Assembly: GCA_964467475.1 (NCBI GenBank)
Contig: CAYXQO010000008.1
Span: 490-64,489 of the forward strand
DNA: 64,000 nt
Direction of reading: 5' to 3'
From: an uncultured Syntrophomonadaceae bacterium
GTDB taxonomy: Bacteria > Bacillota > Dethiobacteria > DTU022
A program made the translations under genes and the position numbers. The notes beneath the pieces are model-generated. The model worked only from the letters and a program-made list of their open reading frames with translations, had not been told where the DNA came from and made no database searches. Positions 1 through 64,000 of the stretch are shown one piece after another (the first letter of the stretch is position 1; each line of letters begins with the position of its first letter).

Positions 1-2
1 AT

Positions 3-323
3 AGTGTGCACCGGCTCTTTGCCCGCGAGGTGCCCGCTGATTCTGATGGGCGCAAAAGGGGCCCGGACGGGATTGCGTTGCAGCTTGAAGAGCGGTTGAA
101 TGAATTTATCGGCCCAGGGGGAATAGTGCAGAGCAGGGAAGCTGCCCTACAGCGCGACATGCAGCAGGCAGCTGAACGAATTGAAATGCTCGAAGACCGC
201 ATGGAAATGCGCGAAAATCGCTTAGTCCGGCAGTTTACCTTTATGGAACAGTACATCGCCCGGATGCAGGAACAAACCGGGTTGATAGGCAGCCTTGAGG
301 CCGGGCAGCAGCAGGCAGAATAA
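3..323 (+). CDS. fliD: Flagellar filament cap protein, C-terminal part (5' end outside window)
   Basis: Coiled-coil C-terminus ...RLEMRENRLVRQFTFMEQYIARMQ is typical of FliD_C; directly upstream of fliS; frame open from window start. Confidence 0.85.
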   Translation, partial: SVHRLFAREVPADSDGRKRGPDGIALQLEERLNEFIGPGGIVQSREAALQRDMQQAAERIEMLEDRMEMRENRLVRQFTFMEQYIARMQEQTGLIGSLEAGQQQAE

Positions 324-356
324 AATAAAGAAATTAATGATTGGAGTGACTAACTG

Positions 357-782
357 ATGAGCGCAATGGGAGACCCTTATAAAAACTACCGCCGCACGCA
401 GGTGGAGACTGCCGATCAGGCCACACTTTTACTGATGCTTTACAGCGGGGCCTTGAAATTTTTACGGATGGGTCGCAAAGCGATAGAGGATAATAACATT
501 GAAGAAACCAACCGGCAGTTAGGACGGGCCCAGGATATCCTGTGCGAATTGATGGGGTCATTAAACCCCGATACGCCCGAACTTTCAGGGAGACTTTTTC
601 AGCTTTATGAATACATGCACTACCAGTTAGTGCAGGCCAATGTTAAAAAAGATGTGGCCATCATCGGAGAAGTGGAAGGGATGCTTAATTCGCTCCTGGA
701 AGCCTGGCAGGCTGTAGTTAACGAGCAGAAGGCTGCCAACCAAACGGGTGAGGAGAAAACTACCACCGACTTTAAGGGTTAA
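357..782 (+). CDS. fliS: Flagellar export chaperone FliS
   Basis: YRRTQVETA...LLLMLYSGAL...AQDILCELMGSLN...LYEYM motifs. Confidence 0.95.
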   Translation: MSAMGDPYKNYRRTQVETADQATLLLMLYSGALKFLRMGRKAIEDNNIEETNRQLGRAQDILCELMGSLNPDTPELSGRLFQLYEYMHYQLVQANVKKDVAIIGEVEGMLNSLLEAWQAVVNEQKAANQTGEEKTTTDFKG

Positions 783-980
783 GTTTGCCGGCAAAGGGTT
801 TGTTTTTTGCCGGTTAGGGGTAAATTGCAGGTGCCGGGGAAGGAGTCCCCGGCACTGCAGCCTAAAAAAGGAACGCTGCTTCTAACATTAACTTCTTCTT
901 TAAAAAAAGCAGGAATTTTTCTACTAAAAAGAGAAACCCCGGCAGTAATGATTTAAAGGCCCCAGGGAGGTTTCGCGTCT

Positions 981-2885
981 TTGAGTAAAATACCCGTAGC
1001 GCTAAAACTGGCGATTGTTTATCTGCCCGCCGGGCTTGCTATTTTTTTTCTAAGCGCTTACGAATGGTGGATTAATCTTTTAGCTGCTGTTTTAGCCCTG
1101 GTGATAGCAGTAGTGCTCTGGGCTTTATTGCCGGAAGGAAAGGATCAGGGGCAGAGGATTGCTGCTGTTAAAGGCGGCCGCAAGAATGACGAATTCCATA
1201 ATCTTTTGGCAAGTACCTCCGGCACCGGCAATACCATGGTATTTTCAGCGCGCAAAATCAAGGCCAGTACCCAGGCGATCAGGGAATCGCTTGCTGAAAT
1301 GGCGCAGGCCTTAGAAAGGGTCGCCGAAGGCAATACGAAGGTAGCAAGTTCTGTCGAAGAAGTTAACCGGCAACTTAAAACAATCGAAGATCAGATGTCA
1401 GCGGCAGTGGAAGCAGGCGAAAGGTTGAAAGAGGAGGCGGAGCAAACCGGTGCGGCGGTGGAAAAGGGACGCGGCGCTCTGGCTAATTCTTTAGAAAGTA
1501 TTGCTGAAAATGAAGCGGTAATTTTGGAGGCCGGGGAAGCTGCCGAAGAACTGGCTACTTTTTCTAAGAATATTTACAAAGTGGTTGATACGATTAAGGG
1601 GTTTGCCAAGCAGACCAACCTGCTGGCTTTAAATGCCAGTATCGAAGCCAGCAGAGCAGGGGAAGCAGGACGCGGCTTTGGAGTGGTGGCTGACGAGGTA
1701 GGCAAGCTGGCCGGTAATTCATCGCAGGCAGCCGAAGAAATCGGTCGCTTGATCAACGAAGCAGATGTCCTGATGAAAAGGGTCAAGCAAAACACCGATC
1801 ATACCAGGGAGTCCTTAGAACAGCAGAAAGAATATACCAACGCGCTGCGTGCTTCCTTTGAAGAGATCGACAACTACACTCAAACGACCAACCAGAGGAT
1901 AGTTGACATAAAAGGGGCTAACGAGGCCTTGTATGATGCGGTGGTGGGAATTAAGAGCGCAGCCGAGGAAATGTCTGCAGTGACCCGGCAGTCGGCAGCT
2001 TCCTCGCAGGAAATCAATGCCACTGCAACTAAGCAACAGGAGGCTGCCGGTGAAATCAGCGATGCCACTGCCAGTTTGACCCGCTTAATTGAAAACTTCA
2101 AAGATGAAACTGATAAGTACGATATCCCCAAGGTTGGCTATATTAACTGGACCAGTGAAATAGCCAGCGCTTACCTGTTTAAAAACTGGTACAGGAGAGA
2201 TACCGGCCGTGATGTTATCTTAGTCGAAATCGAAGGAGATGCCTTAAGTGAAATGTACGGTGCTTTAGCTTCAGGTGAGTTTGATTCCACGGTTTCCTGC
2301 TGGACTCCGGGGATGCATGAGCAGCACGTAGAAGCGCACCGGGACAGCCTCGAGGTGCTCGGCACTAACCTGGCCGGGGCAAAGATCGGGCTGGTTGTCC
2401 CCGACTATGTGAGCATCAACAGTATCGAAGAGCTTAACTCCGGGGCCGAATATTTTGGGAACACCATCTATGCCATCGAAAAAGAAGCGGGCGTGACCAG
2501 GTTGGCTGAACAGGCGGTCAAAGATTACGGCCTGGACTTTAACTTTTCTTATGGCAACAACCAGAGTGTGGTCGAGGCTATCGAAAAAGCGATGAAAGAA
2601 AAAAAATGGGTCCTCATTACCGGCTGGGTCCCGGAGGCGATGTTCGATCGGTTCCCGCTTAAATTTTTAGATGACCCCAGGCAGTCTTTCGGCGGTGAGA
2701 AACATATTAAGACGGTTACCCGGCCGGGGCTCAAAAATGATCACCCGAAACTTTACCGGGCCCTGCAGCGTTTCAGGTGGAGCGTTGAAGATGCCAACGC
2801 TTTTCTTGCCTTGATCAACAAGGGAGAGAGCCCCGATAAAGCGGCAGAAAAGATGCTTGAGAACATTGATCACCCCCTGGTTTAA
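981..2885 (+). CDS. Methyl-accepting chemotaxis protein with C-terminal OpuAC/ProX-type (glycine betaine) binding domain
   Basis: Two N-terminal hydrophobic helices; MCP hairpin [34 protein letters not shown]; C-terminal GYINWTSE...CWTPGMH...[11 protein letters not shown]...GWVP...KFLDDP motifs of OpuAC-family proteins. Confidence 0.9.
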
Positions 2886-3145
2886 CCCCTTCTAGCTGTA
2901 ATTTTTTTGTTTAAACCTATTTTTTTTACCAGCAGCATCCCCAAATAATTAAGATATGTTTCATTCTTTGTTGAGATATGAAGGTTTTTTTGTAATTTTT
3001 TATGTATTAAAAAAGGAGATTTTATTAATTTGGCGAAACCTGTAAATGTTTACAGAAATAACACGTCACGGGGGTACTGGTTATTAGCGAGAAGCATAAA
3101 CAAACCCGTCTGCCAGCGGGAAAAAATCCCAGCATTGCTCCTCAG

Positions 3146-4933
3146 TTGGAAGTGCTCTTTATCGCCGATCACTGCCCGGATGTACTCTGGTCTTATAACC
3201 TTGACCAGAAGTGCTGGAACTACATCAGCCCCTCAATCAAGCGGTTGACCGGGTACAGTGTGAAAGAGGCCATGTCTTTGTCCTTAGAACAATTACTAAC
3301 CCCGGTTTCCTATCATTTCTTCAAGGAACAATCTGCCTTGCGCCTGGAAGTATTCTTAAATGATCAGTCGAAACCCCACATGAGCCGCGATGAAGTGGAA
3401 ATAATTTTAAAAGACGGCTCTGTTACCTGGTGTGATGTAACCTCGCAGTGTATCCGCAACGAAAAGGGGGAGTTGACCCTGACCGGGGTGACCCGCTGCA
3501 CCCGGGATCCCGGGATTGAAGAAGAAGGCCTGCGGGTGGCGCTGGCCAAGTACCGCGATATTTTTAACTCTATCGAAGAGGGTTATTATGAAACGGATTT
3601 GCGCGGGCAACTTGTCTTTTTTAACGATGCAGCCGCCCGAATTTTTGGTTATACCCGCACTGAACTTGCTTCTACCAGTTACAAAAAGCTTTTTAAAGAA
3701 CCAGGGTTTGTTTTTCAGCATTTCAACCAGGTATATTTATCAGGAGAGCCCGAAAAAGGTTTAACCCTGGAAGCGCTGCGCAAAGACGGCAGTTCCACTT
3801 ACATAGAGGTTTCTATCTCACCTGTATTTGATGATAACGGCTCGGTAACCGGTTTCCGGGGACTGGCCCGTGATGTTAACGAACGGGCTGTTTTTCAGCA
3901 GCAGCTTGAGTATTACAGTATGCACGATCAACTGACCGGGCTTTACAACCGCAACTACTTCGAAGAAGAACTGCGCAAGATGAGCAAAAGCCGCGATTAC
4001 CCGATTACCATGATATCAGCCGATGTTAACGGGTTGAAGCTGATTAACGATACCATGGGTCATGAGCACGGCGATCTTTTGTTGCGGGCAGCGGCACTGG
4101 TGCTAAAAGACTCTCTGCGCGGCTCGGATGTGTTGGCCCGGGTTGGCGGTGACGAGTTCTCGGCGATCTTGCTGCGGGCGGACGAAAAAATTGCTGAAAA
4201 GGTAATTGCCCGGATCAGGGATAATGTTAGAAAATATAACATTGAACATCCCGAAATGTACTTAAGCCTTTCTTTAGGGATGGCTACTGCGCATGGCAGC
4301 GACACAGAGATGAGCGAATTGTTCAAGCAAGCCGATGATGATATGTACCGCGATAAATTTGCTCCCGGTTCCCGGACGCGGGGTAAAATTTTAAAGAAAC
4401 TGCTTTCCGCCCTGGAAAAAAGGGACTATATTGCAGATGGCCACAGCAAAAGGTTGTCGCATTATTGTCGCAAACTTGGCCAGATGGTGGGGCTTTCTTC
4501 CCGCCAGCTGGCTAACCTGGCACTTTTGGCCCAGGTGCACGACCTGGGCAAGGTAGCGATTCCCGAACAAATCCTGTTTAAGGAAGGGCCTTTAAGTGAA
4601 AAAGAATGGCAGATCATGAAAGAACACCCCGAAAAGGGCTACCGGATTGCCCTGGCATCTAATTATTTGACCGGCGTGGCCGGGTTGATTTTAAAGCACC
4701 ACGAGCGCTGGGACGGCAGCGGTTATCCCCTGGGCTTGAAGAAGCAGGAAATACCGTTGGAATGCCGAATTATTGCCATAGCCGATACCTATGATGCAAT
4801 GACCAGCCAGCGGGCTTATAACCGCAGGAAGAATCAACAGGAGGCTTTAGATGAGCTGCGCCGCTGTGCCGGCAGCCAGTTTGACCCGGACCTGGTAGAG
4901 AAGTTCATCAACCTCCTCCAGGAGCAGCAATAG
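3146..4933 (+). CDS. PAS-PAS-GGDEF-HD-GYP c-di-GMP synthase/phosphodiesterase (start uncertain)
   Basis: Two PAS-like domains; RGSD I-site plus RVGGDEF; VHDLGK and HHERWDGSGYP. Confidence 0.92.
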   Translation: MEVLFIADHCPDVLWSYNLDQKCWNYISPSIKRLTGYSVKEAMSLSLEQLLTPVSYHFFKEQSALRLEVFLNDQSKPHMSRDEVEIILKDGSVTWCDVTSQCIRNEKGELTLTGVTRCTRDPGIEEEGLRVALAKYRDIFNSIEEGYYETDLRGQLVFFNDAAARIFGYTRTELASTSYKKLFKEPGFVFQHFNQVYLSGEPEKGLTLEALRKDGSSTYIEVSISPVFDDNGSVTGFRGLARDVNERAVFQQQLEYYSMHDQLTGLYNRNYFEEELRKMSKSRDYPITMISADVNGLKLINDTMGHEHGDLLLRAAALVLKDSLRGSDVLARVGGDEFSAILLRADEKIAEKVIARIRDNVRKYNIEHPEMYLSLSLGMATAHGSDTEMSELFKQADDDMYRDKFAPGSRTRGKILKKLLSALEKRDYIADGHSKRLSHYCRKLGQMVGLSSRQLANLALLAQVHDLGKVAIPEQILFKEGPLSEKEWQIMKEHPEKGYRIALASNYLTGVAGLILKHHERWDGSGYPLGLKKQEIPLECRIIAIADTYDAMTSQRAYNRRKNQQEALDELRRCAGSQFDPDLVEKFINLLQEQQ

Positions 4934-4968
4934 ATTTATTCAACCAGATTTGATGGGAGAGTTTAATT

Positions 4969-6870
4969 TTGACCTCCGGCGGCAACAATGAAAGGAAACA
5001 ACCAGATAAAAGAAATAGTCCTGGCTGTAGCCCGGAAGAGGAGCAAAGTGCTTGCGCAGAAGAAAAAGGTTCGTCAGCAGGTGAGGAGAACAACCCTGCA
5101 AAACGGCGAATGAAAGATCAATTGACCCTGGAGCAGCTGCAAGGTTTTTTTGAGGTGGCCCTGGATCTTTTGTGCATCGCTGATACAGACGGCAACTTTA
5201 TCAAGGTTAACCGGGCCTGGGGAGATATTCTGGGTTATCGGGCAGAAGAACTTGAAGAGAGAAAATTCCTCGAATTTGTGCACCCCGAGGACTATGATGC
5301 AACTATCGCGGTTATGTCCAAACTGGGAAAACAGGAGCTTGTCATAAATTTTACCAACCGCTACCGCGCTAAGGACGGCAGTTACCGCTATATTGAATGG
5401 CGTTCTCACCCTCACGGAAAACTAATCTATGCGGCAGCCAGGGATATCACCGAGCGTAAAACGACCGAAGATGCTTTGCGAGAAAGCGAAGCGCGCACCC
5501 GGGCGATGGTGGAAGCGATCCCTGATACGTTTTATCTTTTCAGCAAAGAAGGATGTTACCGCGATGTGCAGGTTAAAGATGACGCTTTGCTTCATCCTGC
5601 AGAGAGAGAAGCTTACCGGGCCGGGCAGTTGATTGGGCAAAACGTCGGTAGCTTGCTGCCACCGGAAATTTCCGGACTTTTGCTTGAAACAATTAACCGG
5701 GTTTTAACTGGTGGCGAACTGCAGGTGGTGGAATACAGCTTAACCGTTAACGGGAGCAAGAAACATTTCGAAGCGCGGATGGTCGCCACAAACGCAGATG
5801 AAGTGGTTTCTATCGTTCGCGATGTGACTGCGACCAGGGAAAGTGAGGCCGAACTTAAGTACTTAAGCCTGCATGATCCTTTGACCGGCCTTTATAACCG
5901 CGCCTATTTTGAAGATGAGTTGGTTCGTCTCGAGGATGGGAGGCAATACCCGGTGACGATTATTTCAGCTGATCTTGACGGATTAAAATTGATCAACGAT
6001 GTTTTGGGTCATAAAGATGGAGACAATCTTTTGCTATCCTGCGCCGGGGTGCTTAAGGAATCTTTGCGCAGCTCTGATGTGTTGGCCCGGGTGGGCGGGG
6101 ATGAGTTTGCGATAATCCTGCCCCGGACCGGCCGGGAAGAAGGGGAAAAAGTGATTGACCGGATCCGGCACCAGGTAGAGCAGTACAACCGGCTTTATTC
6201 GGCCCTGCCGCTTAGTATTTCCCTGGGGTTGGCAGTGGCTGAAAGTTCGTTGCAGCCCTTAGAAGAATTATATAGCGAGGCGGACCGGGGAATGTATAAA
6301 GATAAATTACAGCGCAGCCGTGATGCGCGCGATGAAATTGTGCGGGCCTTGTTGGCTTCGCTGTTTTTGCGTGAGGGCATGGGTGAAGCTCAAAACGAGC
6401 AGGTCCAGGAATTTTGCATTAAAATGGGACAAAAGGCAAAGCTTAGTGAAAATCAGCTGGCCGATTTGCACCTGCTTGCCCAGGTATATGATCTGGGTAA
6501 AGTCACCGTGGAAGAAGGTATCTTCTACAAAGAGGGCAAACTGACTGAAGCAGAGTGGGAAGAAATCAGGCAGCATTCAGAAAAAGGCTACCACATCGCT
6601 GCTGCTTCATCTGATTTGTCCGGGGTGGCAGACTTGATTCTCCGGCACCATGAAAACTGGGACGGTTCCGGCTATCCCCTGGGCTTGCAGGGAGAAGAGA
6701 TCCCGATTGAGTGCCGTATTTTAGCGGTAGTTGATGCTTATAATGCGATGGTTAATAAAAGAAGTTATGGTCCGGTTTTGAGCACCCTCGAGGCAATTCA
6801 AGAACTCGACCGCTGTGCTGGACGGCAGTTCGATCCCGCCATGGTTCCATTGCTTGCAGCCGTAGTTTAG
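4969..6870 (+). CDS. PAS-PAS-GGDEF-HD-GYP protein with degenerate HD motif
   Basis: PAS domains; RSSD plus RVGGDEF; VYDLGK instead of HD; HHENWDGSGYP. Confidence 0.92.
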   Translation: MTSGGNNERKQPDKRNSPGCSPEEEQSACAEEKGSSAGEENNPAKRRMKDQLTLEQLQGFFEVALDLLCIADTDGNFIKVNRAWGDILGYRAEELEERKFLEFVHPEDYDATIAVMSKLGKQELVINFTNRYRAKDGSYRYIEWRSHPHGKLIYAAARDITERKTTEDALRESEARTRAMVEAIPDTFYLFSKEGCYRDVQVKDDALLHPAEREAYRAGQLIGQNVGSLLPPEISGLLLETINRVLTGGELQVVEYSLTVNGSKKHFEARMVATNADEVVSIVRDVTATRESEAELKYLSLHDPLTGLYNRAYFEDELVRLEDGRQYPVTIISADLDGLKLINDVLGHKDGDNLLLSCAGVLKESLRSSDVLARVGGDEFAIILPRTGREEGEKVIDRIRHQVEQYNRLYSALPLSISLGLAVAESSLQPLEELYSEADRGMYKDKLQRSRDARDEIVRALLASLFLREGMGEAQNEQVQEFCIKMGQKAKLSENQLADLHLLAQVYDLGKVTVEEGIFYKEGKLTEAEWEEIRQHSEKGYHIAAASSDLSGVADLILRHHENWDGSGYPLGLQGEEIPIECRILAVVDAYNAMVNKRSYGPVLSTLEAIQELDRCAGRQFDPAMVPLLAAVV

Positions 6871-8222
6871 CTTTTATTTTTTCCGGACAAATTTACGGTG
6901 ATGTGGGCTCCGCCCGCCGGGTTGTTTTCTACGTTGATATATCCCTTGTGTTTTTCCACTATTGCCCGGGAAATTGCCAGTCCCAGGCCGCTGCCGCCGT
7001 TTTTTCCTTTGCCGGCAAAGGGGTCGAACGCTTTTTTCAGCTGCTCGGGCTTAAACCCGGGTCCATCATCTTTTACATGAATTTCCCCTTCTTTAACCGT
7101 AAGCGAAACCCTGTGTTCAGCATGCTGCAGGGCGTTGCTGAGCAGGTTTAACATCAGCCGGTGGATTTTTTCAGGGTCCCCCTCAATTACCTGTTCTTCC
7201 GGCCCAAAACTTGTTTCAAGCTCGATATTATTTTCCAGGGCCAAGCTGTGGACCGCGTGGACTGCTTCGTTTACAGCGTCTTCCAGGTTTAGCTGCTCAA
7301 AATTATAGCTTTCGTGCGGGGATTCCATTTTGGAAAGGTAGATAAATTGATCGACCAGCGCTTTCATCCTGCCTGATTCTTTGATAATAATATCTAAACT
7401 CTGATCGGCTTCTTCGGGTGAGATTACCCCGTCTTTTAAGGCTTCGGCATAACCCTGGATCGACATCAGGGGGGTTTTTAGTTCGTGTGAGCTTTTTTGG
7501 AAAAATTCTTTCTGGGCCCGGTCGTATTCGGCCAGTTGCCCGGCCATATCGTTAAAAGTGTCTGCCAGTTCTTCGAGTTCGTCGCCGGTTTTAATATCGA
7601 GCTTGCTGTCAAAATTACGCCCGGCCAGTTCAGAAGCCCTTTCTTTAAGCTGTTTTAAGGGGCCCACTGCGTAGCGAGTGGCAAAAACTCCGGCAAATAA
7701 GGATACAACGGCGCCAACTCCTCCGGCAAAAACCAAAATACCTAAAATGCTACGGTTGAGTTGAGTCAGGACATCTAGCTGGGAGTAGAGAATTAAAGAA
7801 GCCTGGTTATGGTCACCGCCCCTGATAACCGGGAACTCCACGGCAACCCGGTCTCTTTCTACCAGGCTTTCTGTTTCACTTTCGCCGTCAGCCAGCTCCA
7901 AAAATGCTTCGTTGAGCATTTCCGCGCCCGGCGGGTATGCTTCGATATCGCTGCTTTCGATAATGGTCCCGTTTTGTTCGATGAGGACGTAATCGGCGTA
8001 GGCAATCCGGTTGGCCAGGTTAAAAAAAGCGCCCCGCATCCGGCCACTGCCATGCATGTCATCGTGGATAGCCGAGGCAGACAGGGTTTCCGCTACCCGG
8101 TGCAGGCTGCGGACGGTGTCGTTGATCAGGTACTGGCGCACTGTGAAGGTAAAAGCTAAGGCTAAAACAGTAAAAGAAACCAGTAAAACGATCAAGTAAC
8201 CTGAAAAAATGCGTTTAAACAT
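6867..8222 (-). CDS. HAMP-domain sensor histidine kinase
   Basis: 2 TM segments, HAMP, H-box SHELKTPL, N-box NLLSNAL, G-boxes DDGPG and GSGLGL. Confidence 0.95.
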   Translation of the reverse strand: MFKRIFSGYLIVLLVSFTVLALAFTFTVRQYLINDTVRSLHRVAETLSASAIHDDMHGSGRMRGAFFNLANRIAYADYVLIEQNGTIIESSDIEAYPPGAEMLNEAFLELADGESETESLVERDRVAVEFPVIRGGDHNQASLILYSQLDVLTQLNRSILGILVFAGGVGAVVSLFAGVFATRYAVGPLKQLKERASELAGRNFDSKLDIKTGDELEELADTFNDMAGQLAEYDRAQKEFFQKSSHELKTPLMSIQGYAEALKDGVISPEEADQSLDIIIKESGRMKALVDQFIYLSKMESPHESYNFEQLNLEDAVNEAVHAVHSLALENNIELETSFGPEEQVIEGDPEKIHRLMLNLLSNALQHAEHRVSLTVKEGEIHVKDDGPGFKPEQLKKAFDPFAGKGKNGGSGLGLAISRAIVEKHKGYINVENNPAGGAHITVNLSGKNKS

Positions 8223-8889
8223 CGAGTTTGTAACCGTAGCCCCACACTGTGGAAAGCTGCGGCAGAGCTCCTTTCTCGCGTATTTTTTTGCGGATTCTTT
8301 TTACCGTGTCATCAACGGCCCGGTCTTCCCCTTCGTAATCAAAACCCCAAACCTTTTCCAGCAAATTTTCCCTGCTGTAAGGACAGTTGGGGGAAGCGGC
8401 CAAGGTGTTTAGCAGCTCAAATTCCTTGGCAGTCAGCGAAATCTCTTCGTTGTTGATTGTCACTACTCGCTTTTCCGGGTAGATTACCATGTTTTTCAGG
8501 GGCAATTCTTTGGCCTCGTTTTCTACCGGCTGCAGCCGCCGGAAAACAGTTTTTACGCGGACGATTAGCTCCCGCGGGCTGAACGGTTTGGCCAGGTAAT
8601 CATCACCGCCTAATTCAAGCCCGAGAACCCGGTCGAATTCTTCACCGCGGGCGGAAACAAAAATTATGGGCTGGTTGTACTTTTCCCTGATCGAGCGGCA
8701 AAGGGCGAGGCCGTCCGAACCGGGTAGCATAATGTCTAAGATAAACATATCCGGTGTGCTGCTGACCAGGGCATTTTCCAGTTCTTCAGCCGAGGAAAAG
8801 GTGCGCACGGTAAAGCTTTCTTTTTCCAGGTACTTCCTGATCAGTTCGCGGATATTTTCTTCGTCGTCAACAACCCAGATTACGGCCAT
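8215..8889 (-). CDS. OmpR/PhoB-family response regulator
   Basis: VVDDE, LDIMLPG, AKPFSP receiver motifs; winged-helix C-terminus TVWGYGYKL; overlaps the kinase start. Confidence 0.95.
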   Translation of the reverse strand: MAVIWVVDDEENIRELIRKYLEKESFTVRTFSSAEELENALVSSTPDMFILDIMLPGSDGLALCRSIREKYNQPIIFVSARGEEFDRVLGLELGGDDYLAKPFSPRELIVRVKTVFRRLQPVENEAKELPLKNMVIYPEKRVVTINNEEISLTAKEFELLNTLAASPNCPYSRENLLEKVWGFDYEGEDRAVDDTVKRIRKKIREKGALPQLSTVWGYGYKLDV

Positions 8890-8933
8890 AAAAAGAGGCT
8901 CCTTGCAGATTATTTAAACCATTATTTTTTATA

Positions 8934-8962
8934 ATTGTAGCTTTCAACTGCCATAATGGCAA
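8934..8962 (-). promoter_or_regulatory. sigmaA-type promoter of the two-component operon with a palindrome over -35
   Basis: Minus strand TTGCCA-17-TACAAT; palindrome TGCCAT-A-ATGGCA at 8949-8961. Confidence 0.55.
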
Positions 8963-9154
8963 GTAAGATACAGAAATCCACGGGGACAGGGGAAATCCCC
9001 GTGGATTAAATCTATATTAAGCCGGAGGGGCCCCTTTACCGGGGGTCACCGGGGCCGGGGACCTCCTTCGGCGTTTGCCCGAAACAGCCGGTTTAAGTTC
9101 ATGTTGTTACATTCCATGCTGTCACCGGCTGTTTCACTGCTAAGTGAGGGTTAT

Positions 9155-9568
9155 TTAATCGGCACCTTGCTGCTTGTTTTTATTAAACCCGCTTTCGCCT
9201 TTTTCAAGGCCGTGGTGGCGGTTGTGGTTTCCTCTTTCACCGAAACGGTCTGTTAATTCTTCGGGGACCACGTCTTGCAAAGCGTCACGTTTTTCTTCTT
9301 TAAATTCAGAGCGTTGTTCATGTTTTTCCCGGAACTCCTCATATTTGCCTTCATCTCTTAAGGTTTGCATTTCTTCCCTGAGCAGGGCCATTTTTTCCCG
9401 GTAATCCTCGATGATGCTTGAAAACTGCTCTTGTTCTTCTTCACTCAAGTTCTCTTTTACGCATTCTGCATGCCCCTGGGGGCCTTGTCCGTTTACGGCA
9501 TAAGCTACCGAGCCAAGGGCCAGCAAAGCTGCTACCAGTAGGACGGTGGTTACTAAAGTCTTGTGCAT
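9155..9568 (-). CDS. Small secreted helical protein (Spy/CpxP/ZraP-like by architecture)
   Basis: Signal peptide ending AYA; charged helical body; His/Gly-rich tail; upstream of a two-component system on the same strand. Confidence 0.7.
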   Translation of the reverse strand: MHKTLVTTVLLVAALLALGSVAYAVNGQGPQGHAECVKENLSEEEQEQFSSIIEDYREKMALLREEMQTLRDEGKYEEFREKHEQRSEFKEEKRDALQDVVPEELTDRFGERGNHNRHHGLEKGESGFNKNKQQGAD

Positions 9569-9729
9569 TGTTTTATATCCTCCTTTTCAGTTGCTCTTTT
9601 ATTTAACCTTGCAGTTATCAGTATAAAAGGGAAAACAGGCACAATCATGGAAAAGATATTAAGGTTTTATTAAAATTTTGTGGGAATACGGTTTGCTAAT
9701 CAGAAATTATGTCGTTATAATTAAAAGGT

Positions 9730-9751
9730 CATTGCAACCGCTCTATCGCAA
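9730..9751 (+). repeat. 22-bp fragment of the dispersed MITE-like element
   Basis: CATTGCAACCGCTCTATCGCAA is identical to 18657-18678. Confidence 0.6.
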
Positions 9752-9833
9752 AAGCACCTGCTCTGAAATGTAGCAAAGCAGAGCAGATCTATTTTTGTTC
9801 GTTTAATAAGCTTTTTATTGGAGGTAATAATAG

Positions 9834-10574
9834 TTGCACGAAATACTTAACATCACCTTGATTGGTTTGGCAGCGGGCGTAATCGGTACGGGTTCAGGCA
9901 CAATAATTGCCCTGTTTATAAATAATCCCAGTCGCTCTGTCCTGGGTTTTATCCTCGGGTTTGCCGGGGGGATTATGCTGGCGATAGTAATGACCGACTT
10001 GCTTCCGGAAGCGGTGGAGGCAGGAAATTTCTTGACCGCTTTTAGCGGTTTGCTGGTCGGCTCCTTATTTATTCTCATCCTTGATTTAAAAATGCCTCAT
10101 TTTCACTTTTTTGAATCCGGTGACGAGCTGGCCCGTTTTATTCGCACCGGGACGATTTTGGGGCTGGGGATTGCTATGCATAATCTGCCTGAAGGTATCG
10201 CCATTGGGGCCAGTTATGTCGCTTCTCCTGCGGTGGGGTTTGCCCTGGCAGTGACCATAGCTCTTCATAATATCCCTGAGGGTATTGCCATGGCCTGTCC
10301 GCTTTGTGTCGGCGGAATGCGCCGGCGCTGGATTTTAGTTTACACTGCCTTAGCCGGTTTCCCGATGGGGTTGGGTGCATTTATCGGCAGCAGCCTGGGT
10401 TCGGTATCGCCTTTCTTCTTATCTGTTTCTTTGGGGTTTGCCGCCGGGGCTATGCTCTACATAATTTTTGGGGAACTGATCCCGGGGGCGCAAAATTCGG
10501 GGCAGAGTTATGCGGGCACTTTCGGTGCGGTTTTCGGAACTATTGCCGGTATTCTCTTGCTCTCTGTAATATAA
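9834..10574 (+). CDS. zupT: ZIP-family divalent metal transporter
   Basis: Multi-TM; twin motifs HNLPEG and HNIPEG; GFAAGAMLY. Confidence 0.88.
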   Translation: MHEILNITLIGLAAGVIGTGSGTIIALFINNPSRSVLGFILGFAGGIMLAIVMTDLLPEAVEAGNFLTAFSGLLVGSLFILILDLKMPHFHFFESGDELARFIRTGTILGLGIAMHNLPEGIAIGASYVASPAVGFALAVTIALHNIPEGIAMACPLCVGGMRRRWILVYTALAGFPMGLGAFIGSSLGSVSPFFLSVSLGFAAGAMLYIIFGELIPGAQNSGQSYAGTFGAVFGTIAGILLLSVI

Positions 10575-10653
10575 ACTTCCCTGTAACACTATAATTATCT
10601 ATGCTTAACCATGCTGCCCGGCCCGGTAAAGCCGACAGGCAATTTTGCTTTAT

Positions 10654-12870
10654 TTAATGTGCTTGTTTTTGCTGCTGCATGATAAAGGATAAGAAGACAT
10701 GGACCAGTTCGGGGTCGAACTGGGTCCCGGCATTTCTTTCTATCTCGGTCAGCGCTTCCTTGGAGTTTGCCGCTTTTTGGTAAGGCCGTTCGTGGGTCAT
10801 TACGTCATAGGCATCGCAGATGCTTAAAATCCGGCATTCTAAGGGGATTTCTGTACCTTTTAGTCCCAGGGGGTAGCCGTTGCCGTCCCAGTGCTCGTGG
10901 TGGCTCAAGATCAAGTTGGCGATCCCGGCTAAGTCGGAGGAAGAAGAAGCAATGCGGGATCCTTTTTCCGGGTGCAGCTTCATTATTTCCCACTCTTCTT
11001 CGGTTAGCGGGCCCGGCTTGTAGAGGATATGGTCGGGAATACCTACTTTGCCCAGGTCGTGTACCCGCACGAGCAGGGCCAGATCGGAAATTTGTTTTGA
11101 ATCAAGGCTTAATTTTTCTGCGAACTTCATGCACAGCTCTTCTAAGCGCTCAATGTGCCCCTCTGTGATATAGTCTCTTTCAGCAAGGGCTGCAGTGAGA
11201 CTCTGCACTACACCGTTGCGCGCGCTTTTACTGCGATGCAGCTTATCCCTGAACATCAAATCGTCGGCTTGTTTGACCAGTCTCTTAAGCGGGATGCTGT
11301 CTTTTTCCGCCGTAGCCACTCCCATAGAAACGCTCAAGGGCAGCTCGGGGTTATGGTTGTTGTAATGGGCTACCTGGTAGCGGATTTGCCGGGCCAGGCA
11401 TTCTCCTTCGGTTTTACCCGTAAGAGGGAGGATTGCTGTAAATTCATCGCCGCCGACCCGGCCTAAAACGCCGTTGTGATCAAAGGTTTCTTTCAAGATA
11501 TCGGCGCAGATTTTTAGCAGCCGGTCGCCCGCTTCGTGGCCGATCGTATCGTTGATTAGTTTGAGCCCATCAATATCGATGGAAATAATTGTGACCGGGT
11601 AACTGGGTTCTTCTGCTAAAAATTTCAACTTGGCTTCGAAGAAAGCTCGGTTGTAAAGACCGGTCAACTGATCGTGATAACTGAGATAGTATAGTTTTTC
11701 TTCACTGTAATCAAGGGCTTCTTCCGCGGTGGTTAGTTTTTTGAGCATGCTCTCCATTTCCTGGTTTGTTTTTTTTAGTTCCTTTTCGTTCTCCGTTAAC
11801 TGATAGAAATATTCCTGGGCTTTATCAAGCAAACTGTTGATTGTCTCGGTGAGAAGGGCCATTTCGTTGTTTTTCGGAGCAGGCAGGCGGTAAGAGAGAT
11901 CCCTGTCAACTTCAACTTTGCGCAAATTGTTTTCAAGCTGCAGCATGGGTTTGTGCACATGGATATGGTTGTAAGCCAAAAAGAGCAGGGCGATCAGCAA
12001 GGAGGCCGTGCCGGCAAATAAAAATTCGGCGGTCATTTTTTCCGAGCTTCCGGTAAAAACACTAAAAGGAATATAGGAGGCCATGTGCCAGCCGGTATCT
12101 TCGATCGGCAGGTAGGCCATGTAGCCGTTTTTTTCTGCCAGGTTTATGCGGGCAACCCCGTTTTCAATATTGTCAACCTTTTTTTCACCGTATTTTTCTT
12201 CAAAAGTAACCAGTTCGCCATGTGGGTTGTATCCCAGCTTCGGGTGGGCCAGCAAGTGTCCTTCTTTGTCGATTAGGAAAGAAAATTCGCCTTCTTCCAC
12301 TTCCCGAGCAGCTTCTGCGGTTTCAATCAGGTGGTTGATTTTATCAATGGGGATATCGCCACCGACAACGCCCAGGAATTCTTTGTCCGGACAGTACACC
12401 GGGTGGGCAATAGTAAAGATTACATCATCCCGGCTGGCGTTGATAAAAGCTTCGGTGAAAACGGTATCACCTTTTTCCCTGGCCTGGTTGTACCAGGGGC
12501 GTTCGCAAAGGTCGAAACCAGGGGGTGGTTCCCAGCCGCTGGCATTGATCATCTCGTTTTCGGGAGTGCCGAAATAGATCGAGTTGAACCCATCGTTATT
12601 TTCTAAGAGGGAACGCAAGTAGAGCAATATTTCCTCATCGTCCCACTGCTGTAGAGCAATGAAGTCTCCGGCTGCCTCGATGGTATGGGTATGTTTGTTC
12701 AGCCAGCCGTTAATTTCTTCGCTTTTGGAGTGGACAGAAAGCTCCGCCGCCTTACGGGCTTGTTCCTGCAAATGCTGGTTGGTCCCATGATACTGGTAGT
12801 ACCATCCACTAAAAAAGACAATTATTAGGATGAAGGCGAGAATGTATAAGTTCCTGACCAAACGCTGCAA
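10654..12870 (-). CDS. dCache-HAMP-GGDEF-HD-GYP membrane c-di-GMP enzyme
   Basis: TM, Cache (RPWYNQA...FTEAFINA), TM, HAMP, RVGGDEF, VHDLGK, HHEHWDGNGYP. Confidence 0.93.
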   Translation of the reverse strand: MQRLVRNLYILAFILIIVFFSGWYYQYHGTNQHLQEQARKAAELSVHSKSEEINGWLNKHTHTIEAAGDFIALQQWDDEEILLYLRSLLENNDGFNSIYFGTPENEMINASGWEPPPGFDLCERPWYNQAREKGDTVFTEAFINASRDDVIFTIAHPVYCPDKEFLGVVGGDIPIDKINHLIETAEAAREVEEGEFSFLIDKEGHLLAHPKLGYNPHGELVTFEEKYGEKKVDNIENGVARINLAEKNGYMAYLPIEDTGWHMASYIPFSVFTGSSEKMTAEFLFAGTASLLIALLFLAYNHIHVHKPMLQLENNLRKVEVDRDLSYRLPAPKNNEMALLTETINSLLDKAQEYFYQLTENEKELKKTNQEMESMLKKLTTAEEALDYSEEKLYYLSYHDQLTGLYNRAFFEAKLKFLAEEPSYPVTIISIDIDGLKLINDTIGHEAGDRLLKICADILKETFDHNGVLGRVGGDEFTAILPLTGKTEGECLARQIRYQVAHYNNHNPELPLSVSMGVATAEKDSIPLKRLVKQADDLMFRDKLHRSKSARNGVVQSLTAALAERDYITEGHIERLEELCMKFAEKLSLDSKQISDLALLVRVHDLGKVGIPDHILYKPGPLTEEEWEIMKLHPEKGSRIASSSSDLAGIANLILSHHEHWDGNGYPLGLKGTEIPLECRILSICDAYDVMTHERPYQKAANSKEALTEIERNAGTQFDPELVHVFLSFIMQQQKQAH

Positions 12871-13051
12871 CTAAATCGCCCCTAAAACAAATTTAAACGG
12901 TTCTACTCTACTCTGGTGTTGAAAAGTTTTCCGGTTGATTAATATCGTAGGTAATCTTGATGTGGAGATATTATATCACACCAAAATGAATTTAAGCCAG
13001 CTAATTTATAAAATTACTAGTTGTAATTTTTCGAACCTTTTTCAGGAAAAA

Positions 13052-13453
13052 TTAGTGCAGGGTGTCTTCTTCCGGGTTTTTCAGGACTGAACCACGGTGA
13101 GGGATAACTTTCCTGACCCCGCCTTTTGGATCGGGAACATCGCCCCGGTAGCGGGGAATAATATGGATGTGGAAGTGAAAGACAGTCTGGCCGGCCGCAG
13201 ATCCTACATTAGCTCCGATATTGTATCCGTCGGGGTTATATTTTTGCTGGAGGTATTCCTTCACCTTGTGAGTTAACCTGACCATGGCGGTATGCTCCTC
13301 AAAAGAGGCCTCGAAATAGGTTTCCACATGGCGCTTGGGAATAACCAGGATATGACCCCGGTTTACAGGGCAGCCATCATAGAAGGCCAGGGCAAGTTCA
13401 TTTTCGGCAACTACGTTAAGTTTTTCGCGCCTGCAAAAAATGCAAGATTCCAA
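13052..13453 (-). CDS. HIT-family nucleotide hydrolase
   Basis: CIFC N-terminus, GHILVIPKRH, histidine triad HFHIH; start reassigned to TTG at 13453 behind AAGGAGG. Confidence 0.92.
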   Translation of the reverse strand: MESCIFCRREKLNVVAENELALAFYDGCPVNRGHILVIPKRHVETYFEASFEEHTAMVRLTHKVKEYLQQKYNPDGYNIGANVGSAAGQTVFHFHIHIIPRYRGDVPDPKGGVRKVIPHRGSVLKNPEEDTLH

Positions 13454-13604
13454 TGAGAAAGTCCTCCTTGTTATTTGCAGGGAGGTTTGTTCATGTTCCC
13501 AGCCTCCCCAGGGCCTGTTGACCCTGCTCATTACTATAACATATTTTAAGGATTCCCTGACAGATGATTTAAAAACTGATTTTTGGAGGTACAAAAAACA
13601 GGGC

Positions 13605-13629
13605 AGGATATTTTAACGGGCTGGTGAAT
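13605..13629 (+). promoter_or_regulatory. sigmaH-type promoter
   Basis: AGGA-17-GAAT upstream of the CAP-domain gene. Confidence 0.55.
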
Positions 13630-13676
13630 TATTAAGAACAGATCTTAAATAACCAGCGAGCAATGGGAGTTGCCTG

Positions 13677-14378
13677 ATGAAACTAAAAAAATCCACATTT
13701 GCCTGTTTGTTTGCCTGTTTGATTGTTTTGTTTTCTGCCATCGGTTTTTACTATGCTCCGGGTGCTGCAGCCGGTGGTAACACGACCGAAGAGGACTTTT
13801 GCGGGGAGTCGGCATTTGATTTTTTGGGTATGATCTACCAGGGGCAGGCACTTTTCACAGGTGAAGGAGGTAAAACAGCGCGGCCAGAACCGTCGCCCGG
13901 CTTTGATATTTCTCTTCCCTCTGAAGAAAGTATGCCGCCTCACCCGGCCAGGGTAGCGGCTGCAGAGAGCAGCAGTGGCAGCGGGGTTTCGCTCAGCAGG
14001 AGCGAGCAGCAAATGCTCAGCTTGATCAACCAGGCCAGGAATAACGCCGGACTGCCTTCTTTGCAAGTATGCAGCCGCACTACTACAGCAGCCCGGGCGA
14101 AAAGCAGGGATATGGCCCAGAACAATTATTTCAGCCATACTTCTCCCACTTACGGCCGCTTTACCGTTCTGCTGAACCATTACGGGGTCAGCTACCGCAC
14201 GGCGGCGGAAAATATTGCCTGGAATACCAGCGGCAGTGCAAATACTGCGCATAACAGCTTCATGGGTTCACCTGGCCACAGGCGAAATATATTAGGTGGC
14301 AATTTTAATTACGTCGGAGTGGGAGTCTATTCCAGTGGCGGTCGCACTTATTTTACTCAACTGTTTGTGGGCCGCTGA
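13677..14378 (+). CDS. Secreted CAP/SCP-domain protein (YkwD-like)
   Basis: Signal peptide; MLSLINQAR...KSRDMAQNNYFSH...AAENIA...SPGHRRNIL. Confidence 0.9.
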   Translation: MKLKKSTFACLFACLIVLFSAIGFYYAPGAAAGGNTTEEDFCGESAFDFLGMIYQGQALFTGEGGKTARPEPSPGFDISLPSEESMPPHPARVAAAESSSGSGVSLSRSEQQMLSLINQARNNAGLPSLQVCSRTTTAARAKSRDMAQNNYFSHTSPTYGRFTVLLNHYGVSYRTAAENIAWNTSGSANTAHNSFMGSPGHRRNILGGNFNYVGVGVYSSGGRTYFTQLFVGR

Positions 14379-14401
14379 TCATTTTAAGGAGGAGCAGTGA
14401 A

Positions 14402-15763
14402 ATGAAAAAATATGATCTCATTGTTATTGGTGCGGGAACGGCGGGGATGAACCTTACCTACCCTCTGGCCGCACAGGGGTGGAACGTGGCTGTTGTGGAA
14501 AATAACCATGTGGGGGGAACCTGTATAAATATTGGCTGCATTCCTTCAAAAGCTTTGATCAGCTCAGGGCGGGCAATGCAGATGGTCCGTGAAGCGAAAA
14601 AATGGGGAGTTGTTGCCGGAGAGCCGCAGGCGGACTGGCCGGCGATGGTAGAGCGCAAAAACGAGCTGGTCGGGAAAATTCGTTCCCGCGGCTATAAAAA
14701 TATTGATCGTAATGATAAAATAACCCTTTATCAAGGCAGGGCAGCTTTTAGCGCGCCGGGCACATTAGAGGTTAACGGTGAAACCATCTCTGCCGGTAAA
14801 ATTGTTATTGCCGCCGGGGCGCGTACAGCTGTGCCCCCCTTGTCCGGCTTAAGCGACCTTGACTATCTCACTTCCACCTCGGTAATGGAGATGGAAACCC
14901 TGCCTGAGAGTATGCTGATTTTAGGCGGCGGTATTATCGCCCTTGAGTTTTCCCAGTTATTTCAACGCCTGGGGGTGGATGTTACCATCGTGCAGCGTGG
15001 TGATCGCCTTGCCCCTAACTTGGATCCGGAGATTTCTGATGAAATCCGCAGGGTCCTCGAGGAAGAAGGGGTTAAAGTTAAAACCGGCACCAAGATCAGC
15101 TCGGCCGGCAAAGAGGCTGAATCTGTTTATTTAATTGATGAAACTGAAAGCGGACCTGAGCGCTACACTGCCGATCAGATTCTGGTATCCACGGGACGAG
15201 CTCCCAATACCGATCAGCTTTCCCTGGAAAAGATAGGGGTCGAAACCGATAGCAGGGGTTTTGTAGTCGTCGATGAGCACTTTAAAACAAGCGCCGAGGG
15301 TATTTATGCTATCGGTGATGTAATCGGCGGAATGATGTTTACCCACAAGGCCTGGCATGATGCCAGCCTGTTAAGCCGCCATCTTGCCGGTGGAGAAAAA
15401 ATTGATCCGTCTAACCGGCTGATCCCGTTTGCCATATTTACCGAGCCGGAAATTGCCGGGGTCGGACTGGATCAAAAGTCAGCGGTTGAGGCGGGATACC
15501 AGGTTAAAATCCATCATTATCCCTTCCGTTTCCAGGGGCGGGCCAGGGCTATGGAAAAGTACGACGGTTTTATCAAGATGACCGTGGAACAAGATAGTGG
15601 TAAAATTTTAGGGACGCACATGATCGGCCCGGAAGCAGGTGAGTTGATTCATGAGTTGATCACCGCCATTTATTTCGGAGCCACGGTCCAGGATTTGAAG
15701 AACATGATCCATGTGCATCCTACCTTATCTGAAGCAATCATTAATACAGCGAGCGCAGGGTAA
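14402..15763 (+). CDS. Class I pyridine nucleotide-disulfide oxidoreductase (dihydrolipoamide dehydrogenase family)
   Basis: GAGTAG FAD motif; GGTCINIGCIPSK redox disulfide; GGGII NAD motif; C-terminal HPTLSE. Confidence 0.9.
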   Translation: MKKYDLIVIGAGTAGMNLTYPLAAQGWNVAVVENNHVGGTCINIGCIPSKALISSGRAMQMVREAKKWGVVAGEPQADWPAMVERKNELVGKIRSRGYKNIDRNDKITLYQGRAAFSAPGTLEVNGETISAGKIVIAAGARTAVPPLSGLSDLDYLTSTSVMEMETLPESMLILGGGIIALEFSQLFQRLGVDVTIVQRGDRLAPNLDPEISDEIRRVLEEEGVKVKTGTKISSAGKEAESVYLIDETESGPERYTADQILVSTGRAPNTDQLSLEKIGVETDSRGFVVVDEHFKTSAEGIYAIGDVIGGMMFTHKAWHDASLLSRHLAGGEKIDPSNRLIPFAIFTEPEIAGVGLDQKSAVEAGYQVKIHHYPFRFQGRARAMEKYDGFIKMTVEQDSGKILGTHMIGPEAGELIHELITAIYFGATVQDLKNMIHVHPTLSEAIINTASAG

Positions 15764-15824
15764 CAGAAAAAACAGGGTGCTTTCTTTTCTTTTTGCCCTT
15801 TGCTTTTCCTGAGGAGGTTTTTCA

Positions 15825-17030
15825 ATGTTTAAATATATAGTTATCGCTATGAGTGCAGCCCTGGTTATTGCTTTACCCGCCGGGGCTTTTTCCAGTGAAG
15901 GTTTGCCTGAAAAAGCCTATGAACAAGAAGAATCTCTTGAGGAAAACGAGCTTTTTGAAGAAGAACCCCCCGGTGAAATGCCACCTGATGCGCCGCCGGA
16001 TGAAGTCCCTGCTGAAGAAGAACACTATTACCGGGGGCGGGTTGTCGAGATTACAGACACCAGAGAAGATGACCAGCAGTACTTTACCGCGATTGAACAG
16101 GAGCTGGTGGTTGAGCTGACCAGCGGCCCTTACCGGGGAGAAAAGATTAATATTATCAATACCTACTTTGCCGGTGACCCGGTTTATGATTTCCTGGTGG
16201 AAGAGGGGCAAGAGGTAATCGTGGTCGCTTTTGGCGAGGAAGGTGATTTTAGCGAAGCCTACGTGCACGATTTAGCCCGCGACCGGGGAGTTTACTACCT
16301 GGTGGGACTATTTATGCTGGGCCTGCTCGTGGTCGGCCGGATGAAAGGTTTGAAAACGATTATCACCCTGGCGGTGACTGTGCTCCTTATCTTTCAGTTT
16401 TTACTTCCCCTGCTGCTTTTGGGCTACAGCCCGGTGCCGCTGGCCATAGTAACTGCCGCCCTGGCGATTACCTTTACCCTGTTTGTGATCGGTGGACTGA
16501 ACATGAAATCGCTGGTAGCGATCCTGGGCACGATCAGCGGGGTGGTCGTGGCCGGGCTAATGGCTTTTCTGGCCGGCAGCATTGCCCGCCTGACCGGCTT
16601 TGGCACCCATGAAGCGCAGATGCTTTACTTTCTCGATCACACCATCGATTTCCGGGGTCTGCTTTTTGCCGGGATCATCATCGGCTCCCTGGGGGCGATT
16701 ACCGATATCGGGATGTCGGTGGCTTCGGCGGCCGCTGAAATCAAGGAAGCCAAACCGGAGATTTCCGGCCGCGAACTATTCAAGGGGGCATTTAATGTAG
16801 GCCGTGATATTATGGGCACGATGGCCAATACCTTGATTCTGGCTTATGTGGGTGCGGCAACCCCGATGCTCCTTTTGGTGATGGGCTACGAGATGGACTG
16901 GCTGAGGGTGGTTAATATGGATTTGATTGCGACCGAATTTGTCCGCGGGGCAGCCGGCAGTATCGGCCTGGTCACTGCCGTGCCGGTTACCGCTTTCCTG
17001 GCGGCGTATTTAATGGTTCGCAGGAGTTAG
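15825..17030 (+). CDS. YibE/F-family membrane protein
   Basis: Acidic exported N-domain followed by multi-TM region with GAITDIGMSVAS and GRDIMGTMANTLILAY. Confidence 0.88.
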   Translation: MFKYIVIAMSAALVIALPAGAFSSEGLPEKAYEQEESLEENELFEEEPPGEMPPDAPPDEVPAEEEHYYRGRVVEITDTREDDQQYFTAIEQELVVELTSGPYRGEKINIINTYFAGDPVYDFLVEEGQEVIVVAFGEEGDFSEAYVHDLARDRGVYYLVGLFMLGLLVVGRMKGLKTIITLAVTVLLIFQFLLPLLLLGYSPVPLAIVTAALAITFTLFVIGGLNMKSLVAILGTISGVVVAGLMAFLAGSIARLTGFGTHEAQMLYFLDHTIDFRGLLFAGIIIGSLGAITDIGMSVASAAAEIKEAKPEISGRELFKGAFNVGRDIMGTMANTLILAYVGAATPMLLLVMGYEMDWLRVVNMDLIATEFVRGAAGSIGLVTAVPVTAFLAAYLMVRRS

Positions 17031-18442
17031 CCTGCCGCATTTTTGCCGGCGATCCGTCCCATTACCAGGCATTCGGTAATAGCGCAGCTGCCAAGCCGGC
17101 AGGCACCGTGGACTCCGGCGGTTGCTTCACCGGCGGCAAAAAGGCCTTCGATGGGTCCCTGGTCGCGATGAATCACCCGGGTTGAAGTGTCCACCTGGAT
17201 TCCGCCCATAGTGTAGTGTACTTTTGGCCACATGCGCATGGCGTAGAAAGGCGGGTGGACCAGTGGAACAGCGTCTTTTTGCACAGGTTTACAGAAGTCA
17301 CGGTCTTCTTTTAGCTCAATCATTTCATTGAACCGTTTCATGGTGGCCTCAAATTTGTTTTTCTCCATTTTGTAATGGGCTGCCAGTTCACCGGAAGTGT
17401 CAAAACAGCGGACTACCTCTTTATTGAGGGCCCTGGTTAGATCCCAGCCTGCCCGGGTTACTGCTTTTTCATCGGCAATACCGATAGCCGGATGTCCGAG
17501 CGCTAACATGGCTTCAGAAAGCATCTTGCGATCACCGAGTTCGTTAACAAAACGCTCCCCGGTTTTCGGGTCGACCATCATACCAAGCGGAATGGCAACA
17601 TATTCGCCGAACATGGGCCCCGTGCCGAAACCCTTCTCGTCGGGTGAAGTAGAGGGAGCGAGCTGGATCCGGGATAATTGGACCGGGTTGGCTCCTATGC
17701 TTAAAGTTTCCTTAATTATTTCAGCGGTAGCAAAACGCATGTTGGTGCTTTGCAAGTTCTCATCCAGGCGGGGATCCTGCGCTGCACGAAAGGCAATGTC
17801 GCTGCTGAAGCCCCCGGATGAGACGATTACCGCTTTTCTGGCAAAGCAGTTTGTTTTCTGCCCGGCGTCCTGATCACTTCTGTTATTGCCCTTGCTGAAA
17901 CGGTGGTTGAAGATAGTCTTAACCCCTGTGACTCTATTTTTATCCGGGGTGGTGATCAAAGATTCCACGTAGACCTGCAGGTAGACGGGGACTTTTAATT
18001 TTTTTAGCCGGGCCAGTTGTTTTTCGATCAGGTCTTTTCCCGATATTGACACCGGGGTATAGCTGCGGGCAATATTATGGCCGCCGAAAAGATCCACCCG
18101 GTTTAAAAATTTAACTCCCAGGTAGTCCCTGGCCCAGTAGAAGGCCTCTTTCGCATTTTCGGTCACAGTCTTTACCAGCTCCGGGTAATTCAGTCCTTCT
18201 CCGGCGGCAAGCATATCATCGTACATCTGCCCGGGAGAGTCGCTAATCCCTCTTTGTTCCTGGTAATCCGTTCCCGGGGCGGCGATGCCGCCATGGCTGA
18301 TCCGGGAGTTGCCCCCGGCAGAGCCCATTTTTTCGAGCACTATTACCCGGCAACCGGCTTCAGCTGCCTCGATTGCCGCTGCCAGCCCGGCAAAGCCGGA
18401 GCCGATCACGATTACGTCAGTTTCCAGGTCATATCCAGGCAT
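17027..18442 (-). CDS. Flavocytochrome c / fumarate reductase-family flavoprotein
   Basis: GSGFAG, GGNSRISHGG, HYTMGG, GLFAAGE, RLGSCAI; no signal peptide; start set at ATG behind AGGAG. Confidence 0.9.
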   Translation of the reverse strand: MPGYDLETDVIVIGSGFAGLAAAIEAAEAGCRVIVLEKMGSAGGNSRISHGGIAAPGTDYQEQRGISDSPGQMYDDMLAAGEGLNYPELVKTVTENAKEAFYWARDYLGVKFLNRVDLFGGHNIARSYTPVSISGKDLIEKQLARLKKLKVPVYLQVYVESLITTPDKNRVTGVKTIFNHRFSKGNNRSDQDAGQKTNCFARKAVIVSSGGFSSDIAFRAAQDPRLDENLQSTNMRFATAEIIKETLSIGANPVQLSRIQLAPSTSPDEKGFGTGPMFGEYVAIPLGMMVDPKTGERFVNELGDRKMLSEAMLALGHPAIGIADEKAVTRAGWDLTRALNKEVVRCFDTSGELAAHYKMEKNKFEATMKRFNEMIELKEDRDFCKPVQKDAVPLVHPPFYAMRMWPKVHYTMGGIQVDTSTRVIHRDQGPIEGLFAAGEATAGVHGACRLGSCAITECLVMGRIAGKNAAG

Positions 18443-18491
18443 GTGGATCACTCCTTTAAATTAATTGTCCGGGCTTGTATTTTTGTAACTG

Positions 18492-18708
18492 CTCAGCCGT
18501 GCTGCCTTTGGACTGGTGACGGCTCATCACGGGTAATGGCAACGACTCAGCTGCAGGCTTTCGCTTTGGTTGCCCTCGGCATTCGCCATCCATGGCTCAG
18601 GCCTCGGCGGCCTGCTTCCATGCAGGCCGACCGGCTACAACCTTTGCTTCGTCGGCCATTGCAACCGCTCTATCGCAATGTCTTCAGTCCAAAGGCAGCA
18701 CGGCTGAG
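18492..18708. mobile_element. Non-autonomous MITE-like element with 24-bp perfect terminal inverted repeats
   Basis: CTCAGCCGTGCTGCCTTTGGACTG (18492-18515) / CAGTCCAAAGGCAGCACGGCTGAG (18685-18708); internal palindromes; partial copies at 23410 and 9730. Confidence 0.7.
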
Positions 18709-18763
18709 TATACACGTATTTTTTAGCTTCCTTAAGTATAGTCCCTTAGTATCGACATTAGGA

Positions 18764-20167
18764 TCAACACTGGAGCAAAGCTACTGTTTCCACATGGCCG
18801 GTATGGGGAAACATGTCAAGTGGCTGGGCAATGGAAGCGCTGTAACCGACTGCTTGCAGATGGTTTAAGTCCCGGGCAAGGGTGGCCGGGTTGCACGATA
18901 TATAGATGATCCGTTCTGCCCCTGCCTTACTGACAGCATCAAGCAGCTCCTGTGAACAACCCTGGCGGGGTGGGTTCAGGACAATCGCCTTTGGCTGCCT
19001 TCCTTCGTCTAAAAGATCGGGGGTTTCTTCTACCCGGGCATGGACAAAGTGAAGATTGAGCATTTCGTTTAAAACAGCGTTTTCTTTAGCATCTTTTATC
19101 GCTGCTGCTTCAGAATCTACCCCGATTACTTCTTCGGCAGTCTGCCCCAGGTAAAGGGAAAAGTTCCCGGTACCGCAGTAAAGATCGAAGGCGGTGCGCG
19201 GCCTGCCGCACAGGGAGGCGGCCTGCTCGTAAAGTACAGCGGCCTGCTGCGGGTTTACCTGGAAAAAAGAGTCGGGTGATAAGTGGTAGCGGAAAGGTTC
19301 GATTATTTCTTCCAGGCCGGGCTCACCCCACAGGGTTAAATGGTTCCGGTTACTTTTTCCGGGTATCAGGAGGGTGATTCCTGATAGCGGGACTTCGCTG
19401 GTTCTGCCCAGTATGCCCGCCAGTTTGCTGTATTCTTTTTTTAATTGCCCCGGGTCCTTCCGGGCTGCGGCGCCAGGGGGAATTAAGGTAACCAGGCAGT
19501 TTCCGGTGGCAAAGGAAGTGCGGATGGTGGCCTCCTCAACCGGCAGAAAGACTTCCTGATTGCTTTTTCCAATGCCGGCTTTTTGCCTCTTCCCGGTATG
19601 GTTATTGAGCACGGTGCGCAGGGTGTTGATTGTCCTTGAAGCGTGGGGATGGAGGGCCGGGCAGTCCTCGATGTTGATGAGCCGGTGACTTTGCCGCCGG
19701 TAAAAGCCGCCGGTGACCCGGCCTTTCTCTATGGAAAAATGAACCCGGGCCTTGTTTCGGTAATGCCAGGGGTTCTCCATGCCGAGAACCGGCCGGGTTA
19801 TTATTTCTGCATTATCCAGGCCGGCAATGCGTTTTAAGGTTTCTGCGACCCGCTTTTTTTTCCAGGCAAGCTGTCCCGTGTAGTCGAGATGTTGTAGCTG
19901 GCACCCCCCGCAGGAAAAAAAATATTTACAATGCGGGGTTATCCGGTTTGGAGAAGCCTTTTCTACAGCAAGCAGCCTGGTTTCCCCGTGGTTTTTACGG
20001 AGTCTTTTTACTTCAGCGCTGACAACTTCCCCGGGCAAAGCCCCAGGCACAAACAGGGTAAAGCCATCTGTTTTGCCCACACCTTCGCCCATGTGATTGA
20101 GGTCGTTTATTTCAAGTTTTATAACCTGCCCCGGTTGGCAGGGCGGTTTTTTCATCTTTCCCATCAA
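18764..20167 (-). CDS. rlmD: 23S rRNA (uracil-C5)-methyltransferase RlmD/RumA
   Basis: TRAM domain; CxxxxxCGGC Fe-S motif; FFQVN; DLYCGTG; NPPR; YISCNP; DMFPHT. Confidence 0.93.
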   Translation of the reverse strand: MMGKMKKPPCQPGQVIKLEINDLNHMGEGVGKTDGFTLFVPGALPGEVVSAEVKRLRKNHGETRLLAVEKASPNRITPHCKYFFSCGGCQLQHLDYTGQLAWKKKRVAETLKRIAGLDNAEIITRPVLGMENPWHYRNKARVHFSIEKGRVTGGFYRRQSHRLINIEDCPALHPHASRTINTLRTVLNNHTGKRQKAGIGKSNQEVFLPVEEATIRTSFATGNCLVTLIPPGAAARKDPGQLKKEYSKLAGILGRTSEVPLSGITLLIPGKSNRNHLTLWGEPGLEEIIEPFRYHLSPDSFFQVNPQQAAVLYEQAASLCGRPRTAFDLYCGTGNFSLYLGQTAEEVIGVDSEAAAIKDAKENAVLNEMLNLHFVHARVEETPDLLDEGRQPKAIVLNPPRQGCSQELLDAVSKAGAERIIYISCNPATLARDLNHLQAVGYSASIAQPLDMFPHTGHVETVALLQC

Positions 20168-20199
20168 TTCACCAGGTTTCTGTGTATTTATGCTTCTGC

Positions 20200-20451
20200 C
20201 TATAATTTCGCCAGCCTGGCGATGTAAAGGACCAGCACCGCGCCTAAGAAAGCGACAACTATCGTGCTTATATTAAACCCTGTGATTGCGTTGTGGATAT
20301 TGAACAGCGCTCCGGCCAGCCAGCCGCCTACAAGTGCGCCGACAACCCCGATAATCATATTGCCGATCAGGCCGAAACCTTTGCCTTTCATTACCAGGCC
20401 GGCCAACCATCCGGCAATTAGACCGATTAGCAGCCAGGAGATAATCCCCAT
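20200..20451 (-). CDS. GlsB/YeaQ/YmgE-family (transglycosylase-associated) membrane protein
   Basis: WLLIGLIAGWLA...GNMIIGVVGALVGGWL...AFLGAVLVL. Confidence 0.9.
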   Translation of the reverse strand: MGIISWLLIGLIAGWLAGLVMKGKGFGLIGNMIIGVVGALVGGWLAGALFNIHNAITGFNISTIVVAFLGAVLVLYIARLAKL

Positions 20452-20740
20452 TTTGCTCACCTCTTTTTCGGCAAACCACTGTGCTTACAGTTGTGTCTGG
20501 TTTGCATGGTTAAATCATATTTCGCTAAGATAGAGGCAATTTCCTTTACCACCGGGGAAATAAATATAACGACAAGGGCAATTTGTAGCAGGATAAAGCC
20601 CGGCGGCATGGCGGTTAAAAAAATTGTTTATCGGGGAAGGTATCTTTCCGGCAGCAGCGAATTATTTTTCTCGGTCACCAATTGTTTACCCGCCCTGTTT
20701 GCAAGGAAAAGAAAAAGGCAAGGAAAGGAACGTGAGCTTG

Positions 20741-21223
20741 ATGGAAATTGAACCGAAGGAAAAACTTGACCCCAGGGCTTTAAAAGCGTGGTTTTTCAGC
20801 GGCCTGCTCTGGGGTCTGCTTTTAATGATTGTCCCGGTAGCGTATTTTATCTTAAACAACCTGTTTTGGAATTTGCCTCTTTTTTACGGCTGGCTTGGTG
20901 CCGGTGCGGTAGTTTTATTTATCCTCTGGGAAGCGGTGATCATTCCCAAGCTCAAGTTACACTTTTGGCGCTATGAGATCAGGGAAGAAGAGATTGATAT
21001 CCGCCACGGGGTATTTATTATCAGACGGACGCTGATCCCTATGGTCAGGGTGCAGCATGTCGATACCGAACATGGCCCGGTGATGCGCCTGTTTAACCTG
21101 GCTACCCTGCGCATCTCCACCGCTGCTACTAACCACCGGATCCCCGCCCTTTCCAGGGAAAAGGCTGCGGAGTTGCGCGGAGAAATATCGGCCCTGGCCC
21201 GGGTGAGTGATGAAGATGTATGA
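20741..21223 (+). CDS. bPH_2 (PH-domain) membrane protein, YdbS-like
   Basis: WRYEIREEEIDIRHGVF...IPMVRVQHVD...GPVMRLF; overlaps downstream partner. Confidence 0.88.
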   Translation: MEIEPKEKLDPRALKAWFFSGLLWGLLLMIVPVAYFILNNLFWNLPLFYGWLGAGAVVLFILWEAVIIPKLKLHFWRYEIREEEIDIRHGVFIIRRTLIPMVRVQHVDTEHGPVMRLFNLATLRISTAATNHRIPALSREKAAELRGEISALARVSDEDV

Positions 21224-22733
21224 ACAAAAGCGCCAACATCCGGTAATGATTCCTCTGGCCACCCTCAAGGCAATACCCTACTTGTTGGCTCCCCTGGCAG
21301 TTGTTGTATTTCAGCGTTTTGCCGAGGGCAACTTTTTACAAGCGCTGTTTATTTTTGCCGCAGGCATCGGGGTTTTGCTCGTAGGGATCCTGCCTTTCCA
21401 GGTTCTAAGCTGGGCATACTACACTTACCGCTTTGAAGCCGGTTACCTGCATATTAAGCAGGGAGTGATTTTTAAGAAAGAGCGTTCCATCAAACGGGAA
21501 AGAGTGCAAACGGTTAATATCACCAGGGGGATTATCCAGCGTTTGTTCGGCCTGGCCGGCCTGCAGGTGGAAACCGCAGGCGGCGGCGCGGAATCAGAGC
21601 TTAGCCTGGATGCTGTAACCCTGGAAGAAGCTTACCGGATTAAACGTAACCTCGAAGGTTCTGCAGAAAGGGGTGGTGATGCAGCAGGGGAGGAAACAAG
21701 TGGCGAGAAGGCCACCTGGGGTATTGATGCTGTGATTGAAACTGCCCTTCCGGTAAGACAAAAGGCCGGAGCCGTAGAAGAAGAGAGCCCAAGCGAGGCG
21801 GAAACGGTTTACCAGGCCAGTTACCCCGAGCTTTTTTTGGCAGGCGCCACCTCAGGTGGGTTTTTAGTGCTCTTTTCCATCCTCGGAGTTATTTTTTCCC
21901 AGGTAGCCCCCTATATCCCGGAAACTTTCTGGGAATTTTTACTCGAGCAGGTTACTTCTATTGCGGCAGTAACGATAGCCCTGGTAGTTTTTGTGCTGCT
22001 GCTTTTGTCCTGGATAATTTCTACCGTTACATTTGTAGTGCAGCATGCCAATTTTACACTCAGGCGCAGTCAGGACCGGTTACAAATTTCCTGGGGCATA
22101 ATCGAGCAAAAGCAGCTGGCCCTTAATTTAAATCGGCTCCAGGCCCTGGCCATCCATGAAGGGATTATCCGCCAACCTTTTGGTCGCTGTGCTTTAATTG
22201 CGGAGGTGGCAGGCGGCGGTTCTAAAGAGCAAAATTATGTTACCCTGCTTTTCCCCCTTCTACGCAACAGTGAACTTCCCGGTTTCTTGGAAAAAATTCT
22301 GCCCGAATATCGCCTGCCCTCCGAGATGGTTCCCCTTCCCCGCAGGGCTTTACGCCGCTATATTTTCCGGGCAGTGGCCTTGAGCCTGCTGGTGATAATT
22401 CCCCTGCAGTGGGCTCCTTACGGCTGGCTTGCTTTCCTGCTTTTGATCCCTGCCTTTTTCTGGGGCAGGAGCCGTTACTATGCCGGTGGCACGGCGGTTG
22501 ATGAACAGCAGCTTTCTTTTCGTTTCCGCTTTATCAACCGCTTCCGGGTTCTCATGCGGCGTAACTGTATTCAGTCTTTCCAGGTAAGCGTTAACCCCTT
22601 TCAACGCTGGTGGAACCTGCGCACAGTGCGGGCCTGGGTTTTGTCCTCTCCGGAGGGGAAGTCTTTCCAGGTAACTGATACCGAGCAGGAAGAAGCAAGT
22701 CGCCTGTGGGAATGGTACTCGCGGACGAAATAA
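21207..22733 (+). CDS. bPH_2-repeat membrane protein, YdbT-like
   Basis: Repeated GVIFKKERSIKRERVQTVNI and RLQALAI units between TM segments; paired with YdbS-like gene. Confidence 0.88.
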   Translation: MMKMYEQKRQHPVMIPLATLKAIPYLLAPLAVVVFQRFAEGNFLQALFIFAAGIGVLLVGILPFQVLSWAYYTYRFEAGYLHIKQGVIFKKERSIKRERVQTVNITRGIIQRLFGLAGLQVETAGGGAESELSLDAVTLEEAYRIKRNLEGSAERGGDAAGEETSGEKATWGIDAVIETALPVRQKAGAVEEESPSEAETVYQASYPELFLAGATSGGFLVLFSILGVIFSQVAPYIPETFWEFLLEQVTSIAAVTIALVVFVLLLLSWIISTVTFVVQHANFTLRRSQDRLQISWGIIEQKQLALNLNRLQALAIHEGIIRQPFGRCALIAEVAGGGSKEQNYVTLLFPLLRNSELPGFLEKILPEYRLPSEMVPLPRRALRRYIFRAVALSLLVIIPLQWAPYGWLAFLLLIPAFFWGRSRYYAGGTAVDEQQLSFRFRFINRFRVLMRRNCIQSFQVSVNPFQRWWNLRTVRAWVLSSPEGKSFQVTDTEQEEASRLWEWYSRTK

Positions 22734-22840
22734 CCGCAATTCGGCTTATGCAACTAAACCGGCTACCTGATTGTCTTAAGTATAGAAACCACTGCAGTGA
22801 GGTTAATATAAGTGAAAGATCTAAGAAGGGGGTATTTGGG

Positions 22841-23287
22841 ATGTTCGTCAAATACATACTGCTAATTGCCCTGGTTCCGCTGATGCTATTTGCTTACGGG
22901 TGCGCTGAACCTGCTGAAAACGGGGGAATGGAGGAAACAGTTATCGAACCGCTTAAACCTGAAGAAGGGCTGCCGGCAGAAATTGAAGGATGGATTGAAG
23001 AAAATAAATACGGTTTTGGTGGCCACACCCATGTTTATGATGATCAGCTCTACATTTTGGCAACCTACGGGGAAATGCCGACAGGCGGCTACAGCGTGGA
23101 GATTACTGAAATAGTGGAAAAAGATGACCGGTTGGAGGTCAGTGTCCACTATACTGCCCCGGAAGAAGGAGAGCCGGTCACCCAGGCAATAACCTACCCG
23201 TACGACCTGGTGATAGTTGAAGAAACTGAGCTGCCGGTTGACTTTGTTACTACCGGGGATGATGATGTAGAAGGCTTGAGGGATTAG
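22841..23287 (+). CDS. PrcB C-terminal-family lipoprotein
   Basis: Lipobox AYGC; GEMPTGGYSVEI...VTQAITYPY motif. Confidence 0.8.
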   Translation: MFVKYILLIALVPLMLFAYGCAEPAENGGMEETVIEPLKPEEGLPAEIEGWIEENKYGFGGHTHVYDDQLYILATYGEMPTGGYSVEITEIVEKDDRLEVSVHYTAPEEGEPVTQAITYPYDLVIVEETELPVDFVTTGDDDVEGLRD

Positions 23288-23302
23288 TAAGATCAAGGAA
23301 GA

Positions 23303-23335
23303 GCCCGTCTCATGATGAGGCGGGTTTTTCTTTTT
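23303..23335 (+). terminator. Rho-independent terminator
   Basis: GCCCGTCTCA-TGA-TGAGGCGGGT followed by a T-tract. Confidence 0.8.
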
Positions 23336-23409
23336 GCTATAATAACTGTAAGAGTAGCGGTAAAAGGGTAAGAGTTAACTATAGAGAATGATTGTGTATG
23401 CGTGTCTAA

Positions 23410-23494
23410 TCAGCCGTGCTGCCTTTGGACTGAAGACGGCTCACCTAAGGGTAATGGCAGCGACTAAAGCTTTCAGGCTTTCACTTAGGTTGCC
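23410..23494. repeat. Truncated, diverged copy of the left end of the MITE-like element
   Basis: TCAGCCGTGCTGCCTTTGGACTG...GACGGCTCA...GGGTAATGGCA...CAGGCTTTC...GGTTGCC aligns to 18493-18574. Confidence 0.75.
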
Positions 23495-23607
23495 TTTTAG
23501 TGTTAGCAATATAAGGCTCGGGGGAGGGTGGTATTGCTTCCATGCAAGGAAGCAAGACCCCCGTCCCCCTGCTTCTAAAGGGAAAAATAGGGGCAGGTTT
23601 TGAAAAT

Positions 23608-24711
23608 ATGGCAAACAAGACACCAGATGAAAGCAAACTACAGCGCCGGTTCAGCAGGCGACGGTTTGTCAAGCTGCTTCTTGCAGCAGCTGCTGCTTTG
23701 GGGCTAAGCGGTTGTGCCGGTTTCTTCGGTTTGGATGAGGAAGAAGCCGAACCGGAAGAGGAGCCGCTGGATGAGAAAGTAGATGACAAGAAAGATAAAA
23801 GTGAGGCGGAAAAGCGCCGGGAAGAAGAGAAAAAGGCTGAAGAACCTGGTCCGGAAAAAGAAAAAGGCGTAGCCGGCATGCCGCTCAGGGAACTGGGTAA
23901 AACCGGCTGTATGGTCAGCATTCTCGGCCTGGGCGGTTCTTTTACAGTTGCAGCAAAAGACAGGCCGGAGGAAGCAGAAAAAATGGTCCACCGGGCCCTG
24001 GACTTAGGGGTTAACTATATTGATACGGCTCCTTCATACGGGGCCAGTGAAGAAAATATCGGCAGAGCACTTAAAAAACGTCGCAGCGAAGTATTCCTGG
24101 CGAGCAAAACTATAGAGCGCACTTATGATGGGACGATGAAGCTTTTCGAGCAGAGCTTAAAGCGGCTGCAGACAGATCATCTTGATTTGCTGCAAATCCA
24201 CGGCTTGCATTCTGAAGAGGAACTTTCGCAAGTAATGGCAGAAGGCGGTGCCCTGGAAGCGCTGGAAGAATTAAAAAAGGAAGGTTTGATTCGTTTTACC
24301 GGGGTGACCGGGCACAGGGATCCCGCTGTGTTACTCGAAGCCATCGAAACCTGTGATTTTGATTGCGTCCTGCTCTCTTTGAACCCGGCGGATCCTTTTT
24401 ATCAGCCTTTACAGGAAGCTGTATTGCCCCGGGCCCGGGAGAAAAACATGGGTATTATTGCTATGAAAATAGCCGCCTACGGCCGCCTGTTCCGGGAGAA
24501 TGGCCTTGAGAGGATGGAAAAAGCTTTAGGGTATGCCTTGAGTTTTCCGGTCAGCACAGCAGTAGTGGGAATGTCCGACCTTGATGAGCTGGAGGAAAAT
24601 GCGCGCCTGGCCAAAGAATATGAGAAGCTTTCCCCGGAAGAGCTGCAGCGTTTAGAAGAGCTGGTGGAACCTTATCAAGGTGAAGTTAATTTTTTCAAAA
24701 AAGATTGGTAG
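23608..24711 (+). CDS. Aldo/keto reductase with Tat lipoprotein signal
   Basis: SRRRFVK twin-arginine motif, lipobox LSGC, charged linker, AKR motifs GLGG, DTAPSYG, ASK, LLQIH. Confidence 0.88.
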   Translation: MANKTPDESKLQRRFSRRRFVKLLLAAAAALGLSGCAGFFGLDEEEAEPEEEPLDEKVDDKKDKSEAEKRREEEKKAEEPGPEKEKGVAGMPLRELGKTGCMVSILGLGGSFTVAAKDRPEEAEKMVHRALDLGVNYIDTAPSYGASEENIGRALKKRRSEVFLASKTIERTYDGTMKLFEQSLKRLQTDHLDLLQIHGLHSEEELSQVMAEGGALEALEELKKEGLIRFTGVTGHRDPAVLLEAIETCDFDCVLLSLNPADPFYQPLQEAVLPRAREKNMGIIAMKIAAYGRLFRENGLERMEKALGYALSFPVSTAVVGMSDLDELEENARLAKEYEKLSPEELQRLEELVEPYQGEVNFFKKDW

Positions 24712-24808
24712 AAAAGGTTTTCTCAAGCCATAGTTTTTTAGCCTGTTTACAAAGAGGAAGCTCTAATATCCTGGGTTATCTTTAAAATACACTAAGGAGG
24801 TTTTTTTG

Positions 24809-25009
24809 TTGCCAACCATATTTTTTTACGGACCGGAGTTGGATAAAGAGAAAAAGCGGGAGATGATTGAATCATTCACTGAAACAGCCAGCAAGGCAAC
24901 CGGAATCGACAAGTCTGCTTTCGTGGTCTACCTGCGGCCTTCAAGACCGGAAGATGTAGGTGTAGGTGGGCAGTTGTTGGAAGATAAAAAGAAGCAGGAA
25001 TCCGGGTAA
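24809..25009 (+). CDS. 4-oxalocrotonate tautomerase-family protein (DmpI-like)
   Basis: TTG start gives the catalytic Pro1 (M-PTIFFYGP); DVGVGG motif; strong RBS. Confidence 0.85.
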   Translation: MPTIFFYGPELDKEKKREMIESFTETASKATGIDKSAFVVYLRPSRPEDVGVGGQLLEDKKKQESG

Positions 25010-25084
25010 GATGGCATCTTTTCTCCGGGGGAAAGTTTATGCCCGGGAAAATTTATTGCCGGCTTTTCGATTGAAAGCTAATGA

Positions 25085-26332
25085 TCAAGTTGCATTATTT
25101 GTTAGCAGTGTGCCACGGCAAAAAGTTGCCTGGACGTTGTAATGATCGTCTAAAACGACCAGGTCGGCATCTTTGCCTGTTTCCAGGGAGCCTTTACGTT
25201 TGCTTGTACTGATTACCCGGGCCGGGTTGATTGTCGCAGCGGGGAGCACTGCTTCCAGACTTAAGCCTGACATTTCCACGGCCCCCTTCAGGGCCTGGTT
25301 CATGGTTAAAACACTGCCGGCCAGGTTACCGTTTTCAAGGAAGGCTTTCCCCTGCCGGTAGATAATTTTTTTATCGCCAAGAAGGCATTCACCGCCGGGC
25401 AGCCCGCAAACGGCAAGAGCATCTGTAACCAGGACGGTTTTTCCTCCGGGCTTGGCCCGGAAAAAAAGATCTACCGCGGCAGGATGGGTGTGCACACCAT
25501 CAGCAATGATTTCCGCCGAAAGCCGGTCATCTGTGAGAGCTGCCCCGAGCACTCCCGGGGAGCGGTGGTGAAAGCGGCGCATTGCCGAGAAAGTATGGAC
25601 GACGTGGCGCAAGCCGCAGGCCACTGCTTGCTCTACTTCTTCCACGCTTGCCCCGCTGTGCCCGAGCGCTACTGTCACCTCTTTGTTCTTCAGGTAGCTG
25701 ATTGCCTCCAAGGCATGGGGGAGTTCAGGAGAAAGGGTGAGTATTTTCAGGTTTTCGCCCAAAAAAGCGGCCAGGTCTTCGATTAATTCTGCTTCCGGGT
25801 TTTTTAAGTATTCCATGCTGTGTGCGCCCTTGTACCAGGGGTTTAAGAAAGGGCCTTCTAAGTGCATCCCCAAAATTTCAGGTGAACCAGGGCCCTGCCT
25901 TTTGCGTATGGCGGAGAGATTACTTGCTGTTTGTTTTAAATGTTCAATCGGGGCTGAAACCATGGTCGGCACCAGTGCAGTGGTTCCACCAGAGGTACCG
26001 TGATGGTAAATGGCTTTTTCACCTTCTTTACCTGAAGCAATCGTGAAATCGAATCCTAATGCACCGTGCACATGGATATCTACAAATCCGGGCATAATTT
26101 TATACTCGCAGCAATCGATTAAAAGATGCCGGTCTCCGGTTTTTGCCTGGGGCGGGTCTCCTTTAAAAACCTGTTCGAGAATGTTTCCGCGGATTACCAC
26201 GCCGCCATAAAATTTCTCCCAGGGGGTGTAGACAATCCCGTTATAGAGGGTAAAACAATCTAATTTACTTGATCTGATTGTGCCGGCGCTTTCACTGATT
26301 GTAATTATGCTAGGTTTGCCTTTTTCTTGCAA
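25085..26332 (-). CDS. nagA: N-acetylglucosamine-6-phosphate deacetylase
   Basis: PGFVDIHVHG, HLEGPF, KGAH, GHS, HTFSAM, VTDA, LAGS. Confidence 0.93.
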   Translation of the reverse strand: MQEKGKPSIITISESAGTIRSSKLDCFTLYNGIVYTPWEKFYGGVVIRGNILEQVFKGDPPQAKTGDRHLLIDCCEYKIMPGFVDIHVHGALGFDFTIASGKEGEKAIYHHGTSGGTTALVPTMVSAPIEHLKQTASNLSAIRKRQGPGSPEILGMHLEGPFLNPWYKGAHSMEYLKNPEAELIEDLAAFLGENLKILTLSPELPHALEAISYLKNKEVTVALGHSGASVEEVEQAVACGLRHVVHTFSAMRRFHHRSPGVLGAALTDDRLSAEIIADGVHTHPAAVDLFFRAKPGGKTVLVTDALAVCGLPGGECLLGDKKIIYRQGKAFLENGNLAGSVLTMNQALKGAVEMSGLSLEAVLPAATINPARVISTSKRKGSLETGKDADLVVLDDHYNVQATFCRGTLLTNNAT

Positions 26333-26351
26333 GCTAATATGACCCTCCCTC

Positions 26352-26999
26352 TTACCGGGGCTTTTCTGCTTTGTTGTGGTGGAGATTTTCTTTGAACAAA
26401 TGATAAGCGGTGAAATAGGGAGTCGATTTACTTTCTAAAATCCGGTAATTAAGATGTTGATATAGCTCTTTGTTTATTTCGTCTCCGGTATACAGGTATA
26501 TACCCGAGGCGCTGCTGTCGGCAGAACATACCTGGTCGGCTTTTTCAAGCAGCAGACGGCCGATGCCCTTGCCCTGGTGGGCAGGGTGGACAGCCAAACC
26601 TTCCAAAGAATAGTGTTTTTTCGGCAGGTTGCCTGGTGGTTGTACTGCTGTGCTCAAGTGGGTAGCCTTTATAAATTGCGGCATCAACCAGGCAAAAGCA
26701 GGTAAGTTTGGTAGGAGGCGGCGCAGGTGCAGTCCAAAAGGAATTTTCACATGCGGGGACCTTAAGATAAACATGCCGAGCAAACTCGAGTTCTCAAAAG
26801 CCCCGTATGCTTGGTGTCCCGCTTCCAGGTACAAAGATAACTTGTAGCGGACCGCCTGGAAATAAACCGCTCGGCTTTTTTGATGAGACAAATCCAACAG
26901 GGATTTTGTAAAAGCTTCTTTCTTGAAAGCATCAAGAAATAGATCAACTGCCCGGTCTAAATCTTTTTCCTGCAGTAAAGAGACCCTTGTATTGCTCAT
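26352..26999 (-). CDS. GNAT-family N-acetyltransferase
   Basis: LAVHPAHQGKGIG acetyl-CoA motif A. Confidence 0.85.
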   Translation of the reverse strand: MSNTRVSLLQEKDLDRAVDLFLDAFKKEAFTKSLLDLSHQKSRAVYFQAVRYKLSLYLEAGHQAYGAFENSSLLGMFILRSPHVKIPFGLHLRRLLPNLPAFAWLMPQFIKATHLSTAVQPPGNLPKKHYSLEGLAVHPAHQGKGIGRLLLEKADQVCSADSSASGIYLYTGDEINKELYQHLNYRILESKSTPYFTAYHLFKENLHHNKAEKPR

Positions 27000-27305
27000 A
27001 TTTAAAAGTGCTCCTGTACTAGTTTAAAGTGCTGCTTCTAATCACAGCCGGGTTGAAATAATTATATCATTTGATGTCTAATTTTCCAGGATCTATTGAA
27101 ATAGAATGCGTTTTCAACGCCTATTTGCCGGTATAAAAGAGCAAGCTTTAGCTGAGGTTAAAAGTAATGCCTTGAATTAATCATCAGGTATGATAAAATT
27201 ACAAAAGCCAGTGTCAAAAATATGGCTCTTTTTATTCAGGAGTATTTCCTGCTACTAGCAGAGTGGATTTAAATTTCGGGTTAAATAGGTTAACGGAGGT
27301 TGGTT

Positions 27306-27917
27306 ATGGTCAAGAGGGTTTTTTGTTTGGCGTTTTGCTTTCTTGTTTTACTTTTTGCTTTTGGATGTGGAGATACTAACGATGAACCTGTTGCCGGTGA
27401 TGATGAAATTGCGATTGAAGTAGCTAATCATACTGAAGAAATAATGATTTCACATGTGTTGTTTTACGGTACCGATCTTGATGAATGGGGCGAAGACCTC
27501 TTGAACGAGGATGAGATTGAACCCGGCGATGAAAGAATCTTCATCATGCCTGAGGGTGAATACACGGTTATCCCGATGACCTATAATTACTACTTGTTGC
27601 CGTCAGCAAGGAACATCAGCGAAGATTATACCCTTGAAGTAGGAGAAGAGGGTAAGTTCCCTATCCAGGTCACCAATCAAAAAGAAGTAGATATCGGCTT
27701 TATCTATTTGTCTCCCAGCGAAAGTGAAGATTGGGGGGAGGACTGGCTAGGTGATGAAGTGCTTCCTGCCGGTACTACCAGGTATTTCTTTGCCGAACCT
27801 GATACATACGATATTATGATCCTGGACTTAGAAGGCGAACCGGTTTTAGACGGTTACGATATAGAAGTTGATAGTGAAAGGCGGTTTATCATCGAAGAAG
27901 GGGAGATGGATGATTAA
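27306..27917 (+). CDS. Acidic lipoprotein of unknown function with two internal repeats
   Basis: Lipobox AFGC; duplicated units DEWGEDLLNEDEIEPG...EGEYTV and EDWGEDWLGDEVLPAG...PDTYDI. Confidence 0.75.
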   Translation: MVKRVFCLAFCFLVLLFAFGCGDTNDEPVAGDDEIAIEVANHTEEIMISHVLFYGTDLDEWGEDLLNEDEIEPGDERIFIMPEGEYTVIPMTYNYYLLPSARNISEDYTLEVGEEGKFPIQVTNQKEVDIGFIYLSPSESEDWGEDWLGDEVLPAGTTRYFFAEPDTYDIMILDLEGEPVLDGYDIEVDSERRFIIEEGEMDD

Positions 27918-27918
27918 T

Positions 27919-29058
27919 TTAACCTGTTTGCCCGGTTCTCCACAGCCTGAGTGCCTCGGCGCTTTTTATTTCGAGCAGTTCCGGCCCCCGGGAAATTGAT
28001 TCTTCCAGAGACAGCGGTCCATCGGCCACAGCAAAGCAGGCAGTGATGCCTTCCCGGTGAAAAACGTCCAGGTCGCCCTCAAGACTGCCCGCAAGAGCGA
28101 TGACCGGAACATTGTATTTAGCTGCACGCCTGGCTACGCCTACCGGTGCCTTGCCGTGGGCTGATTGGCCGTCTAACTTGCCTTCCCCGGTAATCAGCAA
28201 ATCTGTGCCTGGCAGGTATTGATCAATTTTCAAAGCATCAAGGACCAGTTCAATCCCGGAGCGGAGTTCTGCTCCTAAAAATGTAATCAACCCGGCTCCC
28301 AGGCCTCCAGCCGCTCCGGAGCCCGGAATTTCATTGACCTCTAACCCGAGGTCTTTTTTGATCACCCGGGCATAGTTTTGCAGTGCCCGGTCCAACTGTT
28401 CCACCATTTCTGGCGTAGCCCCTTTTTGAGGTCCGTATACATAAGCAGCCCCGTTTTCTCCGGTCAGGGGGTTATTCACGTCGCAGGCCACCAGTGTTTC
28501 TACCTGTCTCAGGCGGGGGTCAAGGCCGGAAATGTCGATTTTTTCAAGTTTTTCAAGGGCTACTCCCCCGGTTTCCAGTTCTTTTCCAAACCGGTCATAA
28601 AATTTTGCTCCCAGGGCCTGGGCCATACCCGCGCCCCCGTCATTGGTGGCACTACCACCGATTCCAATGATCAATCTGCTGCAACCGTGGTCCAGGGATG
28701 CCTTAATTAGTTCCCCGGTTCCATAGGTGCTGGTAAAAAATGGGTTTCTTTCTGCTTCCGGGATTAAGTGCAGGCCGGATGCCGCAGCCATTTCTATTAC
28801 ACTCGTGTTCCCTTCATCGGTAAGGCCCCAGACAGCTTCTACCGGCTTGCCCAGTGGTCCGGTAACTGTACTGGTTTGCAGGTTGTCCCGGTTTTTCCCG
28901 GCCAGGGAATCCACCAGTCCTTCTCCACCGTCCGACAGGGGCAAGAGAACCAGTTTTGCACCGGGCAGAACATTTGCTGCCGCTTTTTTTATTCGCTCGG
29001 CAGCTTCGGGAGCAGACATGCTACCTTTGAATTTATCGGGGGCAATAATCAGCTGCAT
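27919..29058 (-). CDS. Glycerate kinase (GlxK/GarK family)
   Basis: IIAPDKFKGS, PLSDGGEG, EMAAASG, GIGGSATNDGG, TGEGKLD, GKAP. Confidence 0.95.
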   Translation of the reverse strand: MQLIIAPDKFKGSMSAPEAAERIKKAAANVLPGAKLVLLPLSDGGEGLVDSLAGKNRDNLQTSTVTGPLGKPVEAVWGLTDEGNTSVIEMAAASGLHLIPEAERNPFFTSTYGTGELIKASLDHGCSRLIIGIGGSATNDGGAGMAQALGAKFYDRFGKELETGGVALEKLEKIDISGLDPRLRQVETLVACDVNNPLTGENGAAYVYGPQKGATPEMVEQLDRALQNYARVIKKDLGLEVNEIPGSGAAGGLGAGLITFLGAELRSGIELVLDALKIDQYLPGTDLLITGEGKLDGQSAHGKAPVGVARRAAKYNVPVIALAGSLEGDLDVFHREGITACFAVADGPLSLEESISRGPELLEIKSAEALRLWRTGQTG

Positions 29059-29216
29059 AGAATCCCTCCATCTTAAAATTTCTATATCCGGAGGGGCAAT
29101 CCTTTTTTTGGGAGGTTAAATTTTTTCTATATACCCTTGGGGGTATTTATGTTATAATAAGAGTAGTTCTTAAATTAAGCTTGTTCCTAAGCTAAACTCA
29201 TTAGGGAGGGATATTA

Positions 29217-29492
29217 GTGGCTAAAATAAAATTAACCCAGGCTGCTCTTGAAAAGATGAAAAACGGTGGCGCACCATACACTCTCTACCTGAAATGTAGT
29301 GGAGGTTGAGGGGGAACAACTGTATCCCCTGCCGTGACTGCAGGTAAACCGGAAATGGAGGAAAATTTTCAGGAGATAGAAGTCGAAGGGATTCCCTTTT
29401 ATGTGCGTAACGAAATGGCCGGTAATGCTTACCAGGTAGACTGGGTTGGCATTTGGAAGATTGGCACTTTTGTGGTAAAAGAATTGCAATAG
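29217..29492 (+). CDS. Small HesB/IscA-like selenoprotein (in-frame UGA at codon 31), 91 aa
   Basis: GGAGGG RBS plus GTG; reads MAKIKLTQAALEKMKNGGAPYTLYLKCSGG-TGA-GGTTVSPAVTAGKPEMEENFQEIEVEGIPFYV...KELQ-TAG; downstream part has no own RBS and looks coding; absent from ORF track. Confidence 0.75.
29328..29344 (+). promoter_or_regulatory. Candidate bacterial SECIS hairpin
   Basis: CCTGC-CGTGACT-GCAGG; apical loop begins 23 nt after the UGA and has G at its second position. Confidence 0.5.
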
Positions 29493-29498
29493 GTAGAC

Positions 29499-29533
29499 AA
29501 ATATCGGGACGGTTTAAACCGGTCCCGATATTT
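29499..29533. terminator. Bidirectional terminator between convergent selenoprotein and rubredoxin genes
   Basis: 12-bp perfect inverted repeat AAATATCGGGAC / GTCCCGATATTT. Confidence 0.75.
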
Positions 29534-29583
29534 GTTTGCGGTTTTTGTTTCCTCCGGCATGCTGTTTGAATCTGTCCAGGTAA

Positions 29584-29754
29584 TCAACCGGTTTCCGGAA
29601 CGGCTTGAAATTCGTCTTTATCAGCACCGCAGACGGGACATTTCCAGGTATCGGGAAGGTCTTCGAAAGCAGTGCCCGGGGAAATGCCGTTATCGGGATC
29701 GCCCTTCTGGGGATCATAAGTGTAGTCGCAGAGTTCACACATGTAGCTTTGCAT
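29584..29754 (-). CDS. Rubredoxin (56 aa)
   Basis: [56 protein letters not shown]; two CxxC motifs; GGAGG RBS; below the ORF-track length cutoff. Confidence 0.96.
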
Positions 29755-30002
29755 TTTTATTCCTCCAGAATTTAAGTTTTAGTTAAGCCTACCGGTAACA
29801 GGCTTTTTAAAATAATAGTTGATCAAGCTTAATATGTCAAACAATTTAAGCCTGCTACTAAAAAAAGGTAAAATTGCTCAGCTATTATAAGGCTACTGGT
29901 TAAATTGCCTGGATTTTCATTACTGGCTTATCAGGCTTAATATAAAAAACACTGAACAGGCACAGGTACATTAATTATAGAAGCACAAGAAAGGATGTAA
30001 GT

Positions 30003-30731
30003 TTGATGCGTGTGTGGGACATTCATCCCGGTTACTTATCCAGGCAGAATCTGCTTGGCCAACATGCTGAAATCCACGCTCTTTACAGCGTTATTTCGGG
30101 GAATAAAAAAGGTTATTCGCAGCACCCAGAAACAATGCGCTGGAAAGATAACCTAAAAGGGCTTGTGCATATCCACGAGCTTACGGTTTTAGAAATGCAG
30201 CTCCGGGGCTTCAATCATTTTAGTCCCTGCGAAAAGGGGACTGAGAATTATAGTTATCCAGGCTCAGTTAGCGACCCTGTGTATGTTGATCCACCAGCAA
30301 AGCAGATCGAAATCCTCTTTGAAAAATACCGGCAGAATGATGCTTCCCGCAGGATCCCGCTGCCCGGGAATGCTTTTGAGTTCTGGGCACATCATAAATA
30401 CTCGGTGATGGCCCGCGGCTACAACCACTACAAGGAAATCCAGGCTCATCTGCGGGGAAAAGAAAAATACCCTCTAACTGAAGCAGGTCCTTTTATCGAG
30501 CAGATTTTGAAGATCATAAAAGAGCCGGTTCCCATTAAGGGGCTTGCCAACGTAGTCGATCATCTCTGGGGTTATTTCAAAAATGAAGCTTCTATTGAAG
30601 AGAAAGAAATATACTTGCACCGGGAACCCGGGGACTTACCTCACCTGGTTAACTTTTTCTACACTCTTGCCCGGAAATATAACCGGCTTTACTTGCTGCA
30701 CTCGACAATTTTTGCAGATTTTACAGGGTAA
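30003..30731 (+). CDS. Pyrimidine-dimer DNA glycosylase-like domain fused to DUF1722-like domain
   Basis: N-terminal MRVWDIHPGYL...LLGQHAEIH...HPETMRW; C-terminal HLWGYFK...LLHSTIF. Confidence 0.7.
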   Translation: MMRVWDIHPGYLSRQNLLGQHAEIHALYSVISGNKKGYSQHPETMRWKDNLKGLVHIHELTVLEMQLRGFNHFSPCEKGTENYSYPGSVSDPVYVDPPAKQIEILFEKYRQNDASRRIPLPGNAFEFWAHHKYSVMARGYNHYKEIQAHLRGKEKYPLTEAGPFIEQILKIIKEPVPIKGLANVVDHLWGYFKNEASIEEKEIYLHREPGDLPHLVNFFYTLARKYNRLYLLHSTIFADFTG

Positions 30732-30892
30732 AGCATTAGTCAAATTTTACTGAAACAGCTAAAAGTAGCCGGGCCCTTTTGAGCCCGGCTTTCCAAAGTT
30801 TTCATAACGCATCTCTCCTTGTAGTTTTTTGTATTTTCACGCCTGTAAGCGTAAATCCCTTTTTGTAAGGGTTAAAACATTTGAAATGGGTG

Positions 30893-30933
30893 TTGACAAA
30901 CTGACAATAAATATCCTATAATTTTTATAGGAT
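30893..30933 (+). promoter_or_regulatory. sigmaA promoter of the iscS-like operon with palindromic operator over -10
   Basis: TTGACA-18-TATAAT; inverted repeat ATCCTATA-5-TATAGGAT at 30913-30933. Confidence 0.7.
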
Positions 30934-30996
30934 TTATATAGATATTTTGAGTTGCAGTCAAGAGTAATTAGCAAAATCTTAAAGGAGCTGTTAGTT

Positions 30997-32193
30997 ATGA
31001 AATCAATCAACCTTGATTATATCGCGGCTACGCCGGTAGATGATGCTGTTTTACAGGTGATGCTACCCTTTTTTAAAGAAGATTATGGCAATCCCTCTAG
31101 CGGACATACTCTCGGGGAAAAACCGCGTCAAGCCCTGGAGGATGCCAGGGAGAAAGTGGGACGCCTGATTGGTGCTGAAAGCAAGCAGGTCATTTTTACT
31201 GCTTCTGCCTCGGAAGCCAACAACCTGGTAGTCAAGGGGTTGATTGCCGCGGGGAAAAAGAGAGGCAACCATATAATATCTTCTGCGATTGAGCATTTTT
31301 CTGTGCTAAACCAGCTGAAGACCCTGCAAAAAGAAGGCTTTGAGGTGACCTTGCTGCCGGTAGACCGCCACGGATTAATCGATCCACAGGCTTTAAAAGA
31401 GGCGATCACCGACCGAACTATCCTGGTTACCATTCAAACCGCTAACCCGGAGATTGGCACTATTCAACCGGTCAAGGAGCTGGCTGCAGTGGCCCGCGAA
31501 AACGAGATTCCCTTCCATACCGATGCGACTGCGGCGGCGGGTTGGATACCGATTGATGTGGATGATATGGGGGTTGACTTGCTATCCCTGGCCGGTGACC
31601 AGTTTTACGGCCCCAAGGGTGCGGGAGCCCTGTTTATGCGGAAAGGAATCAGGGTGCGGCCGCTGATAGAAGGTGGTATCCAGGAGAAAGGCTTAAGGGC
31701 AGGCACGGAGAATGTTCCCGCTATAGCGGGGCTCGGTGAAGCGGCGAAGCTGGCTTATGAAACGATGGAACCACGCACACAAAAAGTTGCTTCCTTCAGG
31801 GACCAGCTTAAAGACAGCTTGTTTAAAGAAATTCCTCATTTGCATTTAAATGGGCACCCCGAAAAGCGCCTGCCCCATAACTTGAACATTTCGGTTGAGT
31901 TTGTTGAAGGGGAGGCGCTGCTGATGCGTCTGAACATGGCCGGCATTTATGTGTCAAGCGGTTCATCCTGTACTTCACAGGCGCTTAAGTCTTCACATGT
32001 TTTGCAGGCAATCGGTGTCTCCCCGGAACTGGCCCAGGGCTCGCTGTTGCTCGCAGCCGGCAAGGATAGCAATGTAGAAGACATACCTTACATTACTGAG
32101 CAATTTTCCCAGGTTGCCGAACTGTTGCGGAAGATGTCGCCGCTTTACCATCAGTATCTGAAGGAGGGAAAGATCAATGCCAATGTACAGTGA
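30997..32193 (+). CDS. iscS: IscS/NifS-family cysteine desulfurase-like protein lacking the PLP lysine
   Basis: GNPSS, EH, NPEIGTIQP, RAGTENV, SSGSSC all present; LSLAGDQFYGPKG replaces S-x-HK-x-YGPKG. Confidence 0.88.
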   Translation: MKSINLDYIAATPVDDAVLQVMLPFFKEDYGNPSSGHTLGEKPRQALEDAREKVGRLIGAESKQVIFTASASEANNLVVKGLIAAGKKRGNHIISSAIEHFSVLNQLKTLQKEGFEVTLLPVDRHGLIDPQALKEAITDRTILVTIQTANPEIGTIQPVKELAAVARENEIPFHTDATAAAGWIPIDVDDMGVDLLSLAGDQFYGPKGAGALFMRKGIRVRPLIEGGIQEKGLRAGTENVPAIAGLGEAAKLAYETMEPRTQKVASFRDQLKDSLFKEIPHLHLNGHPEKRLPHNLNISVEFVEGEALLMRLNMAGIYVSSGSSCTSQALKSSHVLQAIGVSPELAQGSLLLAAGKDSNVEDIPYITEQFSQVAELLRKMSPLYHQYLKEGKINANVQ

Positions 32194-32596
32194 AGAAGTA
32201 ATGGAGCATTTTACAAATCCGCGCAATATCGGTGAAATTGAGAACCCGGACGGGATTGGCGAAGAGGGCAACCCGGTGTGTGGTGATATGATGAAATTTA
32301 CGATTAAGGTTAATGACGGCAAACTAGAAGATGTTAAGTATTTTACTTTTGGGTGTGGGGCTGCTATTGCCGTATCGAGCATGGTTTCAGAGATGGCCAA
32401 GGGAAAAACCCTGGAAGAAGCCTTGAACATCACCAATAAGCAGGTTGCCGAAGCGCTCGGAGGATTACCTGGTAATAAAATGCACTGTTCCAACCTGGGT
32501 GCAGATGCCTTGCACAAGGCTATCCAGGATTACATGGAAAAGCAGGGTATTCAGCCGAAAGAGCAATCATCAGAGAGGAGCGCTGGAAATGAGTGA
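32177..32596 (+). CDS. iscU: Fe-S scaffold IscU/NifU N-terminal type
   Basis: MEHFTNPRN, NPVCGD, FGCGAAIA, KMHCS (three conserved Cys). Confidence 0.95.
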   Translation: MPMYSEEVMEHFTNPRNIGEIENPDGIGEEGNPVCGDMMKFTIKVNDGKLEDVKYFTFGCGAAIAVSSMVSEMAKGKTLEEALNITNKQVAEALGGLPGNKMHCSNLGADALHKAIQDYMEKQGIQPKEQSSERSAGNE

Positions 32597-32960
32597 AAAT
32601 AAACTGAACAGGGTAAATGAAAAGGAGAGGCTTTGCAGCTGTCCGTTTTGCGACCAGCCGATTTGCCCGGACACCTCGGAAGAAATTTTTACCTGCAGAA
32701 ACGATGGCAGGTTAAAAATACACCTGGTAGACTGTGTCGGGCTCTTCTGTCCGGTACCGGTAATGCGGGCCAAAGAAGAAATAGATCAGCTGGGAGCCGG
32801 TAGTTTAATGGAGCTCGTTGCCGACGATCCGGCTTCGGCGGAAGATATACCTCGCTGGGCCAAGCGGGCAGGCCACAGCCTGGTCAAGGTGGAACAGGTT
32901 GGTGATGAGTACCATTATTATGTTTTAAAAGAAAGCGAGGATAAACCTAAAAATGGCTGA
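32589..32960 (+). CDS. TusA/SirA-family sulfurtransferase with Cys-rich N-terminal extension
   Basis: VDCVGLFCPVPV (CPxP), DDPASAEDIPRWA; N-terminal CSCPFCDQPICP...C. Confidence 0.85.
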   Translation: MSENKLNRVNEKERLCSCPFCDQPICPDTSEEIFTCRNDGRLKIHLVDCVGLFCPVPVMRAKEEIDQLGAGSLMELVADDPASAEDIPRWAKRAGHSLVKVEQVGDEYHYYVLKESEDKPKNG

Positions 32961-33327
32961 AAAGAAAAAAATTCTTTACGTGCAAACCAGCGGGACAGAT
33001 ACCCCGGAAAAACTTTATGCTCCCTTGATCCTGGCTCAAACTGCCAGGGCAATGGATGTGGAACCTGTAGTTTATTTTTTGGGCAAGGGGCTAAATAACT
33101 TAATCAAAAAGGAGGCGGAACAGGTTAAAGTTGGTGATTTTCCGAGCCTTTTTGAGATTTTGCAGCAAACAGCCGCACAGGGTGTTAAAATAATGGCCTG
33201 CCAGCAAAGCTTGCAGTTGTTCGGCGGCAAAATCAAGGAGGAAGATTTAATTAAAGAAGCAACTATTGCCGGCGCCGCCACTTTAAACGATCTGGCTCTT
33301 GATGCTGATGCAGTGCTGACCTTTTAA
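32953..33327 (+). CDS. DsrE/DsrF-like sulfur relay family protein
   Basis: YAPLILA, VYFLGKG, KIMACQQSL, GAATL, DAVLTF. Confidence 0.82.
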   Translation: MAEKKKILYVQTSGTDTPEKLYAPLILAQTARAMDVEPVVYFLGKGLNNLIKKEAEQVKVGDFPSLFEILQQTAAQGVKIMACQQSLQLFGGKIKEEDLIKEATIAGAATLNDLALDADAVLTF

Positions 33328-33379
33328 AAAAAGTTGCTCAGCAATAACAAAAAAACAAATAAAAACTTTGCCGTCCGGA

Positions 33380-33404
33380 AGGAATTTTTTTTACCATGGC
33401 GAAT
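33380..33404 (+). promoter_or_regulatory. sigmaH-type promoter of the TRAP operon
   Basis: AGGA-17-GAAT. Confidence 0.55.
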
Positions 33405-33562
33405 TGTAAAAGGCGTAGCATGGTAGGACGGCAGGGTTTGTAATGTAATTATGCCGGTTATAAAGCCGGTATATTTTTGCCCTCTAATACTCCCGTCCGG
33501 AGTATTTTATTTTTTGCCCTGGCCGTTGATCAGCGATCAACTTTCAGAGGAGGTAGTGAAAA

Positions 33563-34654
33563 GTGAAAAAGAAACTGGTACTTACGGGATTGGCACTGCT
33601 GCTGATATTAGCGGCCGGGTGCGCTGCCGAAGAAAACGGCGAAGCGGATCCGGAAGAAGCAGATGTAGAAGAAACAGCAGTGGAAGAAGAAGCGGTAGAA
33701 GAAGAGGGGGAGGTGTATGAGTTTACCCTGGCTCACTTTTTCCCGGCCGGTCACCCGGCGGAAACAGAATTGGTTCAGGGTTGGGCCGAAGAACTGGAAC
33801 AGGCCAGCGAGGGCCGGATCGAGATAACCAGTTATCCGGGGGGAACCCTTCTGGACCCGGATGATACGTACGAGGGAGTCGTTGAAGGGATTGCCGATAT
33901 TGGGCTTTCGGCCTTCTTTTACAACCGGGGCCGCTTTCCTGTGCTGGAAGTGTTTGAACTGCCCGGGATTGTTTATGAGGATTCATCTATGGCCAGTAAA
34001 GTAGCCTGGGAAGGGATTAAGGAACTGGACCCGGCTGAAATCCAGGACACAGAGCTTATGTATGTGCTTGCTACCGGCCCGGGAGATTTGTTTACCAAAG
34101 AGCCGGTAGAGAGCCTTGAAGACCTACAGGGAATGAAAATCAGGGTTGCCGGGTTAAGCGCGGAAACGCTTAACTTACTGGGCGCCGCCCCGGAAGCGAT
34201 GCCGCAAAATGAAGCGGAAGAAGCTTTGATGCGTGGCAGGGTTGACGGAAACCTGGCACCGGTTGAAGTTTTAAAAGGTTGGAACCATGCGGAGCATACC
34301 GATTACTTGACCAGGACACCTTTTCTTTACAATGCTTTGTTTTACGTAACCATGAACCAGGAGAAATGGGAGAGCCTACCTTCCGACCTGCAGGAAGTTT
34401 TTCTTGAAGTAAACGAGAGCTTTCATGAAGAAGTAGCTGCCGGCTTGTGGGACCTTCAGAATGAAGAAGCGCTTGAGTGGGCGGTTGAAGAAACCGGTCA
34501 GGAAGTAATTGAGCTTAGTGAAGAAGAAAAAGAGCGGTGGATCGAAAAGGTTCAGCCGGTCCAGGAAGATTTTAAATTTAAAATGGATGAACTGGGCCAT
34601 GATGGGGGCGAAATTCTTGATACCGTTAAACGGTTGGCCGAAGAATATCGTTAG
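33563..34654 (+). CDS. dctP: TRAP transporter substrate-binding lipoprotein
   Basis: Lipobox AAGC; YPGGTLL, EGIADIG, LQGMKIRV, RGRVDG motifs. Confidence 0.9.
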   Translation: MKKKLVLTGLALLLILAAGCAAEENGEADPEEADVEETAVEEEAVEEEGEVYEFTLAHFFPAGHPAETELVQGWAEELEQASEGRIEITSYPGGTLLDPDDTYEGVVEGIADIGLSAFFYNRGRFPVLEVFELPGIVYEDSSMASKVAWEGIKELDPAEIQDTELMYVLATGPGDLFTKEPVESLEDLQGMKIRVAGLSAETLNLLGAAPEAMPQNEAEEALMRGRVDGNLAPVEVLKGWNHAEHTDYLTRTPFLYNALFYVTMNQEKWESLPSDLQEVFLEVNESFHEEVAAGLWDLQNEEALEWAVEETGQEVIELSEEEKERWIEKVQPVQEDFKFKMDELGHDGGEILDTVKRLAEEYR

Positions 34655-34759
34655 TCCTTGCTCATGGATTTACCTTAACATGCCCGATATTGATTAACTG
34701 TTAATACTCAGCACGGCTGAGAAAAAACGATTAACTTTATAAAATGAAGGACAGATCTG

Positions 34760-35251
34760 TTGATGCAGTTATTTGAAACAATAGTGATCAAACTAAGCCG
34801 CGGCCTTGATTTTTTGGCTGGAATTATATTGGCTGCCACTGCTTTCCTGGTGGTGGCCAATATAATGGGCCGGGTTCTTTTACAGCAATCATTCCTGGTG
34901 GCCCACGAAGTGGTCGGTTTTCTCACCGCCGGTGTAATCGGCCTGGCCTTAGCCCGCTGCGCCCTGGAAAACGGACACATCTCCGTTGAATTTCTGGTAG
35001 AAAAACTGCCGAAACCGGTGCAGCGGTACATCGAGATAGCGGTAAATTTACCTGTTTTTGCTTTTCTGTTGTTTATCACATTCAACTTATTTAATTACGG
35101 TTGGCGCATTGCTGAAAGTGGAGAGGTTTCTCCGACCATCCAGCTTGCCTTTTACCCCTTTATTTACCTGGTCGGCCTTGGGTTTTTTGTGCTTTCCCTG
35201 GTAAACTTGCTGAAAATTATTAAGTTGATTGCCGGGGGTGAGCATCAATGA
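34760..35251 (+). CDS. dctQ: TRAP transporter small permease
   Basis: 4 TM; GHISVEFL motif. Confidence 0.9.
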   Translation: MMQLFETIVIKLSRGLDFLAGIILAATAFLVVANIMGRVLLQQSFLVAHEVVGFLTAGVIGLALARCALENGHISVEFLVEKLPKPVQRYIEIAVNLPVFAFLLFITFNLFNYGWRIAESGEVSPTIQLAFYPFIYLVGLGFFVLSLVNLLKIIKLIAGGEHQ

Positions 35252-36558
35252 ACCCGGAAATGGTTGGTACTATTGGTATTTTGGCATTCTTTCTATTAAT
35301 GGCTTTAAAAATTCCGATTGCCTATGTTATGGCTATAGTTGGAGTTGCCGGGTTTGGCTATTTGACCTCAACCGGGGCGGCATTTTCAATGGTTTCAGCC
35401 GAACTGTTTTCCACCTTTTCCCGTTATTCACTGAGTGTAATCCCCATGTTTGTCTTAATGGGGTTCCTTGCTTTCCATGCCGGGATGGGGGCCAGGCTTT
35501 ACGACCTGGCTTACAAACTGGCCGGCCACCTGCCGGGTGGTTTGGCGGTGGCAACTCAGGCTACCTGCGCCCTGTTTGGGGCGGTATGCGGTTCTAACAC
35601 GGCAACTGCTGCGACCATCGGGGCCATTGCCCTGCCCGAGATGCGCAAGTACAACTATAACTCTTCCCTGTCTACAGCCAGCGTGGCCGCCGGCGGCGCC
35701 CTGGGGGTATTGATCCCGCCGAGTGTGATTTTTATCGTCTACGGGATTTCCGCCGAGCAATCGGTGGGGCAGCTGTTTTTGGCCGGCATCATCCCCGGTT
35801 TTCTGCTTATGTCTCTTTACATGCTGGTTATCTACATTAATGCCAGGCGCAACCCGGAACTGGGTCCTGCGGGCCAAAAAGCCAGCTGGCGTGAGCGTTA
35901 CCTGGCCCTGGGTGGTGGTCTTTTCGAAGTTATGGTTGTTTTTGCAATATCGCTGGGCGGTCTTTTTGCAGGCTGGTTCATGCCTACGGAAGCAGGTGCG
36001 GTAGGGGTGGCCGGGGTACTCCTGGTCACGGCCTTAAAGGGGCGGATGAACTTAGCGATAATCCGTCAGTCCCTTGCCGACACCACCCGGACTACGGCGA
36101 TGATCATGCTTCTTGTAGCAGCGGCGGTAATTTTCGGGCGCTTTATGGCAGTCAGCCGCATTCCTTTTGCCATGGCCGAGTGGGCGGCGGAATTGGCCTT
36201 ACCCTCGTTCGCCGTCATTGCCCTGATTCTATTAATCTACCTGGTTCTGGGTTGCTTTATTGATGCCCTGGCTTTGATATTGCTAACAATCCCTATATTT
36301 TTACCGGTAGCGGTAGATGTTCTCGGTTACGATCCGATCTGGTTTGGGGTGATTATCGTGATGGTAGTGGCAATGGGGGTGATTACTCCCCCGGTGGGGA
36401 TGAATGTATATATTGTCAAGGGAGTGGCGGGTGATGTGCCGCTAGAGGTTATTTTTAAGGGGGTATGGCCTTTTTTATTTGCGATTATCCTGGCCCTGGC
36501 GCTTTTAATCATGTTTCCCGGTCTTGCCACCTTCTTGCCATCGCTGGTTCAATCCTAG
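35248..36558 (+). CDS. dctM: TRAP transporter large permease
   Basis: IPMFVLMG, FGAVCGS, GGALGVLIPPS, TPPVGMN. Confidence 0.95.
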   Translation: MNPEMVGTIGILAFFLLMALKIPIAYVMAIVGVAGFGYLTSTGAAFSMVSAELFSTFSRYSLSVIPMFVLMGFLAFHAGMGARLYDLAYKLAGHLPGGLAVATQATCALFGAVCGSNTATAATIGAIALPEMRKYNYNSSLSTASVAAGGALGVLIPPSVIFIVYGISAEQSVGQLFLAGIIPGFLLMSLYMLVIYINARRNPELGPAGQKASWRERYLALGGGLFEVMVVFAISLGGLFAGWFMPTEAGAVGVAGVLLVTALKGRMNLAIIRQSLADTTRTTAMIMLLVAAAVIFGRFMAVSRIPFAMAEWAAELALPSFAVIALILLIYLVLGCFIDALALILLTIPIFLPVAVDVLGYDPIWFGVIIVMVVAMGVITPPVGMNVYIVKGVAGDVPLEVIFKGVWPFLFAIILALALLIMFPGLATFLPSLVQS

Positions 36559-36632
36559 GCAAATAAAGGTATTTTTATGAAGGCCGAATCGTTATATAAT
36601 GGGGATAAACTACAGGAGCAAGGGGAAGCATC

Positions 36633-37052
36633 ATGAAAAACAAGCCGCTCTTTATTTTTATAGTTACCTCCACGGCAGTTATTTTCCTGACCGTGCTGGT
36701 GGGCATGGTTTTGGTCCCGGAAGCCTTGAAAACCGAGCGGATAGAAATTGAAAATATTAATCTTGAGAAGGTGCCCGATGGCGCTTACTACGGATCTTTT
36801 GAATCTGTCTTAACAGCAGCCAGTGTTTTGGTCAGGATTGAAGACCAGCGTATTGTCGAGATACGGTTAGTTGAACATGTGCATAGCAACGGCGCAGCGG
36901 CGGAAAGAGTATTGGACCGAGTTTTGGACGAGCAGTGCCTGGATGTGGACACCGTCAGCGGGGCAACAGCCAGCAGTAAGGTCTTGCTAAAAGCGGTCGA
37001 GGATGCTTTAGTATATGCTTTAGAAGAAAAAGATGGGCATAGCGATGATTAG
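36633..37052 (+). CDS. Membrane-anchored FMN-binding domain protein
   Basis: N-terminal TM; DGAYYG; VDTVSGATASS (covalent flavinylation motif). Confidence 0.88.
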   Translation: MKNKPLFIFIVTSTAVIFLTVLVGMVLVPEALKTERIEIENINLEKVPDGAYYGSFESVLTAASVLVRIEDQRIVEIRLVEHVHSNGAAAERVLDRVLDEQCLDVDTVSGATASSKVLLKAVEDALVYALEEKDGHSDD

Positions 37053-37064
37053 TGTATTTCCTTC

Positions 37065-38036
37065 CTAACTTTCAGCAAGCAGCACTTCACTTAAAGGAAC
37101 GGGTTCTAAGCCGCGGTCGCGCAGCCCGGTAATGATGTCCGGAATGGCGGCGATATCTTCATCGATGAAGTGCAGTAAAATTATACTGCCGCCCTGGGCA
37201 TTGTTAAGCACATGCCGGGTGATGTTTTCGGTGGTATACGGGTTATTTTGCAGTGCATGCAGGGTTTCGATATCCCAGAGGATAGTAAACATGCCTTGCT
37301 CGGCGACGATTTCCTGGATCCTTTCTTTGTGCCAGCGCTGCCCCGAGGAATAACCGTCCCGGTAAGGGGGCCGGAAAAAAAGAGTGCGGTAATCTTGCTC
37401 AAGAGATTGATCCACCGCTTTTTGCCAGTTTTTAAGTTCTTCTTTTATTTTTTCGTTGGATTGATAAGATAGATAGGGATGAGTGTAAGTGTGGTTACCT
37501 AATTCGTGGCCTTCATCAACAGCGCGTTGCCAGACTTCGGGCTGCTGTTCGACGATATCGCCCTTGGGGAATAATGTGGCTTGCACGTTGTATTCCTTAA
37601 AATAATCAAGGGCCCTATGGGTAAGTGATTCCGCGCCGCCGTCGTCTATGGTAATTGCCACTTTGTTTGTTTCGCGGCTGCCGTGTTCGATGATGGTCTC
37701 AGAGCGCATCATCTTGTTTTCTTCCCGCAATTTCTCATTTTCCTCGAGTAATTCCTGGTTTTTCTCGTGAATTTCTTCGTATTTTTCTTCCAGATCAGTA
37801 TTATCTTGTTCCACTTTTTCTAAGCGGCTTTCCAGGGAGTCGAGTTCTTTTTCAAGGACTTGTGCTGCCCTGTGCTGGTTGATACTAAAAACAGCGAGCA
37901 CTCCGATTATACTCAGCATAATCAACATAATCATATACAGGGCTACCCGCATAAATATTTGTTTTTTGGCGTACCTGTTTTTCCTGGAGTTGTAGTGGTT
38001 GTTATAGCTGTAGTTGGACTGGTGATTATTTGCCAT
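37065..38036 (-). CDS. Membrane-anchored polysaccharide deacetylase with coiled-coil stalk
   Basis: TM, coiled coil, NodB motifs TIDDG, HTYTH, FRPPY, ILLH. Confidence 0.9.
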   Translation of the reverse strand: MANNHQSNYSYNNHYNSRKNRYAKKQIFMRVALYMIMLIMLSIIGVLAVFSINQHRAAQVLEKELDSLESRLEKVEQDNTDLEEKYEEIHEKNQELLEENEKLREENKMMRSETIIEHGSRETNKVAITIDDGGAESLTHRALDYFKEYNVQATLFPKGDIVEQQPEVWQRAVDEGHELGNHTYTHPYLSYQSNEKIKEELKNWQKAVDQSLEQDYRTLFFRPPYRDGYSSGQRWHKERIQEIVAEQGMFTILWDIETLHALQNNPYTTENITRHVLNNAQGGSIILLHFIDEDIAAIPDIITGLRDRGLEPVPLSEVLLAES

Positions 38037-38283
38037 CGATCGATTTCCCCCTGCCGGATTGTTTAAGATTCCCTTTTAATCGCTTATATGGTAACCTATA
38101 AAGTAATATAAGACAACAGGAAAATTATTTTCTCGCCCTGGCCAGGTATTGGTTTGCCAGGGGTAGGACTCAGCAAGAGCAGAGTACCCCCTGAGTACTT
38201 GTTTTTAAGTTGTAATTGCTCAGCCACTTTAATGTTAACACAAAGTATTTAAACAACCGGTCAAATAAGACCAGGTAAAGGAA

Positions 38284-38886
38284 GTGATCATTTTGAAGAC
38301 CCTGCTTGCAGTAGCTCCCAGCCCTCGTCGCAACGGCAACAGTGAAACTCTTTTAAAAGAATTTAGCCGTGCGGCAGAGGAAGCGGGCTGGCAGGTGGAT
38401 TTGATCCGCGTAAACAGCATGAACTTCAAGCCCTGCCAGGCCTGCGACAAATGCGCTAAAGACGGGAAATGTATTTTAAAAGACGACATGCAGGATATTT
38501 ATCCAAAGATGATTGAGGCAGACGCCCTGGTGGTGGCCAGTCCGGTAACTTTCGGTTCTCTCAATGCCCAGCTTAAAATGCTTATCGACCGTTTCCAGTG
38601 CTGGTGGCATGCCAAGTTTAACTTGAAAACTCCGTTTGTGCCGGATAAGCCAAAACGCCGGGGCTTTTTTATCTGCGTCGGTGCTCTCGAACGCGAACGT
38701 TACTGCGAAAACGCCATTGAAATCATCAAGGTTTTCTTTGTCAACATTAATCACAAGTTTGCAGGCAGCCTTTCATTCAGAGGCTATGATGAAAAAGGTG
38801 CGATTGCAAACGACCCGGAAGCACTGCAGAAGGTGTACCGAGCCGGCAAAGACTTCATTGAAGAAGTAGAAGCGAGCTTAAAATAA
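38284..38886 (+). CDS. Flavodoxin-fold / iron-sulfur flavoprotein family (NADPH-dependent FMN reductase-like)
   Basis: SPRRNGNS, CQACDKCAKDGKC, SPVTFG, KMLIDRF. Confidence 0.88.
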   Translation: MIILKTLLAVAPSPRRNGNSETLLKEFSRAAEEAGWQVDLIRVNSMNFKPCQACDKCAKDGKCILKDDMQDIYPKMIEADALVVASPVTFGSLNAQLKMLIDRFQCWWHAKFNLKTPFVPDKPKRRGFFICVGALERERYCENAIEIIKVFFVNINHKFAGSLSFRGYDEKGAIANDPEALQKVYRAGKDFIEEVEASLK

Positions 38887-38929
38887 ATGTGCCAGAGGGA
38901 CGGGGTACTTGACAACATTTAAACTAAAA

Positions 38930-38971
38930 AAGGGGCCGGGCCTTTCTGATGGGGAAAGGTACCGGCCCCTT
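38930..38971. terminator. Bidirectional terminator
   Basis: AAGGGGCCGG...CCGGCCCCTT stem flanked by A- and T-tracts, between convergent genes. Confidence 0.75.
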
Positions 38972-38985
38972 GTTTTTGTTTAACC

Positions 38986-41610
38986 TTAGACCTGTTCTGT
39001 TTCTTTAGTTTCTTCGCTTGCCTGGCTGAATGCAAGGCCTTCTGTGCCTGTGCTGATCATGATCGGGGTTTCGGTGCTGATTTCGCCTGCAATAATCCGG
39101 CGGGAAAGCGGGGTTTCCACTTCATTTTGGATAACCCGTTTCAGCGGTCTTGCCCCGAAAGCGGGATCGTAGCCTTTTTCGGCCAGTTGGGCCAGGGCTT
39201 CATCGTCCCACTTGATCGTCAGTCCGGCGGTATCTTCAAGGCGCCTGGTTAACCGCTCAAGCAGCAGCCCGGCGATTTGGTGGACCTGGTCTTTTTCTAA
39301 GGCCTTAAAGACAATGGTTTCATCTACACGGTTTAAAAATTCCGGGCGGAAATGCTGCCTCAGCAAGCCTAAGACAGTGCTTTTCATCTGCTCATAATCT
39401 CCGCCCTTTTCGTGGAAGGAAAGGATCTCCTGGCTGCCAATATTGGAAGTCATGATCAGGATTGTGTTCCTGAAATCAATGGTCCTGCCTTTGCCGTCGG
39501 TTAGCCGGCCGTCGTCTAAAATTTGCAGCATGGCGTTAAACACGTCATGGTGTGCTTTTTCGATTTCGTCGAAAAGGATTACACTATACGGCTTGCGCCT
39601 GACGGCTTCGGTTAGCTGACCTCCTTCTTCGTAGCCCACGTAACCCGGTGGTGCACCGATCAGGCGGGCTACAGTGTGTTTTTCCATGTACTCGGACATA
39701 TCGAGGCGGATCATGTTGCGCTCGTCATCAAACAGAGCCTCGGCTAAGGCCCGGGCCAGTTCGGTCTTGCCCACACCGGTCGGACCGAGAAAGATGAAGC
39801 TACCTACCGGCCGGTTGGGATCTTTAACCCCACTGCGGGCCCTTAGTACTGAGTCGGCCACAGCTTTAACCGCCTCATCCTGTCCGATCACTCTCTCATG
39901 GAGGATTTCATCGAGGCGAACCAGCTTTTCGCGTTCTCCCTCCAGGAGGCGGCTTACCGGGATACCGGTCCAGCGATTGACTACCTGGGCAATTTCAGTT
40001 TCGCTTACTTCTTCGTTTAAAAGCATATCTTCTTTCTGCTTTTTGGCCAGGTGTTCTTCTTCAGCCTGCAGGCGCCTTTCAAGTTCGTTCAGGCGTCCGT
40101 ATTTCAATTCAGCCGCCCGGTTTAAGTCGTACTCACGTTCGGCCTTTTCGATCTCAGTGCGGATTTCGTCGATTTCTTTTTTGAGTTGACGCACCCTGGC
40201 AATGGACTGTTTCTCGGTTTGCCACTGCGCTTTCATCGCATCGGCCTGGCTGCGCAACTCGGCCAACTCTTGGCGCAGTTTTTCCAGGCGTTCCTGTGAT
40301 GCTTTATCTTTTTCCTTGTTCAAGGCCGCTTCTTCGATCTCTAACTGCATTATTCGGCGAGTGATTTCATCTAAAGCCGTCGGCATGCTGTCAATCTGGG
40401 TGCGCAGGTGGGCTGCCGCCTCGTCGATTAAATCGATCGCCTTATCGGGCAGGAAGCGGTCGCTGATGTAGCGGTCAGATAATTCGGCGGCTGCAATCAA
40501 TGCACTGTCCTGGATCCGCACGCCGTGGTGCACCTCGTAGCGTTCCTTCAGTCCACGCAGGATCGAAATAGTATCTTCTACCGAGGGCTGATCGACCTGT
40601 ACCGGCTGGAAACGCCTCTCTAAGGCGGCGTCTTTTTCGATATTCTTGCGGTATTCATCGACGGTGGTAGCCCCGATGCACTGCAGTTCTCCGCGGGCAA
40701 GCATCGGTTTAAGCATGTTGCTGGCATCCATGCCGCCCTCTGCGGCCCCGGCGCCAACCACATTGTGGAGCTCGTCGATGAACAAAATAATTTTACCTTC
40801 CGCGTCCTGGACTTCTTTTAAAACCGCCTTGAGCCTTTCTTCAAACTCGCCGCGGTACTTTGCACCGGAGACGATGGCGCCCATGTCTAAAGCGATTACT
40901 TTTTTGTCTTTGAGTCCTTCGGGGACATCGCCGGCGATGATTCTCCGGGCCAAACCTTCGGCAATTGCCGTTTTCCCCACGCCGGGATCCCCAATTAAAA
41001 CAGGGTTGTTCTTGGTCCGGCGGGAAAGGATTTCCATTACCCGGCGGATCTCCTCGTCACGGCCGATTACCGGATCGAGTTTGCCCCGGGAGGCCAACTC
41101 GGTTAAGTCTTTTCCGTAGCGCATTAACGCTTCGTAAGTTTCTTCCGGGTTATCGCTGGTTACCCGCTGGCTGCCGCGCACGATCTTCAGCGAATTCAGC
41201 AGCTTGGAGCGGTCCAGGTTGAACTGCCCGAACAGTTTTTTCAAATCGTCGTCTCCTTCTTCGGTCAGGGCCAGAAGGAGGTGTTCCACGCTGGTGTATT
41301 CATCTTTTAGCTGTTTTGCTTCCTGTTCGGCCTTTGATAATACCCGGGCCATGGAAGAGCTCATCTGCAAAGGCCCGTCGTAACCGGAAACCCGCGGCAT
41401 GGCGTTGATCTGGTTTTCAAGCTCATTTTTAAACGAGTTTACATCAACTTCCGCGTGTTCTAAGAATTTGCCGGCCATCCCTTCCTCTTGTTCGAGCAAA
41501 GCCAGAAGCAAGTGTTTTGGGCCAACAACCTGATGTCCCCGGTTAACGGCGATTTCCTGCGCTGTATTCAAAGCTTCCCTGGTTTTATTGGTTAAACGCT
41601 CTAAATCCAT
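38986..41610 (-). CDS. clpB: ATP-dependent disaggregase ClpB
   Basis: Two AAA+ modules ([16 protein letters not shown]), middle coiled coil, GARPLKR. Confidence 0.97.
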
Positions 41611-41612
41611 AT

Positions 41613-41903
41613 TTATTCACCTACTTTCTTGCGTAGACGTTCGATTTCGTCTTGCATATTTTCTATTTTTTCCAGCAAATCTACAATAATGCTTGCGCCG
41701 ATTGTGTTCACGCCAAGATTTCTTTTAAGGCGGATCGCCTTGTTCAACCGGCGCAGATCCTCATAATGAATAGTCTGGTTTTCATCGATATCAATGATGC
41801 CCAGTTCTTCATAAGCATCCAGGATATCGGGATGATATTCCAGCTGATATGTGGTTATTTTTTCTTCCGTGTCCGTATGACAGTGGATTTTTACCAGCTT
41901 CAT
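41613..41903 (-). CDS. Chaperone modulator CbpM / MerR-HspR-like protein
   Basis: [32 protein letters not shown] pattern; overlaps the dnaJ stop. Confidence 0.78.
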
Positions 41904-42976
41904 TCTGCTTCCACCCCGCTTTTACGCATTTCGTAGAGCTGCTTGTAGAGGTTTTTCTCCTCTTCGCTCAAGTCCTGGGGTGTGTCAACGACCAGGCGCA
42001 CATACTGATCTCCCCGGGATTTATTTTTCCCCGGGAACCCTTTACCGCGCAGGCGCAGTTTGTTGCCGCTGCGGCTGCCGGCCGGCACTTTGACATTGAC
42101 CGGTCCGTCGAGGGTATCCACTGTTATTTTATCCCCAAATATTGCCTGGTCGGGGCGGATTACGGCATCGGTTTCAACGTGGTTGTCCTTAAGCTTGAAT
42201 TTGGGGTGCGGTTTCAGGCGAACCTTCAAGAAGAGATCCCCTTTCGGCGCACTTCCCAGGCCGCTGCCGCCCTGTCCTTTCAGGCGGATCCGGCTGCCTT
42301 CTTTTACCCCGGCCGGTACATGGACATCGAGATTTTTTTCTTCCGGCACCGACCCGGTACCGCCGCACTGTGGACAAAAGTTGCGGCCGCTGGTTCCGGC
42401 GCCGCTGCACTGGGGACAAACGGCGCCGCCTGAAACCCGGATCTGCTTGGTGGTTCCCCGGTAAGCTTCTTCTAAGCTAAGCTCAATTTCGCTTTCCACG
42501 TCTTCACCCTTCACCGAACCGCGCTGACCTTTGCGCCCCGCACGGCCGGCTCTTCCGGCGGATCCTGCTCCTCCTGCGGTTCCGGCTGCGGCTCCTTCAC
42601 CGAAAAACATCTTGAAGAAATCGCTGAAGCCGCCGCCAAAGATATCTTCAGCGTCAGCACCGCCGAAATCGCCGGAGGTATAGAAGCGGACACCGCCCAT
42701 ACCGGGTGCTCCCTGCTGGAACCCGGAAAAGTCCTGTCCATCTTTCCACCTGCTGCCCATCTGGTCATATTGTTTTCGTTTTTCCGGATCGATTAAGACC
42801 TCATAAGCTTCGTTAACTTTCTTGAACTCTTCTTCGGCTTTTTCTTTTTCGCCTGGTGGATGCAGGTCGGGGTGCCATTTCCGGGCCAGCTTCCGGTATG
42901 CTTTTTTTATTTCTTCTTCCGAGGCGTTGCGGTCAACCCCCAGAATCTGATAGTAGTCCTGATATTTTACTGACAT
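41900..42976 (-). CDS. dnaJ: DnaJ/CbpA-class co-chaperone with two CxxCxGxG motifs
   Basis: J-domain HPD, G/F-rich region, CPQCSGAG and CPQCGGTG, C-terminal GDLFL and LRLRGKG. Confidence 0.92.
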
Positions 42977-43012
42977 ACCAATTCCCCCAACTTCTTAAGC
43001 ATATTGCCGCTG

Positions 43013-43732
43013 CTATTCGTCTTTTCCATTATCTTGATTTTCCTCGTTATCATGGTATGATTCATTGCTGTCTCTTGATTCTTTTTCTTCTGCCTGTCCT
43101 TCCTGCTCCGCCGGCCTGGAAGCCACCATGACCCGGGCCGGCCTCAGCAGGATATCGCCAAGTTTGTAACCGGTGGTAATTTCTTCAGCTACACAACCTT
43201 CCGGGTGTTGGTTGGTTTCAATGTAGCCGATACCTTCCTGGTCTTCTGGGTCGAAGGGCTTGCCCAGGCAGTCGACAGGCCTGACCCCGTGTTTATCTAG
43301 AAGCTCATAGAACTGCCGGGCCATGATGTTGATTCCTTCGGCCGCGGCCTGGTCCTGAACTTGTTTTCTTGCTTGTTCGAAGTAATCCAAAAAGGTGAGT
43401 AAATCGGTTAATATATCTTTTTTGGCATGGAGTTTTTTATTCTCGATTTCCCGCTCCATGCGTTTGCGTAAATTATCTAAATCTGCCCGGGTACGGGTAT
43501 GCTTCTCTCTTTCTTCTTCGAGTTCCCGGCGCAGGGTTTCGATTTCTTCTTCAAGATCGGGCTTTTCTTCAAACCAGTAGGGCTTTTCTTCTCTTTGCTT
43601 TTCCTGCCCTTTTTGAGCAGCTTCGTTACCCGATCCTTGGAACTTTTTGGTTTCTTCTTCGTTCATCTTTTCATTTGTTTCCTTATTTTTGTTATCGTTA
43701 TTTTCACCCATGTTCCTTTTTTTCATATCCAT
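43013..43732 (-). CDS. grpE: Nucleotide exchange factor GrpE
   Basis: RADLDNLRKR, GKPFDP, GYKLGDILLRPARVMV. Confidence 0.93.
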   Translation of the reverse strand: MDMKKRNMGENNDNKNKETNEKMNEEETKKFQGSGNEAAQKGQEKQREEKPYWFEEKPDLEEEIETLRRELEEEREKHTRTRADLDNLRKRMEREIENKKLHAKKDILTDLLTFLDYFEQARKQVQDQAAAEGINIMARQFYELLDKHGVRPVDCLGKPFDPEDQEGIGYIETNQHPEGCVAEEITTGYKLGDILLRPARVMVASRPAEQEGQAEEKESRDSNESYHDNEENQDNGKDE

Positions 43733-43829
43733 ACCTCCAACTTAAAGGTTCTTAAAAGCAGGGCCGGGAAACTTTTAAGAACCGGCCCTGCTCATGAACC
43801 CCTAACCGTTTACAACTAACGGTTACGGT

Positions 43830-45737
<1,908 letters not shown>

Positions 45738-45923
45738 AGATATTCACCTCATTTCCTTTCGTATTTTGGGTTATTTGTTTAAGCGATATCCGGGGCAACC
45801 CGCCGGCACTTTAACCGGCAAAATTAAATTCGATTTTATTCGGGTTTGCCCCAAGCTTTTAAATTTGCCTGTAAAACTTTTATATTCTTACCTGCTCTGG
45901 CCCGCTCAAGTGGGCCGGCATTT

Positions 45924-46286
45924 TTATTCCATCAACCCGTCGCTGGCCACTTTTACCCAGACGCAATCTGCTGCGTGACCGGCCAGCTCTTCCTTGATTT
46001 TTTTGTGCACTGCCTCGATATCTTTCTGGGTTTGGCTAAAAATTTGGTTACAACCGTCATCTAAATTTAAGTCGATTCCTTCCTGGGCAATGCGGTTAAC
46101 TGCTTCTAAGTGTTCATATATCTGGTTGTACTTTTCCCTGGTGGCCAGGGCATCGCGCATCATTTCTGCTTCTTCCTCGTCTAACAGCTCGAACTTTTCT
46201 TTCGGTGCCCCGCACTTTGGGCAAATATCAGGGGGTTCTTCTCCTTCGTGCAGGTAACCGCACACTTCACAACGCCACATTTTCAT
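45924..46286 (-). CDS. Rubredoxin-like domain protein with helical C-terminus
   Basis: WRCEVCGY...PPDICPKCGAPKEKF. Confidence 0.85.
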   Translation of the reverse strand: MKMWRCEVCGYLHEGEEPPDICPKCGAPKEKFELLDEEEAEMMRDALATREKYNQIYEHLEAVNRIAQEGIDLNLDDGCNQIFSQTQKDIEAVHKKIKEELAGHAADCVWVKVASDGLME

Positions 46287-46308
46287 TTTTTTAATCCCCT
46301 TTCATTGG

Positions 46309-46746
46309 TTATTGTATTCTCAGGCAAAGCCTTAGCTTTTCTCCTTTAGATGCCCGGGCCAGTTCTCGGTCCAGGGTGAGGATCATTAGTTCGGGAAACT
46401 CCCGCTGCAGGGTTTTTGCCGTGGCCAGGTGCCACAGGCCCGATCCATGTAGTGGCCACCTCCTGGCCAATTGCCGCAGGGCCATGTTATCAGGCACTAT
46501 ATTTAACCTGCTCCACGGACCGGATTCGAGTAGATCAAAGATTGATTCGATCAGCATTTCCGGCAGCAGGTTTTCCCTCTGGATCCGGTTGATCACCGTA
46601 TAGGCTTCAGCGATGGTCAGGGTGGTTAAAAGATGAACTCCCCTTTGTTGTGCTTTTTCCTTGACCAGCTCGCTGTGCTTGTCCTTGAACAGGTACGACA
46701 GGAGGGCGGATGAGTCCCAGTAAATTACCGCCATCCGCTCATTCAT
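46309..46746 (-). CDS. vapC: PIN-domain (VapC-family) toxin
   Basis: YWDSSAL, TIAEA, LWHLATA, TLDREL; overlaps the antitoxin stop. Confidence 0.82.
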   Translation of the reverse strand: MNERMAVIYWDSSALLSYLFKDKHSELVKEKAQQRGVHLLTTLTIAEAYTVINRIQRENLLPEMLIESIFDLLESGPWSRLNIVPDNMALRQLARRWPLHGSGLWHLATAKTLQREFPELMILTLDRELARASKGEKLRLCLRIQ

Positions 46747-47029
46747 TATTGCGCTCCTCCTTGATAAACTTTTGGGCATATTCTTCCGGTAGTTCAATCG
46801 GTTCTTCCGGTTCCTGTTTCCCGTCTTGTGAGCAAACCTCGATTAGCCCGCAGCTTTCATAGTTTCTGATCCTTTCTTCTAAGGAAAGGGTTTTTCTCTC
46901 TGCCGGAACCAGCTTGGCAACGGGTGTTCCCCGGTCGGTGATGATTATTTCCATCCCGCTGCGGACGTCCCGGATCAATTTGCTTAAATTTATTCTTGCT
47001 TCGCGGATGCCGATATAGTTTTTCTTCAT
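46739..47029 (-). CDS. Phd/YefM-family antitoxin
   Basis: IGIREARINLSKLIRDV...EIIITDRGTPVAKLVP. Confidence 0.9.
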   Translation of the reverse strand: MKKNYIGIREARINLSKLIRDVRSGMEIIITDRGTPVAKLVPAERKTLSLEERIRNYESCGLIEVCSQDGKQEPEEPIELPEEYAQKFIKEERNNE

Positions 47030-47042
47030 TGCAATCACGCCC

Positions 47043-47067
47043 TAATGTAGTCACTGTTACTACATTA
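47043..47067. promoter_or_regulatory. Probable toxin-antitoxin autoregulatory operator
   Basis: Perfect inverted repeat TAATGTAGT-7-ACTACATTA just upstream of the antitoxin start. Confidence 0.65.
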
Positions 47068-47309
47068 AATTATAGGGGTGGTGATCCGGTTTGTCAACAG
47101 TTTTTGTGTACACAGGCACCACATTTTCGAAAAAAATTTTTTAAAGGAGCTAAGCTTTGTAATTACCTATCCATTACAAGGCCGTGGGCAGGAATAAACC
47201 GGCTCCTGTCGAATTATTAAATTATAAGTTAGAGATACCCAAAAACACTGATGCCGGTGATCAATCAGGAAAAGGAAGCTTAGGCCGGCGAAAGGAGAAT
47301 CAGCTTAAT

Positions 47310-48056
47310 TTGCTATCCCTGGAGAATATAAACCTTGAGTTCCAGTCAGAAGAGAAGAAAATCCCAATCTTACATGATATCAACTTAAACTTCGAGGCCG
47401 GCAAGATGTATGCGATAACCGGGCCTAACGGCAGCGGAAAGTCCTCGGTAGTCCGGGTGGCCATGGGAATCTACAGGCATACATCCGGCCGGGTCCTTTA
47501 TAACGGGGAAGATATCAGCGAGCTTGGCATATCTGAGCGGGCCAGGAAAGGCATCGGTTATGCTTTTCAGCATCCACCCCGGTTTAAGGGAATGCCGGTC
47601 AAAGACATGCTGGAAATGGCCATGAAATACTCAGACAGCGTAAATTGCCAGGTGCTCCGCGATATTGGGCTCTGCCCGGACGAATACCTGGAGCGAACTT
47701 TGGATAACAGCTTGTCCGGCGGGGAAATCAAGCGTATTGAAATTGCCACCCTGCTGGCCCAAAATCCAAAGATGCGTATTTTTGACGAACCGGAAGCAGG
47801 CATTGATCTGTGGAGCTTTGAACAATTAATCAATGTAATCGGGGGAACCCACCGCGAAGATACTTCCACCGTGGTCATCTCGCACCAGGAGAAAATCTTA
47901 AATATGGTAGATGAAATTATCCTTATTGAAGATGGCACTGTCAGTATGCGCGGCAGCAGAGATGAAATTTGGCCCCGGATCAAAGCAAGCGCGGAGTGTT
48001 CTTGCCGTTACAATTGCCAACAGGAGGGAGAAATCTATGCTGACTGCCCTCGATAA
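47310..48056 (+). CDS. sufC: SufC-like (SmsC-type) ABC ATPase with Cys-rich tail
   Basis: GPNGSGKS, AFQHP, LSGGEIKRIE, DEPEAGID; tail CSCRYNC...C; start at TTG behind AGGAG. Confidence 0.85.
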   Translation: MLSLENINLEFQSEEKKIPILHDINLNFEAGKMYAITGPNGSGKSSVVRVAMGIYRHTSGRVLYNGEDISELGISERARKGIGYAFQHPPRFKGMPVKDMLEMAMKYSDSVNCQVLRDIGLCPDEYLERTLDNSLSGGEIKRIEIATLLAQNPKMRIFDEPEAGIDLWSFEQLINVIGGTHREDTSTVVISHQEKILNMVDEIILIEDGTVSMRGSRDEIWPRIKASAECSCRYNCQQEGEIYADCPR

Positions 48057-48954
48057 AAAACTTTTAGAAGAAGTGGCCGATCTGCACGGTGAACCGCCCG
48101 GGGCATTTAATATCCGCAAAGACGGCAAAGGTATTGAACGTCGCTCTTTAGAGGGCATTGAAATAACCCCGAAAAAAGATCAACCCGGCATTGATGTAGT
48201 GGTCGCCGAGGGAAAGGAAGGAACTGTCCACATCCCGGTAATTCTTACCGAGAATGAACTATCAGACCTGGTTTACAATCATATCGATATTGGGTCGGGG
48301 GCAAATATAACCCTGGTTGCCGGCTGCGGTATCCATAACCCCGGCTCCGGAAAGAGTCAGCACGATGGGGTCCATGAAATATATGTGCGTAAAGGGGCCC
48401 GCTTAGTTTATACCGAAAAGCATTTTGGTGAGGGCGAAGATAGCGGGGAACGGGTGCTTAATCCCAAGACCGTCCTGTATGTTGAAGAAGGGGGTTATGC
48501 TGAACTGGAACTGGTCCAGATCAGGGGGGTCGACAAAACCTCGAGAGTTACAGAGGCTGAAGTAAAAGCTGGTGGACGCCTGGTGATGTATGAACGCCTG
48601 CTTACCCACGGCGAACAATCGGCAAACTCCGACGTGGTGGTTAAACTGATGGGTGAGGAGAGCACTGCTCGCATTATTTCCCGTTCTGTAGCCCAGGACA
48701 ATTCCAGACAGAGTTTTTACCCCCGCCTTTTGGCCCACGGTCCCGGACGCGGGCATGTGGAGTGTGACTCAATCATTATGGACCATGCTACAGTACGCTC
48801 GGTTCCTGAAATTTGGGCAGAAAATGCCGAGGCTGAACTGGTCCACGAAGCAGCTATTGGTAAAATTGCCGGGGAACAGCTGACTAAACTGATGGCCCTG
48901 GGCCTTACCGAAGAAGAAGCGGAAGAGGCGATCATCAGCGGCTTCCTTAAATAA
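48037..48954 (+). CDS. Single SufB/SufD-family scaffold (SmsB-type)
   Basis: GAFNIRKDG, HIPV, GCGIHN, GHVECDSII, HEAAIGKIA. Confidence 0.88.
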   Translation: MLTALDKKLLEEVADLHGEPPGAFNIRKDGKGIERRSLEGIEITPKKDQPGIDVVVAEGKEGTVHIPVILTENELSDLVYNHIDIGSGANITLVAGCGIHNPGSGKSQHDGVHEIYVRKGARLVYTEKHFGEGEDSGERVLNPKTVLYVEEGGYAELELVQIRGVDKTSRVTEAEVKAGGRLVMYERLLTHGEQSANSDVVVKLMGEESTARIISRSVAQDNSRQSFYPRLLAHGPGRGHVECDSIIMDHATVRSVPEIWAENAEAELVHEAAIGKIAGEQLTKLMALGLTEEEAEEAIISGFLK

Positions 48955-48972
48955 AATTACGGGGGTTGTTTT

Positions 48973-49959
48973 TTGAGCATAATCACAATTTCGCGTGAGT
49001 TCGGCAGCGGAGGTGAGGCTGTAGCCCGCCTTGTGTCTCAAAAAACGGGGTTTCTTCTAATTAACAAAGATTCGATTGCCCGGGGGCTGGCCGAACACGG
49101 CATCGAACCGCCCGGGGAAGGTCTTGAAGATCTTGACTTAGAACAAGACGAAGCCGCCCGCAGTTATATCGAGGCAACCCATGAATATATTTACGACCTG
49201 GCTATCCGCAACGACCTGGTGATTTTAGGTCGTGGTGGTTCGATCTTGTTTAAGGATTACCCCCCGGCCTTACATGTAAGGATTATTGCGCAATTTACCA
49301 GGCGCGTTCAGCGGGTGATGAAAACATACGATCTCAATTCCGATACGGCAGTCAAACTGGTCAAGGAAAAAGATCGCAACATGATCCGCTACTACCGTCA
49401 GGTTTTCGATGTTAACTGGAACAACCTGCGCCTTTATAACCTGGTTCTCAATACAGAGATAATGGAATTAGAAGATGTAGCTGACATCATTGTCGGAGCG
49501 TACCGCATTCATGCCGAACCACGGGAAATTAAAGATGCTCCTCCGAAACCTGAAATCGAAGACAGCGTCTTTGCCACCCCTGCCGAGAACGAAACAGAGC
49601 ATTTTATGCACTCCAGTGAGGAGGAATTCGCTCATATGCTTGATTTTTACCGGATCCGCTGGGAATATGAGCCGCGGACATTCCTCCTGGAGTGGGATAG
49701 TGAAGGCAACGTGGTGGAAGCTTTTTCCCCCGATTTTTATTTGCCCGACCAGGCCCTTTTTATAGAGCTGACCACCCAGAAGCCGAAACAGGCCTGGAAA
49801 AAGAACCGTAAAATTAGGCGCATGAACGAGCTATACCCTCATATCAATGTCAAGTTGATTGATAAACGGGGCTTTGAAAGCCTGCTTAAAAAACACAGCA
49901 TCGATCAGGAGCAGGATGATCGCCGGGATGATTATGAAGATGAAGGAGAGGAAACTTGA
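48973..49959 (+). CDS. Cytidylate-kinase-like domain fused to a PD-(D/E)XK-like domain
   Basis: ITISREFGSGG...VILGRGG...LHVRIIA; C-terminal HSSEEEFA...WEYEPRTF...PDFYLP...FIELTT. Confidence 0.8.
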   Translation: MSIITISREFGSGGEAVARLVSQKTGFLLINKDSIARGLAEHGIEPPGEGLEDLDLEQDEAARSYIEATHEYIYDLAIRNDLVILGRGGSILFKDYPPALHVRIIAQFTRRVQRVMKTYDLNSDTAVKLVKEKDRNMIRYYRQVFDVNWNNLRLYNLVLNTEIMELEDVADIIVGAYRIHAEPREIKDAPPKPEIEDSVFATPAENETEHFMHSSEEEFAHMLDFYRIRWEYEPRTFLLEWDSEGNVVEAFSPDFYLPDQALFIELTTQKPKQAWKKNRKIRRMNELYPHINVKLIDKRGFESLLKKHSIDQEQDDRRDDYEDEGEET

Positions 49960-50504
49960 GCGATCAAAAGTTTTACGGGGAAGACCAGCTAAAAATAATT
50001 TTCACCCGGGAACAGATCGAAGAAAAAATTAATGAGCTGGGCAAAAATATTTCTGAAGACTATGCAGACAAGGATTTGATTATGGTCGGTGTCCTGCGTG
50101 GCAGCACCTATTTTTTAGTTGATTTGACCCGTAAAATGCAGATTCCTTTTGCCATAGATTTTATCAGTATTTCCCATTACAGCGAACAGACCGATTCCAC
50201 CGGGGTGGTCAGGATCACCAAGGATTTAGACTTAAGCGTCAGCGGTAAGCATGTGCTTATCGTTGAAGATATAGTCGACACAGGTTTGAGCCTCGGTTAT
50301 TTGCTGCGCAACATAAAAACCAGGAACCCTGCCGGCCTTAAGGTTTGTACTCTCTTGAATGTGGAAGCGCGGCGCATCGTGGATGTGCCCGTTGACTACA
50401 AGGGTTTTGATATTCCCAATATATTCGTGGTCGGTTATGGCCTTGACTATAATGAGAATTATCGAAACCTGCAGTTTATCGCTGAGTTTAATCGTCCCCA
50501 GTAG
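49956..50504 (+). CDS. hpt: Hypoxanthine phosphoribosyltransferase
   Basis: GVLRG, VLIVEDIVDTGLSL, FVVGYGLDY. Confidence 0.96.
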   Translation: MSDQKFYGEDQLKIIFTREQIEEKINELGKNISEDYADKDLIMVGVLRGSTYFLVDLTRKMQIPFAIDFISISHYSEQTDSTGVVRITKDLDLSVSGKHVLIVEDIVDTGLSLGYLLRNIKTRNPAGLKVCTLLNVEARRIVDVPVDYKGFDIPNIFVVGYGLDYNENYRNLQFIAEFNRPQ

Positions 50505-50687
50505 ACCTCTGTTTACTAATTATCTTAACTCGCTAGACTTGCAAAGGCATGTTCGGTGGCCAAAGCGTATTCGGTCCAATGCTAACCAAACAGGTGCGAA
50601 GGCTTACTTTCCTGAAGGCCGCGAAGAGACGGCACCGGTCTAAAATGCAGCAAGGCCTGAGCAGACACAAAAAAAGTACATAAAAGA

Positions 50688-51000
50688 ACCAGGTTCCAAC
50701 AGACCTGCGGTTTTGCCTGCAGAACCTGACTTCTACCGACCCTCTACGGTTGTTCCGTCACCTCTACAGGCGACTTTCCAACCTCCGGCCAGTTTCTTCA
50801 GACTCTGCGCTGCGGTTTTTCCGGCGCTTCCCGGTTAAGTTCGGTTTTACCCTGAACTTTACCTTTCTGCTGCCGTCCCTTGCAGCTGCCTGGTTCTCCT
50901 GGATACTGTCGGTTTTTCAATCAAGGCTTTCGCCTTTTTCTTCCACCGGTTTCTCCTCTTGAACCAGACCCGGCTTGCCTTGAGCCTCTCGGAACCTGGT
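50688..51000 (-). ncRNA. Candidate stand-alone structured ncRNA (~313 nt), family not recognised
   Basis: Promoter immediately upstream; 5' and 3' ends complementary (ACCAGGTTCC / GGAACCTGGT, extendable to ~16 bp); multiple hairpins; U-rich 3' flank; no credible ORF. Confidence 0.65.
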
Positions 51001-51006
51001 GAAATT

Positions 51007-51035
51007 ATAATAGCATGGTCTGCCTGTTATGTCAA
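51007..51035 (-). promoter_or_regulatory. Near-consensus sigmaA promoter driving the candidate ncRNA
   Basis: TTGACA-17-TATTAT with extended -10 TG; 6 nt separate it from the A at 51000. Confidence 0.8.
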
Positions 51036-51245
51036 TAGTTTTTTTAATATTTTTTTTAAAAAAATTATTGGATTATTTTACCTGCCTCCCTGTGCCCTAA
51101 ATAGAAGCAAAAGCCTGACTTACAAATTTAAACTACCGGCTTTTTGCAAAAAAAAAGAAGGTGAAAACACCTAAAAAACAGAAATTTAACTTCAAGAAAG
51201 TAGTATATTCACGAAGGAACTGTATTTTTGCAGGAGGTGCCTCTA

Positions 51246-52559
51246 GTGTCTGGAGCTGAAAAACTGGAAAGGAAGTATGTTTTGCGCCCCTGGTCGGTCC
51301 AGGGGACGATGCCTTACGATGAAATTACCGGTGGGGAAGGCTGCTGGTTCTGGAACCGGGAAGGAAAAAAATACCTGGACTTTTCCTCGCAGTGGGTGAA
51401 CACCAATATCGGACACCAGCACCCGAAAGTGGTGGAAGCGATTAAAGAGCAGGCAGAAAAGCTTTGCTTTATCGCTCCTAATTTTGGCAGTGAACCCCGG
51501 GCGAAACTGGCTGAAAAAGTTATCCGGTACACCCCGGGAGACTTAAACAAAGTATTTTTTACTTTAGGCGGTGGAGAATCGAACGATAATGCCATTAACC
51601 TGGTTCGCCAGGTAACCGGGCGCTATAAAGTGATGAGCCGCTACCGATCCTACCATGGCTCCACTCTAGGCGGGCTCAGTATAAGCGGCGATCCCAGGAG
51701 GATCTCAGCGGAACCGCTCATGCCCGGTGTAGTCCGTTTCTTCGACCCGTACTGCTACCGCTGCAGTTTCGGCCAGAGTTACCCGGGTTGCAAGCTGGAA
51801 TGCGCCGAACATGTCCGGGAAATGATGCTTTATGAAGGACCTGAAAGTATAGCTGCTGTTTTTGTCGAACCGGTAACCGGAACAAATGGTGTCTTTATCC
51901 CTCCGAAAGAATACCTGCCCCGCTTAAGAGAAATTTGTAATGAATTTGGCGTGCTGCTGGTAGCCGATGAGGTTATGTCGGGCTGGGGTCGCACCGGTGA
52001 ATGGTTTGGTGTGGATAACTGGAATGTAGTCCCTGATGTGATTACCATGGCCAAGGGAATTACTCAAGGGTACGTCCCCCTGGGAGCAATCGTGGTCAAC
52101 CAAAAAATTGCCGATTATTACGAGGATAAAATGTTCATGTACGGACTCACTTACAGCGGGCATCCCCTGGCCTGTGCCGCCGGCATAGCCACCATCGAAG
52201 TATTTGAAGAAGAAAATATCCTTGGTAATGCAAAGCAGATGGGAGAAAAGCTTTCAAGCGGCTTGCAGGAACTAAAAGATAATCATCCAGCCATCGGTGA
52301 TGTGCGCTCAATCGGGCTTTTTTCAGCGATTGAACTGGTAAAAAACCGGGAGACCAGAGACCCCCTGGCTCCCTGGAACGGGCCGGATCCGGGGATCATG
52401 GGCCGGGTCAAGGAGTGCCTTCGTGAAAAGGGCGTTTATGTTTATCTGCGCTGGAATAACCTGTTTATTGCCCCGCCGCTTTCAATTAACGAAGAAGAGC
52501 TAAAATTTGGCCTGGAGGCGGTAGACCGGTGCCTGGAGTTGGCTGACAAAGAAATCTAA
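51246..52559 (+). CDS. Class III PLP aminotransferase (omega-amino acid / taurine:pyruvate-like)
   Basis: YLDFSSQ, SYHGST, EPVTG, ADEVMSGWGRTG, MAKG, TYSGHP. Confidence 0.92.
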   Translation: MSGAEKLERKYVLRPWSVQGTMPYDEITGGEGCWFWNREGKKYLDFSSQWVNTNIGHQHPKVVEAIKEQAEKLCFIAPNFGSEPRAKLAEKVIRYTPGDLNKVFFTLGGGESNDNAINLVRQVTGRYKVMSRYRSYHGSTLGGLSISGDPRRISAEPLMPGVVRFFDPYCYRCSFGQSYPGCKLECAEHVREMMLYEGPESIAAVFVEPVTGTNGVFIPPKEYLPRLREICNEFGVLLVADEVMSGWGRTGEWFGVDNWNVVPDVITMAKGITQGYVPLGAIVVNQKIADYYEDKMFMYGLTYSGHPLACAAGIATIEVFEEENILGNAKQMGEKLSSGLQELKDNHPAIGDVRSIGLFSAIELVKNRETRDPLAPWNGPDPGIMGRVKECLREKGVYVYLRWNNLFIAPPLSINEEELKFGLEAVDRCLELADKEI

Positions 52560-52685
52560 TTAGGTTGTAAGTGGGTCACCGGTTGTGCGTTCATGCAATA
52601 TTTTGCCCAGGTTTTTAATAAATTAGCCTGATTGGCTCCTGGCAGGATATTTTGGCAAAATGCTTAAAAAAATGGACTCATTTTG

Positions 52686-52714
52686 TTGACAAAAGAGTAG
52701 GAATAATTTAAAAT
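52686..52714 (+). promoter_or_regulatory. sigmaA promoter of the tandem-riboswitch leader
   Basis: TTGACA-17-TAAAAT. Confidence 0.75.
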
Positions 52715-52780
52715 ATATATAGATGTAGATGGCTGTATAATTATGGCACCCGGTTGAGTTAGCTTCCGGGGCTACCGGAA

Positions 52781-52885
52781 AAACCTGGACGATAAAGGCA
52801 AACCTGTTGAAAAACAGGGGCGCAAAGCTAAAGGGTCTACGGCTCAACTAAAGAGCTAGGACAGCCTGGCTGCCGAAGCAGGGTT
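52781..52885 (+). promoter_or_regulatory. c-di-GMP-I (GEMM) riboswitch 1
   Basis: GGCAAACC-TGTT-GAAA-AACAGG-GG-CGCAAAGC...GCTGCCGA; G20 (52797), A47 and C92 (52873) equivalents present. Confidence 0.92.
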
Positions 52886-52962
52886 TTTTTATTCAAAAGT
52901 GGAGGTTAAAAGTTGCTTTGGCCTGGAACTGGCTTATGAAAAGGCCGTTTCCGGGCAAAAAA

Positions 52963-53058
52963 ACCTGACCGACAAAGGCAAACCTGTCGAAAGGCAGGGA
53001 CGCAAAGTTCAGGGTCTAAGGCTCAGTTTATGAGCTACGATAGCCTGACTGCCGAAAC
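52963..53058 (+). promoter_or_regulatory. c-di-GMP-I (GEMM) riboswitch 2 (tandem)
   Basis: GGCAAACC-TGTC-GAAA-GGCAGGG-ACGCAAAG...ACTGCCGA; G20 (52977) and C92 (53052) equivalents present. Confidence 0.93.
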
Positions 53059-53080
53059 TGGTTTTGTTTTACCTTTGTCG

Positions 53081-53106
53081 GTCCCTCATGAAGGAGGGAC
53101 TTTTTT
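53081..53106 (+). terminator. Riboswitch expression-platform terminator that also hides the SD
   Basis: GTCCCTC-ATGAAG-GAGGGAC-TTTTTT; AAGGAGG (53091-53097) lies in the loop and 3' arm; GTG start at 53107. Confidence 0.85.
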
Positions 53107-54336
53107 GTGACAAAAAATGATTTTTTATTAAATGGTAACTTCTTTTTTCCCGCAGTGTTTTCCGGTCTAGTTTCAGCCTGGAAGAACAAAGTCTATGTTT
53201 TCTTTGCCTCGCTGATCCTGCTTTTATTTTTAAGCATACCCGCCAGGGCGGCTGTGGAAGAATTTATTGTTAAGGCTGATGATGGTGTTTACAGCAAATT
53301 TTCTTATGAAGAGCTTCTAGACTCTTACGCCCTGAAGTTGATGGGCAAAGAAGGAGCGCTCTACGAAGAGTTTGCAGCAAAAGAGGTTGTCGCCCTTAAA
53401 ATATCCGGGCACGGCTATTTTGATTACAAAGATATTCTCGATTATTATGCCGGATCTTTAAGCAACGGCGATAAGTTTGATTTGCTACAGTATGCTGGTA
53501 ACGGTAATGCCAGGCAGGCCGAATTACCGGGGAATATTGAGACGGTTTCCCCCTCCGGTGGAGAAATCCCGGCCGGTGATGCAGGTCCAGAAGGTGATAT
53601 AAAAGAGGAAAAAGATGAGGAATTGGGGTTAGATGAAAGATCTGGTAATGAAAAAGAAAAGAATGATAATGACAAAGAGGAGGAACGGGAAGAAGAAAGC
53701 AGCCGGGATGAAGAATCTGATGATGAAGGAAGTAACGAAGAGAAAGAAAATAAAGAAGAGGAAATAGAAGAGGAGGAGAAAGAAGGGGAAGATAAAGAAG
53801 AAGAAAATAAAAATGAAGATGATTCGGAACCGGGATCATCCGGTGAAGAAACTCAGATCCTGGGGCAGGCTGAAGTCAGCTTGGATGAGGCTGTAAGCTG
53901 GGCCCAATCCAACAATGCTCATCAAAGATATGTAGATGCTGCCCCTTATTACTGGGAGTTTGGTGAAAAGACCGGGATTCGCCCGGAAGTACTTTATGCT
54001 CAGGCGGCGTACGAAACCGGGTTTGGGCGTTTTGGCGGAATTGTTCCGGCGGAGTACAATAACTGGGCAGGTATCAAAAAAGGCGGGGTTAATGGTGACG
54101 AGCCCGAAGACCATGAAGAATTTGCCTCTCCTGAAGACGGGGTCAGAGCTCATTTTAACCATATGGGTGCCTATGTCGGAATTTCTCCGGTTGGTGAAAC
54201 CCACGACCGCTATGACTCTGCTACCCGGATGTCCTGGGCCGGAAAGGTGGAAACAGTTGAGGATTTAAGCGGTAAGTGGGCCCCTTCTGATTCATACCAC
54301 GAACGCATTGTGGAGATGATTGACGAAATGAAATAA
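53107..54336 (+). CDS. Secreted glucosaminidase (GH73-like) with uncharacterised N-domain and acidic linker
   Basis: Signal peptide; E/K/D-rich linker; RPEVLYAQAAYETGFG...NNWAGIK...EDGVRAH. Confidence 0.85.
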   Translation: MTKNDFLLNGNFFFPAVFSGLVSAWKNKVYVFFASLILLLFLSIPARAAVEEFIVKADDGVYSKFSYEELLDSYALKLMGKEGALYEEFAAKEVVALKISGHGYFDYKDILDYYAGSLSNGDKFDLLQYAGNGNARQAELPGNIETVSPSGGEIPAGDAGPEGDIKEEKDEELGLDERSGNEKEKNDNDKEEEREEESSRDEESDDEGSNEEKENKEEEIEEEEKEGEDKEEENKNEDDSEPGSSGEETQILGQAEVSLDEAVSWAQSNNAHQRYVDAAPYYWEFGEKTGIRPEVLYAQAAYETGFGRFGGIVPAEYNNWAGIKKGGVNGDEPEDHEEFASPEDGVRAHFNHMGAYVGISPVGETHDRYDSATRMSWAGKVETVEDLSGKWAPSDSYHERIVEMIDEMK

Positions 54337-54428
54337 AGCTTGCCCAGTATATTATGCATTAAGAGTAAATGCCGGGTTTTATTAAAAGTTTTTAAGGTTG
54401 ATCAAGAAGAGAATTAACTTTAAATAAA

Positions 54429-54456
54429 AAAGGGGGCTACAGAAACCGCCCCCTTT
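54429..54456. terminator. Bidirectional terminator
   Basis: AAAGGGGGC...GCCCCCTTT between convergent genes. Confidence 0.7.
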
Positions 54457-54479
54457 ATAATCTTAAATTGCTTCGGTTG

Positions 54480-55028
54480 TTACTTTTCCCTGGGCATGCA
54501 AATTATTTCCTTGATTGTAGTGTTGAAAAACTGGTTGGAGTGATCCGGTACAAGCACACAGGCAGCGTCTGCGCCACCACCTGTGCCACCGACAGCGATA
54601 ATTTCTTCGCCATGGGGGATCAGGCCGGCATCCAAAGCCATCACGCTTACCTCGACACCTACTTTAATTCCCTGTCCGAAGATGCGCAAGGATGCTGATA
54701 TAATTTCAGCCGGGTAAACCCCCTCGAACTTAAAGCGCAAGGCCCGATCGACTCCTGCAAGCAAGTGGGTTGTAGTTAGTACCTTAATCCCTTGTTCCTG
54801 CAATTTTTTACGGGTTTCCAGCTCCATTTCATCTGCCCCGGGGCCCTTGAATCCTACATGGTGGGTAACACATACCACTTCAAGCCCTTTCCCGGCGAAC
54901 AACTCTGCCGTCGCTCCACTGTTGGATGCCACGACCACGTGATTGATCCCCAGTTCTTTTGCCCGCTTACAAACTGCATCCACAGTTGCCTCAGTATTTT
55001 TAGCGCCCTTTTTCTGCCAGTAATGCAT
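54480..55028 (-). CDS. Stand-alone pyruvate kinase C-terminal (PK_C, COG1751-type) protein
   Basis: NTEATV, VVVASNSGATA, VTHHVGF, FGQGIKV, IAVGGTGGGAD. Confidence 0.85.
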   Translation of the reverse strand: MHYWQKKGAKNTEATVDAVCKRAKELGINHVVVASNSGATAELFAGKGLEVVCVTHHVGFKGPGADEMELETRKKLQEQGIKVLTTTHLLAGVDRALRFKFEGVYPAEIISASLRIFGQGIKVGVEVSVMALDAGLIPHGEEIIAVGGTGGGADAACVLVPDHSNQFFNTTIKEIICMPREK

Positions 55029-55283
55029 GCTTAAAACCTCCGTTTCATGATTTGTTTTTTACTCCCCGGTTTTATTAATAATTCTTCAGGGAATTTAAAT
55101 TTCCTATTAATTTCTTTAGGGTAACATATGGAGGATTTGGGTGCAGCTGTAAAACTTATAATATAAACGGTAATAATGGAAAAAAATTAATTATGCAGGC
55201 AGGATTTAGAGTATTTGATTTAGAATAATATGTTCGCCACAAGCAGTTATGTTTAAATTTTGAGGGGATTTGCATTAATTATG

Positions 55284-55312
55284 TTGACAAATGCTAAACG
55301 GGCTGATAATAT
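55284..55312 (+). promoter_or_regulatory. sigmaA promoter upstream of riboswitch 3
   Basis: TTGACA-17-TAATAT with extended -10 TG. Confidence 0.65.
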
Positions 55313-55370
55313 TATTATGAAAAATTAGAAATATTTGTTGTGTGTTAATAAATTTAAACGTGCTTTGGCG

Positions 55371-55473
55371 AACCTGACCGAGAAGGGCAAACCTGTTGAA
55401 AGGCAGAGGGCGCAAAGCTATAGGGCCTAAGGCTTTATCCAAAGCTAAGGCAGCCTGGCTGACGAAGCAGGTT
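55371..55473 (+). promoter_or_regulatory. c-di-GMP-I-class riboswitch 3 (variant: C92A and a 1-nt P2 insertion)
   Basis: GGGCAAACC-TGTT-GAAA-GGCAG-A-GGG-CGCAAAGCTATAGGGCC...GCTGACGA. Confidence 0.85.
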
Positions 55474-55523
55474 TATTCGTATCTCTTTTTTTAGGCTGAC
55501 TGTCGGGTTAGGAGGTTTCCTGG

Positions 55524-57092
55524 ATGAGCAGGGCGATGTGGCGTAAAAAAAAGCGCAGAAAAAAAATCAAACTTAATCCCACTATCTTGGTCGGCTTTGC
55601 CACCGTAGTGCTGGTTGCAACTGTACTGGCTCTGGTGTTAACGGACAGTTTTGGGGTAGCTTCTTCACTGCGCCAGGTATTTGCCACCAGCAGTGTAGAT
55701 ATGGTTGATGAAGACGGAACCGAAGTGATTGACGGGGACTATACCATAGATTCTCCCGGCGTGAGACTGGAAGATGTGCGTATTACAGGTGATTTGCATC
55801 TAGCTTCCGGTATTGGCGATGGGGAAGTGGATTTGGTCGACGTTACCGTGGAAGGAGCAGTCCTGGTCCAGGGTGGCGGGGTCAAATCTATTTTTATGCT
55901 CAACTGTGATTTTGCGGAAGTCAAGGTAAACAGGCCTGACGGGCGAGTGCGTTTGGTCGCCTCCGGTGAAACAATTATCGACCAGGTCAGCCTGGAGACA
56001 GGAACAAGAGTGGTGGAAAACCTTTCAGGTGGAACAGACGGCATCCGCTCTGTAGAGGTTAAGACCGATGAAAAAATTGAACTCGGCGGAGAATTTGAAA
56101 CGATTAAAGTAGCGGTGCAGGATGCCAAAGTAGTCATAGACAGTGAGAAAATAGAGCATTTGCGAGTAGACAGCAATGCTTCCGGATGCACTTTTGAATA
56201 TCCGGATGGTATGGTGATTGAGAATATGCGCCTTCAAGGAACTACTTATCTTTTTGGTCGCGCAGAAGTAAATCAGGCCCTTATTTCGGCTTCCGGGGTT
56301 TCGGAATTGGAAGGCAATTTCAACCAGCTCAGGGTGACCTCTGAAGCCGGTAAATTTGAATTGATCGAAGGGTCATATTTTAAAGAATTAGATGTAGCCA
56401 AGGATGCTCTGAACAATGTTTTCAGTGCAGGGGAAGATGTGATTATTGATTACCTGGTTTTAAACGAGGCTATCACCATGCAAGGTGCCGGCACGATTGA
56501 AAGTGTCCTGGTGAATGCTGCCGGTTCTACCCTGGAACAAATCCCTGAAGAAATCGAGTTTACCGGAGAAGTAAGTATAATTATTGACGGTCACGAGATA
56601 TCAAGCCCGGAAATGCTTAAAGCTTTGCTTGAACATGGTGATCCCCATTATACTACAGCGGATACCGCTGATGTGGGGATTGAAGAAAGCGAACCTGAAC
56701 CCGATCCCGAACCTGATCCGGAGCCTCCAGAAGAAGCGGAGTCGGAAGAAGAGCCTGAACCTGAAGTTGAATCAGACGATGAAGGTGTTGAAGAAGAGGA
56801 TAGCGATGTTGCTGCCGGCGGTGAAGGCGATGAAGAAAGGGAAACGATCCCAGACTTTGCATTAGACATTGTGATTCCGAGCCAGGAAGAAAGAGACCGG
56901 TTGTCGTTGCATGGTAAAAACTTGGTTTATATCTCTTTGCAAACTGACAACCCGGAAGAATATATAGTAGTGATACCGGGACTGGAAATAAGGTACTTAG
57001 AAGATGTGCAACTGTTTTACGGGGTAGTCGATGAAAGCGTGGAAGAAGCTGCTTTAAAAGAAGATCTTACTGTCCAAAGTAGGAATGAATAA
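55524..57092 (+). CDS. Membrane-anchored surface protein with S-layer-associated beta-solenoid-like domain and acidic Pro/Glu linker
   Basis: Basic N-terminus plus TM; GDYTI...GIGDGEVDL..VTVEG.V.V.GGG..SI repeats; EPEPDPEPDPEP tract. Confidence 0.72.
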   Translation: MSRAMWRKKKRRKKIKLNPTILVGFATVVLVATVLALVLTDSFGVASSLRQVFATSSVDMVDEDGTEVIDGDYTIDSPGVRLEDVRITGDLHLASGIGDGEVDLVDVTVEGAVLVQGGGVKSIFMLNCDFAEVKVNRPDGRVRLVASGETIIDQVSLETGTRVVENLSGGTDGIRSVEVKTDEKIELGGEFETIKVAVQDAKVVIDSEKIEHLRVDSNASGCTFEYPDGMVIENMRLQGTTYLFGRAEVNQALISASGVSELEGNFNQLRVTSEAGKFELIEGSYFKELDVAKDALNNVFSAGEDVIIDYLVLNEAITMQGAGTIESVLVNAAGSTLEQIPEEIEFTGEVSIIIDGHEISSPEMLKALLEHGDPHYTTADTADVGIEESEPEPDPEPDPEPPEEAESEEEPEPEVESDDEGVEEEDSDVAAGGEGDEERETIPDFALDIVIPSQEERDRLSLHGKNLVYISLQTDNPEEYIVVIPGLEIRYLEDVQLFYGVVDESVEEAALKEDLTVQSRNE

Positions 57093-57116
57093 AGCTGATT
57101 GACCGGAGGTGCGCCG

Positions 57117-58973
57117 GTGCTGGATTATTTGAAGAAAACAAGTCTGATTGTAACAGCGGTTTTAGCCCTGTTATTTTGGGTTGCCTCACCCGTGGAAGCT
57201 GCCGTGAAAGCATTTGTCGTTACAAACGACCAGGGCAGTTATTATGAATACAACTACGAAGATCTACTTGATGCCTATGCTTTGAAACTCGTAGGTGATT
57301 CAAATGGTTTTTACGAGGATTATGCTGAGAAAGAATTGTATGCCCTGGTTAATCATGACGGAGAACATATTGATTACAAGGATGTGCTTGATCGTTATGC
57401 CGAAGCGATTGCCTTAGGAGAGAGGTTTGATTTAGAAGAATATATTACCGGTGATCAAGCCAAGAAACTTGAGATTTCTAAAGAAATCAATTCTATAACC
57501 CCGGACTCCGACAAAGTGGCAACTTCCGGGGGAGCCTCTACCATCAGCAATCCCGGAATGGACTTAGGAGATTTGTTGGCGGAGTTTGATCCCCCGGGTT
57601 CGCGATCACCGATTGTCGGTGCGGCAGGTGTCATGGAAGAACAGGCGATGAAATGGGCAGAGGAAAATAATGCGGCAGAGGAATTGCTAGAGCTTGTCCC
57701 GCTTTACTGGGAGTACTCCGAAAAAACTGGGATGCGGCCGGAAGTGCTTTTTGCTCAGGCCGCCCTGGAAACTAACCTGGGCCATTACAGCGATGAAGTT
57801 CCTTCTGACCGGCATAACTATGCCGGGATTTTAAAAGGTGACGCTAAAGAAGACGATCCGGAAAACTATGAAAAATTTGAAGATCCCGAAGAAGGTGTTC
57901 GGGCCCACTATAATCATATGGCCGCTTATACGGGATTAAGCCCGATCGGCGATACCCACGACCGTTATAACGTGGCTGCTGCACAGTCCTGGTCCGGCTC
58001 TGTAATCTATGTCGAGGATTTAAGTGAAAGGTGGTCGCCTTCTGAGGACTATCACCTGTATATCCTGGCCGTTATGGAACAGATAGCAAATACCGAGGTG
58101 GAAAGCCTGAAAGAGGAAGAGCCCGAAGATCCGGAAGATCCCGAAAGAGAGATACCTGAGAAGGACCGGGAAGAAAAAATCGAAGATCTTGAAGACAGGG
58201 AACACGTTGCTGTCGATGTTGCCGATATAACCGTTCTTAATTTGAGAAGTGGGCCGAGCACCGATTACGAAGTTTTAGACCGTTTGGTTAGAGGTACTGT
58301 GCTTGAAGTTACCGCCAATGAGGGAATATGGTTAGAGGTGATTACCCCGGATGATAAAGAAGGCTGGGTCCACGGTGACTATGTCAGGCCGGTTGACTTA
58401 TCGGAAAACCCCTTTGAAGGCAACTACATCATTCTTGATCCTGGACACGGCGGGGCTGATCCAGGGGCTGTCGGGGAAAGCGGACTGATGGAAAAAGAAG
58501 TTACTCTGGCTGTGGCCACTTACCTGGAAGAAATGCTCATTGAAGCCGGGGCCAGGGTGAAAATGACCAGGAGCGGCGATCAAACTGTCAGCAACAGTAA
58601 AAGGGTTGAGCTGGCCAATGAAGAAAATGCCGATGTTTTCGTCAGTATTCATGCCAACGCTTACAGCGATCCCGAGTCAAACGGTATAGAAACCTATTAT
58701 TGCTCCAACAGCGATGAGGGTGATGCCGGTAAATTCCTGGCCCAGCAGCTGCAGCGCGAAATGATTTCCGCGCTCGGTTTAAGAGACCGCGGGGTAAAAA
58801 CTAGGAGCTTCATGGTCTTGAAGGAAACAAAAATGCCCTCGGCCTTAGTGGAAATCGGGTTTGTGTCGAACCCTGATGAAGAAGCGATGCTGGAAAAAGA
58901 AGAAACCAGGGAAAAAGCGGCAGAATCGCTCTTTTACGGGCTTGAAACTTACCTGCGTAAGTTCAGGGAGTAA
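57117..58973 (+). CDS. Bifunctional autolysin: N-domain + glucosaminidase + SH3b + N-acetylmuramoyl-L-alanine amidase (Amidase_3)
   Basis: AQAALET; LNLRSGPSTDY...GWVHGDYV (SH3b); ILDPGHGG, EKEV, SIHAN, VEIGF. Confidence 0.92.
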   Translation: MLDYLKKTSLIVTAVLALLFWVASPVEAAVKAFVVTNDQGSYYEYNYEDLLDAYALKLVGDSNGFYEDYAEKELYALVNHDGEHIDYKDVLDRYAEAIALGERFDLEEYITGDQAKKLEISKEINSITPDSDKVATSGGASTISNPGMDLGDLLAEFDPPGSRSPIVGAAGVMEEQAMKWAEENNAAEELLELVPLYWEYSEKTGMRPEVLFAQAALETNLGHYSDEVPSDRHNYAGILKGDAKEDDPENYEKFEDPEEGVRAHYNHMAAYTGLSPIGDTHDRYNVAAAQSWSGSVIYVEDLSERWSPSEDYHLYILAVMEQIANTEVESLKEEEPEDPEDPEREIPEKDREEKIEDLEDREHVAVDVADITVLNLRSGPSTDYEVLDRLVRGTVLEVTANEGIWLEVITPDDKEGWVHGDYVRPVDLSENPFEGNYIILDPGHGGADPGAVGESGLMEKEVTLAVATYLEEMLIEAGARVKMTRSGDQTVSNSKRVELANEENADVFVSIHANAYSDPESNGIETYYCSNSDEGDAGKFLAQQLQREMISALGLRDRGVKTRSFMVLKETKMPSALVEIGFVSNPDEEAMLEKEETREKAAESLFYGLETYLRKFRE

Positions 58974-59131
58974 TAGGAGATTGTGGATTTATTCGGCAAC
59001 ATATGACAATTTTAGAAACGTAAAGTTAAGTAACCAGTAAAAATAAGTAAAAAAAACTTGATTTATAAGAATTGAAGGTATAAACTTGGATTATACAGGA
59101 ACCAGAATAGAAAAAATTTTACACGAAAAGA

Positions 59132-59156
59132 AGGATATATTATTTTGAAAGAGAAT
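59132..59156 (+). promoter_or_regulatory. sigmaH-type promoter upstream of the cohesin/dockerin cluster
   Basis: AGGA-17-GAAT. Confidence 0.5.
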
Positions 59157-59358
59157 AGGATAAAGGAGAAATTTTTTAAAATAAGGAAAGGTGTCTTTAT
59201 TTGTAGTTTTGATAAGAGTATTTCTTTTCATGGTATATTACTTTGAATAATGGAGGTGAATCAGGATAATAAAAAAGTTATCTGAAATATGTGCTTGCAT
59301 GGTGAAATGCTAGAGAGAGAAATAAGCACAAGATTATTTTTTAAAGGGAGAGAATAAA

Positions 59359-60024
59359 ATGTTAGGACCAATTAAAAACGGAACCTTATTTTGTGTTATT
59401 TTGGTTTTTGTTCTGATGTTTTCCGTGTTTACGGCCCAGGATGTACAGGCCAATGATTCGGAGGAAGGTAAGGATGCTGCGATCCGAGCCGCGGTTGAAG
59501 CTATTAAAGACATCCGCCGTTCACCGGATCGTATTGTGTCTTTAAACCAACGCGCTGTCGATGATGTAGCGAGGGCAAGATCCCTGGTGGAAGAAGCTAA
59601 AGATGAGTATGGTGTTAACGAAGAGGATATTGCCAATATAGATACCTTAAGGGAGTCTGAGAAGCGAGTAGATAAGCTTTTGGCTGTTGAAGAAGCCAAA
59701 GAAGCAATGGATGAACTCCCACCCCCCTCAGAAGCAACTGCAGCAGATAAACCTGCCATAGAAAGAGCCCGTGAACTTGTTAATATAGCTAAAGAGGATT
59801 ACGGTGCGAGCCGTTTTGATTTATGCTGGGGTCTCGATCGGTTGGAGGAAATAGAGGAGAAAGTGGATCCCGATCCCGACCCTGATCCAGAGTTGCCTCC
59901 CACAGGCGGGTTGACCACTTCAGTTATATCAGGCCTGGTACTAACAGGGGCTGGTTTGCTGTTCGTTGGCAAAAGGTATGGAAGAAATAAGCATAAAAGA
60001 TACAGTAAAAGGACCTACAGGTAA
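59359..60024 (+). CDS. Sortase-anchored protein with two ~65-aa helical repeats
   Basis: Signal peptide; repeats A..EA..A...LP...D...V..AR.LV..AK..YG; DPDPDPE-LPPTG-TM-basic tail. Confidence 0.85.
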   Translation: MLGPIKNGTLFCVILVFVLMFSVFTAQDVQANDSEEGKDAAIRAAVEAIKDIRRSPDRIVSLNQRAVDDVARARSLVEEAKDEYGVNEEDIANIDTLRESEKRVDKLLAVEEAKEAMDELPPPSEATAADKPAIERARELVNIAKEDYGASRFDLCWGLDRLEEIEEKVDPDPDPDPELPPTGGLTTSVISGLVLTGAGLLFVGKRYGRNKHKRYSKRTYR

Positions 60025-60128
60025 AAATTAATAAGGGGTTACTGCTATTCTAGAAGGAGAAATAAAGGAGGGTAGTTTGAAACCTCATTAAGATCGGATA
60101 TTTTGAAAAATAAAGGGGTGTACTGAAA

Positions 60129-61136
60129 ATGAAGTGCTTACAAAAGAAAAAACCATTGTTGGTAACGCTGGCTTTAAGCGTAGCTTTGCTGATGGCCTTT
60201 TCGTTGGCTGCTTTTGCTTCCGATGGAGTCAAGTTAGGCGTCAGTGATGAGTCGGGGGATGTTGGTGATGAGGTTACTGTTGAAATAACAGCTGAAAATG
60301 CACTCGATCATGAAGGTGGTCAGTTTGACCTTTCCTTCGATGATGATGTTGTCGAGCCAGTATCCGCATCAAGAGGAGCAATGGTACCCGATATATCGGG
60401 TAACCTTTTTGACTACAACCTTGAGCTGGAAGATGGCAAGCTGAGAATAATGTGGGTTATTGCTGAAGGTGCTGAAGAAGATTCCGGAGTGATTGGAACA
60501 ATTGACTTTGAAATCCTTGAAGAAGGGGAAACGGATTTAACCTTCAGCAACATTGTCTTTTCTCCTGAGGGTGTAGAAGCAGCTGATCCCAGCGCTGGAA
60601 GCATTGTTTATGAAGAACCGGTAGATGAAAAGCAACAGGCAATCGATGAGGCAAATGAAGCAATTGCTGCGCTTCCTGCCGTAGAAGACATTACTCTTGC
60701 CGACAAGGAGGATGTTGAAAACGCTCGCGACCTTGTGAACAAGGCCAAAGAACTGGGTGCGGTAGATGATGACTTTGATGAGCTGAGTAAGTTGGAAGAT
60801 GCCGAAGAGAAAATTGTCAAGTTAGAGGCAATTAAGGAAGCAGACGATGCTATCTTAGCCCTGCCGCACGTTGATGTCTTGACTCTTGATGACAAGCCAG
60901 ATGTGGAAGCAGCCCGGGCCCTGGTCAACAGGGCGAAGGAAGATTATGGGGCGGTAGATGAGGATTTTGAGTATCTGTCCACCCTGGAAGCCTGCGAAAA
61001 CAGGATCAAGGAACTGGAAGGGGAAGTGCCCACCCCGCCGACCGGTGATTTGAACTACCTGCTGCCACTGGGGTTGCTGGTTGTGCTGGCCGGGCTCTTG
61101 TTTTACATCAAGCGCAGTAAGGCAGCAGTTAAGTAA
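60129..61136 (+). CDS. Cell-wall-anchored cohesin protein (cohesin + 2 helical repeats + TPPTG sorting signal)
   Basis: GDVGDEVTVEI...GGQFDLSFD...G...GKLRIMW...SGVIGTIDFEI cohesin pattern; TPPTG-TM-KR tail. Confidence 0.82.
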   Translation: MKCLQKKKPLLVTLALSVALLMAFSLAAFASDGVKLGVSDESGDVGDEVTVEITAENALDHEGGQFDLSFDDDVVEPVSASRGAMVPDISGNLFDYNLELEDGKLRIMWVIAEGAEEDSGVIGTIDFEILEEGETDLTFSNIVFSPEGVEAADPSAGSIVYEEPVDEKQQAIDEANEAIAALPAVEDITLADKEDVENARDLVNKAKELGAVDDDFDELSKLEDAEEKIVKLEAIKEADDAILALPHVDVLTLDDKPDVEAARALVNRAKEDYGAVDEDFEYLSTLEACENRIKELEGEVPTPPTGDLNYLLPLGLLVVLAGLLFYIKRSKAAVK

Positions 61137-61253
61137 AAAGATAAAAAATAAATAATTAAAAGTAGTGATGCGGCGGTGATAAATCGGTCGCCGTCGCATC
61201 AACTTAAATATGGTTTTACTTATTAATAATAAATAAAGGATGTTAATGCAGTA

Positions 61254-61934
61254 ATGATCACTTTACTAAAAGTAAATATCAAAAAGGTGTTGCTTATAAC
61301 AGCTGCTTTGACCTTGGCTCTTTCTTTTAAAGGGGATGTATATGCTGGTGAGGGGTTAAAGCTTACAGCAACTGAAGATGAAGGAAAACCTGGTGAGCAG
61401 GTTGTGATTGAAATAAATGCAGAAAACGCTGCAGGGACAGAAGGTGGACAGTTCTTGCTTAACTTTGACCAGGACTTGCTTGATCCAGTAGCCGCTGATT
61501 CCGGTCAGCTTGTTGAGGATGCGGAAAGCAACTTGTTTATGGTGAATAAAGAATATGGCGAAGGTCAGCTAAAATTCATGTGGGTTACTGCCCTGGCAGA
61601 TACCGCAGATTCTGGAACTGTTTGCGAGATAACCTTTGATTTGCTTGGTGAAGGCACCACAGCCCTTGAATTTACAGAGATCGTAGTCTCTCCAGATGAT
61701 TTTACTGTAGCCGAGGCAGTTTCGGGGAAGGTAAGAATTGACGATGCGGGGGTGGATAAGGAGGAAAATGAAGAACCTGAACAACCTGAAGAAGATAACA
61801 GGGAAGAAGAGGTGGCTGCCGCTGAAGCAGAAACTAATGGTACAGCGCTGGTTATAGGACTGATTGTTGTAGCAGCGCTGGCAGCAGTCGGTTATGTGGC
61901 TTTCCGGAAATTCAAAAAGTCCGCAAAATATTAG
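61254..61934 (+). CDS. Membrane-anchored single-cohesin protein
   Basis: GKPGEQVVIEI...GGQFLLNFD...GQLKFMW...SGTVCEITFD; acidic linker; C-terminal TM plus RKFKK. Confidence 0.82.
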   Translation: MITLLKVNIKKVLLITAALTLALSFKGDVYAGEGLKLTATEDEGKPGEQVVIEINAENAAGTEGGQFLLNFDQDLLDPVAADSGQLVEDAESNLFMVNKEYGEGQLKFMWVTALADTADSGTVCEITFDLLGEGTTALEFTEIVVSPDDFTVAEAVSGKVRIDDAGVDKEENEEPEQPEEDNREEEVAAAEAETNGTALVIGLIVVAALAAVGYVAFRKFKKSAKY

Positions 61935-62044
61935 AGATAAATAAACTTAAACCAGGGAGAAGTAAAGATTAATTGTATTTAATTGTTTGAATGCATTTTA
62001 CCTGTTTTTTGTAATCACTTAATAATGAAAGTGAGGTTATTAAA

Positions 62045-64000
62045 ATGCCGAAATCTACAAGAAAGAGAGCAGGGGCAAAAACATCTATCGTTTTGCTTTC
62101 CATCTTTCTTTTCCTAATTATATTCTCTCCGGCCGTTTTTGCCGAAACCGGTAAACTTGGGGATATTAACGACGATGGGGAAGTTGATGTGCGTGACGTA
62201 GTCCTGGTTATGCGGCACGTGCTGGTATTGGAAGAGTTAGATGAAGACCAGCAAAGACGAGCAGATGTTGATGGTGACGGAGAAATCGATGTTCGCGACG
62301 CCACTTTAATTATGCAGTATGCGCTGGGGATTATCGACGAATTCCCCTATGATTTACCAGAAGTAGTTAGCGTAAGAGCAATTGATCGTTCCACCATTGA
62401 AGTAGAGCTATCTGAAGACGTAGCCGAAGAAGCAGCTGAAGATCCCGACTATTACCAGGTAACCGTAGGCAATGAATCGGTGGAAGTAGAAGATGTTGAT
62501 TATGATGCTGATGACAGAATCGCGGAGCTTGAAGTCGATCTGGAAGGCAAGTCCGGAGTTCTTGTGGTAAATGGAGTAGAAGCAGAAGAAAAAGTCCCGC
62601 CAATTCCAGATTTTACTGAAATTTCGGCGCTTGAAGCTGCTTTGGAAGTGGTGATGTACTTTAATACTCCTATTTATGCAGATGATGACTTAGATCCTGG
62701 CGATGATATTATCCTGAAGGTTGCCGGCGATGATGTTGGAGACAACTTCGAGGTTGAAATCCCTGACGAAAAAGATGATGCGGAAGACGAAGTTATCTTA
62801 AAGATAACTGATACTGATTACAGGCCTGAAGCCAATGATTCAGTCCGTGTAGAACTTGACATTGATGGAGCGGAAAAAATCTTCAATGTTTGGGATGAGC
62901 CCATGGAACAGCCCAGGGTTTATATAACTACTGCTACACCTGATGATGAAAATCCACGTTTCGAAGAAATACTTGCCTTTGAGGAAAGTAATTTTGTTGT
63001 AGCATATTTTTCCAAACCAGTTAATACTTCCGGTGACGATATTAATGTCGGCCCGGCTAGAGAAGAAGTTAGAGTCACCGGGGAAGATGCAGACGGCACC
63101 CCGCTTGAATACGATGGAGATAAAATACATGCTTTATCGCGGGATGAGGAACAAGAAGGGCTTAGAATCGAGCTAGATGATGCAATCCCGGAAGGCTCAG
63201 AAATAACGGTTAGTTTTGGCACCGACGCGGGAAGGAAAATTAAAGATCGCGCCGGTAATACCCTTGCAGGCACTTACACCAGGTCCGCAACAGCAGTAGA
63301 AGGTCCTACCCTGGAAGATGCAGAAGTCACAAATCTCAGCTTTGACATAGACGATCAAACCCAGGAATTCTCGGTGAAGCTTGTAGGAGCCATGGATGAA
63401 GGGCAAGAGCTTACCATCGATTTAACCGAAGCTGCAGGAGAAGGAATAGATTACCATCCGTTTAATACTCGCTATGAGGTTGATGGAGCTGATGGTGATG
63501 TTTCCTTCGATGATGATGTAATCACATTTGAAGCAGAAGAAAATATCGATGACGGAACTGTACTTACAATAACAGCAGAAGAAATCGACACTACTGGTAT
63601 TGGTGATGTTGTAGAAGATATCGAAGTAGTCTTTGAACGCTCAGAAGTAGGAGCTACTATTGTCGCTGAATTCGACGTGGTGGCCGGCCTTGGCGATTTA
63701 GCTATAGATGCTATGTACGAATTAAAATCGCCTGCCGATGATGTATACGAAGAAGTGGACTTGCTTGCTTCCGGCCAGGATGACCATACGGTGGAATTTA
63801 CCTTCACCTTGAAAGGCACCCTCGAGGAAGATGAGTATGTGGAAATTGATGTAAGCGAGCTCGTAGATGCTGGAGTAACCTTTGATGAGGAAGCAATTGA
63901 ATGGGACAACAACGACCTGGATGTAGAGTTAGATAACGATACGTTTACTATTACCGCTGAAGATGATGATATCGATACCGGAACAGAAATAACAGTTACC
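62045..64000 (+). CDS. Large acidic surface/S-layer-like protein with N-terminal dockerin (3' end outside window)
   Basis: Open frame of 652 codons from ATG 62045 (not in ORF track); signal peptide AVFA; LGDINDDGEVDVRD...ADVDGDGEIDVRD dockerin; Ig-like beta-rich D/E-rich repeats. Confidence 0.9.
   Translation, partial: MPKSTRKRAGAKTSIVLLSIFLFLIIFSPAVFAETGKLGDINDDGEVDVRDVVLVMRHVLVLEELDEDQQRRADVDGDGEIDVRDATLIMQYALGIIDEFPYDLPEVVSVRAIDRSTIEVELSEDVAEEAAEDPDYYQVTVGNESVEVEDVDYDADDRIAELEVDLEGKSGVLVVNGVEAEEKVPPIPDFTEISALEAALEVVMYFNTPIYADDDLDPGDDIILKVAGDDVGDNFEVEIPDEKDDAEDEVILKITDTDYRPEANDSVRVELDIDGAEKIFNVWDEPMEQPRVYITTATPDDENPRFEEILAFEESNFVVAYFSKPVNTSGDDINVGPAREEVRVTGEDADGTPLEYDGDKIHALSRDEEQEGLRIELDDAIPEGSEITVSFGTDAGRKIKDRAGNTLAGTYTRSATAVEGPTLEDAEVTNLSFDIDDQTQEFSVKLVGAMDEGQELTIDLTEAAGEGIDYHPFNTRYEVDGADGDVSFDDDVITFEAEENIDDGTVLTITAEEIDTTGIGDVVEDIEVVFERSEVGATIVAEFDVVAGLGDLAIDAMYELKSPADDVYEEVDLLASGQDDHTVEFTFTLKGTLEEDEYVEIDVSELVDAGVTFDEEAIEWDNNDLDVELDNDTFTITAEDDDIDTGTEITVT

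Follow-up and report, generated by a model that had tools for sequence, protein, structure and literature searches.

ScaE of Ruminococcus flavefaciens docks, among others, the non-enzymatic adhesion protein CttA via its dockerin. It carries a single cohesin, of type III, and relies on a sortase signal rather than SLH domains for wall attachment (PMC11557425), within a cellulolytic system that uses C-terminal X-dockerins. OlpA and OlpC of C. thermocellum are SLH-anchored single type I cohesins that dock type I dockerin proteins directly, and they share non-covalent surface retention with SLH-anchored S-layers. In C. difficile, the CWB2 family (SlpA, Cwp84, Cwp66, CwpV) joins one anchor module, which binds the wall polymer PSII directly, to highly variable functional domains, and this anchor is common to the major coat protein, adhesins, a papain-type protease with a lectin-like domain and wall hydrolases (PMC4973711, PMC5842191). 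The amylosome of the Firmicute Ruminococcus bromii assembles GH13 amylases on sortase-linked scaffoldins by cohesin-dockerin contacts that do not serve cellulose (PMC4611034). Non-cellulosomal cohesin and dockerin modules were surveyed by Peer et al. 2009 (as cited in PMC13487519); the compact A. fulgidus cohesin (2xdh) lies outside any cellulosome, and single-cohesin proteins with C-terminal membrane helices occur in Lachnoclostridium sp. MSJ-17, a precedent for g3 below (PMC11557425).

We analysed a 64,000-nt stretch of contig CAYXQO010000008.1 (the window) from a non-cellulolytic, haloalkaliphilic Firmicute of the soda-lake "Syntrophomonadaceae" (class Dethiobacteria), a lineage that is abundant in soda-lake sediments, uses the Wood-Ljungdahl pathway and has not been reported to degrade cellulose (PMC6146748, PMC6295475). 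Four co-oriented genes, g1 to g4, occupy 59359-64000 on the + strand (as do all genes, domains, aptamers and conserved elements described below), with the window end cutting g4: g1-g3 encode the anchors and a rod and g4 a dockerin-bearing cargo, and a second dockerin gene, g5, lies just past the window end. We consider it likely (probability of roughly 0.7) that the locus is a cohesin-dockerin system retaining proteins at the cell surface, with its main structural ligands encoded in the locus itself.

Like ScaE, g2 has a single cohesin and a sortase signal instead of SLH, but its model is nearer to type I cohesins (TM 0.72-0.80) than to type III (0.58-0.59), the dockerins are N-terminal, X modules and cellulases are absent, and there are in addition a second, membrane-anchored cohesin (g3) and a cohesin-less rod protein (g1). 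The pairing of one anchor module with highly variable domains recalls CWB2, and Cwp84, CWB2-anchored in C. difficile, has a dockerin-bearing, Cwp84-like counterpart in these metagenomes; the anchor here is instead a protein socket, the cohesin, fixed by a sortase signal or membrane helix with no CWB2. Retention would be non-covalent as in SLH systems, with sortase signal and membrane helix replacing SLH and with ligands that are structural rather than cellulases; in contrast to the amylosome, in-locus ligands have no catalytic domain. Whereas non-cellulosomal cases elsewhere are scattered, functionally uncharacterised genes, here a conserved 5-6-gene operon brings both partners together with two anchor kinds; it has conserved regulatory RNA elements, always sits next to a hydrolase gene and has its ligands throughout the lineage. 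The use of a cellulosome-type "socket and plug" for fast-changing, non-enzymatic coat or adhesin proteins would be a little-explored form of surface anchoring.

The g1 protein (59359..60024, 221 aa) has a signal peptide, a helical rod of two three-helix repeats (aa ~38-165), a PD-rich linker and a sorting signal consisting of LPPTG (aa 179-183; 59893-59907), a hydrophobic stretch and a basic tail; it has no cohesin and no Pfam match, and shares 38% identity with the last 200 aa of g2. The latter (60129..61136, 335 aa) comprises a signal peptide, a type-I-like cohesin (60231-60611; Pfam Cohesin E 3e-13, 50.5 bits against a cut-off of 24.1), a rod (60627-61016) and a TPPTG sorting signal (61032-61046) followed by a hydrophobic stretch and a basic tail. 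In the AF2 model (mean pLDDT 83.9) this rod is a rigid double three-helix bundle of five helices (pLDDT about 95; ~94-97 by 10-residue blocks), and a continuous helix (aa 219-243) connects the two bundles. The best structural match found with Foldseek was the non-cellulosomal cohesin 2xdh (TM 0.80), with type I cohesins at TM 0.72-0.77 and type II/III cohesins poorer at 0.53-0.63; the OlpA/OlpC structures (3ul4 and 4dh2) and the ScaE cohesin (2zf9) were also among the matches. The g3 protein (61254..61934, 226 aa) has a signal peptide, a cohesin (61359-61733; Pfam Cohesin E 3e-11), an acidic low-complexity linker and a C-terminal membrane helix (61845-61904) followed by a basic tail, with no PPTG or other sorting motif. 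Both kinds of anchor persist among orthologues: a motif, hydrophobic stretch and basic tail were present in 19/19 g1 proteins ([LT]PPTG) and 21/21 g2 proteins (TPPTG), and the g3 orthologues (n=19) have the membrane helix and basic tail, with PPTG in 0/19. NCBIfam LPXTG-type models scored under their cut-offs, and neither the window nor any related locus examined held a sortase gene. The architectures that a sequence-only reading had assigned to g1, g2 and g3 all stood, as did its distinction between a sortase-anchored stalk and a membrane anchor; the stalk is a rigid helical rod, and the membrane helix is joined to its cohesin by a flexible acidic linker.

We completed g4 (62045..64000, continuing past the window) from contig L001, which differs from the window by 2 mismatches in 12,747 bases and also supplied g5 (617 aa; N-terminal dockerin, Big_4, InlB B-repeat and BslA-like domains). 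Directly after its signal peptide, g4 carries a type I dockerin (62156-62347, aa 38-92; Pfam Dockerin_1 E 2e-11); the Pfam hits to this dockerin and to both cohesins exceeded the Pfam cut-offs. Its calcium loops, DINDDGEVDVRD and DVDGDGEIDVRD, both have V-R at positions 10/11, on which the earlier proposal of dual-mode binding was based; the residues are as described, but the symmetry is not a conserved feature, since only 9/25 family dockerins have identical residues at these positions in both loops. The calcium-loop residues are conserved in 27 dockerins, and two clearly different dockerin subtypes coexist in some species. Full-length g4 (810 aa) is Cys-free and all-beta past aa 106 in its AF2 model (pLDDT 84.6), with about seven beta-sandwich domains after the dockerin. 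Its D+E content of 27.7% is merely the top of a general trend, as other exported proteins of the organism reach 21-23.5%. The C-terminus completed from L001 contains no SLH or other anchor, which extends to the whole protein what had been noted for its visible part.

Gene order around the cassette is kept in about 19 species-level MAGs of the soda-lake "Syntrophomonadaceae"/Dethiobacteria and in 14 metagenome contigs, as riboswitch, u500, amidase, g1, g2, g3 and then 1-3 genes for N-terminal-dockerin proteins; the dockerin genes directly follow the cohesin genes in every one of >30 loci, despite replacement of the cargo. Mean pairwise identity across 9 species is 61% for g2, 59% for the dockerin and 54% for the amidase, against 12% for the cargo, so that anchors and dockerins are conserved (about 60%) and the cargo is swapped between species for other non-enzymatic beta-sandwich proteins. 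Cargo domains across loci include fn3, Big_5/CopC-like, Big_4, InlB B-repeat, BslA-like, fasciclin, Big_6 and SpaA-like domains; no enzymes and no SLH or CWB2 domains were found among in-locus cargo. A Pfam scan of the 55 window ORFs of >=150 aa found no CBM, plant-polysaccharide glycoside hydrolase, SLH or sortase, and HMMs built from the family found no further cohesin or dockerin elsewhere in the window or within 10 kb of the cassette. The domain assignments, the AF2 and Foldseek models and this strict synteny of anchors and dockerins in about 19 species bear out the original description of a non-cellulosomal surface assembly whose docked proteins are non-enzymatic and free of SLH.

Dockerins of the same type (52-65% identity) also occur outside the locus, on trypsin-like proteases, a serpin, CHAP, SH3 and MBL-HHH proteins, a NamZ-type protein and a Cwp84-like protease (match to PDB 4ci7, E 1.6e-33). 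Six of these contigs share the tetranucleotide signature of the window (r 0.82-0.93, against 0.10-0.64 for unrelated dockerin contigs) and four others (L047, L048, L053, L056) fit it less well; what links the out-of-locus contigs to the lineage is solely their tetranucleotide composition, the similarity of their dockerins and the samples they come from. Since proteases, a serpin and wall hydrolases from other loci carry this dockerin type, the cohesins look like a general docking platform rather than one coat protein's dedicated anchor, and the dockerin would fill the role that SLH or CWB2 has in other Firmicutes.

We propose that the sockets are the two monovalent, compact, type-I-like cohesins of g2 and g3. 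A sortase is predicted to link the TPPTG signal of g2 covalently to peptidoglycan; its cohesin would then sit at the far end of a rigid rod, two three-helix bundles spanning about 130 residues. The g3 protein would remain in the membrane via its C-terminal helix and carry its cohesin on an acidic, flexible linker (35-80 residues) that may be too short for crossing a thick wall. The sockets would thus stand at two heights above the membrane, and g1, a rod and sorting signal with no socket, may be a spacer. The plugs would be secreted proteins whose calcium-binding type I dockerin inserts into the cohesins; the dockerin is usually at the extreme N-terminus and would therefore be first out of the Sec channel. 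The main ligands are probably g4, g5 and their counterparts, large, acidic, non-enzymatic beta-sandwich chains, replaced by unrelated ones from species to species, that would form the outermost protein coat or an adhesin layer, and dockerins of the same type would also retain the proteases (one Cwp84-like), serpin and wall hydrolases encoded elsewhere.

A conserved promoter-like element and a structured leader belong to the cohesin genes themselves and are distinct from the riboswitch of the neighbouring operon. Upstream of g1, TTGATT-N17-TAAACT (59058..59086) is kept in 13 aligned species and is a putative promoter on the basis of its consensus only. It is followed by a nearly invariant AT-rich block (AACCAGAATAGAAAAA..ACACG..AAAAGAAGGAT; 59100..59136) that may serve as an operator or belong to the leader RNA; block and leader gave no Rfam or riboswitch match. 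The Shine-Dalgarno-like sequence GGAGGTGA (59252..59259) is invariant in 13 species with no start codon or conserved ORF after it, and might act as a STAB-SD-like mRNA stabiliser. About 25 nt 5' of the g1 ribosome-binding site, a leader hairpin (59291..59329) is supported by covariation: 97.4% of cells in its 6-bp stem are paired, 5/6 pairs show compensatory changes, and 0/500 shuffles reach it. Between the genes we found AAAGGAGGGTAG...CCTC (g1-g2; 60064..60086), kept in 13 species, a GC-rich hairpin with no U tract (g2-g3; GCGGCGG..CCGCCGC, 61167..61200), seen in 10/11 aligned species and not seen in L028, whose extracted gap is short, and the conserved motif AACCAGGGAGAA (g3-g4; 61950..61961).

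Directly 5' of the cassette lies a syntenic peptidoglycan hydrolase gene (57099..58973; Glucosaminidase, SH3_3 and Amidase_3, the last with E 1e-57). It is preceded by u500 (55524..57092), the first gene of an operon that begins with a c-di-GMP-I aptamer (55376..55466; Rfam 66.1 bits, gathering score 35) found at the same position in 9/10 related loci. The window also has three GGDEF/HD-GYP genes. The adjacency to c-di-GMP-controlled wall hydrolases pointed out in the sequence-only reading holds; a closer link is not supported, the riboswitch preceding the neighbouring operon and the cohesin leader having no riboswitch match.

As for what the docked proteins do, they may be exchangeable fibrillar adhesins or biofilm-coat proteins that bind minerals, partner cells or each other and are deployed with c-di-GMP-controlled wall remodelling, a reading that we hold tentatively, at somewhat less than even odds. 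The cargo proteins resemble beads on a string, chains of beta-sandwiches whose fasciclin, InlB B-repeat, SpaA-like, Big_x and BslA-like domains are characteristic of adhesins and of proteins that coat biofilms; fasciclin occurs in two g4 homologues, Foldseek matched g4 to, among others, the staphylococcal adhesins SdrD and FnBPA, and a cultured member of the class makes dense colonies and biofilm on magnetite (PMC10608574). The cassette always adjoins c-di-GMP-riboswitch operons, and the GGDEF/HD-GYP genes are consistent with such control, but the riboswitch governs the neighbouring operon and not demonstrably the cohesin genes, g4 has no recognisable ligand-binding tip domain, and Ca. Syntrophonatronum cultures showed no physical association with partner cells (PMC6295475).

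That g4 and its counterparts form a true paracrystalline S-layer, docked by cohesin-dockerin pairs instead of SLH or CWB2, is a special case of our preferred reading and is possible but rather unlikely. A large, acidic, Cys-free, all-beta, non-enzymatic protein would suit it, as would the combination of a conserved anchoring module with quickly replaced outer domains, typical of S-layer genes, and the lack of SLH and CWB2 domains in the window and cargo. The same dockerin type on a Cwp84-like protease also fits, Cwp84 being the maturing enzyme of the C. difficile S-layer precursor (PMC5842191), and the long conserved leader and Shine-Dalgarno-like elements might serve stable, abundant mRNAs. 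The S-layer protein SbsC was among the Foldseek matches of g4 (E 1e-8) but at rank 26 with TM 0.15-0.16, the matches being generic multi-Ig chains, so the S-layer suggested earlier was not borne out. Furthermore, individual loci carry 1-3 different cargo genes, which across loci belong to at least four unrelated families, a pattern closer to a repertoire of adhesins; the conserved g2-g3 hairpin could reduce expression 3' of the anchors, and many other dockerin ligands would compete for the same sockets.

We regard it as highly improbable that the cassette anchors a cryptic complex, cellulosome-like or otherwise polysaccharide-degrading, whose dockerin enzymes have their genes in other parts of the genome. 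Cellulosomes use the same cohesin and dockerin families, and some enzymes from outside the locus do bear the dockerin (proteases, CHAP, NamZ), but 0 of about 40 proteins with this dockerin type carry a plant-polysaccharide GH, CBM or cellulolytic domain, the scaffold proteins have single cohesins and no CBM, and the metabolism of the lineage is described as Wood-Ljungdahl and syntrophic acetate/fatty-acid, a text search of the metagenome survey finding no mention of cellulose (PMC6146748, PMC6295475). It is equally hard to credit that the cohesins and dockerins of the cluster each bind something else (wall polymers, foreign proteins) and are adjacent through shared regulation only. Single-cohesin organisms elsewhere are proposed to scavenge foreign dockerin proteins (PMC11557425), but here the dockerin is the sole element common to all downstream genes and its place after the cohesin genes outlasts replacement of the cargo; that these cohesins bind these dockerins is what we infer.

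Further features were recorded in the neighbouring region. The membrane-anchored u500 protein is syntenic across all long loci and has no Pfam match; it has a CBM54-type beta-helix region, in which aa 63-119 match ChiW chain A (5gzt_A, E 1.6e-8) and aa 129-259 weakly match ChiW chain B (5gzt_B, E 0.026). Further upstream, a tandem of c-di-GMP-I-GGC (52788-52878) and c-di-GMP-I (52967-53056) aptamers (52788..53056; Rfam 69 and 84 bits) precedes a glucosaminidase gene (53107-54336), with a terminator-like hairpin (53080-53101) between the tandem aptamers and the gene.

We located the four co-oriented cassette genes (g1 to g4, plus strand, window positions 59359-64000) by listing and translating open reading frames and annotated them with Pfam, and the sequence-only reading of the four genes, their domains and their signals proved correct in every element. 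The first gene, g1 (59359-60024), encodes 221 aa with no Pfam domain, ending in a PD-rich linker, an LPPTG motif, a hydrophobic stretch and a basic tail. The product of g2 (60129-61136, 335 aa) carries a Cohesin domain at aa 35-158 (E 3e-13, 50.5 bits) and has a C-terminal TPPTG with a hydrophobic stretch and then a basic tail behind it; that of g3 (61254-61934, 226 aa) carries one at aa 36-149 (E 3e-11, 43.9 bits), behind which come an acidic linker and a hydrophobic helix with a basic tail, but no PPTG motif. Both cohesins match PF00963 above its curated cut-off (24.1 bits). The fourth gene, g4, starts at 62045 and runs beyond the window end, and its 652 visible residues include a Dockerin_1 domain right behind the signal peptide (aa 38-92, E 2e-11, 44 bits for a cut-off of 22.9). 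Over its C-terminal 200 residues g2 shares 38% identity with g1, so that g1 corresponds to g2 minus its cohesin. The exact g3 protein is encoded on 14 retrieved contigs, among them L001, which differs from the window at 2 of 12,747 overlapping bases and extends past its end. Completed from this contig, full-length g4 has 810 aa, and the earlier statement that it lacks SLH domains extends to the completed C-terminus, which holds neither SLH nor another anchor. Downstream of g4, just outside the window, a second dockerin-protein gene (g5) encodes 617 aa with an N-terminal dockerin (PF00404, 51 bits for a cut-off of 22.9), Big_4, an InlB-type B-repeat and a BslA-like domain (43.5 bits for a cut-off of 38.7), and an asparagine synthase gene on the opposite strand marks the end of the cluster. 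Acidity was ruled out as a distinguishing feature of g4, the exported proteins here being all acidic.

We scanned one genome per GTDB species using an alignment of g2 orthologues as a query, yielding a full g2 relative in 19 species-level MAGs and one further weak match by the helical repeat only. Nearly all the g2-bearing MAGs are titled “Syntrophomonadaceae bacterium” or “Bacillota bacterium”, and many originate from soda-lake sediments of the Kulunda steppe; two short cassette contigs lie in MAGs titled Bacteroidetes bacterium (L011, 100% identical to the window) and Desulfonatronospira sp. (L012), a placement that probably reflects binning contamination in public MAGs. The Dethiobacter-related group to which the cassette MAGs belong makes up 5-20% of soda-lake sediment communities, has the Wood-Ljungdahl pathway, counts syntrophic acetate oxidisers among its members and is not described as cellulolytic (PMC6146748, PMC6295475); its GTDB class is Dethiobacteria (PMC10608574). 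Gene order is identical in every locus long enough to judge, including 14 further metagenome contigs: a PK_C-domain gene (minus strand), a c-di-GMP-I riboswitch, the gene u500, a glucosaminidase-SH3-amidase gene, a gap of ~400 bp, g1, g2, g3 and one to three genes with an N-terminal dockerin. A search with family-built HMMs turned up no additional cohesins or dockerins, whether in the rest of the window or up to 10 kb from any locus. Outside the cluster the window has ordinary chromosomal content, such as dnaK/grpE/dnaJ, clpB, transporter genes and three GGDEF/HD-GYP genes, with no sortase, SLH, GH or CBM.

The two cohesin genes differ in their anchors. The motif [LT]PPTG is found in 19/19 g1 and TPPTG in 21/21 g2 orthologues, in each case followed by ~20 hydrophobic residues and a K/R-rich tail, and the signal occurs in 0/19 g3 orthologues. 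The cassette signals score 16-17 bits against NCBIfam EF0750_LPXTG (cut-off 47), and neither the window nor loci L001-L030 showed a TLxTC motif or a sortase domain. Between g2 and g3 the cohesins share ~35-45% identity; identity among orthologues reaches 50-71% for g2 and 39-53% for g3, and because each resembles its own orthologues more than the other, we regard them as old paralogous anchors with separately kept roles. Both are remote in sequence from solved cohesins (E about 1e-5). The AF2 model of g2 (9 sequences, pLDDT 83.9) has a cohesin beta-sandwich at aa 35-161 followed by helices at 167-180, 190-208, 219-243, 253-273 and 283-296 (pLDDT ~95), predicted to form two three-helix bundles that share one continuous helix, hence a rigid rod, with the sorting signal right after it. 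Using Foldseek with TM scores normalised to the target, the best match was the non-cellulosomal cohesin 2xdh of A. fulgidus (TM 0.80), followed by type I cohesins (0.72-0.77) and type II and III cohesins (0.53-0.63), so that the modelled fold is nearer type I than types II and III.

The sequence of g1 has no meaningful match in the PDB, and no Pfam model covers the three-helix repeat of ~60 residues that g1 and g2 share (g2 rod, 60627-61016). This repeat recurs in 6-16 copies in giant wall proteins of up to 5315 aa (P0147-P0176) that bear SLH, CWB2 or choline-binding anchors, and is a common spacer of surface proteins. A search of 1.8 billion representative proteins gave ~8 clusters resembling full-length g2 and ~40 short ones of the g3 type, in which a cohesin is joined to a membrane helix. 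In one species, an extra third cohesin gene with a PD-repeat linker and TPPTG, lacking the helical rod, lies between g1 and g2 (L023, 1265-1969).

Across nine species, mean pairwise identity is 61% for g2, 59% for the dockerin, 54% for the amidase, 49% for u500, 48% for g1 and 39% for g3 with its linker counted in, and falls to 12% (range 0.8-58%) for the cargo past the dockerin. This in-locus cargo, encoded directly downstream of g3, belongs to at least four unrelated families whose combination differs by species: g4-like proteins (two members with a fasciclin domain), fn3/Ig_Rha78A-rich proteins, Big_5/CopC-like proteins, g5-like proteins (Big_4, InlB B-repeat, BslA-like) and smaller Big_6 proteins. 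There are no catalytic domains in it, and neither g4, g5 nor the other cargo contains SLH or CWB2, the S-layer anchoring modules. Since the dockerin is the sole feature common to all genes downstream of g3, the dockerin and the adjacent cohesins are probably partners, and this is the strongest argument that the sequences offer. Two F-hand calcium loops (DxNxDGxIxxxD) are kept in most of 27 aligned family dockerins, the first or second being degenerate in three. Both g4 loops, DINDDGEVDVRD and DVDGDGEIDVRD, have V-R at positions 10/11, and g5 has the same V-R/V-R at its recognition positions, though identical residues at positions 10/11 across both loops, the internal symmetry that a dual binding mode would lead one to expect, occur in only 9/25 family dockerins.

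We read the cassette as a cohesin-dockerin platform that retains proteins at the cell surface, with a probability of about 0.7. The product of g2 would be covalently joined to peptidoglycan, its cohesin held about one rod length (roughly 10 nm) off the anchoring point, and g3 would offer a second cohesin from the membrane on a flexible acidic tether; the “two heights” of anchoring put forward from the sequence alone are a reasonable reading of this predicted anatomy. Dockerin proteins would fold with calcium on leaving the Sec channel and then be captured by the cohesins, and, with an N-terminal dockerin on every in-locus ligand, the membrane-proximal g3 would be able to capture these ligands first. 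The in-locus ligands may form an outer protein layer and share their sockets with minor ligands such as proteases, a serpin and wall enzymes.

These minor ligands came from a metagenome scan with the dockerin alignment, yielding 30 loci with dockerins of 52-100% identity, mostly from the same soda-lake samples, 16 of which do not adjoin cohesins. A homologue search with a 72-aa dockerin-only query gave no match, and one with the dockerin alignment as a query gave only short fragments devoid of cargo. Outside the cassette, dockerins of this type occur on trypsin-like proteases that combine Big_2 with a C-terminal dockerin (e.g. L045, 4510-6192), a papain-type (cysteine) protease with a lectin-like domain and a C-terminal dockerin (L052, 1946-4750), a serpin (L056, 3264-4691), a metallo-beta-lactamase-fold protein with a ComEA-like HHH_3 (L053, 337-1716), a CHAP wall hydrolase (L060, 5038-6180), an SH3_3 protein, a PrcB_C protein and two small dockerin-only proteins; a separate search added a NamZ-type protein. 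The contigs of the serpin, the HHH_3 protein, the CHAP hydrolase and the trypsin-like protease stem from soda-lake or similar metagenomes. The tetranucleotide correlation with the window is 0.82-0.93 for six out-of-locus contigs, compared with 0.80-0.94 for bona fide relatives and 0.10-0.64 for unrelated dockerin contigs, and four out-of-locus contigs match less well. The best solved relative of the papain-type protease, on a contig with r 0.82, is C. difficile Cwp84 (4ci7, E 1.6e-33); its dockerin stands where CWB2 repeats would, and its neighbour is another gene with an N-terminal dockerin. In C. difficile, the CWB2 family provides one anchoring module common to adhesins, wall hydrolases, the S-layer protein and Cwp84, the protease responsible for maturing the precursor of the S-layer (PMC4973711, PMC5842191). 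The likeness lies in varied ligands, including a Cwp84-like protease, that share one anchoring module, here the dockerin.

As to what the platform principally holds, the AF2 model of g4 (12 homologues, pLDDT 84.6) has a dockerin with two helix pairs, including helices at aa 49-59 and 83-93, one behind each calcium loop, and then ~7 beta-sandwich domains. Its Foldseek matches in the PDB are generic multi-Ig proteins (integrins, contactins, mastigonemes), with staphylococcal adhesins present too. That the principal cargo consists of adhesins or a biofilm coat is a tentative identification, which we hold at below even odds. The S-layer protein SbsC (4uic, 4uj6) appears at rank 26 (E 1e-8, TM 0.15-0.16), below integrins and contactins, and a true S-layer, the first option of the sequence-only reading, seems to us doubtful; the modelled g4 fold does not discriminate S-layer from adhesin. 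A broader proposal, which takes in the proteases, serpin and wall hydrolases as well, is that in these abundant but uncultured haloalkaliphilic Firmicutes all of the non-covalent surface proteome is dockerin-attached to two cohesin sockets, one sortase-linked and one membrane-anchored, including a genuine S-layer-like coat and its Cwp84-like maturing protease, that the N-terminal dockerin is passed from the membrane to the wall cohesin, and that the coat is remodelled together with c-di-GMP-controlled autolysins. As a whole we consider this unlikely; if true, it would make cohesin-dockerin attachment a third general wall-anchoring principle alongside SLH and CWB2. A cryptic cellulosome is highly improbable, as a cellulosomal scaffoldin by definition carries two or more cohesins (PMC13487519) and g2 and g3 carry one each by Pfam and family HMMs, with no GH or CBM fusion, while no plant-polysaccharide GH or CBM is found in the window (as had been noted from the sequence), in the in-locus cargo or in the ~20 out-of-locus proteins with the same dockerin type, and the metagenome dockerin proteins examined are not mainly cellulolytic enzymes.

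Several components have precedents. Non-cellulosomal cohesins and dockerins, chiefly on non-catalytic proteins, are already known (Peer et al. 2009, as cited in PMC13487519), as are single cohesins with C-terminal membrane helices in non-cellulolytic Lachnoclostridium (PMC11557425) and sortase-anchored single-cohesin scaffoldins in Ruminococcus (PMC11557425, PMC4611034). Novel features are a conserved operon with both cohesin and dockerin partners, the use of sortase-type and membrane anchors side by side, a rod protein without cohesin (g1), dockerins uniformly N-terminal on interchangeable structural cargo, a lineage-wide non-cellulolytic dockerin set that includes a Cwp84-like protease, and the constant partnership with riboswitch-controlled autolysins together with conserved RNA elements. 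To our knowledge, cohesin-dockerin pairs outside cellulosomes are common in genomes and nearly uncharacterised, and their purpose is a long-standing question. The cassette makes this purpose directly testable and is an unusually clean case, with the partners in one operon, two defined anchors, main ligands that are non-enzymatic, further ligands across the lineage and more than 19 natural variants. If binding is confirmed, cohesin-dockerin attachment would be a general surface-retention system of Gram-positives at high pH and salinity, possibly a surface-coat anchor; it would link the cell-envelope organisation of a dominant soda-lake syntroph lineage to c-di-GMP signalling, and the calcium-dependent, salt- and alkali-tolerant pairs could be used in protein display.

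Adjacency to c-di-GMP-controlled autolysins, also suggested from the sequence, was borne out by Rfam aptamers above the gathering score in the leaders of the hydrolase genes. A c-di-GMP-I aptamer (55376-55466) lies upstream of u500 and the amidase gene, in the same place in 9/10 related loci, and tandem c-di-GMP-I-GGC and canonical c-di-GMP-I aptamers followed by a terminator-like hairpin (52788-53101) lie upstream of a separate glucosaminidase gene. The tandem order is reversed in L014, and other relatives retain one of the two. MFE folds of these riboswitches are ambiguous as to ON versus OFF. The first gene of the riboswitch-controlled operon, u500 (55524-57092), is always paired with the amidase and encodes a membrane-anchored protein with no Pfam domain. 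At residues 63-119 this protein is similar to the CBM54-type beta-helix of ChiW, a surface chitinase (5gzt_A, E 1.6e-8), and at residues 129-259 it weakly matches chain B (E 0.026). The two peptidoglycan hydrolases (53107-54336 and 57099-58973) share an N-terminal domain of ~110 residues without a Pfam model, 36-50% identical between the two kinds across relatives, which may be a targeting domain.

For the cassette itself, no Rfam family was detected in g1-g5 and the leader at E <= 1, and a permissive threshold gave only chance-level matches. The gap of ~400 bp between amidase and g1 (58974-59358) is conserved in 13 species and contains a promoter-like TTGATT-N17-TAAACT (59058-59086), an almost invariant AT-rich block (59100-59136), an invariant GGAGGTGA (59252-59259) with no ORF behind it, and a covarying hairpin (59291-59329) with 97% of cells paired and compensatory changes in 5/6 pairs, a value reached by no shuffle. 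This leader may represent a new kind of cis-regulatory RNA, or it may stabilise the mRNA. A leader peptide behind GGAGGTGA was ruled out, with neither a conserved start codon nor an ORF there, and an AACCAG... motif common to the leader and the g3-g4 spacer was discarded because its frequency in the window shows no excess above chance. The spacers hold a conserved Shine-Dalgarno-like hairpin (g1-g2, 60064-60086), a conserved GC-rich hairpin without a U tract (g2-g3, 61167-61200) and a conserved GGGAG motif before g4 (g3-g4, 61950-61961), elements that may set mRNA stability or subunit ratios. We infer that g1-g4 are transcribed as a separate unit, which would have control of one or the other built in, and that their link to c-di-GMP is one of conserved adjacency, possibly with read-through, and not of direct control.

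Three sensors with GGDEF and HD-GYP domains and PAS or dCache inputs are encoded on the minus strand (3146-4933, 4969-6870 and 10654-12870), so that c-di-GMP turnover genes are dense in the 64-kb window, which also contains three c-di-GMP riboswitches. In two relatives, other large secreted proteins encoded immediately upstream of the hydrolase/cohesin region are preceded by c-di-GMP-II riboswitches (L010, 744-826; L021, 2537-2620), and L022 carries a group II intron fragment (416-495).
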